From positions 682,001 through 746,000 of the forward strand of contig OZ287082.1 of NCBI GenBank assembly GCA_965645245.1: a stretch of 64,000 nt of DNA. The letters run 5' to 3'. The DNA comes from Massalongia carnosa. Taxonomy: Eukaryota. Positions 1-64,000 of the stretch are shown piece by piece (the first letter of the stretch is position 1; every line of letters starts with the position of its first letter). The notes beneath the pieces were generated by a model, which ran no database searches, was not told the origin of the DNA, and worked only from the letters and a program-made list of their open reading frames with translations. The position numbers and the translations under genes were made by a program.

Positions 1-2140
1 CTCCTGTTGCCATCTCTCCGCTCCGATTCACTTCTGCGTTTCCTCGTGCAAACGGTCAAAAAAGATGTATGGTTTCGATACACCTGTCTGAAGAAGAAAT
101 CTCACAATGCATTCAGGTTTCTATCAAACGAGATCTTCAGGAAGAGCCATAAGCATAATGACAGTTCCCGCTCCTCAAGCTTGTCGAGAACCAGGCCAAA
201 GATCATTTCCATCTTTTCGGGTCCGATAAAGGCAAAAATGACTGGTAGGAAAGGCTTCATTTCGGAAAGGGTAGTCTCGGAAATATGAACGAGTCGTTCA
301 TCATGAAAAATCCTTGTCCCATTCAATGCTCCGTACATATGTTGCGAGCAAGTTAAAAGCTTGAGAGAGCGGGATAGATATCAGGCCCTCGATTTTTGAT
401 TTTCTGCAATGATCACCTGCATGACCTTACAGGCCTGAACGGAATCGTCCTTGTCGAGGACAATTTCAAGGAGTGTAGTCATAGCCACGCCTGCTAAGTG
501 TATTCCGGCTGGTGTATGTATCTGCTTCTACATCCCTGATATGAGCGGCACAAGAGCTAACTATGCTCTGGAAGTCTTTTGCGTTGTATTTTGTCCAGAC
601 ACTTCGACTTTCGTGATCAAAACGGCTTCGTATGATGATTCAAACTTGAAAAGATAACGACACTCTGCTCTTTTGCTCTAAGAAAAGCTGAAAGAAGGTT
701 TCAAAGAATTTTATCCTCATCACACTTCAGTAGACTTCGAAATGATCAGGAGAAATGAGACCTAAAGCGGAGGTCGCAAAGCGCTGATTCGATTTAGAAA
801 TGTCAACAAGCTCAACTACTCTTTCACTGAACTAATGTCAGCTGTCTAATCAACGGCCGTGATGGAAAGCGAATCATTTACCAGAGATGAGTTTAGATTT
901 CAACAGACTTCGATTAATCGATCTAAATTGTCGTGCTATGTTTACTGCTTTCTCAGACGGATTCCATTCGAACTCGATGAACATAGGGCTCCAGATCAGT
1001 CGTAGAGAATCCTCATCGGCTTGTAGAGAAAATAGTTGTTCTAGAATTGATCGGCGAAGGGTTTATAGTCAAGGACTGCCTTAAGGATGAAGACTGCGAC
1101 GATGATGTCGAGCGTGCCGATTTAACTGATCTGCCCCTATTCATTTTTAGATGTATATCATTTTCTCAAGTGGTTTCGTTCATTGCCTTGATTCGATCAT
1201 TCCGCGGCCGGTTGCGAACAGGTGCGATTGAACTGGTCACGGGATATGGCGGAAACTCCTGGTCGGGTCGAGGAGGCAGAGGAGACGGTTCCACATCATC
1301 TCCCCGAGTTTCTGCCTGATTTGTACAGGCCGTAGAATACAAAGGTACATGGCTGGGTCAAGGGGAGAAAGAAGGTCGCTCTGGCTCATCCCATGTAACT
1401 CCTGCTGAGATGAACGCATGGTAAAAAATTGCTGATGCGACGGATTAAAACAGAGTTCTGGTGTCGGAAATGATCTCGTCCCCACGAGGCTTGCCTGATT
1501 TCTTGGAGTATCCGATGAATCTTATTCCGCCGAGCGAGAAAACTGCTGCAGACTTTGCGAAAGTGGAATGCCTTCTACCTGAGGCGAACGGGTCGGTTCA
1601 TATAAGGTCTGCGACCAGGCTTTTGTCTGATTTCTCCTTACTGGCTTCCTGACAAAATCCGGTTGTGAGGGCGGTGATGACCGGGCAGGCTCATGGTGAA
1701 TTCGCTTTTCGAACCGCTAGGATTCGGAAAACGTTGATCTGAACCGTTTTCGCTCTGAACTGGATGGGCCGTAAGATCCTGGGGATGTATTGACTGTCCC
1801 AAAGAGCGCGCTCTCAACGAAGAAGGCTTTCCTATTTCGCTAAGCCTTGCCAGTGGTTGAGAGGACTCCCTCGGTCGAAGATAGTCCTTTGTTGAAGGAG
1901 GCAATAGGGGTCGGGTTTGCACACTCCGGAGACTTCCTGTTCGGAATAAAGCTGGCTCAAGTTGAGGATCGATTCCTATGCTATTGACGCTTTAGTAACG
2001 TCGAAGAGACTCTTGAACACATGTTTGCCGATGTTGATTGATTTGAAATCCTGTCGCAGGTTCTTGAACATGTGGTTCTTCTTGATCTTGGGAGTGGCAC
2101 GAGTCGAGCATTCTCCCTTCAAAACAAAACTGTCGTTAGG
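1..2140 (-). pseudogene. Degenerate gene of unknown function (Ser/Pro-rich N-terminal part, helical C-terminal part), runs off the left edge
   Basis: Chain of minus-strand coding-like fragments (1638-1922, 102-338) broken by stops and frameshifts; no family motif recognised. Confidence 0.3.
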
Positions 2141-2143
2141 AAG

Positions 2144-2551
2144 TGTCAGATGATGAGGCCACCATCAATATAGGCATCCATCGTGAGCTCCAGGAGGTGC
2201 CTGGCAGAGTGCCAGAACAGATATGGGAGCCTAGGTCTGACCGTCATGTCCTATGGAAAGTGCTGTTCCAGTTCAGGCCAGTTCAGGCAAGAAGGGGGCG
2301 CTTGGGACCCTTCGAGCAAGTGCTGTTCCAGTTCAGGCAAGAAGGGGACGCTTCGGTTGTTAGATGATAAGGCATCCATCATGAGTCCCGGGAGGTGCCT
2401 GCCAGGCACCTATAGGGGGCCTGATTGGCAGACATGGGAGGCCTACAGTATGACTGTTTAGGCTCCTAGGTGTAACTGTTTTGTGACTGCTATATAAGCA
2501 GACAAATAGCCCACACAGATAATTACCTTCAATGACAATCATGCTATAACA
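2144..2551 (+). mobile_element. LTR-like relic with internal duplications
   Basis: TGTCAG...ATAACA termini, TATATAAG at 2491, second start-like copy TGTTAGATGAT at 2358, duplicated AAGTGCTGTTCCAGTTCAGGC; flanks GGAAG/CCTAC are not a TSD. Confidence 0.5.
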
Positions 2552-3114
2552 CCTACACCTGAATTTACCATTCATTAGGAGGATGATCTGGTTTAAGATG
2601 AAAAGCATTCGCCCATGTACGGGTCTCGAGCCTTTCGACATTATACTTCGAGGATGAAGAGTTCTTGACTTCAACTACTTTGACGACTTAGAACCCATGA
2701 TGATATAGCAGAAAGTTGAGGCTCAACAACAAAGAAGGCAAATGATTTTGTGAAAATGGGGCAGAGACCTCATCAGTGCTGTAAATAGTTGATCCTCGTA
2801 GAAACTACGAATTCATCGCTTTACCTAGCACAGCTAAGAGACAAAAAGTGCGGCAACTTTCTCGCCTCCAAGCAGCTACGAACGGCGCAACATCGATGCG
2901 TGATTCATGATGTATTGTGGCTAGGCTTCGTTTCGTCGAGACGGTCATGGGGAACTGGCAGATAGATGGAATATGAATAGTTCATCGATTAATCACAATA
3001 TGATCGAATTTTTTCTTTCCGACATATGTTAATATTTCGAATCCGGGCTATTACTGGTCGCTCGAATCAAGTAAATCGGCCCAGGGCGCGAAATGGCATC
3101 CTACCCTCGAATGT

Positions 3115-3620
3115 TATTCCACCGTACCCTCTCAGATGACAAGTACGCCGCTTAAGTAAATCTGGTCCCTAAAAGTTATATTCCACCGTACCTACGGTGG
3201 AATTAAGCATATGGGATAGATATTCCACCGTACCCCCCCAGATGACATGTACGCCGCTTAAGTAAATCTGGTCCCTAAGAGTTATATTCCACCGTACCTA
3301 CGGTGCATTTAAGCATATAGGTTAGAGTTATATTCCACCGTACCTACGGTGCATTTAAGCATATAGGTTAGGGTGGAATAGCACCCAACCCTTGAAAGAT
3401 ATTCCACCGTACCCCCTCAGATAACATGTACGCCGCTTAAGTAAATCTGGTCCCTAAGAGTTATATTCCACCGTACCTACGGTGCATTTAAGCATATAGG
3501 TTAGAAATTAATTGAATGGGGCCCCCCCAGATGACAAGTACGCCGCTTAAGTAAATCTGATCACTAACATTTTTATTGAATGGGGCCCCCAATTCAATTA
3601 CGCATATAGGTTAGGTTAGA
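3115..3620. repeat. Complex tandem array with palindromic core
   Basis: TATTCCACCGTACC at 3115, 3179, 3221, 3285, 3331, 3400, 3464; CACCGTA-CC-TACGGTG palindrome in four of these; GTACGCCGCTTAAGTAAATCTG four times. Confidence 0.9.
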
Positions 3621-4043
3621 CGTTTAACAGAAAATTAAATCTGAGTTAATATAAGACTCTGACGAATTAAATTCATCTTAATTCAACTGTAAATTCAATT
3701 TTTCTTTTCTCTCTGATATGACATTATCGTTATGACTTTATTGACGATCGAAATATTTATCTTTATTTTGATTGATTGATTGATTGATTGATTTTTCTTA
3801 CGCCGATATGACACCAGCTGAAGCTGGCCCATGCGGGAGATACTACATAGGCTATATAAAGGCAGAAAACCCGAACGGGTAAAAAACTGCTCCTGCGTAC
3901 CAGGTTTGTAGAGGACTCGCTCTTTCCCCGGGTTGATCTCTACGGTTTGGGAAACCCGCTATACCCGTTATGCGCCTGAGTAAGTGCAAGAATAAAAGAG
4001 AAGAAAAGAAAATAAGTAGAAGAAAAAACCAATTCTCCTCTCA

Positions 4044-7000
4044 TTATTGCTCCGTCATTTGCGCGGCAATGGTGTACTGTGTTAGTATGCCCGTACGCAT
4101 AAGCCATGCAGTGATTATTTTGATCGCTTTGGGGTCTGTTATCAGTTTTTGATAATCCAGCGAGCCAGCTGCACGCAACATATCGATTCTATTATGCAAT
4201 CCGCAGAACATTATCACATGTTTCGCCGTTTGAAAGCGGCTTCCGCACAGGCAGGCCGCGGACTCAATGTCTGGCACCTTGCGTTTGAATAGAAAACTCG
4301 CTAACCCGATTTTCTCTGTTCTAATTTGAATTGCGAGGGAGCTTTGCGCCTTATTCAGCAGCTTGTGCGTGTTCAACCTGTTTTTGTGCAATGGACCCGA
4401 CTGTGCTATTGTTGGATCAAGCGTATGTATTGATTGATACGCTATCCATTTGTCCTTCCATTTTTCTTTAAATCGTTTCGCTATGATTCCGTCTCTTTCT
4501 CTTTGAAGTGCGGCATATTCTGCTCGTTTTTCCTCTTGTGCATTCTCCGCTTTTTCCCATGGTGGTGTGCGTTTGGGCTTTCTCTTTGTTGATACTTCAG
4601 CTGTCAGCTTGGCCACCCATCTCTGTCTACGAGCTCCCGGTGTTTCTCCAATAATCCGTTGTCGCCCTCTTTTCCCTTTCAATCTCGTTCTGATTTTCTC
4701 GCATGCCTGTTCTATGACTTTTGCCTGACCGTTGTGTTGTAGCCTCGATCTACCTTTGGCCTGCAGATGATCCAAATGTTGCGTCAATGGACAGATGAAT
4801 GTTTCCGCCTGTAACACCTCGATGGGTGTGGCCCTGTACGCTCCGGCTACTACTCGTAAACATTTGTTTTGTACGATCTCGAGTTTGCTTTTCCTCGTGA
4901 CTTTGACGTGCTTTTGTGTTTCCTCCGGCGTGTGCCATACCAGAGAACCATGGGTCATTGCCGGGCGTACCACCGCCGTGTACACGTGACGGGCTTGTAG
5001 GAGGGTCGCACCCCAAGTGGCTGCGGCGATTCTAGTCAGCGCTCTCGTTTGTCTCGTCATTTTCTTCTGTATCTCTTTGTAGTGCGCCGACCAATTGAGC
5101 CTCGTGTCTATGTACACCCCCAGCACTCGTACAGATTTCGTGACGTTGAGTAGTTTGCCGTTTACTGTGAAGGAAGCTTCGAGATTGAATTTCTTGGGAT
5201 TTTTTGCTAGATGTATGAGCTCGTATTTATGCGGCGCGAACACGGAGCCGTGGCGTTTCGCCCATCGTTCGCAATTCTCGTGTATTTCTTTCAATGTTTT
5301 GCAATTTTCTTCCGTGGATTTGCCATATGTCAGGATGTTCACGTCGTCTACGAATCCTATGCCTGCCGCGTTTGTGCTGGGTCTATTGCAAATGTCTAAG
5401 AGGTCCGCATTGTAAAAGAGATATAGAATGGGAGATAGAGGAGATCCCTGAGGGATTCCTATGCTCAGCGGAAATGCGTTAGTGGTGCGTTGATTAATCG
5501 TGAGCGTGGTTTCTCTTTCTTTCAAGAAACTATCCGTCCATTTGGCTATCCACTCTGGGATCTTTCGTTTTCTCATGTTGTGAATGAGCCTACGATGAGA
5601 GACGGTGTCAAAGGCTCCCGATACGTCTATGCTCAATAGAGATGCCACTTTATCGTTACCCTGATTCCATACGGTGTGCACTTGTTCAGTGAGCAGCTCC
5701 AGTGCTGTTTCCGTTCCGCGGCCCGGCCTTGCACCCATTTGAGTATCCGGGATCAGTTTAAATTCTTCCGTCAGATGGCTAATTTTCCTTGCTATAATGG
5801 ATTCCAATGCTTTGCCCAACGTGTTCAACAACGCTATGGGTCTCCATGCCTTGGGATCCGTATAGTTTCCTTTTCCTGGCTTCTTTAGCGTGATAGTGTT
5901 GGCGATTTTAAAGACTTTCGGATGATATCCTTCATTCACACATGCTTGAAAAAGTGGTGTCAGCAATTTGATTAGGTTTTCTGAACAGGCTTTGAGAATT
6001 CTATTTGTGATTCCATCCGGTCCTGGGGCTTTGTCTGGCTTTGGCTTTCGCAGCGCCGCCGCCACTTCTTCTTCCGTTATCAGTGCTGGACATTCTGGTG
6101 TTGGAGGGTACGAATATCCTACGAGATCCCCGAGATCCGCGTTAGGAGGAGGGGGAAAGAAGGACTTCTTCAGCATATTTACTCTCTTCTCGAACGTGTC
6201 TGCTATCGTATTGGGATTTTGTGCTGTTGCTAACGGGGGCATTTTTGGAATTTCTCTTGGTGCGTCGCTTCTGTCTTTGCCCCATTTTGCGAGTCGGAAG
6301 AGTCCTGTTCTTGATGCTGCAACTTCGGCCATTTGTTCTCTGAAATGAAGATTTCTTGCCTTACCGATGATTTTCTGTTTTTTGTCGTTCATTCTGATGT
6401 AGTTTTTCCAGTCTGACAGATTTCTTTCCGCCGTCCAGATCCTACGAAGCCTGCGGGTCTCCTTCGTTGCCTCCTCGCACTCTCTATTCCAGAAGGACTT
6501 CGCCTGGGGACTAGGTTTAGCCCATGGTACCGCCTCTTGAACGATTCTTTTGAGGTAGTCTTGAATATCTGCAGTGTATGCATCAATTTCGTTGGCGCCT
6601 CGTACGACGCGTGGTGTGGGGGCATTTCTCTCAACTTCTCTCAGTTTATTCATGTCCAGGAGTTTCCAGGCTCTTCGGCGGGGAGGCGTAAGGGGTTCAC
6701 AGGTGAGGCGGAGCCTCGTCGATATTGGTACGTGATCTGAGTCTTGATTCAGCTCCGGGACTGTGATACAGTGTTCCAATCTTTCTACGAGATCTTCCGT
6801 CATGAACACCAGATCGATGGTGCTGAATGAGTTTCTTGCCTCCCATGTCACTGTTCCTCTTGGCAGGGTGAGCGAAAGATTTTTACTTTCAATGATGTCT
6901 AGTAGCTGTTCGGACGCCTCGTGTTGACCTCGCACTCTCGCACCTCCCCAATGTGGATGATGAAGGTTGAAATCCCCTAGCAAGATGTGTTCTCCTGGCC

Positions 7001-7418
7001 CGTTCAGTTGACGCAGGGCGGCCGGTAGGGTAGACGGACTATCCGTCGCTGAGATAGATAACGGGGATGGATTGTAGATGTTGTGTATATGAATTTTTCT
7101 TAACACGCTTCCTATTCTGATTTCTATATTCAATGTGCATAGATCTTCTGTTGGATATTCCACGTCCCAACTTTCTGGATCTATCTTCTCGTTGATATAG
7201 AAGCAGACGCGTGTGTCTCCTCCGGATTTGTAAAGTAAGTGAAACCCGCTCTGATAGGGGTTGAGTAGTAGGGCCGTTGTAGGGTTTTTCCATGGTTCTT
7301 GAATAGCAATGATATCGAAATTCTTTGTTTTCTCGTCTGCAAGCAATGGTATCAGTGTGCCTTTCGCACTTTTCCTGACGTTGTACTGCAGAATTGTGAG
7401 AGTGTTCGTGTCTCTCAT
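4044..7418 (-). CDS. LINE ORF2: AP endonuclease, reverse transcriptase, C-terminal CCHC; no RNase H
   Basis: 1124 aa; IAIQEPW, LLGDFNLHH, SDH (APE); KAPGPDG, RPIALLN, GIPQGSPLSP, FVDD (RT); CLCGSRFQTAKHVIMFC. Confidence 0.97.
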   Translation of the reverse strand: MRDTNTLTILQYNVRKSAKGTLIPLLADEKTKNFDIIAIQEPWKNPTTALLLNPYQSGFHLLYKSGGDTRVCFYINEKIDPESWDVEYPTEDLCTLNIEIRIGSVLRKIHIHNIYNPSPLSISATDSPSTLPAALRQLNGPGEHILLGDFNLHHPHWGGARVRGQHEASEQLLDIIESKNLSLTLPRGTVTWEARNSFSTIDLVFMTEDLVERLEHCITVPELNQDSDHVPISTRLRLTCEPLTPPRRRAWKLLDMNKLREVERNAPTPRVVRGANEIDAYTADIQDYLKRIVQEAVPWAKPSPQAKSFWNRECEEATKETRRLRRIWTAERNLSDWKNYIRMNDKKQKIIGKARNLHFREQMAEVAASRTGLFRLAKWGKDRSDAPREIPKMPPLATAQNPNTIADTFEKRVNMLKKSFFPPPPNADLGDLVGYSYPPTPECPALITEEEVAAALRKPKPDKAPGPDGITNRILKACSENLIKLLTPLFQACVNEGYHPKVFKIANTITLKKPGKGNYTDPKAWRPIALLNTLGKALESIIARKISHLTEEFKLIPDTQMGARPGRGTETALELLTEQVHTVWNQGNDKVASLLSIDVSGAFDTVSHRRLIHNMRKRKIPEWIAKWTDSFLKERETTLTINQRTTNAFPLSIGIPQGSPLSPILYLFYNADLLDICNRPSTNAAGIGFVDDVNILTYGKSTEENCKTLKEIHENCERWAKRHGSVFAPHKYELIHLAKNPKKFNLEASFTVNGKLLNVTKSVRVLGVYIDTRLNWSAHYKEIQKKMTRQTRALTRIAAATWGATLLQARHVYTAVVRPAMTHGSLVWHTPEETQKHVKVTRKSKLEIVQNKCLRVVAGAYRATPIEVLQAETFICPLTQHLDHLQAKGRSRLQHNGQAKVIEQACEKIRTRLKGKRGRQRIIGETPGARRQRWVAKLTAEVSTKRKPKRTPPWEKAENAQEEKRAEYAALQRERDGIIAKRFKEKWKDKWIAYQSIHTLDPTIAQSGPLHKNRLNTHKLLNKAQSSLAIQIRTEKIGLASFLFKRKVPDIESAACLCGSRFQTAKHVIMFCGLHNRIDMLRAAGSLDYQKLITDPKAIKIITAWLMRTGILTQYTIAAQMTEQ

Positions 7419-9025
7419 AATTGATCGTCATTGTTGAGAAGTTCTTCGTTAGTGCTTGGCGTCCTGATGCGTGGACGACCTCTCACCGGCTTGGCGAAGG
7501 CCATTTCTCGAATCTCCGGATTCATCATTCTTGTCGTTCTCCATTCTTCTCTTCCTCGTAGGGGCTTCTCTCTATCCTCTCTCCTGGGCGATAATGATCG
7601 CGATCGTGCCACCAGCGGTCTTCCTGCGAGGTTCGTGCTTGGCTTTCTTTTTCTTATTGTTTCCATAGCCTCTGTCATTTCTTCATCGTTTGTCTCCTGT
7701 ACCTCTTCCTCCTCTACTATGGTGCTCCCTGTCCCGTCGGTCTGGCTTCGTTGGGTGTCTTTGTTGTTGTCGGTTGTGATGATCACTTCGACGTTCTGCA
7801 GCGGTGCGTTGGGAGATGGTGTGCTTTTCGATCCTAATCCTCTTTCCTTTCTCTTTTCCTCTTCTCTCCCGCTCGGAGGTGTTGCGTAAAGTCTTCTAGC
7901 GGAGTCCCTTGCGATTTCCGTTCGATGCTTTCTCTCCTTTCTTGTTCTGCATTCTGCCGCCCATGCTGGGTGGCCTTTTTCTCCACACGCTCCGCATCGT
8001 AGGAACCTCGGCGCCTTGTTGCCGGGGCACGATCGGCTTTCGTGTCTCCCCGCGCAGTATCCACATGTGGTGGGATTTCTGCAGAACTTTGCTATATGGC
8101 CGTATTGTTGACAATTGAAGCATTGTGTGAGCTTGCATCCGGCTTCGAATAGCTCGCACGTCTTGATTTCTCCTCTGTCTGCTAGACCTACGAGGATGAG
8201 CCGATTGGCCATCTCCGCAGTTTCTACCTCGATGTGCATAGACGCGTATCTCTTGTTCTGCTTAATGGCTCTAGTGCTCCATGCCACTCTATTAATTTTT
8301 AGGTCTTCGTGCAGATCCTTGTTTTCTCTTATCAGATATTCTATGGCCTTCATTTGTTTTGGTCCTCGTACATCGTTCATCCGCATGCCGTGTGCTATTA
8401 CCGCGTATCCCTCTTTACGAATCGTCGCCGATGCCGCCACATTCTTTATCCATGCTGGTTGTGATTGGAGGCTCTGCTTAGCCTGCGCTGTTTTGGTGTG
8501 GATTTTCAAATCCCCGCTGGGGAGCTTCCTGATACCCGCTATCTCGCTGTTGGGGATTTTTATAGCTTCTATGATTTCTTTTGTCGTCTTTCTTCCCAAG
8601 GCCTCTTGCTCTTTGGGATCTTCTATTCTGACTATGAGTTCTTTCATCTTTCTCTTTTCTCTAAGCATGTTTTCATCGATTTGGGTCTGCGTCTTTCCGA
8701 TATCCCCAGTCGTTCCCCTACGGCCCCCAGACGCGACGGCGGCGTAGCTGAGCGCTTTTCCATTGTTTTCTCCCTGCTTCTCAATCTTCTGTAATCTTTG
8801 TTGTATGTCGTGCAGTGTGCTTTGAAGACTTTCTTGATTCGACGCGTCAGGCGCGTCGCGTTTTGCCTCGTTTTGTTCTATGAACTCCACCAATGCGAGT
8901 ATCCAGCGACTCACTACTGCGCCTGGTACGGTCTCCCCCATACCTTTTAGTACCTCCCTCGCTTTACATGTTAAGTGGTAGGCTTCACGCATTTCACGCG
9001 TCAAGGCGTATTCGTTCGTGATCAT
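7415..9025 (-). CDS. LINE ORF1 gag-like nucleic acid-binding protein with three zinc knuckles
   Basis: 536 aa; CFNCQQYGHIAKFC, CGYCAGRHESRSC, CGACGEKGHPAWAAEC; stop overlaps the ORF2 start (ATGA). Confidence 0.95.
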   Translation of the reverse strand: MITNEYALTREMREAYHLTCKAREVLKGMGETVPGAVVSRWILALVEFIEQNEAKRDAPDASNQESLQSTLHDIQQRLQKIEKQGENNGKALSYAAVASGGRRGTTGDIGKTQTQIDENMLREKRKMKELIVRIEDPKEQEALGRKTTKEIIEAIKIPNSEIAGIRKLPSGDLKIHTKTAQAKQSLQSQPAWIKNVAASATIRKEGYAVIAHGMRMNDVRGPKQMKAIEYLIRENKDLHEDLKINRVAWSTRAIKQNKRYASMHIEVETAEMANRLILVGLADRGEIKTCELFEAGCKLTQCFNCQQYGHIAKFCRNPTTCGYCAGRHESRSCPGNKAPRFLRCGACGEKGHPAWAAECRTRKERKHRTEIARDSARRLYATPPSGREEEKRKERGLGSKSTPSPNAPLQNVEVIITTDNNKDTQRSQTDGTGSTIVEEEEVQETNDEEMTEAMETIRKRKPSTNLAGRPLVARSRSLSPRREDREKPLRGREEWRTTRMMNPEIREMAFAKPVRGRPRIRTPSTNEELLNNDDQL

Positions 9026-9767
9026 TCTTTAGAATCACCAGCGTCCCCTCTTGTCTCTATCTTTATTTTAATTAATTCGAATTAAATCTTATTTATTTCG
9101 TATCGATTAATATTTCGTTTAACAGATATTCAATTACTTCTTGATAATTTGTTTGTTTATTTTTCTTTTTTCTTTTTTCTTTTTTTCTGTTTATCTATTT
9201 ATCTGACTGTTTTCTTTTTCAGGAATTCTAGAATTCAAACAATTCGCGAGAAATTTAAATTTAAACTTGAATTCAAATTTAAATATTTGAGATTTTCGTC
9301 TCTTCAATAATTATTCTACAACAAATAACAATATTTTAATGTTGTTTTTTTAACTTTTAACAACTCAAAATTGTTGAACTCGTTTTTTTAAATTTTAATT
9401 TCGAAAATATTTAGATAAAAATAAATTAAATATCGTTTCGTTATCTTTTTTAAGATCGTTTTATTCTATTTATTATTATAACTTGTATGATTTTATAATG
9501 CATTTTCTTTTTGTTTTTTTATTAAAATATTAATATATTTATTAGATCTTTTATAAAGTTTTTTCTAAATTAATCAATTCGATAAAACCTATTTTACTTT
9601 ACTTTAATTAAAAAAACTTGTTACGATAATTACACGAAGATATTTCTTATGTAAATATTATTATAATTTATAATTGTATTATATAATAATTAAACAATAA
9701 AACCAAAGACGGACATCAGAATTCTGGGACTTCAAATCGACTCAAAGCTGAAGTTGGGTCCACACAC

Positions 9768-10121
9768 TGTCACGGTGCGAGGTTAGGTAGGAATTCAGGT
9801 GGTGCAAACGTGTTACTTGATTGTCTAGCTAGGTGGACAAGACGTTCGACAAGGAGAAAAGAAACAGAAAATCCAAAGTGGGCGAGTATAAGACTCTGGC
9901 GAACGGAACTAGTCCCAATCCAGCCGTTGATCCAATTTCCCCAAGTCCCTAGCATGAAACTATCGCCATGACACTATTGATAGTCGGAACACTTACCTTT
10001 GCCCTGACTGAACCGGATTAAGCTTAGTTCCTTTCGGATCGGCTAACCGGCTAGTGCTTCGTTCAAGCAGCTAAAGTTGATCCAATGAACTAACTGGCAG
10101 GTGCCCAGTCACTCCATGACA
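9768..10121 (-). repeat. Gypsy-1 3' LTR
   Basis: Direct repeat of 15316-15669. Confidence 0.97.
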
Positions 10122-10133
10122 CCAGCTCCCCTT

Positions 10134-13100
10134 TTAGGTCCGAGCTCCGCGAGGACCACCGGGCTTGGTAGGCCTCAGTCGATGAAAGTCTTCCAATAAG
10201 TTGGAGCAGTGGGTGACGTCCTTAGCTTCGGTCCAGTCGGGTGCGTCCCAACCATTCCACTTGATTAGGTACTGTAAACGTCTTCGGAAGAAACGGGAGT
10301 CCAAAATTTCCTCGACCTCCCACTCCGTTTCACCTTCAACTTCGACAGGAGGGGAAGGAGCGGGTATGTGGCCGACGTGGGGGTGTTGAGAGACAAGCTC
10401 TAGGAGGGAGACATGGAACACAGGATGAACGTTCATGGAGGCGGGAAGATCTAACTCGTATGCGTACTTGCTGACAACTTTCTTTATAGTGAACCTTCCA
10501 AGCTTTTTCCAGTCCAACTTTCGCGATGGCCGTTTGGTCTTTATATGTCGAGCGTCCAACCAGACCTCGTCACCGATCTGAAACATAGGAGCCGGGGTCC
10601 TACTTGCATTAGCAGATGCTTCGTAACGTGCTTGAGCTAGGCGCATTTCGTCGCCGAGGTGTTCACTGATACTTTGCATTTTGAAAGCAAATTCGTCAGC
10701 GCTAATTACATGTGCATTGGGGGAGTCGCGATGAACAGGTTCAAAACCAAGACGGGGGTGGAAACCATAGTTGGCAAGGAATGGGCTGACGGACGTTGTC
10801 TCGGAGTCGGAGTTATTACTAGCGAACTCAGCCATGGGTAGCCAGTCGGTCCAATCATCTTGTTGATAAGACACATAGCTTCTGAGGTATTGTTCCATGA
10901 CTGCATTATAACGTTCCGTTTGACCGTCAGTTTCCGGGTGAAACGACGTAGATAGCCGACTGATGATCCTTAGTCGTTCACATAGTGCTTTCCAAAAGTC
11001 AGCTATGAACTGGCCTCCTCGATCCGACACAATGGAGTCGGGTAGGCCATGAAGTTTCCAGACATGTTCAACGTATAGTCTAGCCAAGGCCTTAGCGTCG
11101 GTGGTTTCTCTGCAGGGAATAAAGTGCTTCATCTTGGTTAGTCGACAAACAACGCTTAGCACGGCGTTTTTATCACTACTTTCGGGTAGGCCGGTAACGA
11201 AATCCATAGATATGTCCTTCCATCGTTGTTGGGGAACGGGCAAAGGTTTTAACACTCCGTACTTGGCATGATGGGAAGCTTTACTGCGAGAGCATGTATG
11301 ACAGTGTTGAACATAGCGAGCAATGAACTGATGATATCGGGGCCAGTAGTAGTCTCGCGCCATCAGACTAAATGTTTTAGATCTGCCTGGATGGCCGGCG
11401 ACTGGGCTGTCGTGATATTCCTTGCATAGTCTCATTTTTAGTTCATGCCAATCAGGGACATAAAACCTTTCCTTGTAGTATAGTCTTCCATTCCTGTCTT
11501 CGCATTCGGCTAGGGTGATGTCCTTGCTGTGTCGAGCACCGTTTCGGAGAAGGGTCAGGATTTTGTTAGGCGTGGGGTCATGTTCATATCCTAGATCCAT
11601 GAGTTCGTCTATAGATTTGTCTTCCGAGTCGAGGGCAGGGGCGAGATTCGATGGTTCAATGGCGATGTCAGGTGCGATGTCAGGTGCGATGTCAGGTGCG
11701 ATGTCAGGTGCGATGTCAGGTTCAGAGTCAGACACGTCAGTCACACGAGGCACGTTGTTAGCATGAAGTTCAAAATTATGCGGTTTTAATACCACCTGAT
11801 TCTGATGTTCTAGTCTCACGTCCCCTTCTTTAGGAAGATCTCCTGATCTTCTAGTCAAAGCGTCAGGTTTTCCGCCTAATTTGCCGGGTCGATACGTGAT
11901 TTTGAAGTCGAAACGTGAGAGATATTCTGCCCAGCGGGCCTGTCGCCTGCTTAGCTGCTTGGTGATGGTGAAATACTCCAGGTTTTTATGATCAGTGATT
12001 ACCTTGACCGGGTAGGCGGCTCCCTGAAGTTCTGGTCTCCATTCCTCGAAGGCACGTATTATGGCTAATAGTTCTTTATCATAAATCTCGTAATTGCACT
12101 CCGCCGGTGACAAACGTCGCGAGAAAAAGGCTACGGGGCGAAGGACTCCATCGTCATCATACTGTGAGAGGACTCCGGCATTGACATAATCGGAAGAGTC
12201 AGTTTCAACCACGCTTTCCTTATCGGGGTCAAAATGCAGTAGAACAAGGTCACTAGTGAACATAGCCTTCAGATCTTCGAAGGCCTTGGCGCAGTCATCG
12301 GTCCATACGAATAGTATCTTCTTTTTTGACATAGCAGTCAATGGTCCGGCTATACGAGAGAAACCCTTGACAAATCGACGATAGAAATTCGCGAATCCTA
12401 TGAAGGCCTGCACGTCCTTGAGGTTCTCGGGGGTGTTCCAATTCTGAATAGTTTCAATTTTCTTAGGGTCCATTCTTATACCATCTTTGGATATTATTAA
12501 CCCTAAGTAAATGGTCTCCGTGACATGGAATTCACACTTTGAGATGTCGAGTTGTAATCCGGCCTTTTGTAAGGCCATCAGCACTTTTCTCACATGATCC
12601 TTGTGTTCTTTCAGGGAATTGCTGTAAATCAATATGTCATCGATGTACGCGGTGCAGAAGATGTCTAGATATTCACGAAGCACATCATTAATGTACTCCT
12701 GAAACGAAGATGGGGCTCCACAGAGTCCAAACGGCATGACGAGATATTCATATAATCCATAGCGTGTTCGAAAGGCAGTCTTCCATTCCTCTCCATGAGC
12801 TACACGGAGACGTTGAAGGCCGCGACAATATCCAACTTAGTAAAGATAACTGCTTTACTCAAGCGGTCCAAGGTTTCTCTGATCAAAGGTAGGGGGTATC
12901 TGTTCTTGATCGTTATCGCATTTAATGCTCTGTAATCAACACAAAAACGCAGGCCTCCGCCTGGTTTCCTAACGAACAACACCGGGGACGCAGCAGGGGA
13001 AGAACTGGACCGAATAAAACCCTTCTTCAGGTTTTCCGTCAGATACTTCTGTAGAACTAACAGTTCATCTCGACTCATGCCATATAACGGGCCATACGTG

Positions 13101-14146
13101 GGTTGCTTTCCATTCATCAACGGAATTTTATGATCATGGCTACGTCGCCCCGGAAGTTTATCAGCTTCTTTCTTGGAAAATACATCAAGAAATTCATGAT
13201 ATTCCGATGGCAACACTGTAGCGGGATCAACTTCCGGCTTAGGGTTCAAGGAATGTTCAATGTCTCTCACGTTCACGGTAAAGAGTTCACACTCCTTCTT
13301 CTTCGCTAGACGGGTAAAGGGGGCTGCCCCTATCATACATATGCTCAATGGTGGATTCTTATGGGTCGGCGGCGGAACGAGCAGGGACGGGACGGGTGAA
13401 GTCCAAGGCAAGATAGGCGAAACGGGCAAGCTCGGAGGCAAGATGGGCGAGGCGGCGATCGCGATCGATTTTGAATTAACGCGCCGATTTAACCGGCCGG
13501 GCCTGTTAAATCTAACCGCTTCGGGACTAGGGTCTTCGGTGATTGCAGCAGTCAAGTCGGTACTAGCGCTGCTTTCAACTACGAGGGGTTTTTCAGCGCG
13601 GAGTTCTGGAACGTTGGTTATGCCGATGACCGTGTTTGACTCGGAGTTGTCAAGACAGTGCTGACGGCAGTAAGGTGAGTTGAAAGTGAGAGAGTTCATG
13701 GCCCATCGTATGCTGACGTCGTGAATTTGCAGCCATTTAATGCCGAGAACGATGGGATAGTGACCGAGGCTGGTGACGAGAAGGTTAGCGGGTTCGGAAT
13801 GCGAGGCGATGTCAAGGTTCAGACGGGCGAGGTGAGTAAGCTTTCCAGACGACACGGGACGGCCGTCTGCGAGTTCAAGAATACGAGGGTTCTTCATGAG
13901 GGCGAGGGGTATGCGATGATGGTGCGCGAACGAGGAATCAACAAAGGCAAATCCAGATGCTCCACAATCAATCAATGCATAAGTCTTGATTCTGATTGTT
14001 CCTATGGAAACAACAAGAGACACAACCAAATGCCTTCCATCCAAATCTTCTTCGGATAGAGGTTCTTTGGACAAGGAAAATGCCGAAATCGAAATAGTTT
14101 CTTTTTGTCTTCGGCCGCGACTTAGGCCGAAGACTGAACTTTTCCC
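10134..14146 (-). pseudogene. Gypsy-1 pol (PR, RT, RNase H, integrase, chromodomain) with a single 1-bp frameshift near 12812
   Basis: ALIDCGAS, YIDD, ETDSSD, HDSPVAGH..CHTC, ISMDFV, IVSDRG, WEVEEILDSR..YLIKWNGW; ORFs 12800-14074 and 10134-12737 join as AFN-RLRVAHGEEWKTAF if one base is restored. Confidence 0.95.
11662..11721. repeat. 12-bp in-frame tandem repeat x5 encoding (PDIA)5 in the RNase H-integrase linker
   Basis: GCGATGTCAGGT x5. Confidence 0.95.
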
Positions 14147-15276
14147 TCCTCTTCCGAAGTCACCGTGCTCAGTTCATATGTCCTCACTCTAGGTTTTGCC
14201 TTGGAGGCTGGGCAGGAATTGGCGAAATGTCCTGATCCTCCACAGTACATGCATAGTCCTTCGTTCATGCGGCGTGATCTTTCCGCCGGGGTGATGGGAC
14301 CGCGACGCCTGGAGGTCGACAGGTCCATGGCGTCCGTGTTTGCGGATGGGGTGATTGCGGGCCTAGGAGCGGGAGTGCTGAAGGTGGAGGTGGAAGAGGT
14401 CTTGGTAGTCGGGGTGGACGGGGAGGAGGAAGAGCGAGATGAACCATATGAAAATGGTTTGCGGATTGAGGCCTGGACGGAACGGAATCGATTATCAATT
14501 TTCTGGAGAACTTGTATGGTGTCGTCCAACGACGGGGGTAGGTCAACCGTGATGAGAGCAGATTTCAACTCATCACTGAGACCATCTAGGAGAATGGATC
14601 GCTTGGCTTCATCATCGAAGCCTGTGTCTGGAACGAGACGTTGATAATCTGATAGGTATAGATAGAACTCTTTATTCTTTTGTCGAAGCTGTCGCAGTTC
14701 CCTTTGTGCATTCGCTTTTCTATCGGGGTCACCGAAGGCCAATTGCAATTTTGTATAAAACGCTTCCATATCGACAAGAGCGATATTTCCATCTTTTTCC
14801 AGGTACGGCTGCAGTTGTTCCAATGCTCTCTCCTTCAAGCGGCTTAGTGCATAAGCGAGCTTGCTTTGCTCGGTGGGATAGTGGTCCTTGTTGATGTTCA
14901 GCTTTATTCGGAGTTGCGTCATCCATCCCCGAAGTTCTGCCTTATCGCCACCAAAGGAAGATGGGTCCGGATGTTTGGTAGAACGATGTGACTTAGACTG
15001 CGAGGCATCGGTCAGATTGGTGCGAAGTTCGTCTATAACAGCTTGTCCAGCGGCCATGGTAATTGCATTCTCGGACAGAGTGATGTTAACCTGCTCAAGG
15101 GAAGATAGTGCAGTTGCTTTGTCGGTCTCTAAAGTGGTAATAAGTTCCTGAGCATTGGCCGAGAAGTTGGTGACGCGAAGAAGGAACTCGAGCCATGCCT
15201 GTGGCTGTTGCTGCACGGCAGTTCTCAGTTCGTCGGCGTTGGAAACGGAGGTAGGGGGGTCGAGGTTGATGGACAT
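14122..15276 (-). CDS. Gypsy-1 Gag
   Basis: First ATG inside the element at 15276 (MSINL); PDPSSFGGD capsid motif; CMYCGGSGHFANSC knuckle. Confidence 0.93.
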   Translation of the reverse strand: MSINLDPPTSVSNADELRTAVQQQPQAWLEFLLRVTNFSANAQELITTLETDKATALSSLEQVNITLSENAITMAAGQAVIDELRTNLTDASQSKSHRSTKHPDPSSFGGDKAELRGWMTQLRIKLNINKDHYPTEQSKLAYALSRLKERALEQLQPYLEKDGNIALVDMEAFYTKLQLAFGDPDRKANAQRELRQLRQKNKEFYLYLSDYQRLVPDTGFDDEAKRSILLDGLSDELKSALITVDLPPSLDDTIQVLQKIDNRFRSVQASIRKPFSYGSSRSSSSPSTPTTKTSSTSTFSTPAPRPAITPSANTDAMDLSTSRRRGPITPAERSRRMNEGLCMYCGGSGHFANSCPASKAKPRVRTYELSTVTSEEEGKVQSSA

Positions 15277-15315
15277 GTTGGTGATGCACCAGGTGAATAG
15301 GCAGGTTGAACGTAG

Positions 15316-15669
15316 TGTCACGGTGCGAGGTTAGGTAGGAATTCAGGTGGTGCAAACGTGTTACTTGATTGTCTAGCTAGGTGGACAAGACGTTCGACAA
15401 GGAGAAAAGAAACAGAAAATCCAAAGTGGGCGAGTATAAGACTCTGGCGAACGGAACTAGTCCCAATCCAGCCGTTGATCCAATTTCCCCAAGTCCCTAG
15501 CATGAAACTATCGCCATGACACTATTGATAGTCGGAACACTTACCTTTGCCCTGACTGAACTGGATTAAGCTTAGTTCCTTTCGGATCGGCTAACCGGCT
15601 AGTGCTTCGTTCAAGCAGCTAAAGTTGATCCAATGAACTAACTGGCAGGTGCCCAGTCACTCCATGACA
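15316..15669 (-). repeat. Gypsy-1 5' LTR
   Basis: Direct repeat of 9768-10121. Confidence 0.97.
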
Positions 15670-17762
15670 CACACAAGGAAATCCAGGAGAAAATGACAAA
15701 ACAATCCAGGGCACTGACAAAAATAACCACCTCCACATAGGGCGCCACTTTCCCAAAGGCACGCCAGGTATACACCGCCGTAGTCCGACCGGCCATGACG
15801 TATGGCTCTACCATATGGCACATGCCAAAGGAAATCCAGAAGTCAAACGTCATTTCAAACAAACTTGCCGTCATACAAAACAAATGTCTCAGAATCATAG
15901 CCGGGGTATTTAAAGCAACACCTATAGCGATCTTAGAAGCAGAGACATTTATAGCCTCAATCGATATTCATCTGAATCAACTACAGGCTCAGGCCAGACA
16001 ACGCCTGTGTCGAAGTGGTCAAAAAACCTTCATCACAAATGCATGCACTAAAATAGCCGATAAACTCCGAGATAGGGCAGGACGCAAGCGAGCTCCAGTC
16101 ATCACCCCAGGAACGCTGAAACACGCCTGGTCCAAGGGAATCACACCGGGGACACACATTACCCCAATACCGACACCAAACCCACCATGGGCCGAAACCC
16201 CTCCGAGTCTCGCCCGAGACATATGGGAGGCACGCGCCGACCACAACAAAATCACCGCCCTAATAAAAAAACGACACACAGACGCATGGCAGGCCTCCTG
16301 GAGGTCATACCAGGAACGCACACCCGCCTCCTCCCCGGCCCAAGCAGGCCCACTGACTAAAAAACGCATCAAATTGCATGAAACCCTAGCCAAAGCAGAA
16401 AGCGCGCTAGCCATTTAGATACGCTCGGAAAAGATAGGCCTGGCCGCCTTCTTACATAGACACCGAGTCCCAGACGTCTCGTCCCCGAACTGTCCATGTG
16501 GATGGTACTAACAGACTGCAAAACATGTGATCATGTTCTGCAAACTCAATGACAATAGACAAATCCTGCTAAACTCGATAGGAACAAATAACTATCGGCT
16601 AATAACTGAATCATCTAGGGCGATGAAATTAGTCACGGCGTGGCTAATGAAGACCGGACTGCTGTCACATTTTTCGCTGGCAGCACAACATCTATATCAT
16701 TGACAGTAAGCACGTTTTGTTTTTTTTTTCGATATCTGTCATGGGTCAACTGTTTTCACATATAGCACTCGGTCGGGACTCGTAGGGTTCCCGACTGGAC
16801 ATAGGATTTCATGGTTTTTCTTCCTCAAAAGGTTTTCCATGTATTATACAACTAGATAGACTCGCCCGCATAGGCCGGCCTTCGGCCGGTACCACATCCG
16901 AATAAGAATCATCATCATCATCATCATCATAATAATTAAACAGATAAATATAAGAAAAAATGTATCAATTATAAAATAAAAAGTTTTTATATTTCTATTA
17001 AATAACATTTTAAATTGAATACAATAAATTTACGATTTAATTTTAACGATTATTTAATTTAAATAAAACAATATCAGAAATTAAAAATTTCGACGTGTTA
17101 AATCTTAGTTTTATATTAATTCAATTAATTCTTATTTAATTTATATCACGATCGAATTCACATTATAATACAACAATTAAATAAGTTGTAAACAATTATA
17201 ACAAAAAACTTAATCTTATTTTAATTTTAAATTAAAATTTTCATAATCAATATTTTAATTATTGTATCGTAAAAATTATTTTTTATATATTTTTTAAAAA
17301 TTTTTTCGTAAAATATCGTATTTTAAATATAATCGTTATAATTTATCTTGTTATGATGATGATGATGTATTCATACTCCGATATGACACCGGCCGTAGGC
17401 CGGCCCATGCGGGCAAAGCTATCTAAGTTATGTTACATGGAAAACCTTTCACAGGTGTAAAAACCATGTCCCTTGATACCCGTCCGATATGACTACGGGT
17501 CGACGTCGGGCGGGAGACGCAGTTCAAAAGACGTGTGGGAACTGTAATGCCTTGTAAAAAGAGAAGAAAGAAAGAAAGGTTCAACAATTGTTGATTTTAC
17601 AATAATGTTGATGCTAGTGAGAATTGATTCAATAAGCCTGTTTTCATTAGCCAAGCAGTTAGTATCTTCAGAGTTTTTGATGATTTGGTCAGCTGCTGAT
17701 AGTCGCTCGTGCCGGCGGCGCGAAACATCTGTTCTCTATTGTCAATAAGTCTGCAGAACATG

Positions 17763-17973
17763 TGTAAGAACCACTATCCAGGGAAGACGAATAGTAGTCA
17801 GCTACCTAAGAGACTAAGCATGAAGAAGAGAAATCTATCTACAAAGAAGAATGTGAAATCTATATGCCCCGTTTGCCCTTCTCGAAGTTTCCATCCGGCT
17901 CTAGAAGCTTATCTCCGAAGCTTCGATCGGAAAGAGCCGTTGGATTTAGCGCTCCCACACCCGAGTCCTGACA
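17763..17973. mobile_element. Solo LTR, 211 bp
   Basis: TGTAAG...CTGACA, TSD ACATG. Confidence 0.9.
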
Positions 17974-20900
17974 ACATGATTACATGTTCTGGAGTTTGTC
18001 TGTGCCAGCCACATGAGCAGGCCGGTGAGGTGACGGAGGGCACCCGTCGCTTGTAGAGGAAGTCAGCTAACCCGATTTTGCCAGTGCGGATTTGAGTTGT
18101 TAGAGCGCTTTCTGCCTTTTTTAGCTGCGTGTGTATTTTCAGCCGTTTTTTGCTCAGTGGGACTGATTGTGCTATGGAGGGTTCGATGACGCGATTTTGA
18201 TATGCGCACCACGAGTCGTTCTAGACCTTCATTTGTCGTGCTTTGATTGTTTGCATCTGCTTGTGTCGGGCCGTTGCCGCAACGGTAGCTTCGCGGTGCC
18301 ACGCCGGGTAGACTTCGAACCATGGTGGGTGTGCCTTTGGTGGTTGAACTATTTTTGAGTCGATCAGTAGGCTTTTGGCCCAGATGTGTTTCAGCTCTCC
18401 CGGGGTGGGCTTTTGAAGTCGTTTGCGACCTGCCTTGCCTCGAAGTTTGTCAGCTATTTTGTTGCATGCGGAGGACATGATCCTCAATTGGCCTCCGGCT
18501 CTGAGCCAGTGCCTTGCCTGTGCTTGTAGCATGTCGAGATGCGTGTTTATGGGCGCTATGAATGTCTCTGCTTCTAGTACTGAGATGGGAGTGGCTTTAA
18601 AGGCACCGGCTATGGTGCGAGGGCAATTGTTTTGCATGACGGAGAGCTTGCTCGTTGACGTTTTTGACTTTTTGACTTCTTTGGGCATGTGCCATACGGT
18701 TGACCCATATGTCATGGCCGGACGCACCACGGCACTGTAAACCTGCCTTGCCTTGGCGAAGGTGGCACCCCAGGTTGATGTGGAAATTTTTGTCAATGCC
18801 ATGGATTGTTTGACCATTTTCTCTTGCGTTTTGCGAACGTGCGGTCCCCATTTCAATTTGGTGTCGATTTGTAGGCCCAATACTCTGATGTCCGTTTTAG
18901 GTTCAATTTCGGTGCTAGCAATATTGATGGATGCAGTCATGTTGAATCTGTTGGGATTTCTGGACAAGTGTATGAGTTCGTACTTCGTCGGAGCGAATAC
19001 GGACCCGTGCCGGGAAGCCCACGTCTTACATTGTCTGTGTATTGCCTCTAGAGTTTTGCAGTTTTCCTCAGTGCTTTTTCCATATGCCAAAATGTTTGCA
19101 TCGTCTACGAATCCTATGGCACTTGTGTTTTTGCCTGGTCGATCACATATTTGCAATAGATCTGCATTGTAAAATAGGTAAAGAATGGATGACAGGGGAG
19201 AGCCCTGCGGGATACCCGTTCTTACCGCAAACCGCCCAGTGACTTTTCGATTTATTGCTAAAGTGGTGCTTCGATCGCTCAGAAAGCTGTTTAACCAGTC
19301 GGTGATCCATTTTGGAATTTTTCTTTTCCGTAGGTTGTGCGTTAGTCGTTGATGTGATACCGTATCGAACGAGCCGGCGACGTCCATGCTTAGCAGTGTG
19401 GCTACTTTGTCTTTTCCCTGTCCCCAAATCGTGTGAACCTGTTCAGTTAGCAGTTCCAGTGCTGACTCTGTGGATCTGCCCTTCCTTGCTCCCATCTGTG
19501 TATCGGGTAGGAGCCGGTGTTTTTCCGCCAGATAGGTTATTTTCGATCCAATGATGGATTCCATAACTTTACTGAGCGTGTTGAGCAGTGCAATTGGTCG
19601 GTAGGCTTTCGGCGTGGTATAGTCTCCTTTGCCTATTTTTTTCAGCGCTATTGTGTTTGCCATTTTGAAGGCCCGCGGGTGGTACGAGTGTGTGACGCAC
19701 GCCTGAAATAGAGGTGTTAGTAGTTCGACAAGTATTTCGCTGCATGCTTTGAGTATTCTGTTAGATATGCCGTCTGGGCCCGGTGCCTTATCGGACTTGA
19801 GCCGACTCAGGGCCGTCGATACTTCGGACTTGGTGATGATTATTGGGCAGTGCGGCGATGTAGGATAGAAGGATCCTTCTATGTCGCTTAGGTCGGCCAG
19901 TGGTGGTGCGGGAAAGAAGACACCTTTCAGCATTTCGGCTTTTTGGTCAAACGTGTCTGCTACTTGGTCATTGAATTTTAGCATCGGCATTTTGGATACT
20001 TCTCTAGATTGATGACTTTTGTCTTTGGCCCATTTCGCTAGCCGCCATAGTCCCTGAGGCGTTTCGGTGGCCTTATTGATTTCTTGACGAAAGTTTGTTC
20101 TCTTTGCCTTTTGAATGATTTTCTGTTTTTTATCATTGGATTTCATGTAGTTAAACCAGTCCGTTAGGTCTAACGTGCTGGACCATATGCGGCGTAGTTT
20201 CCGTGTGGCTTTGGTGGCAATGCTGCATTCTTCTGTCCAGAATGGCTTAGCATATTCGCCAGATTTTGCCCATGGAACTGCTTCGTTGATGACATTTTGA
20301 AGAAATTTTTGAATCTATTCCGTGTACGCATCAATCTCGGCAGTGGTACGGGGAGACTCCGGTATAGGGGCGAGACGTTCGGCCTCCCTTAATTTTTCCA
20401 GGTTTAGAAGTTTCCATGCTCTGCGTTTGATTTTCGGTTGCGGCTCGCTTCCGAGTAGGATGCGGGTTGATATCGGCACGTGATCGGACGATTGATTCAA
20501 TTCTGGTCTGGACATGCAGTGTTCGAGTCTTTCGACTAGGTATTCTGACATGAAAACCAAATCTATCGTGCTAGACGTGTTTCTTGCTTCCCATGTTACG
20601 GTGCCTTTCGGCAGTGTCAACGAAAGATTATGATCATCGATTATTTCTAGTAATTGATCAGCAGCAGCGTGTTGTGTGGGTCTTGAGGGACCATTCCAAA
20701 TGGGATGATGCAGGTTGAAATCTCCAAGTAGTATGTGATGCGCATCGGCGGTAAGCATGCTACGAGCCGCCGGTAAGGTCGTGGGACTGTCAGTGGATGA
20801 ATAGGAAGCGGGAGAGGGGTTATACACATTATGGACGTGAATTGTTTCCATAACGCCTTCGGTGTAGGTCTTTATTTTCAAAGTGCACATGTCGGCCGAG

Positions 20901-20982
20901 GTGAATTCCACCTCCCAGCTGTCAGTGTCTATTAGGTCGTTGACATAAAAGCACACTCTGGTGTCACCTCCTGGGCGGTATA

Positions 20983-21466
20983 TGAAACGGGAAGACCTTC
21001 TCCCAGCAGGCATTCACTACTGGAAGATGGGATCCACAGGGGCTACACAACGTGATGGTCACAATAGAGGTACAAATAGGTTGGGTCGGGTCAAAGGGTA
21101 GACTAAATGCTACCCTTTTAAAGTGCTTGATCATTGATCTATATAGGATAGGACAATCCATAACCTAAGCTCTTCTTCCATACCTTGCCCATACTACCTG
21201 GTATTTTCGGACTCCGAAATACTTCGGACACCGAAAGACACGGGTAGATAAGACTAGGCAGGTGAGCTAGGGGAGGTGAGGCGAGGCGAGGGGATACTTC
21301 GTGTACTACGAAAACACCTCCATAATAAGTTAAGTCCCCACACTATGCCTAACTGGGTTAGGCGGGACCTTATTGTCTTGGTGGTTGTTTTGGCTGTACG
21401 TATCCCACATAGCCACATAGGCCAGTCTTACGTTCAACGAACGCATACTAGGCCTACCCTATTACA
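20983..21466. mobile_element. Solo LTR, 484 bp
   Basis: TGAAAC...ATTACA, TSD GTATA; the same terminus recurs at 63973. Confidence 0.9.
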
Positions 21467-21651
21467 GTATAGGAGGTGAAAGCCGCTTTGATGAGAACTA
21501 AGCGATGTGGGGGCGGATGGATTGCGCCACGGTTCCTGTATTGCAATAATATCATAGTCCTGGGTGTTTGTGTCTGCTAAGAGGGGTATCATAGTACTCA
21601 CTCTGTTATTTCTGACATTATACTGCAATATAGAGAGGGATTTTGTGTCCC

Positions 21652-23139
21652 TCATAGGATTTCCATCGTTTCGGCCGCTGTGTTCGATGTGACCTGAGTT
21701 CCTGCCGTTAATGCTACGGAATCTGCACGAGGCCTACCCAGCACTGGTTTTGCTAAGGCCTTTACCATATTTTCAGGATTCATGATGCCTATATTAGCCC
21801 AGGTAGGTGCGTCGTCACCCCGATGAGGGCCCGGGGGTGTGCCGGATGAGGGCGTAGCGTTGTGTATTTTTCTTTTCTTGCCGTTTACTATCTTCCACGT
21901 TGACGGAATTTCGTCCGTTTGTGTGACTGTGGGTGTCGACTCTCGTTGAAGTTGAAATTGAAATGAGGGCGGCTGTGATTCGATTGCATAGAGGGGGGCG
22001 CGGTTTTGCATTGCTATTTCAGTTTTTCGCTTTTCAGCTAATCTGACTTTGCATGCTGTGGACCATGCTTCGTGTCCCTTCTCTCCGCATACGGCGCAAC
22101 GGCGGTATTGCCCCGTTGTCTCCAGATTGCATTCTTTGCTTTGATGTCCACCGGAGCAGTGACCACAGGCGGCGGGATTGCGGCATGCTCTACCGATGTG
22201 TCCGTATTTTTGGCAGTTGAAGCATTGAGTCATGGTGCAACCACGTGTGAAGCGCTCGCAGTCTATTATTTCGTAGCTTTCCATTAGCCCCTCGGTGATG
22301 AGCCGGTTAGCCATCTCGGAGGTGGCGACCTCTATATGAAGCGTCGAGTACGCTTTTTTCTCTCTGATAGCCTTGATTGACCAGGCTACTTTGACGATCT
22401 TCAGGTTAGGGTGCAGGCGTGCGTTAGCGGCCTGAAGGTAGGTGATGGCTGTTGATTGATTGGCCACTTTGATGTTTTCCACCCTGATTCCATTCGCTCT
22501 TACGGTGAAGGTGCGGGTGTGCACCGCAGCTGAGGCGGCCACCACGCGGGTCCAATCGGTCTTCTCCTGCAGGGTCTTCTTTGCTTCCAATGACTCTGCG
22601 TGAATCCTGATGTCGCCGTTTAACAAACGCGACACTCCCCTTATTCCTTCAGCTCCATTTTGTAGTGTTTCTACCAAGTCCTTGGTTGGCATTAGCTTCA
22701 TTTTTTCCTTGTCCGCATCCTCCGTGATGTGAACGGTGATTTCCCGGGCACGTCGCGCTTCTCTTGGTATGGGTGCTTTGTCTTTGCGGGCCTGTTGAGG
22801 CTTGACGTTTTGGTTCTTTGGGGGTGCAGGCTCATCTTGGCCTTGCCTTGTGGCAGCAGCGGCATAGCTGCGAGGAGTGGTCTCATTGCGCTCTATACGT
22901 GTCAATGATTGTTGGATTGCCTGTAATCTGTCACCTATATTGTTGGGAGTTTCTGCAACTTTGTCATCGACTAGATTTTGCGCTTGCAAAATTTCCGCTG
23001 AGTTTCTTAGCAACTGCAACGCCTCCGGGTCACCAACGGTGCCCACTCGATCAAGATACTTCTTAATCTTTACGTACAAACATTCCCTCCTTTCCTTGTG
23101 CGCTCTCGAGAGCGCGTTTGTTTGTTCGAGTGTAGTCAT
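21652..23139 (-). CDS. LINE-C ORF1 with three zinc knuckles
   Basis: 495 aa; CFNCQKYGHIGRAC, CGHCSGGHQSKEC, CAVCGEKGHEAWSTAC; ATGA overlap with ORF2. Confidence 0.93.
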   Translation of the reverse strand: MTTLEQTNALSRAHKERRECLYVKIKKYLDRVGTVGDPEALQLLRNSAEILQAQNLVDDKVAETPNNIGDRLQAIQQSLTRIERNETTPRSYAAAATRQGQDEPAPPKNQNVKPQQARKDKAPIPREARRAREITVHITEDADKEKMKLMPTKDLVETLQNGAEGIRGVSRLLNGDIRIHAESLEAKKTLQEKTDWTRVVAASAAVHTRTFTVRANGIRVENIKVANQSTAITYLQAANARLHPNLKIVKVAWSIKAIREKKAYSTLHIEVATSEMANRLITEGLMESYEIIDCERFTRGCTMTQCFNCQKYGHIGRACRNPAACGHCSGGHQSKECNLETTGQYRRCAVCGEKGHEAWSTACKVRLAEKRKTEIAMQNRAPLYAIESQPPSFQFQLQRESTPTVTQTDEIPSTWKIVNGKKRKIHNATPSSGTPPGPHRGDDAPTWANIGIMNPENMVKALAKPVLGRPRADSVALTAGTQVTSNTAAETMEIL

Positions 23140-24650
23140 TTTCGCGACCTACCGTTAAGTTATATCTTATGTTTCACGATTTAAGATATCTTATATAAAT
23201 TATAAGTATTATTGTATATGTTATTATATTATTATATATTAAAAATATAATTTATAATCGTTATAAATCTTTTAAATTATCAAATTCTTATCGTTCGTTC
23301 TCGTTACAGAATATATTTTATAAAAAATATCGATATTAAATTTTTTAATCGAGATTTTTATCGAATTTAAAATTAGTAAAATTTGTTTCGATTCTTGATA
23401 ATAATTTAAATTCTTAAACGATTTGTGACGATTAAATACGAATTATGTAATTATATAACGTTGTAAAGTAATAAATTGTATAATGTACGTGATTTATTAT
23501 AATAAAAATTACAGAAGAATAGAAAAAACAAAAAATAGAATTAACAGTTTGATATAATAAATAAATAAAATAATCTTTGCAGATCTCACGTCTCGTGTAT
23601 CGTATTTCGTGTCTCGTTATTTTGATTTTTTTATGTATATTGTATGTATTCGATATATAGAGTTATGTTACTATATATAACTAATAATATTTTTTAAAAA
23701 AGATAACTTCTTTATATGAAATAATTTCGTTTTCTGATATTTTAATCGAGATTTTCGTTGAAATGATTACAAACAAATCTTGTTTTGTTTCTTGTTTGCA
23801 ATCTAGAAATTTTTGAACGATTGTCGTTTTATTTTTCTAAAACGTTTATTTAATTCTTGTTGAACAATGACAAGAAAATTATTAAAGAAAAACAATATCG
23901 AAAACATATATTAAGTAAATTAATCAATAATTTCTAAAAAAAATAAGCATTAAATTCTTTATTATATAACTTTATCCCGTCTCAGCGATATAAAGAGATT
24001 ATTTTATTTCAATTTATCACAATGCTCGATGATTATAATTAAATTAAACATGTGGAAAGTTATACGTCGATTCAAACTCGACAAAGTCTCGAGTTCGAGT
24101 GAAATAATCAATAGAATTGTAAAGATATGCTTTGAAAAGTTAACCGAATTGATAATTTATTATTTCAAGCATGAGTAAAACAAGCATATCATTTTCGTGC
24201 ATTCAAAACTGTCAATACAATCACGCTAAAAAATAGACAAGAATGATTATTCGATCTCGAACGTTTATCGATTTATAACACTTCTGAACACGCTTGAAAA
24301 AGTATAAAATCTATAATGTTTAAAAAAATCATTTATTTATCGAAAATTTATTGAATCGACACTGGTATTGTAGACTAAACAAATTCAAACAATGTAAGAT
24401 CAGAACAATAACATATTAGTCACATTATTAAACATGAACGTAACAGAAACTTATAATACTGTGAATTATCGAAGAAAAATTCGCAATCTGCGTAAAAGAA
24501 AAATCTCGAAATAAATAACTGATTGAGTAAACAGTTTTCTGAATGAACGAAACATCACTCCGATCATTCACAGTCGAATCACGAGCACATTCGATGTAAA
24601 AATCGAAATCTCATCAGATTCTTTCATTTCTTCGATTTTATATTTATTTT

Positions 24651-25146
24651 TATAAGAGGGACAGTAGATACTAGTCCTTATGGTTTATAATGCTCAGTGT
24701 GACTGCTAATAGATTGGTAGGTGCTAAAGCTAAAAGCTGATTCCCTGAAGATGGGAATCTAGCTTTCTATATACCCCTTGGGGTCCTATTTACTAACTAC
24801 TTGTCTGGTTACCTGTCTGCCTTGTTGCCTTCAGCTGAGGTCTAGTAGATAGCCTTGCTGCCTTCAGCTGAGGTCTAGCAGATAACCTTGTTGCCTTCAG
24901 CTGAGGTCTAGCAGATAGCCTTGTTGCCTTCAGCTGAGGTCTCCTAGGCGTCCCAGGCCTCCCATGAGATCGAGGCTTATCTGAATAGCTTCAGTTGCTG
25001 CCTAACAAACTGGTAAGGCTGATTGCTGATGGCTTAGTATTGCTATCCGCCTTATCATGACTAAGCATCCGGATTATCAGTCACCCGGTCTTCTTGGGTG
25101 AGTCATCCCAGGAGCTAGCGCAGTCCTGTATTGCCGCGCTATTACA
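24651..25146 (-). repeat. Gypsy-2 3' LTR (TG...TA) with four internal 33-bp repeats
   Basis: Direct repeat of 30654-31149; GCCTTGTTGCCTTCAGCTGAGGTCT units at 24819, 24852, 24885, 24918. Confidence 0.96.
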
Positions 25147-25523
25147 ATTACCTCCCTTCTAGTAATGAGCTCCTGCGAAATTCATCCCAGGTAGTTCGTG
25201 CGTTCAGCCCATCATCGCGTGGTAATTGCAAGCGGTTAATCGTGCCGATGGCTTTAACGTCGATGGCCGCTTGAATGCAGGCTAGCAAGAGTTGGGATTT
25301 GTAAGAGCTTGGAAGATATTAGGATAACATAACTTGATGCTCTGGCTCAGCCTCATTAAAAACCTCCCACCTCCCTTCTAGGGAAGGTGCTAGGAAAAGA
25401 GCTACTGGCCTGGATGGAATCGAGCATGACGTTACTGCAACACATTGCTGAGCTCCTAGCGCAGCCTCATTAAAAACCTCCAACCTTTTTTCGTGGGCAG
25501 GTGGTAGGAAAAGAGTGCTGGCC

Positions 25524-28500
25524 TTATTTAGTCCTCTTTGTGCGTCGTCCTGTTTCTTTCGCTAATGAGGGAGTCCTAGTGGCCTGAGGGGTGGACATTG
25601 CTGTTGGCTTGGTAGGATTTTTCTCATGAAATTCCCTCAATAGCTTTCGTAGATGTTTGACGCCGGCGACGGGCTCCCATGTGTCTTCCGCGTCGGGATA
25701 ACCTTTCCAATGCACTAGATAATATAATCCAGCCGGTCGTCCGTCTTCTGCTTCTTTTGCATAGACTGCACTATCTCGTATGCACTCTACTTCATACTCT
25801 TGCATGTCATCGTCTTCGAATTCAAGCTGTTCAGCCATTTGTTCGTCTACTACCTCCCTTCTGGTGGTGTCTCTTTCCAGCAGAGACACATGAAAGACTG
25901 GGTGTATTTTCCAACTTTTCGGAAGTTCTAGCTCGTAAGCTTGAGTGCCTACAGGCCTCAACACCTTAAAGGGACCCAAGAACTTATGTTCAAGCTTCTT
26001 GTTCCTTTTCGTCTTAATATGTTTGCTGTTTAGCAAAACCATATCATCGGGAGCGTAGCAACGTTCTTTCACCGTTCTATTGTGATATTTGGCTTGATTG
26101 TCTTGGGCTAATTGCAGGTTATTTTTCAACTCTGCTAACAAATCGCGTAGATTTTTAGCCTGTTCCTCAGCTGTCTTCGACTTCGATCGAGGGTCTTGGT
26201 TATCTTCATAACTCATCCTTGGGTGGTAGCCTATATTAGCCTCGAACGGGGTGAGCTTGGTGCTTGAATGACGGGTGTTATTGTATGCAAATTCAGCGGT
26301 AGGGAGCCATTGCACCCAGTCATCTTGCTCGAAACGGCAGTAAGACCTAAGGTAAGCTTCCATGGTACTATTTTGACGTTCTGTCTGACCGTCTGTTTGT
26401 GGATGGAAGGCTGTGCTTAGCCTACGCTTTATCTTCATGTAATAGCATAGGGATGACCAGAAGTTTGATGTAAATAGCGAGCCCCGATCGGTGACTATGG
26501 AGTCAGGTAGGCCGTGATACTTGAACACGCAGTGCCTTAGCACTTCAGCTAACTGTTCAGCAGTCAGCGTTTTCTTCACTGCCTCATAGTGCACCATCTT
26601 GGTGAGCCTATCAACGACGACTAGGATGGAGTCATAATCAACTCCCCTCCAGTCCTTACTCTTAGGTAAGCCAGTGACGAAGTCCATCGTAATGTCCTTC
26701 CACTTATGAGTTGGTATAGGCAACGACTGCAAGTTTCCATAAGGCTTATGCCTCGTAGCTTTGCTACTCATGCAGACGTCGCAACCCTCTACATAGCGTG
26801 CTATGTCTGACTTCATCGATGGCCAGTAGTACTTTCTACTCACTAGCTCAATCGTCTTGTCTTTCCCGAAGTGCCCTGCCAGCGGATCATCATGATTTAA
26901 CTCAAGAATTTCTCCTCGTAAGGAGGCTGGGATGTAGGCCTTTCCTTCATGGAATAGACAGTGGTCCGAGTCCGACCATGGCTCGCTGGAGGGCGCCACC
27001 TCCTGTGTCCCCGACACGTCACTGTCTTTCAAGGTAGCTAACCTTTTCCGAACAGTGATAGCGACCTCGTCAACCTGTTGCAACTCAGGAAGACGCTCTA
27101 ATACTCCCCTAGAAGCGGGTTGAGTATAAGGTGACTCGCGCTGTGCGAGAGAGTTTCGCAATGAACTCCAGTATGCCTTCACCTTCGGAACAACCAATGT
27201 TCCGCATGTTATGATCTTCCATATTTCACCGTGGTGAGACCCCGTCGGGCCAGAAGCATCATCTAACGACTCCCCTGACATTGCCCTCATTAGACAAACG
27301 CGTGCGTTCTTATCTACTAGGGATGTCTGCAAAAGGTGGAGCGTTTTGCGGTTTTCAACCAGCACTTCGCCATCATCATCGCCAGCGGTAGGAGGTCTTG
27401 ACAGCCCATCGGCTGGGTTCCTCTTACCCTGACGATAATCGATGCGGAAATTATACCTGGAAAGCTCTTGAGCCCACCTTACTTGCCTGCCGCTTAGGCG
27501 CTTGGTATCCATAAACCTCGTAAGGTTATTGTGATCAGTCAACACGAGACTTTCGTGAGACGACCCCTCAAGGTAATGTCTCCAAATTTTGAAGGCCTCG
27601 ACTATCGCTAATAGTTCAGCATCATGGGTCTCGTAATTACGCTCAGCCAGTAGCATCTTGCGTGAGTAATAGGCAACAGGGTGCCATTGTCCCTCGTCAT
27701 CTTGCTGAGCCAATATGCCGCCAATAGCATAACCTGACGCATCGGTTTCCACGCGTACTGGTTTACTAGCATCGTAATGCCTTAGTACCGGGGCCTCTAT
27801 GAACGACTTTTTCAGCTTCTCAAAAGCCTCTAGAGCTTCCTCCGTAAGGAACTCGCTTTCGACACCATTAGGTGCTTTCTGTCTATGATTAGCGGGCTTT
27901 GTTTTCAGCATAGCGGTAAGTGGCCCTGCTATTTTACTGAACCCACGAATGAATCGTCTATAGAAATTCGCGAAGCCTATGAACACCTGTACATCGCGTA
28001 CGCATGTGGGCCGTGGCCAATTTTGCACTGCTTGGATGCGATCTTTTCGCATATAAACACCTTTAGGATTGATGACATAGCCTAGGAATTCGACTTCGTC
28101 GGTGCTGAATCGGCATTTTTGTAAGTTGCAAAATAAGCCATGCTTGCGGAGTTGTTCTAACACCCATCGCACAGCATCTTCATGGGCCTTACCCTTCTGT
28201 TCGGTATAGATCAGTATATCATCCAAATAAACGATGCAGAAGACATCCAGTTTTAGTGCCAACGCTTTATTGATATAGGCTTGGAAGGAGGCCGGAGCAT
28301 TGGATAATCCGAACGGCATGACGCAGTATTCGAAATGGCCATATCGGGTGCGAAAGGCTGTCTTCCATTCGTCGCCTTTCTTAATTCTGATGCGATTATA
28401 GGCTGCAGTCAAATCCAATTGGGTGTACTGTTTGGCCCGTCCTAGTCGATCTAAAGACTCGCCTACTAATGGTAGCGGGTAGCGATTTTTAACTGTCAGA

Positions 28501-29411
28501 TTGTTCAGACCCCTATAATCCACGCAGAGCCTCAGGGTACCATTTGCCTTAGGCACGAAGAGAATAGGAGCTCCAGCTGGTGAGGTAGATGGCCGGATAA
28601 ACCCATTAGCCAGGTGAGCATCGAGGTAGGCCCTTAGCACTGTGAGCTCTGTTTCTGATAGGCTATAAATAGGTCCATATGGAGGCTGCTTTCCATCCAC
28701 GAGGTCGATCGCATGATCATGTAGCCCGTGCTCTGGTAGCTCGGCTGCACTATCTTCCGAAAAGACATCTGCGAAATCCTTATAAGCCTCAAGGACCTTG
28801 ATTTCTTGTACCTTCACTGAGGCTATTCTAGCTCGACGGCTCGAATGGATGTTATCTACACCTAGCGCCTTAGCATGGACCACGTAGGTCGGTGTATCTT
28901 CTGATAACGCCTCTTCTATGAAGACTTCTGGTTCTATAATCTCTATCCGATGAGTAGTCATCAGGGCCGATTGAACGCTTAGTTCTCGCCAATTCAGGGT
29001 CCTTGCTGACCAATCGATATCGGGATTGGCTAGCTGCAGGAATGGCATGCCCAACACGATATTATGAGGTATATCTGCTATTAGGAATGTTTCCTCAAAG
29101 AAACGTTGCTGACCTAATTGATCAGTTACCCCGAACACCAACAGACCCATGCCATGTGTCATGACTTGCTGGTGATTAATAGCTTCCAAACTGACGCTGG
29201 AGTGTAACACTGTCAGAGCGCATATATTTGCGTAAGCTCTAGAAATAAGGTTAACTTCACTTCCGCTGTCAATTAGTGCTTTTGCTGTTTCTTTAGCGTG
29301 TGTTATTTCGTACTCTATGCAGGGTGCGACTTCCAATGTCTTAGGACTTGCCGATGCCTCTTTGATAGTAGTCGCCGGTAGGGAGGCAGCAGCGGCGACT
29401 ATGCTTTTTTT
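25524..29411 (-). CDS. Gypsy-2 Pol (PR, RT, RNase H, integrase, chromodomain), expressed by -1 frameshift
   Basis: ALIDSGS, YLDD, ETDASG, HDDPLAGH..CDVC, ITMDFV, IVTDRG, GPF, YEVECIRDS..YYLVHWKGYPDAEDTWEP. Confidence 0.96.
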   Translation of the reverse strand, partial: KKSIVAAAASLPATTIKEASASPKTLEVAPCIEYEITHAKETAKALIDSGSEVNLISRAYANICALTVLHSSVSLEAINHQQVMTHGMGLLVFGVTDQLGQQRFFEETFLIADIPHNIVLGMPFLQLANPDIDWSARTLNWRELSVQSALMTTHRIEIIEPEVFIEEALSEDTPTYVVHAKALGVDNIHSSRRARIASVKVQEIKVLEAYKDFADVFSEDSAAELPEHGLHDHAIDLVDGKQPPYGPIYSLSETELTVLRAYLDAHLANGFIRPSTSPAGAPILFVPKANGTLRLCVDYRGLNNLTVKNRYPLPLVGESLDRLGRAKQYTQLDLTAAYNRIRIKKGDEWKTAFRTRYGHFEYCVMPFGLSNAPASFQAYINKALALKLDVFCIVYLDDILIYTEQKGKAHEDAVRWVLEQLRKHGLFCNLQKCRFSTDEVEFLGYVINPKGVYMRKDRIQAVQNWPRPTCVRDVQVFIGFANFYRRFIRGFSKIAGPLTAMLKTKPANHRQKAPNGVESEFLTEEALEAFEKLKKSFIEAPVLRHYDASKPVRVETDASGYAIGGILAQQDDEGQWHPVAYYSRKMLLAERNYETHDAELLAIVEAFKIWRHYLEGSSHESLVLTDHNNLTRFMDTKRLSGRQVRWAQELSRYNFRIDYRQGKRNPADGLSRPPTAGDDDGEVLVENRKTLHLLQTSLVDKNARVCLMRAMSGESLDDASGPTGSHHGEIWKIITCGTLVVPKVKAYWSSLRNSLAQRESPYTQPASRGVLERLPELQQVDEVAITVRKRLATLKDSDVSGTQEVAPSSEPWSDSDHCLFHEGKAYIPASLRGEILELNHDDPLAGHFGKDKTIELVSRKYYWPSMKSDIARYVEGCDVCMSSKATRHKPYGNLQSLPIPTHKWKDITMDFVTGLPKSKDWRGVDYDSILVVVDRLTKMVHYEAVKKTLTAEQLAEVLRHCVFKYHGLPDSIVTDRGSLFTSNFWSSLCYYMKIKRRLSTAFHPQTDGQTERQNSTMEAYLRSYCRFEQDDWVQWLPTAEFAYNNTRHSSTKLTPFEANIGYHPRMSYEDNQDPRSKSKTAEEQAKNLRDLLAELKNNLQLAQDNQAKYHNRTVKERCYAPDDMVLLNSKHIKTKRNKKLEHKFLGPFKVLRPVGTQAYELELPKSWKIHPVFHVSLLERDTTRREVVDEQMAEQLEFEDDDMQEYEVECIRDSAVYAKEAEDGRPAGLYYLVHWKGYPDAEDTWEPVAGVKHLRKLLREFHEKNPTKPTAMSTPQATRTPSLAKETGRRTKRTK

Positions 29412-30553
29412 GGATGGGGACAGTCTTTTACCCAATGTTCGAGGGATCCACAATTATAGCAGCTATTTTTGTTATTGTCTTGTATCTCGGTCACAGTGCC
29501 TAGCGGAATGGCATTGCTATTGGTCGACGGCGCGCTAGTACCAGCCGGAGCCGCATTCCTGCCGCCTCGGCCTCTTCCGCCTCTATTGCCTCTTCCGTGG
29601 TGACTACCTCGATGACCTCTTCCGCCTCGACCTCCGCGATGATTAGTTGGATATGGTTCTCGGCGGCCCTGATCGTTAGAAGCCGGGGCACCTTGCTCCC
29701 GCTTGGAGTAGCCTCTACCTGTTGATGATGGCAAAACAGCCGCTCCCTCAGCTAGTTGTGCATCACTGATGAATTCCGCTATGGTAGCGGGATGTCGATG
29801 ACCTAGTGCTAAGGAATTCCGAATTATTGGTATGACTCCCGTACGAAGCTTCTGGACCATCTGTTCTTCGGTAATAGGATGTTCCGGATCTGCATCGGCT
29901 AATATTGTTCGTAGGCGTTGTAAGTAGGCCGCAAAGGATTGAACAGTATCATTGGGACGTTGTTGTGCATGATGGTACTGCATCCAGGTTCGATCTTTGA
30001 AAACTTCTGTAGAGCCTAGTTGATTCATGAGGTTATTTTTGAACTCCTTCCAGGTAAGATTCAGATGACCCCCTCGTGATAGTATCTCATGCCAATTGTC
30101 GCTAGGGGTGTCTCGAAGGTAGCTGCCTGCATAGGCTATACGACGATCTTGTTCCGTTTCAGGCATGCCACTAGTGTTAAAGACAGCCTCGCATTGTCTG
30201 GTGAATTCGAACAAGGTCTTATGGTCCTTGCCATAATACGGGTCGGGCGACTTAGCTTTGAGGTTATACCTGACAGATCGTTCCATGGAGCGAGGACGAC
30301 GAGACTCTCTTTCCTCGTGCAGTCGTTCTAATTCCCTTTCATTGGCAGCGAGACGGGTACTTTGCTGAGTCAACAAGGTGGCCTGGGCCTGCATGGCTGC
30401 TGTCTGTTCGGTCAAATGGGCCTGCATGGCTCTAATCTCGTCGATTAGCTGGTTTGGTGGTGTTTGTTCCAGCGTATCGTAGTCCAGTAGGTCATCACCC
30501 TGATTGGACGTGGGATTGGCCGAATTCTGGCCGCTTCGTCCTCGTGTGTTCAT
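29399..30553 (-). CDS. Gypsy-2 Gag
   Basis: 384 aa; SPDPYYG motif, RG-rich tract, CYNCGSLEHWVKDC knuckle. Confidence 0.94.
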   Translation of the reverse strand: MNTRGRSGQNSANPTSNQGDDLLDYDTLEQTPPNQLIDEIRAMQAHLTEQTAAMQAQATLLTQQSTRLAANERELERLHEERESRRPRSMERSVRYNLKAKSPDPYYGKDHKTLFEFTRQCEAVFNTSGMPETEQDRRIAYAGSYLRDTPSDNWHEILSRGGHLNLTWKEFKNNLMNQLGSTEVFKDRTWMQYHHAQQRPNDTVQSFAAYLQRLRTILADADPEHPITEEQMVQKLRTGVIPIIRNSLALGHRHPATIAEFISDAQLAEGAAVLPSSTGRGYSKREQGAPASNDQGRREPYPTNHRGGRGGRGHRGSHHGRGNRGGRGRGGRNAAPAGTSAPSTNSNAIPLGTVTEIQDNNKNSCYNCGSLEHWVKDCPHPKKA

Positions 30554-30653
30554 GTTGACGATAAATAGTTTGAATTGTTTGGACGGTAGGTGTGATAGGA
30601 TTGAACTATCAACAGTCGGACCAAGCTATCCTAAGATATGGAGCTTTTAGAAT

Positions 30654-31149
30654 TATAAGAGGGACAGTAGATACTAGTCCTTATGGGTTATAATGCTCAG
30701 TGTGACTGCTAATAGATTGGTAGGTGCTAAAGCTAAAAGCTGATTCCCTGAAGATGGGAATCGAGCTTTCTATATACCCCTTGGGGTCCTATTTACTAAC
30801 TACTTGTCTGGTTACCTGTCTGCCTTGTTGCCTTCAGCTGAGGTCTAGTAGATAGCCTTGCTGCCTTCAGCTGAGGTCTAGCAGATAACCTTGTTGCCTT
30901 CAGCTGAGGTCTAGCAGATAGCCTTGTTGCCTTCAGCTGAGGTCTCCTAGGCGTCCCAGGCCTCCCATGAGATCGAGGCTTATCTGAATAGCTTCAGTTG
31001 CTGCCTAACAAACTGGTAAGGCTGATTGCTGATGGCTTAGTATTGCTATCCGCCTTATCATGACTAAGCATCCGGATTATCAGTCACCCGGTCTTCTTGG
31101 GTGAGTCATCCCAGGAGCTAGCGCAGTCCTGTATTGCCGCGCTATTACA
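30654..31149 (-). repeat. Gypsy-2 5' LTR
   Basis: Direct repeat of 24651-25146; TATATA at 30771-30776. Confidence 0.96.
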
Positions 31150-31945
31150 ATTTTATAAAGCAGATTTATTAAACATATATGAAAAATCGAGCACAAACAC
31201 GAGTGCTTTAGATTTCGTAAACAACATCAATATGTTAACATACGAAAAAAGCATCGAGAAAAATTGCAAGACGTTGAAGAAAATTCACAAAAAATGTGAA
31301 AAATGAGTCATTCGTCATGATTCAATATTTGTCTCGAAGGAATACGAATTGATTCGTTTGTCTAAAAATTCGAAGAAATTCAACATGTTTATTATCATTC
31401 GATAGAAAATAACATCATAAAATCAAAGACGAACATCAGAATTCTGGAAACTTTAAATCGATTCAAAGCTGAAATAAGGTTCACACAAAAGAAAAATTCG
31501 GAAGAAAATTACAAAACAATGCAGAACATTGACAGAAATATTTATCTTTACATGAAACGTCACTTTTTCAATAACACGTCAGATATATACTACGTCGTAG
31601 TTCGATCGATCATGACGTACGACTTTATCATATTACACATATTAAAAGAAATTCAAAAATCAAACGTTATATCGAACAAATTAATCGTTATACAAAACAA
31701 ATGTTTTCGAAACATAATCGAAGTCTTTAAAATAACGCTTATAGAAATTCTAAAAGCAGAGACATTTATAATCTCAATTGACTTCATTTAAATCAATTAC
31801 AAATCGAGATCAAACAACGTCTGGGTCGAAGTGATCATAAGAATTTCATCATAAATGCATGCATCAAAATAATCAATAAACTTCGAGATCGAACAGAACG
31901 TAAGCGAGTCTTAATAATTTTTTCAGAAACGCGAAAACACGTTTG

Positions 31946-32134
31946 TGTGACGGAGCGAGATAGAGAATAGGTTTTCTACCATTGCGCCACCTGGCCTTCC
32001 AGCCACCGCCAGCCACGCGGACCAAAAGGCACAATACTTAGTCCCGCGACTAAGTCCTATTCTACTATAACTGATGTCCACGCTATGTTCGCTTTACGTG
32101 CTGCCATCCGACCGTTCATGGTCGAACCGTGACA
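31946..32134. mobile_element. Short solo LTR, 189 bp, inside LINE-D
   Basis: TGTGACGG...CCGTGACA, TSD GTTTG; inverted relative of 62514-62684. Confidence 0.9.
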
Positions 32135-32944
32135 GTTTGAATCAAGAAAATCACATGAAGAACATTTAACGTTTCAACTTCGACATCAAATTTATCATAA
32201 GTCAAAATCTTCTCAAATGTCGCTCGTGATCTTGAGAAGACTCGCATCGCTCATAACAAAACCATCATTTTAATCAAAAACAACATATAACGCATGACAA
32301 ATCTCATAAAGATTATCTCAGAAACGTATACTCGTTTTTATCTCGATTCAAGTAAATTTATTAATCAAAAAACGCATTATTTTGCATAAAATTCCAATTA
32401 AAGCAGAAAGCGCGTTAGTCATTCAGATACGCTCAGAAAAGATAGATCTGATCGTCTTTCTACATAGACGTCGAGTTTCAGACGTCTCGTTCTCGTATTG
32501 CTTATGTGAATAACACAAACAGATAACAAAACATGTAATCATGTTTTGCAAATTTAACGACAATAGACAAATTGTATTAAACTCGATAAAAACAAACAAC
32601 TATCGATTAATAATTGAATTATTTAAATCGATGAAACTAGTCATCGCGTGATTAATGAAGATCGACTTGTTATCACAATTTTCGCTGACAACACAACATT
32701 TATATCATTGACAGTAATCATTTTTTGATTTACTTTTCATTACTCGTCATAGATCAATTGTTCTCATATAAAGCATACGATCGAGACTAGAAAAGTCTTC
32801 GACTGAATGCAAAATTTCATGATTTTTCTTTCTCAAAAGACTTTTCATATATTATACAACCAAATAAACTCGCTCGCATGAGTCGATCTTCGATCGATAT
32901 CAAATCGAAATTAGAATTATCATTATTATCATCATCATCATCAT

Positions 32945-34110
32945 AATGTTTTTTATGTTACTTATTTTTCAAATTTTCAAAATTTAAAGTTTGAAGTTTT
33001 TATAACCATAAATATTGTTTTCATGAATAACTTAATTATATAATGATAATTTTTCATAAATTTTAAATATTTGACATATTTAGAGTAAATCGCCTATTTA
33101 ACATATATATTATGTCTTATGTTATCGATTTTTCAATTTTTACATTTTCGATATTGATGAATTTTTAAAAAATAGATATTATTTTGTTTAATATCTTCTT
33201 TGTATCATGTGCGATTTTTAAATTTCTTGAAGATATGATTTAAGACTCTGATCTTATTACGTAATTTAACGTATAAAATGTTTTTTACGTTACTTTTTTT
33301 TAAAGTTTCAAATATTGAAGTTCGAGGTTTTTGTATAATTTAATATTGTTTTCATCAACAACTTTGTCAATTCAAGTTCGGTTTTCAAAATTTCTGAATA
33401 TATGACTTTTTCAATAAAAAATGTATATTTAATACATATATTGTTTTTTATGTTATCAACTTTTCAATATTTTTATTTTGATATTGTTAAATTTCTAAGT
33501 AATCAATACTCTTTTCATGAATAACTTTATCAAATCACGTGATGCTTACAAATTTCTTGAACATTTAAGATTTTGATTAAAATATGCGTATTTAATATAT
33601 ATAACGTTTTCTCCGTTACTTAGTTTTCAAAATTTCAATTTTTAAAGTTCGAGACTTTTGTATCAATTGTCATTGTTTTCATGAATAACTTCTTCAAATC
33701 AAGTCGGATTTTCAAAATTCTTGAATATTTAATCTGTTCAGTAAAATATGCATCTTCAACATATATAATGTTATTTACGTTATCAGTTTTTCAATGTTTT
33801 TTATTTTGATATTGTTGAATTTCTAAAAAATCGATACTTTTTTCATAAATAACTTTATCAAATCACGTGATATGTTCAAATTTCTTGAAGATTTAAGATT
33901 TCGATTCAATTTTGCGTATTTAACATATATAATGTTTATTGCGTTACTCACGTTTCAAAATTTCAATTTTTGAAGTTCGAGGTTTTTCTGTTAATTGATA
34001 TTGTTTTCATGAATAACTTCATCAAATCAAGTCGGATTCTCAGAATTCTTGAATATTTATGTACTGCATGCAGTTAACTATGTTTCATATATAAAAAGTT
34101 TCTTACGTTA
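32945..34110. repeat. AT-rich satellite-like array, ~164-bp monomers in ~328-bp dimers
   Basis: TTCATGAATAACT-like anchor at about 33020, 33351, 33514, 33678, 33842, 34006; AAGTTCGAG at 33318, 33645, 33973. Confidence 0.8.
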
Positions 34111-34172
34111 CTGATTCAAGAAAATCATATTGAGAAATCAAAAAAAACACTTCCACTTCCCATTCGGCTGAG

Positions 34173-34263
34173 TGGAAAGTCGCGACTTTCCATTCGGAAA
34201 ATGTTTTTCCGGCTCCGCCGACCAATCGGAAATGTTCCCTGAATGGAAAGTCGCGACTTTCCA
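34173..34263. repeat. Twin perfect 20-bp palindromes
   Basis: TGGAAAGTCGCGACTTTCCA at 34173-34192 and 34244-34263. Confidence 0.95.
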
Positions 34264-35370
34264 GAGAATACTACTGTTAGACGTTCCTGACATCGGAGAT
34301 GAGTAGACGCCGATAACCCGAATACACCAACGATTAGAAAAGGATCAGTCATTGTGAATCCCAAAAAGGGTTGAGTCGTCGGTGTAGAAGAAAAATTCGA
34401 AGTTGCTGAGAGAAGTGTGACTATGCCTCTTGCGAAAGCTTATCCCTCTTGAGTCGAGATAATCATTCGCATTTTGCGCCTCGTGCTATAGCGAGGTCAC
34501 CCATCATGTACATAAGCCTGGTCGTCAAAGAGGCGGCGAATCACGCCTCAAACAGCAACTTTTGAATGCATCGTGTTCTGTGAGCGGATAAAGCAATGAA
34601 TCCTGATGCCCTTCGAATGTAGCTTATCTTTTCTTATTCAGTCATCAATCCTCAGAAGAAAAATAAAGAAACCGCTTCCGCTAAACTGGCGGTTTGCTAT
34701 GTTGGCATGTTAAGCTATAGACTTTTATATCACATTTTTGGCGTCCGTTGCATTCTTTACTCCACTCTTTCAGCGCTGATGCTCGACGAATGTTAGTTCT
34801 TTTCATTTTCCACTCGATTTAATACTTGTCTGAAATGACAAGTCATGCTATTTTCATACGCGCATGCCTGCGCTCTAATGAGAATTGCGAAAATCGACAT
34901 CAGGTCGAAGACGAGTGATCGATGGTGCAATTAGGCCTGTTGAGACGGGGCATGACTTGCTGGTTCAGAGAAGCGGATATGGATCAGGCAATGACTGTTC
35001 AGGGAGTTGCTTGAGAGGGAGGTTAGGAATGAAAGGAGAGTGGCATGTCTGACTAGTAGACGCCAAAAAGGTGGCATAAAAGTCTTTGCCTCCATGTCGT
35101 TCAAGGCCACTCATTATCACAGCTCGAATCTCTGCTTACGAGTCAAGCGCTGTGCGAGGACCGAGTATATGATGATTTGAATAAAGTTTGTCTTGTGGTT
35201 CGGTGAGAAGTGTTGTGTTGTTGAGGCAATGGAGGCTCTTTTATGATTTGACGGTTCTCGTTAGCTAGCTGTAGCTGACAGCTCTTTCTATGCATCACTA
35301 TCTCTGCCTATATTCTGATAAAAAGAGCACATGTTTGCTTTTAAGAAAGCATGGTTGAATATGCATCATC

Positions 35371-35993
35371 ATGCCGTTCAACCCGCAAACGATCATCGCT
35401 CCTTTCACTGTCTCAACAGTGATCGCTGATAAATTCTCATCAAGTTCAAAGAACCTATCTTCATCTACTGATCAAGTCCTTGTCTCTGAATTCTTTCGCA
35501 GACTCGTCGGTGTGGTTAAAGCGTGTGTGAAATTTGAAGCAATCTATAGTGATGTTGAAGGCACGCAGATCGTCTGTCACGCATGAAACTTGAAGTATCA
35601 GCCAAGAATGTCGACACAGAGAAGCAGAAATGTAATTACGAGCGTCTAATGAACACCCACTAGACACGCTTGATGACTTGGACACGTCAGAAAGAGGCTC
35701 TGAAGACAGCGGAGGAAGAGCTGAAAGAAAAGCTGAAAGAGGAAAGGAAGAAAACAAAGGAGACTAACGAGAAGGGAAAAAAGCCGAAGAGACTGTTGAG
35801 GCAGAAAGAAGCAGAGTTGACCGACTTGAGAAGAGAATTGAAGAATAAGAAGAAGAAATCGTCAAATTTGAAGGAGGAACTGAAAACAACGCAAAGTGCA
35901 TCGATCACGCTCAACGTAAAACTAACGATGAATGTTTCTCCTGACCTTTTGACAGTACGTTCTTCCAGATCAAGGCAAGTTAGGAGGAGGTGA
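35371..35993 (+). pseudogene. Degenerate ORF with Lys/Glu-rich coiled coil
   Basis: Fragments 35371-35586 and 35670-35993; composition only, no family recognised. Confidence 0.25.
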
Positions 35994-36476
35994 TGAAGTT
36001 GAATAAAAGGATTATTTAGGAATCGACAGTCTAGTGATGAGATAATTGTTTGAGAGATATGATAGTTAGTGAGGATAAAATAATAGAATATTAACATTTC
36101 TATGAAGGCAGCGTAGAGATAGCACGAATGAGAATCAAGAGTGTGTGATCTTGAGTTGAGAGTGTATTTATGATATCATACACATGCAAGGATGATAAAT
36201 AGAAGATGAAGCTTCAACTTGCATAGTCACTTGCTCAGAATACGGAAGTTACAATGCGGTCCTTGAGAAGCGAACTAGCCTCTATTGCAATTTCATTGCG
36301 AGGCGTTGACGTGATTTCGTTTTCGTATCTGAAATGTGATCTTCCGCCTCATTTATTCGTCAAACGACCTAATCCTCGATAAGCAATTCAACGATCATTA
36401 CTCTAGGTTCATTCGACACATTTCACGTCACTCAACGCTGAAATAAACAGGTATGAGTCTCAATCGTATTACAAAA

Positions 36477-37800
36477 TCACGACGCCTTAGTAAATCTCCG
36501 TTTCATCATGTTCATGAGTCGGTCGAGTTTATCGTCTCGTTGTTTGAGTTGTTCTTTTAGCTCATCTATTGCTAGTCTGCTCTCTTCTCTTTCTTGCTCC
36601 CTCTTCTGATCAAGTTTATCGTTTTGATGTTTGACTTGTTCCTTCAGCTCATCTTTTTCCTGCTTCTGCTGAGCGAGTTGCTGTTTAAGCATGACAGCTA
36701 TTGTCAGTCTTGATCTTTTAATCTTCAGTGTCATAAAATGAAGAAGCGCTTGATATCGTTTCCTGTGAGTTAAGTGGCTCGGATTCTTTTTCGATGTAAT
36801 AGATGTGAACGATTCGTGAAGTGGGAAACTGAAGTTTATATCAGCGGGAATCTTGTCCATAGTCGAAAATATTCTTTTGAGATGGATCGACATTCAAAAG
36901 TCGTAGACATTCTTTGTGAACTTGTAGGCCGTTCAATTGACTCTTACGTCTTGTTTTGTGAAATCAAATTTACGAATAGGATGACGATAAAAGGTTGTAT
37001 CGCTTTCATTGATCAAAGCGTTCATTATCATGTGTGATCGAAAAAGCAAGGATCTCTCGATCAAGCTCTCTCTCACGTTTCACATACTTGAAGAGTTCGA
37101 CGATACCTCTTACCCCAATAGTCATACTATGAGCATTCTGTCGATCCGCGACTTTCAGCGTCACGGCACCACACTTGACTTCGCATGTTAAGATCAGAAA
37201 GTACATGTAATAGATAATCATGAAAAACGAAGTATCATAAAGATCATCAACGAAAAACTCGAGCTTTTTAAGTTGATCGTCTGTGAACGCAGATCGCCTG
37301 AACTCTACAAAACAGTCGGACTGTGAGCGAGTGATAGTGACAGAAATGAAATTGTTTCAGCCTTCATTAGTGCTTTCAATCAAGCACAAAAGATGATAGC
37401 ATCTTGTGTAGCTAGCATTTCTGCGAAGAGAACGATCAAGAGTGAAATATCTCGAATGACTCTGATCTCGTTTCTGCTTTCTATGTTTCGACAGGTTGAT
37501 TTAAAAATATCGTCACAAAATAACGAATCTCTAGGAACTGTCTGCTCTGTGGTAAGCAGGTTTTGATAGCCGCTTTTGCTTTTGTCCGTGATTCTCAAAT
37601 CAGACTCGTTCATGAAGCTATCTTTAGTTTCAAGCACAATTTTATAGCGCGGGTTTTTGTATGAATCACTCTTCTCCTTCCTTGACCTTTGATCGCTAGG
37701 TGTAACATCACTAGAGTCTGATTGTCTACGGCGAAGAGATGATGTAGACTTCTTCTTTGCAAGTAGATGGCTCATGTTGTTCTCTTGTTCGAACTAGAGC
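36477..37800 (-). pseudogene. Decayed conserved fungal hypothetical protein with a nuclease-like ExK motif (recalled as DUF7924-like, unverified)
   Basis: LTCEVKCG..ADRQNAHSMT..GIVELF..ILAFSITHD and YKFTKNVYD motifs across fragments; stops and frameshifts; 5' end lost at about 37800. Confidence 0.65.
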
Positions 37801-38499
37801 TTTCTGAATATTTTTTATTGCATTTATGAATAAATTGGGCACGAACAGGACTATAGGCCTGCCAGGACCTAGGTACAGGACTTCTGTTCATTTGTGCTGC
37901 CCATGTGGCAGGAGGAGCCTTTCTAGGAGCTAAGGGGGCGTTCCCTAGGTGGAGAGGCCGTAAGAGGCGCTCTCAGGCATGGGTATGGCCATTGCATGGT
38001 CTGGCTGGCCTTTCTGCCCAAAGAGTGCCTAAAGTTGTTGGTTTAGTATGGCTTGTGTTAGGGGTTTGATTGACCGGAGACCATGTGGGACGTAGAATAA
38101 GGCTCTTCTCGATGTACTCTTGGTACTGCCAATGGAATGCCCTTTTGAAAGCTGAGGTTCAAGTTGAATATGATTTCTGACTTAGTATTAAAATGTAGCC
38201 TAAATGCATTGAATATCCAAAGGCCTAGTCTTTGTATGCTTTCATCGAGTTATCTGTGATCCGCGGCGTGCTGTGCCGCGCCTTTTCTGAAGCTGTGACC
38301 TGAATACGCCGTTTCTAATAGACCCATGTGGGCTATACGCTTTTCGGAATTGACATGACGTTTTGACGAGAAAATACGTTGTCAGATAGTCTGAACAAGG
38401 ATGTATTTGATGATTTGAGGTCTAGAGACAGTAGCTTCTAAGTGCTGTGACTGGGCAAGTTTCCTCATTCGTGGCAGCAATTGCTACATTTTAGACGAA

Positions 38500-40450
38500 G
38501 GGTTGCAATCTGATATGCCCTGAGAAGGATAAATCGGATCTAATGACGTGTGTCTGACTGAATGAGGTCTTGAAATTTCTGCATCTAAGTAGATTATTTC
38601 TTCGAATCTCATAAAGCCGACTTAGGCCACCTTGAAAGCTGTGTTGATATTGAGATCATTCACTGTTATAGGACTCTCCTTTGTGATTTTTTCCAGAATG
38701 TCTTTCGTGAGTCGTAGGCGATTTCTTTTGCTGGGAAAAAGCCTAGCCTAGCTGCCTGAGAGCAGAAAGATAAAAAGCCTTCGAGTGACTGAATGTCTCA
38801 AAATTTGACGAAGGCTTCTGCTAGAATTTTTGCGATAGTCGTCTTGACCCTCTTCAGCTTTTCGCGTGATAATCTAGATATAAGGTCTGAAATCTTCACC
38901 TCGATTCCGAATATCGAAATGCTGTGCCTTGACCGTCTTTTGACTCGTTATGAAAGATGCCTAGAAGATTCGTGAGCGATATGTATGCCTCATTGTTGTG
39001 TTTCATTCTTGATGAGGTGGCTTCGTGTTTCGAGAAAATTGCAATGAAATCGTCTAGGTAGTGGCGCAGATTCTGTTCAAGAAATGACTTCAGCAGTCAG
39101 TAAAGGCCTTCGCCAACTAAATTGAATATGAATGAAGCTGTGGCCAGGTCGAAGAAAAGGCACGTTTCTTGATAGTACTTGCCCTTTCACTCGAAACTGA
39201 GTAGCCAGCGATGCTGTGATGAGACCGAGACGTTTCGAAACGCATCTTGAAATGTCGCGTATCTAAGCTCCCCCGCTTCGTCAGGGATGTGATCATTTAT
39301 TGATTGATCAGAAGGATAAGATAATGATGAACGCGGTGCCAGTAGTCATCGTGTTAGGTATCAAACCCATTTGCGATAAAATGAATGAAGGCGCTAGTTC
39401 TACCTCGATCATCCTTCCGCGGGTAAGATCTTTCATCAACTTCTTATCGATTATGTCTGAGCATTACGCTACAGATGCGAAATTTTTGAAAAATGAATTC
39501 GTTTTGAGGGTCCTTTTATCCCAGCTTAACTTCAAATAGCAGTGTCATTGACAGATTTATTCGCAATGAATGATTGCGAAGTAATTCCGACCATGCTGCA
39601 GGAATCAGTGATGAAGATGTGTTTGCTAGCGGTGATTGAAAAGTGTCTACGAGACGGAATTTGACAATGATATATTGTGTCTTTGCAGACGCAGAAATGC
39701 GTAAGAAGAAGAAAACATATTCCTGCTCAAGCCGTTATGACTTCTTCTTGCAATTCACTACCTCGTGGTCCTTAGAGCCATAACCCTCGCATATATGAGC
39801 CCGTTTGCACAGAGGGCTGATTCGCGACGATACGAGTGCGAATCTCGATTGTCATTGAGAGCAACGCCTCTCATCACTGATACACCTTGAAAAGATGCAA
39901 GATGATGATATAGAAATGTGTAAGAAAGGCATGCAATGTTGATGCCTCTAGACCGAAGGATATCAGAATGACAATGTAATGAATGAAGGCCTCCTTCCAT
40001 ACGTCGTGTACGATCTTTCCGAAATCCTTGTACGACTCAATCGTTCTTTGTAACCTGAGCATGCCGTCTTCTTTGTCGATTCGCTCGTTGTCTTGCATGA
40101 TCTCATATCGAATGCCTCGCATGTGGCGAGACGATAGAGGTTGATCGATTTGAACTTATTGTGAAAGATACGAACGATTTCTTCCTAAGTTAGGTCGGCA
40201 AAGCAAAGATTAATTGTTCTCACTTCGCGAGGAATCTCATCTGTGATGTCGTCGTCATCTTCGTTGATTTGAAACCTTCCCGCCGGCCCTGTAGCGGAAG
40301 CTGAGATCGTGACGGCGAAGGCGAGGACGATGCGTGCTGCTGATTCTAATTCCATGCATTTCAACTTCATTGCCGCTTTCGTGGCAGCGGCATTCCTTTC
40401 TTCTTCTGCTTTCTGTCGTGCAATCTCAATAGCTGCTCAGAATGCTCCTG
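38500..40450 (-). mobile_element. Ngaro/DIRS-type tyrosine-recombinase retrotransposon relic
   Basis: gag-like 39874-40122; RT relic ETCLFFDLATASFIFN..RHYLDDFI (about 39040-39170); YR relic KRNRLRLTKDILEKIT..NINTAFKVA*VGFMRFEEIIY (about 38590-38730); boundaries approximate. Confidence 0.75.
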
Positions 40451-41080
40451 GATATCTCAGATAAAACCTGTCCATCGAAAGTAGTGACTTGGCTACGAGG
40501 GGCCATTGTGTAAATTTAGTTGACGATGTGTCGAGAATAATGTGAATGAATGTACGGGTTTTACGACCAAAAGCGAGGAAGCAGGCTAGAAGAGCTGACT
40601 AGTAAAGGCACTGGATGCTGTAGATGTGCAAATGATGAACGAGATGAAGAATGGATGATGCAGGATGGATGCAAAGGCCTATCAGTTCAGAAGAATGATG
40701 ATGAGAAACTGAAAGAAGAGGAGAGCACAATGTGTGCGTTTTGTTCTTCGTCGCTTATTTCTTAGTCATCCCCCATGTGATAGTAGGCCATTCTCACGTG
40801 CATAGAACCCATCTATCTTTATGAAGGCATGCTTTCAAAATTAAACTCGAGAAAGGTAAGATGACCAGATACATGTCCCAAGCAGATAAAGTTCCCGTAA
40901 CTAGCTGAACACATCGGTCGATAGTCGGATGCAAGCCAAAGAAAACGTTGTTCTTTAAAAGCTATCCATTGATCTTCAACAAACACAGAACATAGCTCTT
41001 TTTTCTGACGGAAAGGAGCACTATGAAGAGATAAAGGAATGGAGATTTGCCCTCTATCAGTCTTTAGATGTGAACCATCT

Positions 41081-41399
41081 GGCGAGAAGGCTACAGCCCT
41101 GATCCAGCCCGAGTGACCCTCGAGCGTGCTGCGGCAAGACCCTGTACCTGCGTCCCAGAGCCGGATCGTCTTGTCGTCCGAGGCAGACGCTATCAGCTGG
41201 CCGTCCGGCGAGAAGGCTACAGCGTTGACCCAGTCCGAGTGACCCTCGAGCGTGCTGCGGCAAGACCCTGTACCTGCGTCCCAGAGCCGGATCGTCTTGT
41301 CGTCCGAGGCAGACGCTATCAGCTGGCCGTCCGGCGAGAAGGCTACAGCGTTGACCCAGTCCGAGTGACCCTCGAGCGTGCTGCGGCAAGACCCTGTAC
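41081..41399. repeat. 126-bp tandem repeat, about 2.5 copies
   Basis: GGCGAGAAGGCTACAGC at 41081, 41207, 41333; copies identical from 41109 onward. Confidence 0.95.
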
Positions 41400-42295
41400 A
41401 GCAAGAATGTATGGCCTAGATGGCTTGGAACTATTAGTAAAGAGTAATATTGAGAGTTTTGAAGAGGAGATATCAATATTTTGTTTGCTAGACATTGCAG
41501 AAGAAGCTTATCAGAAGCTTTCCGATGACGAAATATGGTTCACGGATTATCTCACAAAGGAGTTGAAGGCTGCGTTCAAGACGAAGGAGACTCTATTTTC
41601 AAGACAATGTTTCTTGAATCGCATTGGGAAGGTTAAAATCTTGATAAAGCTTTGGTGAAAAGCATAGTGAAGATATACACGAACAAGACTGCAAGCACGG
41701 CCAACAAAGAGGAAAGTAGGTTTGAAGAAGCTACCTGCGGAGCTCCCTGCGAAGAAATACCTCCGCCTGTCTGTTCTGTCGAGCCTATCTGCTGCGAAGA
41801 GACTACCCCGCCCACCCACTACGACAAGCCTACCAGCTACGAAGAAGTTTCATACAGAGCGGTTCTCTGTGGGGAAGCTTCCCGTGAAGAAGTTGCTGAA
41901 GTGGTCATGAAAGATAAAACTTTTCTAGTAAAAGGGGAGCCATTTCTGCTCGAAAAGCCTACAGAGGATACATACGTAAGGACTAAGAAAGGGAGGAAAG
42001 AGAAGAGTAAGAACAGCAAGGCGAAACGCTTTCAGGACGCCGCTGAATCTGTCCCCGAGCCTGCTGTCCGGCCTAAATAGAGCACAAGCTTACTCTCGAA
42101 CCTGAGCCAACGCTTAAGCCAGACATTGAGGAGAATAGTGTATGCATCTTCCGAGCTAAGCACCTGCTAGAAGGATATCTATGGAAGAACTGCAAGAAGT
42201 GCTGGGCTGTCATACGCCAAGTATCCCTTCAACTTGCGCGCGAGAGAAGTGCTGACGAGGTGGAATATGAGATTGTCGACAGGATTTTGGTGAGC
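41400..42295 (+). pseudogene. Fragment of a fungal hypothetical protein (helical region resembling that downstream of BTB domains)
   Basis: [42 protein letters not shown]; frameshift near 41650; N-terminus missing. Confidence 0.4.
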
Positions 42296-43074
42296 TAGAA
42301 AGGGTGAAGTTACCTAGGTATCAAACGTGTTTGAAGGCTAAAGCCGATGACTTAACAATCAATAATTCTTTACGAGCAGTTTAGAAAACATATATTGATC
42401 ATTGTTCATGATTTGACCGAGGACCGAATAGATCGGGCGGGGAGGTGGAAGGAAACTGTTTACGTGCAACCGCGGAGATTCTTTGAGATCAACACGTCCT
42501 CTTCTCACTCGATCATGCATGGCATCGACAGCAAGCAGACGACCATAGGGGTTCATCACCTCCCGGAAAACCCCAGAATGTCAACAAGCTATCGAATAAG
42601 CCAAAATAATGAATGGGCTAATACCTAAGCAGGATTTGACAAATCGAAAGGTCATATCGTGACTGGGATCACAGTCACTTAGCAAGGAGAGTATGTAATG
42701 AATCATTCCCCTTTCGTAGCGCCCAGGGAATCTCCCAATCTAGAAAGTTTAGCTCTGCCCGAAGCAGCCTCTACCCCGAGACAGCTCCGGGCGGAATCCA
42801 ACAATCCTTTTGATTCTAGCAAGGCTTACTAATAACGCCCCGACGTATAACGGAAGGAAGAGGCGTTTTATTATCCTAAAGCTTGTTGACTGTCGAACTT
42901 ACTATTCAAAGACAGCCCGTGCGGCAGAAATTTTCGACTTCTTCTTGTCCTTTCTGAACTTTTCAAATCGCTTGCAGAGTCGTTAAACTCGGAATCAGAT
43001 TGATTTGCATCATCATCTGCACCTACCCAGGATATAAGTAACTACTGAAACAGGCAAGGGCCTGCCTTACCAAG

Positions 43075-43615
43075 GTGTCTGACGCCGATGAAGCGCTTAC
43101 AGGTATCAGAGCCTTTGGTTAGGACGTCAAGCTGCTTGGTCAGTTATCAACGCTGGGCACGGTTCTCCTCGGATTCACCAGCCATGCTCGTCACGAGCTC
43201 GGCTGACATAGCAGAGACAGCTACGGGAGTGAAGATACCGCCGAGCGGGAAGATGAGTTTAGCATCGATTACTTCGATGGCGATGTCGTCGATGAAGCGT
43301 TTCAAAGGAACCTATAATCACACGATGGGGTTATTAAGGGAGATAATGGAAGTAGGGGCAGGATAGAAAAGAGGGTCGACCTTGTAATGAGCCTCCATAC
43401 AATCTAAAGCTTCGGAACAGGCGAAGCGATTCATGTCTGGTTCTGTACGTTGCACCAAAGCAGCAACGAGTTGATGGTTGCGACCACAATAATGTGATGC
43501 TTCAAGGGAAGTAACGCCAAAGAATTGTTTTATGATCTTGAAGTATTCATTCTGGTTGCGTTCGTTACGAAGCTTTTGGAGAGTTTCCGTGAAATAATGG
43601 TTGTACTTAAACAGT
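43075..43615 (-). pseudogene. Dynamin/Mx-like GTPase C-terminal stalk/GED fragment
   Basis: YNHYFTETLQK..ACSEALDCMEAHYK, intron 43312-43380, VPLKRFIDDIAIEVI..AGESEENRAQR then TGA TAA; no GTPase domain. Confidence 0.8.
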
Positions 43616-44002
43616 AGTAGAAGAACCGCCGAAGTCTTGGCGCGAATAAGTCGAGCACAAAACATCATGCATCAATTACGTGAACAGCATTACTCGTGGT
43701 GCTAAAAAAAACCCCCACTCACGAAAACTTGGCACCACCACAAATTTGTATGCCTACGAGCTCAACACATGGCAGCAAACAACTAGACAGTGAAATTTGT
43801 CAAATTAAAGCTATTCAGAACTGTCTAATCGCCTGTGATTTGACCATCTTATCCTGTTTGAATCTGCTGCGACTAGTGATGTTGGTAACTTGCCGTGGAC
43901 GATAGACTCTGGCTAGAGGCAATCAGCGCAGTAGGTGCTCTTAAAAATAAAATCACCGTATCCACGAAAAGTATCTATAACGCTAACATAATTAAATAGG
44001 AG

Positions 44003-44245
44003 ATGACATTAATGTCTATGCCTACCGAGCTTATGATGTCGATTATTTTCTACATTGACCCGTGTGATATCTCAAATTTCGCATCCACTTGCAAGTTTAT
44101 TTATGAACATTCTATATCACGTCTACAAGAGCAGCAATCTATGAAACCTTATCACAAAATCGAGCTAGAAATAAAGAAAGAGCAAGACAGTATAAAGACT
44201 TTGCTCGAGATCTCGAAGGTGATACAGAAGTCAGTTCAGCTTTAA
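44003..44245 (+). pseudogene. F-box-like fragment
   Basis: LMSMPTELMMSIIFYIDPCDISNFASTCK fits the F-box pattern; ORF ends after 80 aa. Confidence 0.55.
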
Positions 44246-45203
44246 ATTTCATTGAGGGCGCAATTGGGCGGCATCAGAATTAAAAGTACTTAGAAACTAG
44301 GTTACGAGCAGCTAACCGCGGTGGTTAGTGAAGGGGAAAGCTTCGAAACAATGTACCAAATCGCAGTAGACTAAAGTTGTTGAGACGTCTCAATAAAGTG
44401 GCACCTCGTCGAACTATTAAAACGTCTCGATTAACTAAAAGTCGCGAGACTAAAAGTCGCGGAGAAGAATGACACCACTCGATTTGTATATGGAATAACC
44501 TTATTCCTGGACCCCTGTTTGGTGCTTAACGTATTGTCGGCGATGATTGTAGTGGTGTTGATCGTCGTCGTGTACTGGCTTTCGCACTCTATTCCGCGGT
44601 TTCCGTCGGACTGTTTGTGTCCGATCGTCTTCTATCAATGCCATGTAGTAAATCAATGAAAGTATGTAATTGACGACGGACTAACATCCTCAAAGAACAT
44701 TGTGGTCCTGTTTAATACTAATACCTAGTCTCGTCTTTTTCTGACTCATTTCCTGATCAAGAATCTTCAAACCAACTATTAGTTAGTATGTACGGAATGA
44801 CCTATGTTATGTTGCATCATGATCAACACTTATTATAAGCGCTGCTTAGTCTAGTGAACTTTAATGTCTCCCTTCAGATTTTCTCCCCTGAATACCCCAC
44901 CCCAATTCCGCCCCCTCAAATGACTCTAGGGCCCGACCGAACCACGACTTCACCACGGGTAGAGGTATGCATGCAATGTTTCCCAGTAGACCAAGCAAGT
45001 CATTCCAACAAGTTCGGCTGTTGATCGAATTGCAGATAGGCTTGACTCTATCCGGGAACTGTGCCATTGCTATGTTATGGGTTATTGGAAACAAGGCTCT
45101 TGCCTTCCAATAGCTACCCTGGCTTCTGTGAACGATCTCTGGCAAAGGTCTTGGGATGTCAACAACATAGTCCAGAAGCTGTAACAGTGCGTTAGAGGCA
45201 CTA

Positions 45204-45493
45204 TGTCATGGAGTGACTGGGCACCTGCCAGAGCTAAGCTTAATCCGGATCAGTTAGGGCAACGGTAGGTGTTCCGGCCGTCAATAATGTCATGGCGATA
45301 GTGCCATGTCAGGGACTTGGGGGAAATTGGATCAACAGCTGGATTGGGACTAGTTCAGTTCGCCAGAGTCTTATACTCGCCCACGTTTGATTTTCTGATT
45401 CATTTCTCCTTGTCGAACGTCTTGTCCAATTAGCTAGACATCAAGTAATACGTTTGCACCACCTGAATTCCTATCTGACCTCGCACCGTGACA
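45204..45493 (+). mobile_element. Solo LTR of the Gypsy-1 family, 290 bp
   Basis: Reverse complement of the Gypsy-1 LTR with an internal deletion; TSD CACTA. Confidence 0.93.
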
Positions 45494-46329
45494 CACTAGA
45501 CTGAACCCCACTTGCTAATTTCCAAATGAATGTCCAAAGCATGGTAACTAAGAAAGAACGGCTGTCTTCAATGGCAAAGTGTCCATTGAGAAAGCAATCC
45601 AGATCCTTTAAGCTTTCCCTTGGAGTTGAGTCTGTTGGCTGAAATCCCTGCCTGATAGTAGAAATCAACAGCAATGCAGCCAAGTTCAATACAAGCTCAT
45701 GAAATAGTAAAGGACCTTGAAGACATGCGAGCAGCTGACGGTACATATTCAAACTTTCTTCTGATTTGACCCAGTGGTGTAGCATCCTGGTAGTCCTTTC
45801 GCCAGTACACGTACAGCATAGTACAAAATCAGGGATCCATGATTCTCCGCGTTTCGAAAACTTGGGAATTGTTATCGATAGAACGCTCTATTTTAGTTTA
45901 GGGTCGACTCGTCAATTCAAGTCCTTTCAATTACTTACATAGTAACGTGGACTGTACTGCTATCCTCGAAACCCAGGTGCTGCAAGATTTTATGCAAGGA
46001 TGGCGAGAGCTCCTACTTAGGTTAGTGCTTGTCAGATACAGAGACTCTCGATCTGCTCACCAGGTTTTTTGGTGGATAATCGATTGGCAAATGTAGACTC
46101 AGCTTTGCCCTCCATTCCTGCATTGACTTAGGGCCTATGATACTAGATTCCTTGAAAAGCTTAGACAACAAGATATCTCGGCCGACTTTTGTCCAATCGA
46201 GCGTTCCGAAAGGGTTCAAGTGATTGGTAGGAACCCGAAAAGCTTAACAAATCAGGTCGAGGTTTTGCAATTGCAAGAATTCAGTAGATATCTGGCTGCG
46301 ACCTATGAATCGAGATATGGATCGGTTAT

Positions 46330-46950
46330 CGGAAAGGCCAAGTAGCATGGAAAGCAGTAACCTCATTTGCCGGACCAACTCCTCCTTTTAATTGCATTGC
46401 CCCACTTCCCTGAATCTTGAAGTTGGAGGGAGTCGGGGTTGTTGAGGCTAGTTCCTATTTCCATCAATCGAACCATTACAAGACCTATACTTCGAATATC
46501 TTGCTGTTGTCCTTTTGAGCTTGTAATATTTATTAACATACTTTGCCCGATGTTCGCTGCTGTTTTTTAGCAATATCCGTTTATGACTGGGATGAGTACC
46601 TACCTAACTTGACGTGGCCACTTCTGGATAACATGATATTGTCGGTATTTATGGCTCAGTGCGCAACTTAAGCCGGTCATGAATTTACCGTACACCTTGA
46701 AGGACCTACTCAACGTTGTAAGATCAATTTGTGAGAAACGCATTTTTCTCATTCCTCCTTACGGACGGCTGAATTCTGAAAAGATGCGAGCTTGCCACAT
46801 GGGGTAGATTGAAATTCTGCTAGAGACATATCCATATAAGAGATATAGTATATTGTCGTCCAAGAAGGCGTTGCACACTGCAACGACATTGTCGTGTGAA
46901 CATTTTTTCGTGGCGAATGATATGAACTAGTATATTTGCTCCTCTTCTTT
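46330..46950 (-). pseudogene. Degenerate protein kinase-like gene
   Basis: INTDNIMLSRSGHVKL, short intron, ANIGQSML..DIRSIGLVMVRLME; resembles subdomains VIb, VII and IX; boundaries approximate. Confidence 0.55.
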
Positions 46951-47639
46951 TCATGTCGATAATGCTAATCCTTGTAAAGACGCGTCGCAATACGCCGCGC
47001 GAGCGTCTCCGTATCATGTTGATGTACTCCGTAAGCCTATATTAGACTAACTAGATTGTGTCAGGCAGTTGATGACTGCGATTGCCCGATTAGGCTGTTG
47101 CATTCTTAGGAGTTTAAACAGAAGATCTATGTCAAGCAACCAATAATCGAAGCGAGTCGGCTACTGACTAAGTTAGTTTCTTGACACGATTAGATGGAAG
47201 GTCAGATGTGACAAGTCATGTCAGGCCAGGACCCTGACATATTGATGTGTTGCGGTGTTGCTGTCTTTCAAAGTGAATGAGTCACATGAACGCAAAACCC
47301 ATCATGACATCGCTTTTACTTTCTTCCGTCCTCATCCCACTCGGCGATAAGACATCCCCCAGAACGGAGATAACGCAGTGGGAAATTACAAATAAATATA
47401 TTAAAAGGTAAGTCAACCCCAGCTTTCCTTTTTTCCTATTCTTCAGGCTCCCTCAGCAGTCTCCCCATCGATCGAGATCAATCATACTCGAGAGATCTCA
47501 TCATGTCTAACAATGCCTCTGCAGCATCATTGATCTCGCCGAACTCGATATCATCATCCATCACTTCTAGAAAAAGATCAAGGTCTTCAGGGATACGTAA
47601 ATGATAAGATTCGGTAAGATGAGTTAACTGCGCTTTCCT

Positions 47640-48538
47640 CGAAACGAATAACATATTGAGATAATGAATCGAACAGATACGATTACAATCCTCGAAAACA
47701 GCAATTAATCATCCGAATGCCGACTACCGTGCATGATATGCTGACAAGTGATGTCGAAATCGAAATCGTCAAATAGCTTGAACAAATGACCAAGAAAATG
47801 AAATTTTCAGACGTTGTGGATTTGATTGATGGTTTTAATTCTGTTGCATCTTCTACTATAAAACTCACCGAGATCGGAACATGCAGCCCAGATATAGCCT
47901 TTAGACATGATCAAGCTCGGTTTCCCGGACTGATTTTGGAAGTTTCCAACTCTCAAAAAACTAAAGATTTGCCAGGGTTAGCTGAGGATTATTTTTTTGG
48001 ATCTTGTGGGAATATTCGTATGATGGTGGGATTGGACATCGATTATCGAAAGTCCAAGCGGGCTCGAGTGTTGACGTGGCAACTGAAAAACATCATTAAA
48101 GACGGCGAAATAGTATGCGAAATGCAACGCATAAACAACTCAGTAAGAAAAGGTTCAACGATTCAAGATTCGAGCTAAATAAGCATTTAGATCTTTCGCG
48201 ATGAAACGGGCACAGCGAGCGACGGAGCCCTGATTCTCCCGATCAAAGATTTTGCACCGCTCAAGCTGCTTGCTGCTCTCAAAGACGCGACGGTTTTAAA
48301 CTCTTCGGATGCTGCTGTGATCATTTCGTTTGATCAACTGACAAGATTTTTGACGAAAGCAGAAACATTCTATGACTTGGAACAAAAAGCGTCGAAATCG
48401 ACGGATGCGGACTTCAGCAAGAAGCGAAGAGTACGATCCAACTCATCGGATATCGAGGAGGAGGTTGAGGACCACGACAATGACGATGAAGATCAGGAGG
48501 AGTACGAGGATCAGGAGGACGCCGATTATGTGGATTAA
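47640..48538 (+). pseudogene. PD-(D/E)XK-like nuclease-fold fungal protein with acidic tail, damaged 5' part
   Basis: IIRMPTTVHD, SPDIAF..PGLILEVSNSQK..LAEDY..IRMMVGLDIDY; probable intron 48142-48190; stop at 47773. Confidence 0.6.
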
Positions 48539-48703
48539 GACGAGTATGTCAGTCTGAGGTTGGCAGTCGATAGAATGAGTCTTTGCCAGAACGAAAAGCG
48601 CTGTGAAATAAAATACGGTTAAGAGAAATCATGGAAACCCCATCCTCCACCCGTCAAGAAGTTCGAATAAAACGAATATATATATGTCAAATCGTGCGTA
48701 CGT

Positions 48704-49117
48704 TGTCACGGTTCGACCACCGGTTGGTTCATTGAACTGCCGAGAGTACGGCTTCTGCCGGCAAGCTAACCACTCTCGTCACTTAATCCAGGATTAAGCG
48801 GTCATAGGGGCCGAAAGCTCCGCGGCGCTAAACCTTTTTCCCGATCATCATCATAAAGCGAATAGGGACAAACCGTGGAGGCAACAAGGGGCAATAAGAG
48901 GCAACAAAGGCATGAAAGGGACACTTCGGAAGAACGCTGTTTGGTCAAACTGAACACTTTCGAAGGAAGTAGACAAACAGCTGTGTTGAAGCAAGCAATT
49001 ATCTATGTAGATTCCTAGAGGGGGCTTTCTTTGCTTGTTTCTTTTCCGCATCTTTGATATTATCAGTTTTATAGCTTGCTAGTTGATAGTCAATCATATC
49101 CTAATTGAACCGTAACA
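48704..49117. mobile_element. Solo LTR, 414 bp
   Basis: TGTCACGGTTC...GAACCGTAACA terminal inverted repeat, TSD TACGT. Confidence 0.9.
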
Positions 49118-49988
49118 TACGTGACGTGATTATTTTTTTTCATAAATTCATATTTTCAGAAGTTCGATGTTAAAGTTCTGTATAACTTCAAATCACATAT
49201 AAAATCGAATATTCTTCGAACACTAGAATAAGTCTAAACCTTTTTGTTTGTTGTCATAAAATCGGGTTGTTTATTTCTTTATTGACGTTTTATACAGTTT
49301 TAATTTACATTGTTAATATTGAATATTCTGCTGACAGTATTGCGAAAAGGAGTATAGTTCAATTTTATTCTTTTATATGAACAGGTAGATTTGTTGTTTC
49401 TTTTTCGTCGAAATATCATTTTATCTTACTTCGTATTGTGATGGGGTGGAGTAGACCATCCATATAATTGGTCGGATGGCTGTGTCTAGTGCCTCCCGCA
49501 TGGGCCCGAGCTGGCCGAGTCATGTGATATTATCGAGCATTGAGCATAAAGTGCCGATCGCTCATCTGTCAGTACTTCATCGTTTTGATCATCCTAATAC
49601 TGCATCGTTTTCATCGTTGACAATCATCATATCACGATAAATGTCATTCTTTTCATGTTGAAACTACAGATGCTGGCAGCAGGGGGAATGGGCAATTGAT
49701 ATAACTAGTCCGTCAAACGAGCTTTGCACATGCAAATTTGACTGGGAGAAACAATTGACTATCTACTACTATGTAGGGTGAGACTGCTCGTATTTATGCC
49801 CGTCCACCAGCTATTCCAGAAGCTTCCATTTCCATCCCTTCGGTCACTGTTCCCGATGCGAATTTGCCACCGGTGCAGACTTTATTGCCGAGGTAGATGT
49901 GAACTGCTTTGTCAGCTGGTTTCGGCACGTAGCGCTGATTGGCCAGTTTTAACATTTCACTATTTCACCTTTACTTCTAGTCAGTCAG

Positions 49989-50291
49989 TGTCACGGTGCG
50001 AGGTCAAGTAGGAATTCAGGTAGTGCAAACGTATAACTTGATTGTCTAGCTAGGTGGACAAGACGTTCGACAAGGAGGAAAGAATCAGAAATCAAACATG
50101 GGCGAGTATAAGACTCTGGCGAACTAAACTAGTCCCAATCCAGCTGTTGATCCAATTTCCCTGGAGTCCCTGGCATGACACTATTGCCATGACACTATTG
50201 ACGGCCGGAACTCCTACCGTTGCCCTAACTAGTCCGAATTAAGCTTAGTCGCTTTCGGACCAGCTAGCCGGTCAGTGGTCACTCCATGACA
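49989..50291 (-). mobile_element. Solo LTR of the Gypsy-1 family, 303 bp, no TSD
   Basis: Colinear with 9768-10121; flanks GTCAG and CGTTG. Confidence 0.9.
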
Positions 50292-50530
50292 CGTTGGACC
50301 CCAACAGGGTTGGGCAAATACGGCCTAGCTGTCCAACACTAGGACATTTGTCCGTTGGGTTGCCCTACTCGCTTACTCCCGAACGAACATCAAAACAGTT
50401 CATCATTTGCATCTATATCTGCAACATCACCTACAGACTACTCTTTAGAGTTAATTGATTGAATTATAGATCTTATCGAGCGCATTCAAATGATGCCATA
50501 ATCATCAAAAACGAATCGCTTTTGATGAAG

Positions 50531-51760
50531 TTATGATGAATGAAAGTTGAAATGGTCAGAAATATTGCGCCCGGTGAGCGGAGGGGGGACAAATCGCTCA
50601 CTATAAAGAGATGGAGCCGGCGCTGCCTGAGGTAGGGCTTTTTGACTATGCTTGGCAAGCACATCGTCAATATCTTCGAGCGAATCCGACCATGCTTCTG
50701 ATGTAAGAATAATATCATTTTCGTCATCCGAAGGAAGCATAGGATCCATAGAGCGGCCGAGAATGGGCTGAGTGCTTATATACTGCACCTCGTCATCGTC
50801 GTCGGAGACGATAGACGCGTTTACAATTCTCTCCATAACTAATTTTTCTCCTAAACCTATTGTACCCAATATTAGCCGACCCGAGCGCAATAACTTTGCA
50901 ACATCGTGAATTTTACAATCTGTTTCAACTTCTGTTTCACCTTCGACCTCATCGTCGCCCCCAGCACGCAATCTATTATATCTAAGCCTCCTCCTTTGTT
51001 CAATAGAGTCCCTTCGCCTAGTACGTCGCTGTTCAGTTCCTCTAGCCTCAGCTGCCGCGCGACCAGTGTAGGCACGTCGACGACTCCCTCCTTTCTTATA
51101 CATGAGGTTTTCTTTGGGCCGAATTTCGTCGGGGAATGTGGTGGGGATGAGAGGTCTTACCAGCTCCTTCTTTTGCCATTTCTTATTGAACTTTTCAACG
51201 ATGTGAGCATGCTCGCGAGCGTACTCTTCCCTTCGATGAGAATCTTCTATTGATTGATGCAGGTCAATAGATTGATATGCCACAGAACGTAGCAAATCAA
51301 GGCCCCCGCGGCGAAATCTATCCTCACTCAACATGCCTTCTTCGCGCTCGACCTCATCCTTATCCGCCTCAATCTCTCCCGTTCCTTCGACCTCATCGAC
51401 GATCTTTTCGACCTCGGGCTCCGAGCCGCGAGCGAAATCGAAGGTTATTTGCCAAGAGACCACATAAGGTGGGCCATCAAAAAACCAGCGGGGGTGGATG
51501 AGGGAAACGGGAATAGGGACCGAGTCGATGATGCAGTTATACAACCAGCATTTACATGGGAGACCGTACCTTAAAGGCAATTCACAATCATAAACACAGT
51601 TACTACCATCAGGGACAATAGAAAGGATTCGTTCAGCTAATGATTTGGCGGCATCGAGTTCTCTTGAAACGAGGCCAATGGCATGATGCGTAATTTTCCC
51701 AATGAGTAGCGTAAAAGCATTTTTATCGATCAATCTAGGATTGCGTATTCACTATTGAAT
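50531..51760 (-). mobile_element. Mutator/MULE transposase C-terminal fragment
   Basis: SWIM-like CVYDCELPLRYGLPCKCWL..IHPRW followed by a charged tail; no DDE core or TIR seen. Confidence 0.6.
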
Positions 51761-52099
51761 GCACAAAATCTCCTGATCTAACTGTTTTTTCCGCACCTCA
51801 TCACATATTTTCTGTACCGATTGTATTATAGGTAAGGGCAAATAGTAAGTGAAGGTGAGGGTGAGGGTATGCTTTATCAGACCGAGTAGGGTAATTATTA
51901 GTAGCAATAACACGTCATACGATTTAAACCGAAAAGAGTTTAATGTGCTGTTGGCAGTTGCATTACTAGCTTGTACGCACCCTGGATAAGCAAGATAGAC
52001 GGGATTTCGAAAACCCGACACCTGGAGTTCCCCTTACGCTAGCTAAGGCAAGATTTATTTTGTGGTAGTCGTTGTGGTAGTCGTTCTAAATTTCGATTA

Positions 52100-54142
52100 G
52101 GTTCGAGCATTAGCTGTTTACATTAACAGTAGCAATTTGCGTAAGAAGAACTTCTACGCTGTTCAACGAGCATTGAATGACGAAGAGAGACGCACTGGAA
52201 ACTCGGTCAGCGGAACAGTACTTAAGCTTTTTCAAGATGTGAATACTCCATGGGACTCCACATGTCACATGTTAATTCGAGCGCTCAAGTTGCGACAAGC
52301 GCTGAATAGATATCATGATAAACATGAAGCCGAGTATTTGAGATTGCTCGACGTGGAATAGTCACAGATAGAATATCTTATCGATTTAACGAAGCTATTC
52401 TGCGTCTTCATAAAGATGATTGGTCAATCAAAGCAACCGACCATTAATCAGGTGTTCGAGATCTACAATAAGCTGTTCGATCATCTGGATCAAGCTCGCG
52501 CAAGATTATCTCGTAAGCGAGTATCGTGGAAACGTGCGCTATTGAATGGCATCGAGGCAGCTGCAACGAAGTTACGTCAATACTATTCTAAAACTCAGGG
52601 GTCATTAGGTTATCTCTATGGAAAGGCGGCATTGCTATCTCCTAATAAGAAGGACCTAATTTTCAAGGGTCCCAATTGGGATGCGCCCTATGGGGAAAGT
52701 CGATAGGAAGATCAATATTGGCAATCTCTGGAAGCGGAATTCGATATCTACGAGAATTCTCAAACCTCACAAGTACGCGGGCGTAATGTCGCGGCCATTC
52801 GAGACTTGAATAATCTGGATCTTCTTCTGAGTACGAATAATGCTACTCCGCTCGCTCTAGACGACGAGTTCAACTGCTATCGTCAGCGAGGTAGGTTAAC
52901 TGATACAATAAATCAGGTCTTTTCTCATTGTGTTCAACTTATTTACAATACACAGCGATGCATGATCGTTCGGGTCCTATTCTACAACAGTGGAAAGATC
53001 TCGAGCCGGAATTTCCACAAATGAGTATGGTTGCCAGGGACATCCTTGCTGTACCAGCCGCTGGCGTTGGATGTGAGCGCGTTTTTAGCGTTGCGGGAGC
53101 CCTTTACGATCATCGCAAGAATTTTCATCCGTATACATTCTCCGCGATGATGATGGTTCGTTTCTACGATCAGAAGGAGAATGCAGATGCAAGTTTACAC
53201 GTAGATTTGGAAGAAGAAGAAAGCATGAGTCTTGAGGATTTGACTAATGAGATGCAAAGGCGACATGAAGACCTAACACAGGTTTTTCAGAAGGTCTACA
53301 TTAGTGATGAAGAAGACGATAACAATGACGAGGACCAGTTAACGCAGATCGGGTCATCGCAGGTTGAGCAGGTCTCAGCGCGAGATGTAAGCATCGAGTC
53401 ACTTACTTTCGTGTCTTCTTGAGCTAATTATTCTACAGAAAAGTAAGAAACGAACTTACAATAACAGAAACTCCATTTCCGAGCACCGCGATAGGAATAA
53501 GAGGATTGCAATGCGCACAAGAAGGGGTAGGCTTCCATCAAGCGAGGAGGTGAAGGAGGGTCTGATAGAGGAGGGTGTGGTGGATGAGGTGGAGGAGGAG
53601 GAGGAGGAGGAGGAAGAGGGTGTAGTGGATGAGGTGGACGAGGAGGAGGAGGAAGAGGGTGTAGTGGATGAGGTGGAGGAGGAGGAGGAGGAGGGTGTGG
53701 TGGAGGATGAGGTAGAGGAGGGGGGTGGAGAGGGTGGGGATGACAAGAAGGTGGAGAGTAAAGGAAGAGATGGCGAGAGACTTTCTTTACGAGTTTTGAA
53801 TAGGAAGCGATGAATGGGCGACATACTTCGATATTCGATAGAAGATAGCATATGAATTTGTGATAGTCTTTATGGTAGTTCGACGTCAACGAAATAAATG
53901 TTTTATCTATAATCTACATTTTACTTTGTGATAGTCATTAAAATAAATCTACAATGATTGAAAATCCGGAAGGGGTGTGTCTAGGTAGCCGGAGAGGGTG
54001 TGTCTAGGTAGCGGATGGGGTGTCCATATATCAGTACCATTTTCTGTTGGGTAACCCAACGATAACCCAACCCAACCCAAAACCCACTGGGTTGGGTTCT
54101 CATTTTAATAACCCAACCCAACCCAACCCATTCCGCGGCGTA
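52100..54142 (+). mobile_element. hAT transposon relic: 3' half of the transposase and the right end
   Basis: QDVNTPWDST, KLRQYYSK, WKDLEPEFPQMSMVARDILAVPAAGVGCERVFS dimerisation domain; (AACCC)n subterminal repeats 54046-54130; probable terminus CCGCGGCGTA at 54142. Confidence 0.85.
53560..53745. repeat. GAG-rich low-complexity repeat
   Basis: GAGGGTGTRGTGGATGAGGTGGAN(GAG)n units. Confidence 0.85.
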
Positions 54143-54390
54143 GTTAACATATTGTAATTTATTTGATCTTTTACAAAATCATATGTTATCGCCGATGACT
54201 CGACTAGGATTCGATTATGGCCCGTCCTTGCTGTTTTGTCTGCAATTTCGGTTTCGGTAATTTTTGAATGAATCGGAACCCATTGCAAAATCACCTAATA
54301 ATTGCTTTCAAATAAGTGTTTTGAGAGCTTTCGAATTTATCTTGCGAAAATATGATTTGTCAAGTTCTGAATTTCGTTTATCACGTTTAT

Positions 54391-54626
54391 TGTTGAATGT
54401 TCAACTTCTACCAGCATTGCCTAGCCGATAGATTAGATAATATCAGATCTAATCTAAGCGCATAGAGGCTCGGATAAACTATTATCATCTCGCTTAGCAG
54501 AGGTGACCAAGATAAAAGGAACAGATTGCTCTGCACTCCGTAGCAACTCTGCATCCTTAAAATCATGGTCATACAGGCCCCTATCTTTACATAGTCATAT
54601 AGCTATAGTCATAGACCTATTCAACA
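54391..54626 (+). mobile_element. Copia-family solo LTR, 236 bp
   Basis: TGTTGAA...TTCAACA, TSD TTTAT, diverged inverted relative of 56876-57147. Confidence 0.88.
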
Positions 54627-55959
54627 TTTATACTATCAGAAAAAATCCAAATTGTTTTTTCTAAGTTCGATAAAATATTAGTATTCGACAATTTATAGAT
54701 ATATTTTATAGCTTGTAAAATCGCATGCAGTTCAATATTTTTAATGCTTGACTGCTTGCTTAATTTCCAGCTCATACCACGAGTGTTAATAATATTACTA
54801 CAAGCAGTGCTAGATCCGTTCTTGGTTAGGTAAGGTGGATAGCATACGTCATGTGGTGCCTGAGGATAGAGCGTTGTAATCCATGACAATTTAAATTTCT
54901 TCCAAATAATGAATGCAGTTCAACAAATTATAAAAGTTCGATTTGCCAGTTTGTATTTCGAATTTCTCGTAATATTTGACTTTTCACCTGCATCGTTGAT
55001 CTTGATTCGGCCATGTGTTTAGCGTATTTTGATAAATTTGACTTTTTAAATAGTCAAATGTGATCGACGAGGACTCCGCTAGGACTTGACTGTGACCCGC
55101 TTCCGCCGTTTTATCTAAAATTTCGTATTCGATGATTTTCGAATGACTAGGAATCTATTGCAGAATTATCTGATACTTGTTTTCGAATATATATTTTGCA
55201 ATATTACGAAATTGCTTCGCGTAAATATGAATTGTCAAATGTTAAATTTCGTTTATCGCGTTTAAACTATCGGAAAAAATCCATATCGTTTTTTCTAAAT
55301 TCGATAACATATTCGTGTTCGTCAATTTGTATTCCCATTGGAGTGCTTGTAATTTTTTTATTTTTTAAGTTATTCATTAAGTGTATTCAACCTAAGGTTA
55401 TGACACTAAACATTTTAGGATATGTTTCTATAATACAAATAATTCAACCCTTTATAACCAATCTATGAATCGTCAATTTTGCCACGTTTGTACGCCGTGT
55501 TAGTAACAACCAATATTAATCGAATTTTCGATTTTACAAATTGTCTTTGTAAAGTTAGTAAATGTTTCAGCATAAATCGATTCTAATTTTACTGTTCGAT
55601 CTCTCCCCAACCTCCCGATTCGACAATTTCGTCTTCTAGCTGACCTTGTTACCATTTTCTAGTAACGATTTTTGTTTTGACAATAAACTTTATCAAAATG
55701 TCATTTCCAATTTTGGTATTGAATAACTTATTTAAATTGATTATAGTATCGACATTGTGTTTCATTATTTAAATTTCTTCAAAATAGTGAATGCAGTTAA
55801 ACAATATATCTTCTGGCGTATGACATTCGTTGCATCGATTCCTGTATTTTGATAAATTATAATCATTTAATCGATGTAGATATGATCAAAAACAACCATG
55901 TCCGAGTTTCAGCTGCAAAATAGTAGAAAAGTTCAATTTCGAACAATTTTTTGACAAAC

Positions 55960-56497
55960 TGTAAGAGTCAGACCTGGCGATTATCAGACACCAGGCCTAG
56001 GGATATGTGACAATGTGAAGACACTAATGATTTGCTATACTAATATACTAAAAGAAGTATGTAGGTAAAGCGGAAGACTAATCGTTGAAGATTGCATCTC
56101 CCTCGAGCAGCCTCCTTATATACCCGGACCGAAGCCCTTGACCCTCTGGGCCCTTGATACTGTAACTATCTTGACCGCCCATTACTCCTACCGGATAAGC
56201 CGGCTAAACACTCTGCTGACTGCATCGTGGACACTGTGCTGACTGTATCGTAGACACTGTGCTGACTGTATCGTAGACACTGTGCTGACTGTATCGTGGA
56301 CACTGTGCTGACTGTATCGTACCATCCGCTCACTAATCGTACGAGCATCCTCGTATATCTCGATCGCTCGTACTATACTCTCGGCAGTAGATACCAGCCG
56401 CGTAACGCAGACCAACTGCTTTCCATATGACTAAGCCTAGCCGTAGAACTAAGCCCCGCTTAGTTAGCTTAGCCCTTATTCCTTCTATGCCCTAACA
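55960..56497. mobile_element. Solo LTR, 538 bp, with an internal 23-bp tandem repeat
   Basis: TGTAAG...CTAACA, imperfect TSD CAAAC/AAAAC; ACACTGTGCTGACTGTATCGTRG about x5 at 56208-56321. Confidence 0.8.
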
Positions 56498-57215
56498 AAA
56501 ACGAAAAAAGCTCGATTTGCCATGTTGCATTTCGAATTTCTCGTAATATTTGCCTTTCAAAATGCATCGTTGCCATTGATTCGTCCATGTTTTTAGCGTT
56601 TTTTGATGAATTTGCCTTTTCAAATAGTCGAATGTAGTCGCCGAGGACTCCGCTAGGATTTGACTGTGTCCAGCTTTCGCCGTTTTGTCTGCAAGTTCGT
56701 TTTCGATAATTTTCGAATGACTAGGAAGCCATTGCAGAATTATCTGATACTTATTTTCGAATAAACATTTTGCAATCTTTAGAATTTACTTCGCGTAAAT
56801 ATGGTTTGTCAAATGTTGAATTTCGTTTATCCCGTTTAAACTATCGGAAAAAATCCATGTCGTTTTTTCTAAATTTGTTGAAATAGGTATATGACTATGA
56901 CTATATGGCTATGTAATAATAAAGGTATGTATGACCGTGATGTTAAGGATGAAGAGTTGCTATGCAGCAATCTTTTCCTATTACTGGTCACCCTTCTAAG
57001 CGAGGTAATCTTATCTTATCTTGGGACTAAGCCTAATGCGGCATCTTCGATTTCCGTAGATCATCTGTCAATCTAAGGCAGCCGTAGGTGCTATGTTCAT
57101 TAAACTGATAGGTGTTCATTGTGCTGGTAGGAATTGGATATTCAACACCCCCCCTCAAGTCCTACCAGTATTTGTTTCCATCGTAGATTCAACTGTGATT
57201 GAACTTCTTAACCTC

Positions 57216-60200
57216 TCATATCTGTTTGACCATGTTGAGCTCTCTGATAAAGGAGAAGAACTTGACATGGGTAAGGGGTTTTGTCAGTCCATCTGCAAAC
57301 ATGTATTCGGTCAGAATATAGGTGAGGTCGATTCTTCCTTCTAGTACCTCGTTTCGTATGAAGTGGTGCTGAATGTCGATATGCTCGGCCCTGGAGTGTA
57401 ATACGGGATTATTGTCCAGTGTTATGACGCTTTGGTTGTCGCCTTTCAATGCAATTGTGCCTTCTCCTCTTAACACGTTTATTGTCGGGGATCCGTCATC
57501 AGAAGTCATCAATCCGAGTTCAGTCATCAGTAAACGTAGCCATGTAGCCTCCTTTACTGCTAAGGTAAGTGCCATATACTCTGCTTCGGTTGATGACAAT
57601 GCGACGGTCGTTTGTCTTTTGGATCACCAGCTTATTGGTCCATTGTTCAGCATGAACACATAACCCGAAGTGGATTTTCGCTGCTCTTTGTCTCCGGCCC
57701 AGTCAGAGTCAGAATATCCTTGCATACATAAATCTTCCCCACCGAAGGTGATGCCTCTATTCTTGGTACCGCTAAGGTATCTGAGAATGTGTTTGGCCGC
57801 TTCCATATGTGTTTTGCCTGGATTCTTTACATGGCGACTGACTACGGACGTTGCGAAAGCTATGTCTGGCCTGGTTTCTATTATTGCGAACATGATGGAT
57901 CCAACCATGGTTCGATATTGCTTTATGTCGTTGTCGGAGGCCTGAGATTCATTATGAAGTGACAGCCTTCTCGCATGGGAGTCTTTGTTGTCTTTGCGGT
58001 TTGCATATGGAATCTTTCCAATACCTTCTCGATATAGGCTGGTTGAGATAGCTTTATGGTTTTGTTGACTCGATCTCGTTCGACTTTGAGGCCTAAATTG
58101 TAGCTGATTGGTCCCATGTCTACCATCTTGAAAGCTAGCTTGAGCTGTTTCTTGACTTCGGTGATCATCGGGGAACCCTTTGGGCCTATGATGTTCAAAT
58201 CGTCAACGAAAGAGGTAACAATGTGTCCTTTTATCCCTTGAGATGTGACGAAGATGCTATGATCTGCGTGGAGTTTCTCCAGTCCTAATTTGCTCAATAG
58301 AAAAGCGGATAGTCGTTCATACCAGAGACGCGGAGACTGTTTCAAACCGTACAGGGCTTTATTCAGCCTGCATACCATGCCAGCTGTGTCATATCCTTTC
58401 GGCATGTGGACATAGATGAGTTGATCGATGAGACCGTTCAGAAAAGCTGTCACTATATCCAGTTGCTCGATGTCCAGATCATGATGGGCAGCTAACGCGA
58501 ATAGCAAGCGAAAAGCTATTGGTTTGACCACAGATGCAAAGGTTTGATCGAAATCTACTCCGTATTGTTGTAGATATTATTTGACAACCCATCTGGCTTT
58601 AAAGCGAACGATCTTTCCATTTACGTCCCGTTTCAGCTTGAATACCCATTTGCCACTCAAGACTATATGTCCGGGTTCCATGGACTCGGTGGATAATGTA
58701 TCCCAGGTGTTGTTCTCCAGCAGACTTTTTATCTCCTCATCCATTGCCCGACTCCATTCGTTTGCGTATTTGGATTTCATTGCTTGATGATATGTTTGTG
58801 GCTCAGCTGTGTCTGACTGAATGAACGCATCGTAGTCGTTCAGGTATGCTGCTCCCTCCACTTCCAGTTCTTTGGCCAGAAGTATGAGTGGGTCTTCTTC
58901 GTCTCTATCTGCAAGTGTGGGAATGTGTTCTGGTTCACTTAATGCCTCATTTGACAGGAGTCTCAGCACTTGTGCGACATGGGCGTGTTTTCTGGGTCTA
59001 CCTCGTCCACGTTTGGAGATTTCACTTATCTTGGAATTCAACTCTGGTTGGTCTTTTGAAGGAGTGGGACTGATTTCGAGTGTGGTATCTTTCTCGTTTT
59101 GAATCATTATGGAGTCGTACGTGGGTAAATCGGTCCCATCATTGAATGTGGCGTCTTCATGAATCCGTAAGTCCTTGACCCTGATGACCTTGTAGTCTTT
59201 TTCCATAAAGACGCGATAGATGGTGCTTCCGTCATATCCACACAGGATTCCTTTCTGAGCCCTCGGAGAAAATTTAGCAGCCTTGCTGTTTAGTCCTTTT
59301 CGCTCTTCTTCGTGAATCAACGCATAGACTGTGGATCCGAGAATTCTCAGGTGATCCAGCTTAGGTGACTTCTTCTCGAAGATCTCATACGGGGTTTTAC
59401 CTGCCAAGGCGTTGGTTGGTCTGACGTTCTTGGTGTGAACCATGGCTAGAACTACTTCTGCCCACAAGTAATCGGGAATGTCTCCGGCAATGACACTGCA
59501 TCTTGTCATGTCCATGATGGTTATGCCCATTCGTTCCGCGACTCCGTTTTCCTCTTGAGAGTATGGAGCAGCTGGTTCAAACGTTATGACTTGTTCCAGA
59601 ACCAAACGTCTGACTTGTGACTGCGAAGCTCCGTACCGAAGTCAGTGCGAAAACTACTCATGGGTTTACCCTTTCCAGATTTGTTTTGGGCCATGCTGTA
59701 GTACGTCAACAAGTGATCAAACCATTCACTCTTCTTGTGTCCGGTATAGACATGAGTGTATCTGCTAGCATCACAGGTGAAAGTGAAGAAGTAAAGTTCT
59801 TCAAGAAGTCCTGCTGGCTTGATTGGTCCCACTAGGTCAGAGTTTATCTTTTGAAAGAGCTCTGTGGCCCTCTCTTGCTGTGTTTGGTTGAATATCTTTT
59901 TGGCTTTTCCCATTTCGCATGCATGGCAAAACCAACCTTGGTTGATATCGTCATCGTACGTTATGTCTAGCGTTTTCAAATATTTTCGACACGTCGGAAT
60001 GTTGAGTTGACCAAGCCTTGCATGCCATGTAGTGAGTTTTGATTTGACAGATATTTGACAGATAGTGACGTCCAGTCCTTGATAGGTGTCCTCGTTCACT
60101 TTGCTCAAATGCATCCTCATATCTGGGGTGTCAACGGTCTGTAGCATGAAGTTGTTGTCAACTCTCGGCACGTGCCCTATGACTTTTGCAGTGGATCCCA

Positions 60201-61450
60201 TGAACACTCTCCAGTTTGAATTGTCATAGAAGATATCGTGTTGATTCAGCATTCCCAAATTCACAAGGTTCACCGGACATTGAGGAATGTAGAGAACATT
60301 TTTAAGAATCAGTATCGACGAGGGTAAGCCGTCCTCCATGATCAATGTCTTATGAATGGTTCCTCTTCCTAGCGACGTTCCTGTGGACGTTGACCCTGCT
60401 AGATCAGTGGAGTAGCTCGTATAGTCAGTGAACGAGTATCTGTGGTTGCATACGTGCATATCTGCAGCGCTGTCCAATAACCACGAGTTCTTGTTCAGAT
60501 TCGTCATGGTCATGACTTTTTGCAGTCTTGTGGCCATGACCTGTGTGAGTCAACTACTCACCGTTGGAATGTTGGATGATGTATGAGGTAAGTCCGCCTT
60601 CGTTTCTGACGAGGTAGTCTTTTGTTTCTTTGCTCTTCCGGATTCGAGCGAACATCTATGTCTTTTTAGCTGTGGAAACTTCTGCCAACAGTTATCTGGC
60701 CAATGACGAGTGATCTTTCTCTCGACACATTCAGAGAAGGTGCAGGTTCCAAATGGGGCTCGACCTCTCGAGTCAGGTTTGTTGATATGAAGTGCCTTGG
60801 TGTTTCTCATGTTGACAGAATAAGCAACAATGGTCTTCATTGCTTCCGACAGGTTTGTGGTTTAGTGTGTCCAATCTCGTCGATGTTGGGCTATCAATGG
60901 GGAATAGACGTCTGTGGTGTTACCCAGCATCATTCCCTGAAGCATGAACTCCACGGTATGTACATCCACTTTGGCCTTGTCGTCCAGCATTCCTTTAATT
61001 TTGATTAAAGCGCTCTCGTACTCTGCACAGTATAGGCTGGTGTTCTCGAAGTCAGTCATCTTCTTAAAACTAACCTTCAGAATGATGTTGCTGATGCTCA
61101 TTGGTGCTATATCTTGGAATCTATCCTTCAGGATTTTCCACATTTCTGCCGCATTCTTGTTTTCGATGAGGCTGTAATGGCACTCCGCAACTAATCCGTG
61201 AATGATTCCTATAGCCTTGGTCATCTCGGCCTTCTGTCTATTCTTCTCGTCACGTAGCTCTTTTACCAAGATGCTGACAGAAAGACCTTTGGCGTCGAAG
61301 CCTGCTTGTATTAAACCTTCCTTGATGGTTTCAGCGGTGATTTCTGATTGATTCTCTAGAACGGCTCCTTCGCAGTTATTCTTGCGCAGAATCCCCTTCG
61401 TATAGCTTGCCCATGCCGAATATCATTCGGCCTTCTCCAAAACATGTGAC
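57216..61450 (-). pseudogene. Copia gag-pol
   Basis: WLLDSAA, WHARLG..CHAC, QEENGVAER, RFKARWV, KALYGLKQSPR, FVDD, YSDSDWAGD, SSTEAEY, HIDIQHHF; several stops and frameshifts. Confidence 0.93.
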
Positions 61451-61968
61451 GTATCTATGATATACATAATGGGAGAATGGGGAGCAATTGAACAAGGCGA
61501 GAAACTTGTATAAGTAGTGACTGAAAGAATGTGGATCTGTGACCTTTCTTATAGACAAGGAAAAGACTGTCCCTCCTTAGCCAGTGTCTACTCTGATATC
61601 TCAACAGAGAAACCTGTTTGCTTAACATGCTTGTTTGCCATGATGAGAATTTCAACGTAGGCTTTTTCAAGGGTCCAATTGACCAAAAGAAAATTGAGCG
61701 CAGGGTTCTTCCAATTTGATTTAACCGGCCTTGGGCCGACTAAATATAAAGAGGCAACTGCCGCACAATCTCAACTAGTGCCTTAATGAGGCATAATTGC
61801 CAAAAAAAAAGGTCTTTGTGCCTTCGATCAATGAGTTTACTAAGCTCTTTGATGTCAGATGGATTTTGTATTTTTGCGTGTCCAGAATTCAATCGCGGTT
61901 GAAACTGACGCTTTGATGATATTTGTACCAATGGGGCGCTTAGGCCCAGCAATATACTTTTTTGCCAT

Positions 61969-62210
61969 CGACCATCGAGCTTAGCAAGCTCTTTGGTGTC
62001 CGAGGACTTGATTGCCTTCGACCATCGAGCTTAGCAAGCTCTTTGGTGTCCGAGGACTTGATTGCCTTCGACCATCGAGCTTAGCAAGGTCTTTGGTGTC
62101 CGAGGACTTGGGCGCCTTCAACCATCGAGCTTAGCAAGCTCTTTCGTATCCGAGGACTTGGGTGCCTTCGACCATCGAGCTTAGCAAGCTCTTTGGTGTC
62201 CGAGGGCTTC
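61969..62210. repeat. 50-bp tandem repeat x5 in the Copia 5' leader
   Basis: ACCATCGAGCTTAGCAAG at 61971, 62021, 62071, 62121, 62171. Confidence 0.95.
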
Positions 62211-62450
62211 GGTGTAGTACGATCAATATGTTCATGCTCTTTCTAACACGCAATTTTTGCGCTTCTGACAAGAAATCGCTGTGTACAGAAGAGAGAACTA
62301 ATCGATGTGATTTGAGGAATCGTTTCTAAAGACACAGAAAGATTTTAGTCATGTGTCTACGATTCATTGAATAGGAACGATGCTTAGCTGATTGCACTGC
62401 GACGCTGCGGATTAAAAGCTTCGATTAGTTTTAAATCGATAGCAACCTTC

Positions 62451-62463
62451 CGGGCTCATAACC
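62451..62463 (-). promoter_or_regulatory. Copia primer-binding site complementary to the tRNA-iMet anticodon arm
   Basis: GGTTATGAGCCCG directly abuts the 5' LTR; half-tRNA priming is known from Drosophila copia and Ty5. Confidence 0.85.
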
Positions 62464-62513
62464 TGTTGAAATAGGTATATGACTATGGCTATATGGCTAT
62501 GTAATAATAAAGG

Positions 62514-62684
62514 TGTAACGGTTCGACCAAGCGTGGTGCGGACGGCAAGACCTATAGCGAACATAGCAGGAGTCCCAGTTATTGTAGAATAAAGCTTGGT
62601 CTGCTGACTAAGTATTGTGCCTTTTGGTCTGGAAGGACAGGTGGCGCAATGGTAGAAATCTATTCACTATCTCGCTTCGTCACA
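62514..62684. mobile_element. Short solo LTR, 171 bp, nested in the Copia 5' LTR
   Basis: TGTAACGG...CGTCACA, TSD AAAGG; relative of 31946-32134. Confidence 0.92.
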
Positions 62685-63972
62685 AAAGGTATGTATGACC
62701 GTGATTTTAAGGATGAAGAGTTGCTATGCAGCAATCTTTTCCTATTACTAGTCACCCTGCTAAGCGAGGTAATCTTATCTTATCTTGGGACTAAGCATAA
62801 TGCGGCATCTACGGTTTCCGTAGATCATCTGTCAATCTAGGGCAGCCGTAGGTGCTATAATCATTGAACTGATAGGTGTTCATTGTGCTGGTAGGAATTA
62901 GATATTCAACAAAATTCGATAATATATTCGCGTTCGTCAATTTTTATACCCATTTGACTGCTTGTAAAATTGCATGCAGTTCAGCATTTTTAATTCTTGA
63001 CTGTTTGCTGAATTTCCAGCTTTTCGAAATTGTATAATGTTTAATAAGGCAATCTTTTTTGATAAAGTGATCGAAATCATCGATAAAATTGTTCCATTTT
63101 CTTAAATTGGTGCAAATGTGACAGCAGAAGTTGCAAATTCGACTTTTGATCCATCCGTATAAAGTAATATTCGTGATATATCGGAATTCATAGATTGAAT
63201 TTTTGACAAAGTCGAATAATATCTTGATTTTGCTGTTTCTTTTGACTTTTCGATTTGAAATTCGATTTTACACGACGACTTCCATTGTTTTATAAAGTTA
63301 TTTGATTGTTCGAATTTATCAGTTTTGGGAACTATGTCCGAAACGGAGTGCAGAACGCGAATAAGCTTACTAGGATATCGTTTATTTGTTTGTTTTTCGT
63401 CTTCGTTCCATTCGGCATATTTGTTGTTCCATAAGCTAGTATCAAAACCGATGTTTTCGAATTTCATCGAATATGTGTTGACTGCTTTTAAAATTGCATG
63501 AAGTTCAGCATTTTCAATGATTGACTATTTGCTTAATTTCCAGCTTTTCGAAATTGAATGATGTTTAACAAGACAATCTTTTTCGATAAAGTGATCGAAA
63601 TCATCGATAAAATTGTTTCATTTTCACATAATTGATGCAAATGTGACAGCAGAAGTTGCAAATTCAACTTTTAATCTACCCGCATAAAGTAATATTCGTG
63701 ATATATCGGAATTCATCGATTGAAGTTTGGACAAAGTCGAATAATATCCTTATTTTGATGTTTCTTTTGACTTTTCGATTTGAAATTCAATTTTACACGA
63801 CGACTTCTATGGTTTTATAAAGTTATTTGATTGTTTAAATTCATCAGTTTTATGAACTAAATCCGAAATAGAGCGTAGAACACGAATAAGCTGACTAGGA
63901 TATTGTTTATTTGTTTTTTTTTCATCTTCGTTCCATTTGGAATATTTGTTGTTCTATAAGCTAATATCAAAA

Positions 63973-64000
63973 TGAAACGGGGAGACCTTCTCCCAGCAGG
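63973..64000. mobile_element. Start of an LTR of the 20983-21466 family, cut by the window edge
   Basis: 27 of 28 bases match 20983-21010. Confidence 0.85.

Follow-up and report, generated by a model that had tools for sequence, protein, structure and literature searches.

A degenerate LINE retrotransposon in a lichen-associated fungus carries dense C>T and G>A changes whose frequency depends on the base 3′ of the mutated cytosine, in the order CpC > CpT > CpA > CpG. We consider this probably (at a probability of about 0.65) to be the product of a RIP-like hypermutation of cytosines, confined to repeats and shifted in its dinucleotide preference. The analysis covers one window, a 64-kb stretch of Massalongia carnosa (GCA_965645245.1, contig OZ287082.1, positions 682,001–746,000), in which the direction of change, the context order, the symmetry between strands and an apparent confinement to repeat relics were all observed. 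On the evidence of this single window, we rate the CpC-first, CpG-sparing order as a new variant of RIP-like mutation. The host fungus, from lichen material, is of Pezizomycotina type; the best named relatives of the intact LINE in the window, LINE-A, are from Pezizomycotina (37–42% identity). A search for tRNA genes found none in the 64 kb.

The mutated relic (LINE-D) is AT-rich, occupies 23955–24649 and 31153–32944, and is interrupted by a young Gypsy element (Table 1). Although degenerate itself, it matches the part of LINE-A, LINE-B and LINE-C that runs from the reverse transcriptase (RT) to the 3′ end. Its 5′ part aligns to the reverse complement of LINE-C at 19918–19172, with a transition-tolerant local alignment score of 600 (63–75 for shuffled sequences), and continues, in LINE-C coordinates, into 31153 onward. 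The middle part aligns to LINE-C (19172–18846) and LINE-A (5415–5098), both reverse-complemented, and to LINE-B (15668–16092); its observed/expected (O/E) dinucleotide ratios are 0.20 for CC/GG, 2.26 for CpG and 0.56 for TpA. CC depletion is strongest in the 3′ part, with a (CC+GG)/(TC+GA) ratio of 0.01 in 32501–33000. The borders between the relic and the elements inserted into it are sharp. Gypsy-2 is clean: its LTRs (24650–25149 and 30653–31152) differ by 2 transversions in 500 positions, and its gag and pol ORFs are intact. The 192-bp insert is also clean, and has 73.6% identity to 62514–62687, a segment that overlaps the Copia 3′ LTR by three bases. AT-rich DNA on either side of the relic has the same composition, both in the block upstream (GC 0.20, CC/GG O/E 0.12, CpG O/E 3.78) and in the adjoining tandem array (CC/GG O/E 0.29, CpG O/E 1.8). 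The original observation was placed at 31150–32944; the hypermutated signature reaches past these coordinates.

Table 1. Mutated relics, inserted elements and GC-rich relatives in the 64-kb window
Feature	Position	Strand	Remarks
AT-rich copy of the Gypsy-1 LTR family (second repeat family)	3660–3825	+	Same mutation order
LINE-A, intact Tad-like LINE (ORF1 and ORF2), second outgroup	4044–9025	−	Exo_endo_phos and RVT_1
LINE-B, GC-rich reference copy, same LINE subfamily as LINE-D	15671–16936	+	3′ 1.27 kb
LINE-C, GC-rich, sister subfamily, outgroup	17399–23139	−	RT and endonuclease domains
AT-rich block 5′ of LINE-D, no parent identified	23124–23954		Same composition signature
LINE-D 5′ part, reverse-transcriptase region	23955–24649	+	Cut off from the remainder by the Gypsy-2 insertion
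Gypsy-2, young unmutated LTR retrotransposon within LINE-D	24650–31152	−	GC 0.48
LINE-D middle part, Tad-like, GC ~0.3	31153–31942	+	Begins directly after the Gypsy-2 3′ LTR
192-bp insert in LINE-D, solo-LTR-like, unmutated	31943–32134		GC 0.53, termini TG..CA
LINE-D 3′ part with a terminal (ATC)n-type tail	32135–32944	+	76% identity to LINE-B 16359–16936
AT-rich tandem array, period 164/328, adjoining the LINE-D tail	32945–34153		TRF: 6.8 copies of 164 bp
DUF7924 ORF	37006–37356	−	Pfam PF25545, E = 1.8 × 10⁻⁴¹

Differences between LINE-D and its GC-rich relatives are almost all C>T or G>A, on both strands. LINE-B (15668–16936) and LINE-D (31482–32944) align in two blocks, in which C>T/G>A changes from LINE-B to LINE-D account for 80 of 108 and 145 of 201 differences, respectively. 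The mutated share in the two blocks was 41/47 and 71/87 for CpC, 23/46 and 35/79 for CpT, 13/65 and 30/101 for CpA, and 3/36 and 9/82 for CpG. With LINE-C as the outgroup, the LINE-D lineage shows 66 C>T/G>A changes versus 4 T>C/A>G changes and 10 transversions (66/80), at rates of 38/42 for CpC, 17/33 for CpT, 10/55 for CpA and 1/25 for CpG; the LINE-B lineage shows few changes (22), without direction. A second polarised segment of LINE-D has 124 C>T/G>A changes, 19 reverse transitions and 48 transversions (124/191). The same order was recovered when 23955–24649 was pooled with 31153–31481 and polarised (CpC 34/47, CpT 23/42, CpA 18/61, CpG 6/32).

Across 539 sites in the LINE-B/LINE-D comparison, the 3′ neighbour has a strong effect (chi-square = 162.8, P = 4.6 × 10⁻³⁵) and the 5′ neighbour no significant one (chi-square = 7.5, P = 0.057). 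The two strands behave alike, with CpC mutated at 63/75 sites on the plus strand and 49/59 on the minus strand, and CpT at 33/59 and 24/65. Pooled over three alignments (LINE-B/LINE-D, LINE-D 23955–24649 with 31153–31481, and the LTR copy at 3660–3825), the mutated share was 165/205 for CpC (80%), 90/185 for CpT, 69/248 for CpA and 21/164 for CpG (chi-square = 204, P = 5 × 10⁻⁴⁴), or a ratio of rates of approximately 12:5:2.4:1; CpC and CpA differ with an odds ratio of 10.7 (P = 3 × 10⁻³⁰). A test for strand-clustered tracts, which counted runs of C>T versus G>A per mutation, was uninformative (observed 0.575 and 0.476; simulated 0.486 and 0.454). As the runs are at or above the random expectation, without strand clustering, the signature of a single RIP event is either absent or has been wiped out by saturation.

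These counts sharpen an earlier sequence-only reading, which had proposed a CpC target with CpA and CpG spared. The four snippet pairs that it quoted lie where it had put them (15776/31593, 15761/31576, 16874/32882 and 16771/32779), and the tabulation of C>T rates by 3′ neighbour that it called for, made here on the three in-window alignments, places CpC above CpT, CpA and CpG. Its statement that no CA/TG or CG was lost applies to those snippets only; over all sites compared, ~25–28% of CpA and ~10–13% of CpG sites are mutated. CpC is indeed hit first and CpG least, but CpA is not spared (69 of 248 sites), and a pure CpC rule gives way to a graded order in which CpT, which went unmentioned, is second (~47–49%). 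The picture of dense, directional C-to-T change on both strands, limited to repeat relics, is supported.

Two further loci agree with LINE-D. The AT-rich LTR copy was compared with a two-of-three consensus of GC-rich copies (9768–10122, 45180–45494 reverse-complemented, and 49986–50340) and shows 29 C>T, 12 G>A, no T>C and 1 A>G changes with 18 transversions (41/60 C>T/G>A), at rates of 19/24 for CpC, 10/19 for CpT, 9/22 for CpA and 3/16 for CpG. The DUF7924 ORF encodes no proline and 3 glycines, versus means of 5.3 and 6.0 in 117 homologous segments. All of its conserved prolines are gone, through P>S three times (TCT, TCA and TCC), P>F (TTT) and P>L (CTG), the last being the one change at odds with a CpC-first path; other conserved positions show G>E (GAG), G>D (GAT) and T>I (ATC). 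This evidence is at the protein level. The zone around the ORF (~34.2–41 kb) is CC-depleted, with (CC+GG)/(TC+GA) of 0.13–0.21 at a GC content of 0.38–0.41; we read it as a lightly mutated stage, and the gene is probably a repeated one. Three independent loci or families, LINE-D, the LTR copy and DUF7924, are thus concordant. Pairs of repeats in which both copies are AT-rich (54144–56875 and 62954–63972) hold no directional information and were left out.

The composition of the window shows the same pattern. The (CC+GG)/(TC+GA) ratio is below 0.5 in 15 of 17 AT-rich 500-bp windows versus 23 of 111 others, and TCGA occurs 84 times in the AT-rich blocks versus 14.6 expected (131 versus 98 expected in the GC-rich transposons), which bears out the earlier remark that the AT-rich DNA is poor in CC/GG and rich in TCGA. 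The CC-depleted blocks have no TpA enrichment (O/E 0.56–0.92), and CpG O/E in the relics reaches 1.8–4.4. The default RIPCAL criteria (TpA/ApT ≥ 0.89 and (CpA+TpG)/(ApC+GpT) ≤ 1.03; thresholds from the accessible part of PMC2621366) are passed by 2 of the 17 AT-rich 500-bp windows and miss the other 15; indices of the TpA/ApT type do under-call the pattern, as had been anticipated. In forward simulations that started from the GC-rich transposons of the window and compared CpC-type, Neurospora-type and uniform models, the CpC-type model gave the best fit to the dinucleotide spectrum in 7/7 AT-rich blocks, and the Neurospora-type model was worse than the uniform one in 7/7. The root-mean-square (rms) deviations for the CpC and Neurospora types were 0.50 versus 1.48 for 23124–23954 and 0.31 versus 1.22 for the tandem array at 32945–34153. 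The margin over the uniform model was narrow for 9027–9755 (0.59 versus 0.62) and for 54219–56022 (0.23 versus 0.25), where CC depletion is weak (O/E 0.88). The Neurospora-type model fits badly because it predicts O/E ratios of ~1.2 for TpA and 0.2–0.5 for CpA, versus observed values of 0.6–0.9 and 0.8–1.3.

The CpC bias is absent from the ordinary divergence of GC-rich repeats at similar levels of divergence. Between LINE-A and LINE-C the contexts are flat (CpC 31/224, CpA 37/254, CpG 32/214, CpT 49/249), and GC-rich solo-LTR copies with 87–91% identity have transitions in each direction at about the number of transversions, and CpC is not in excess (2/36 and 4/34, for instance). Of the references, LINE-A has in its ORF2 the apurinic-type endonuclease (Exo_endo_phos) and reverse transcriptase (RVT_1) that characterize Tad1-like LINEs, and LINE-B resumes upstream of Gypsy-1, at 9738–9767. 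The mutated relics stand beside many apparently intact, GC-rich, high-copy members of their own families, which indicates that the process is not acting on all repeats at present. Reads from four runs aligned to 10123–23139 at 80% likeness show that the families are high-copy. At the variant positions in these reads, C>T+G>A slightly outnumbers T>C+A>G (499/413 in X3, 718/507 in X2, 850/625 in X1 and 734/558 in X5), which is not counted as support. Metagenome scans gave no matches with a 35-letter degenerate LINE pattern; when the LINE-A ORF2 protein was used, none of 116 pattern matches was confirmed.

We propose that the AT-rich stretches are what remains of repeated sequences, namely a Tad-like LINE, a tandem array, an LTR copy and, probably, a DUF7924 gene that was itself repeated, and that a RIP-like process turned their cytosines into thymines on both strands. 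The responsible enzyme would be guided by the 3′ neighbour of the cytosine that it converts, as in Neurospora RIP and with C5-methyltransferase-type enzymes, and would prefer CpC over CpT, CpT over CpA, and CpA over CpG. Such an order turns CCGG into TCGA, nearly eliminates CC/GG and enriches CpG two- to four-fold; because TpA does not rise, standard RIP indices remain silent. The trigger may be sequence duplication, the timing a sexual or premeiotic phase, and the agent a homologue of the RID/Masc1- or DIM-2-type cytosine methyltransferases whose target recognition has changed; alternatively, CpG-directed mismatch repair might rescue CpG sites. The young elements inside the relic are untouched, so the process either preceded their insertion or acts rarely. 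An AT-rich master copy as the ancestor of LINE-D was considered and is ruled out by the outgroup polarisation and by the occurrence of the signature in other families.

A different route to the same product would be slow decay driven by heterochromatin, in which non-CpG 5-methylcytosine, placed in the relics by a DIM-2-type enzyme with a CpC/CpT preference, deaminates spontaneously over long times without any premeiotic burst. A context order set by the 3′ neighbour, as with methyltransferases, agrees with this, as does the lack of strand-clustered tracts, and young insertions without mutations are also compatible with a time-dependent process. However, alongside its 66 C>T/G>A changes the LINE-D lineage acquired just 10 transversions and 4 transitions in the opposite direction; with so few accompanying changes, the neutral time available was short relative to a CpC conversion of 80–90%. 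We therefore regard slow decay as unlikely, and it, too, would imply a system that modifies cytosines in repeats, in a context that has not been described.

Editing of LINE cDNA during retrotransposition by an AID/APOBEC-like single-stranded DNA deaminase, so that LINE-D arrived already mutated, would suit a main example that is a retrotransposon, and APOBEC3G-type editing involves CC dinucleotides. This is very improbable, as the strands are equally affected at CpC, within CC it is the 5′ C that mutates, with no effect of the 5′ neighbour, and the signature is shared by a tandem array that is not a LINE, by flanking AT-rich DNA and by the LTR copy. Ordinary mutation pressure without repeat targeting, either dipyrimidine damage by ultraviolet light (UV) or an overall drift of old neutral DNA towards AT, has in its favour that CpC and CpT are dipyrimidines and that lichens, as is generally known, are exposed to light. 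We find it scarcely credible: a 5′ pyrimidine adds nothing (YCR 32/148, RCR 22/133, RCY 93/130), the neutral divergence of GC-rich solo LTRs has neither a transition excess nor a CpC bias, and the relic gives way abruptly to the inserted elements.

If repeat-confined hypermutation with a CpC-first order is the correct reading, tools built on such indices may score too little RIP in some lineages, and AT-rich compartments that are rich in CpG and TCGA would escape both TpA-based indices and CpA-centred surveys. Genomes would then retain CpG-rich AT isochores, with relevance to methylation and heterochromatin. CC>TC and CT>TT create no stop codons, so there are fewer stops per mutation, and inactivation would proceed chiefly by missense, as in the loss of all conserved prolines from the DUF7924 ORF. 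A natural change in specificity would also help to identify the enzyme behind the C-to-T step of RIP and the determinants of its context, and would allow RID or DIM-2 to be tested as the catalytic mutator. Whether this lichen-associated ascomycete lineage runs a repeat-directed cytosine mutator that is intrinsically CpC first and CpG last, a near mirror image of Neurospora RIP, we judge to be an evenly balanced question.

Among known systems, APOBEC3G acts on the 3′ C of CC, in a single cDNA strand, and is governed by the 5′ neighbour. C>T change inside CC of retroelements is common to both cases; here, however, the 5′ C is affected, on both strands and without a 5′-neighbour effect. With RIP of Neurospora and most other Pezizomycotina, the window shares dense, almost exclusive C:G>T:A change (66/80, 124/191 and 41/60 of polarised changes), an effect on both strands, an apparent restriction to repeat relics, a 3′-neighbour rule and sharp-edged AT-rich blocks. 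In Neurospora crassa, CpA is preferred in both the RID and DIM-2 pathways (10.1101/344036, accessible part), and CpA>TpA predominates in most fungi that show RIP, according to the part of PMC2621366 available to us; the accessible text of these two sources names CpC merely as one of four possible contexts. Here the order is nearly reversed, and a preference for CpA with TpA as product and positive indices is not found. RIP-like variants described in the available portions of PMC2621366 and PMC4943192 are MATE of Aspergillus nidulans (CpG and CpA), that of Microbotryum and other Pucciniomycotina (TpCpG) and that of Magnaporthe (CpT beside CpA). These show that the dinucleotide preference of RIP-like processes can differ between lineages; unlike them, with their CpG targets or main preference for CpA, our case has CpG as the least mutated context (TCG 7/31) and CpC as the most. 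The literature search that the sequence-only reading had suggested found no report of CpC-dominant RIP, lichen-forming fungi included, and the contexts described in the literature searched are CpA, CpG/TCG and CpT only; supplementary tables and Clutterbuck 2011, outside its scope, could hold a case. For one lichen-forming fungus, Cladonia rangiformis, RIP and homologues of RID and DIM-2 are reported in the accessible part of PMC12542154. According to the accessible text of a kingdom-wide k-mer survey of RIP signatures, RIP-like defences share a preference for CpA (PMC12543289); the 64-kb window analysed here runs counter to that statement, provided that its genome as a whole looks the same.

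The AT-rich relic LINE-D, a Tad-like LINE, was compared with LINE-B, its GC-rich reference copy; the four snippet pairs that the sequence-only reading had quoted from them were all found where it had placed them. LINE-B (15668-16936) and LINE-D (31482-32944) align in two blocks at 74-76% identity, and, read from B to D, C>T or G>A make up 80 of the 108 differences in block 1 and 145 of the 201 in block 2. With LINE-C, a sister-subfamily copy, as the outgroup, 66 C>T or G>A changes, 4 reverse transitions and 10 transversions fall on the D lineage, and the 22 changes of the B lineage have no direction, so the AT-rich copy is the derived one. Transition-tolerant local alignment (scores of 281-600 versus 59-75 for shuffled queries) extends LINE-D upstream into 31153-31481 and 23955-24649, which match consecutive parts of LINE-C and of a second outgroup, LINE-A. 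As these parts lie on either side of the retrotransposon Gypsy-2, that element sits inside LINE-D. Scored only where LINE-A and LINE-C agree, the upstream part shows 124 C>T or G>A changes versus 19 reverse transitions. A second family, that of the Gypsy-1 LTR, behaves likewise: its AT-rich copy at about 3660-3825 shows 41 such changes versus 1 reverse transition relative to the consensus of three GC-rich copies.

The 3' neighbour of the cytosine has a strong effect on mutation (chi-square 162.8, p=4.6e-35; 539 sites, LINE-B vs LINE-D) and the 5' neighbour little or none (chi-square 7.5, p=0.057; same sites), and the order of preference is identical on the + and - strands. Expressed as rates by -ln(1-p), the pooled order is about 12 : 5 : 2.4 : 1 for CpC : CpT : CpA : CpG. 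CpC as the first target, the central observation of the sequence-only reading, is thus confirmed and strengthened; its claim that CpA is spared is wrong, and it had passed over CpT in silence.

Mutated/available cytosines by 3' neighbour, both strands
Comparison	CpC	CpT	CpA	CpG
Block 1, LINE-B vs LINE-D	41/47	23/46	13/65	3/36
Block 2, LINE-B vs LINE-D	71/87	35/79	30/101	9/82
LINE-D polarised by LINE-C	38/42	17/33	10/55	1/25
Upstream LINE-D part	34/47	23/42	18/61	6/32
AT-rich Gypsy-1 LTR-family copy	19/24	10/19	9/22	3/16
Pooled: blocks 1 and 2, upstream part, LTR-family copy (p=5e-44)	165/205 (80%)	90/185 (49%)	69/248 (28%)	21/164 (13%)

Ordinary divergence in the window is without this CpC-first pattern. 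In solo-LTR copies at 87-91% identity, transitions in either direction are roughly as numerous as transversions, with CpC changed at 1-4 of 29-36 sites, like the remaining contexts, and the comparison of LINE-A with LINE-C (65% identity over 2007 aligned bases) shows no bias between contexts (CpC 31/224, CpA 37/254, CpG 32/214, CpT 49/249). The absence of the pattern from both controls speaks against UV or a general mutation bias, and UV is further disfavoured because a 5' pyrimidine is without effect (YCR 32/148 vs RCR 22/133; RCY 93/130). APOBEC-type editing of cDNA is contradicted by the symmetry of the strands, by which of the two cytosines in CC is mutated and by the same signature in non-LINE DNA. 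Slow loss of non-CpG 5mC through deamination in heterochromatin is a less likely alternative, which fits poorly with the few accompanying neutral changes of the D lineage (14 vs 66 C>T or G>A). The insertions within the relic, Gypsy-2 and a 192-bp GC-rich insert (31943-32134), are unmutated. From its sequence the insert looks like a solo LTR; 62514-62687, immediately 5' of the 3' LTR of a Copia-type element, is 73.6% identical to it.

The composition of the AT-rich DNA was also analysed. For the LINE-D blocks and adjacent DNA, CC/GG observed/expected ratios (O/E) lie at 0.08-0.29; across the AT-rich DNA of the window CpG O/E is 1.8-4.4, and TCGA occurs 84 times in the AT-rich blocks versus 14.6 expected. 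The ratio (CC+GG)/(TC+GA) is below 0.5 in 15 of 17 AT-rich 500-bp windows, and only 2 of the 17 pass the default RIP (repeat-induced point mutation) criteria of the index-based tool RIPCAL, with thresholds as quoted in a passage of PMC2621366. In forward simulations, in which the five GC-rich transposons of the window were mutated to the GC content of each block under four models, a CpC-type model fitted best in 7/7 AT-rich blocks and a Neurospora-type model was worse than a uniform one in 7/7. Margins over the uniform model were narrow for 9027-9755 (rms 0.59 vs 0.62) and 54219-56022 (0.23 vs 0.25); the latter is only weakly CC-depleted (O/E 0.88), which counts against the CpC-first reading. 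It and 56506-56875 are AT-rich repeats (GC 0.31-0.35, mutual identity 73-87%) that may be older than the LINE-D relic or of a different kind.

A zone from about 34.2 to 41 kb retains a GC content of 0.38-0.47 but has (CC+GG)/(TC+GA) of 0.13-0.45 in 12 of 14 500-bp windows (0.70-0.72 at 37501-38500); we read this zone as a lightly mutated stage. Set against 117 homologous segments found among 1.84 billion representatives searched, its DUF7924 ORF has 0 prolines (mean 5.3) and 3 glycines (mean 6.0). Conserved positions show P>S three times (TCT, TCA, TCC), P>F (TTT), P>L (CTG), G>E (GAG), G>D (GAT), T>I (ATC), A>I and S>F. Because proline is always CCN and glycine always GGN, the P>S and G>D/E changes are necessarily CC>TC and GG>GA; the P>L change is at odds with a CpC-first path.

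Coordinates of annotated elements
Feature	Position	Strand	Description
LINE-A	4044-9025	minus	GC-rich, Tad-like
Gypsy-1	9768-15670		young; LTRs, 1 difference in 355
LINE-C	about 17399-23139	minus	GC-rich, Tad-like
Gypsy-2	24650-31152		young; LTRs, 2 differences in 500
DUF7924 ORF	37006-37356	minus	Pfam E=1.8e-41; within CC-depleted zone
WD40-rich ORF	40819-41415	minus	WD40 E=1.4e-39; adjoins CC-depleted zone
hAT fragment	52904-53422	+	transposase dimerisation domain, E=2.3e-11
Copia-type element	56921-62911	domains on minus	RVT_2, SH3_retrovirus, Pol_BBD

The window is a nest of inserted transposons. Gypsy-1 sits within LINE-B, with LINE sequence at 9738-9767 (upstream of the 5' LTR) and from 15671, and both junctions carry a CACAC-like duplication; LINE-B is apparently 5'-truncated and embedded in older AT-rich DNA (9027-9737). 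At 16416 and 16427, the other copies in nearly every contig from four public runs read C and A, respectively, so a TAG in the reading frame of LINE-B and one apparent LINE-D G>A are private changes of LINE-B. LINE-B and LINE-D both end (16900-16936, 32900-32944) in (ATC)n/(ATT)n microsatellite-like tails, with no poly(A). The best named relatives of the LINE ORF2 are from Pezizomycotina (37-42% identity), and 31153-34153 is present in public runs labelled 'lichen metagenome', which makes the host an ascomycete that came with lichen material. The Copia LTRs (56921-57147, 62685-62911) are 95% identical, and the hAT fragment is followed by a GGA-rich minisatellite (53547-53736) whose GC skew is strong. 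The WD40 ORF contains 126-bp tandem units, 97% identical (41081-41399); by sequence the gene resembles an NLR, and fast-evolving repeats of this sort characterize NLR-type genes in fungi. A search of the window for tRNA genes gave none.

We read the process as a RIP-like mutator with an altered target preference, because exclusive transitions at high density, both strands, 3'-neighbour control, apparent confinement to repeat relics and sharp borders are all features of RIP. The earlier interpretation is supported in part: a RIP-like process with shifted specificity stands, the treatment of CpA and CpT does not. The candidate mutator is a RID/Masc1- or DIM-2-type protein, which sequence duplication may trigger and which may act premeiotically; CpG may be spared by the enzyme itself or because T:G or U:G mismatches there are repaired efficiently. 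Some observations weigh against this reading. Beside the relics, the same families include GC-rich and apparently intact copies in high number, which indicates a process that is old, rare or selective, and in a runs test C>T and G>A changes did not cluster into tracts by strand. At variant places over 13 kb in contigs of four runs, context-free tallies have C>T plus G>A in excess by 1.2- to 1.4-fold, which is not counted as support, and metagenome scans with a degenerate LINE pattern and the LINE-A ORF2 protein gave no confirmed match. All evidence for CpC-first mutation comes from one 64-kb window.

Text searches of the main text of openly available papers found no report of CpC-dominant RIP. 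In papers on lichen fungi, GC content (Cladonia rangiformis, PMC12542154) or the RIPper tool (a Xanthoria preprint, 10.1101/2025.11.25.690456) serves to define RIP, and the passages concerned give no dinucleotide contexts. The contexts listed in a passage of the RIPCAL paper are CpA in most fungi, CpT alongside CpA in Magnaporthe, CpG with CpA in Aspergillus nidulans and TpCpG in Microbotryum (PMC2621366). Control by the 3' neighbour is expected of a base-flipping C5-methyltransferase-type enzyme, as argued for Neurospora in part of 10.1101/344036; there, however, both the RID and DIM-2 pathways prefer CpA, whereas CpC comes first in the window. The OcculterCut survey singled out TpA as the product that stands out where species have AT-rich regions (PMC4943192); in the AT-rich DNA here, TpA O/E is 0.56-0.92. 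A CpC-first order accounts for standard indices being blind to regions of this kind, and, if the window is representative of its genome, it contradicts the recent generalization, from a 2025 survey that covered 1,239 fungal genomes, that a CpA preference is common to RIP-like defences (PMC12543289). As a specificity variant that arose in nature, it would also allow a test of which enzyme carries out RIP.
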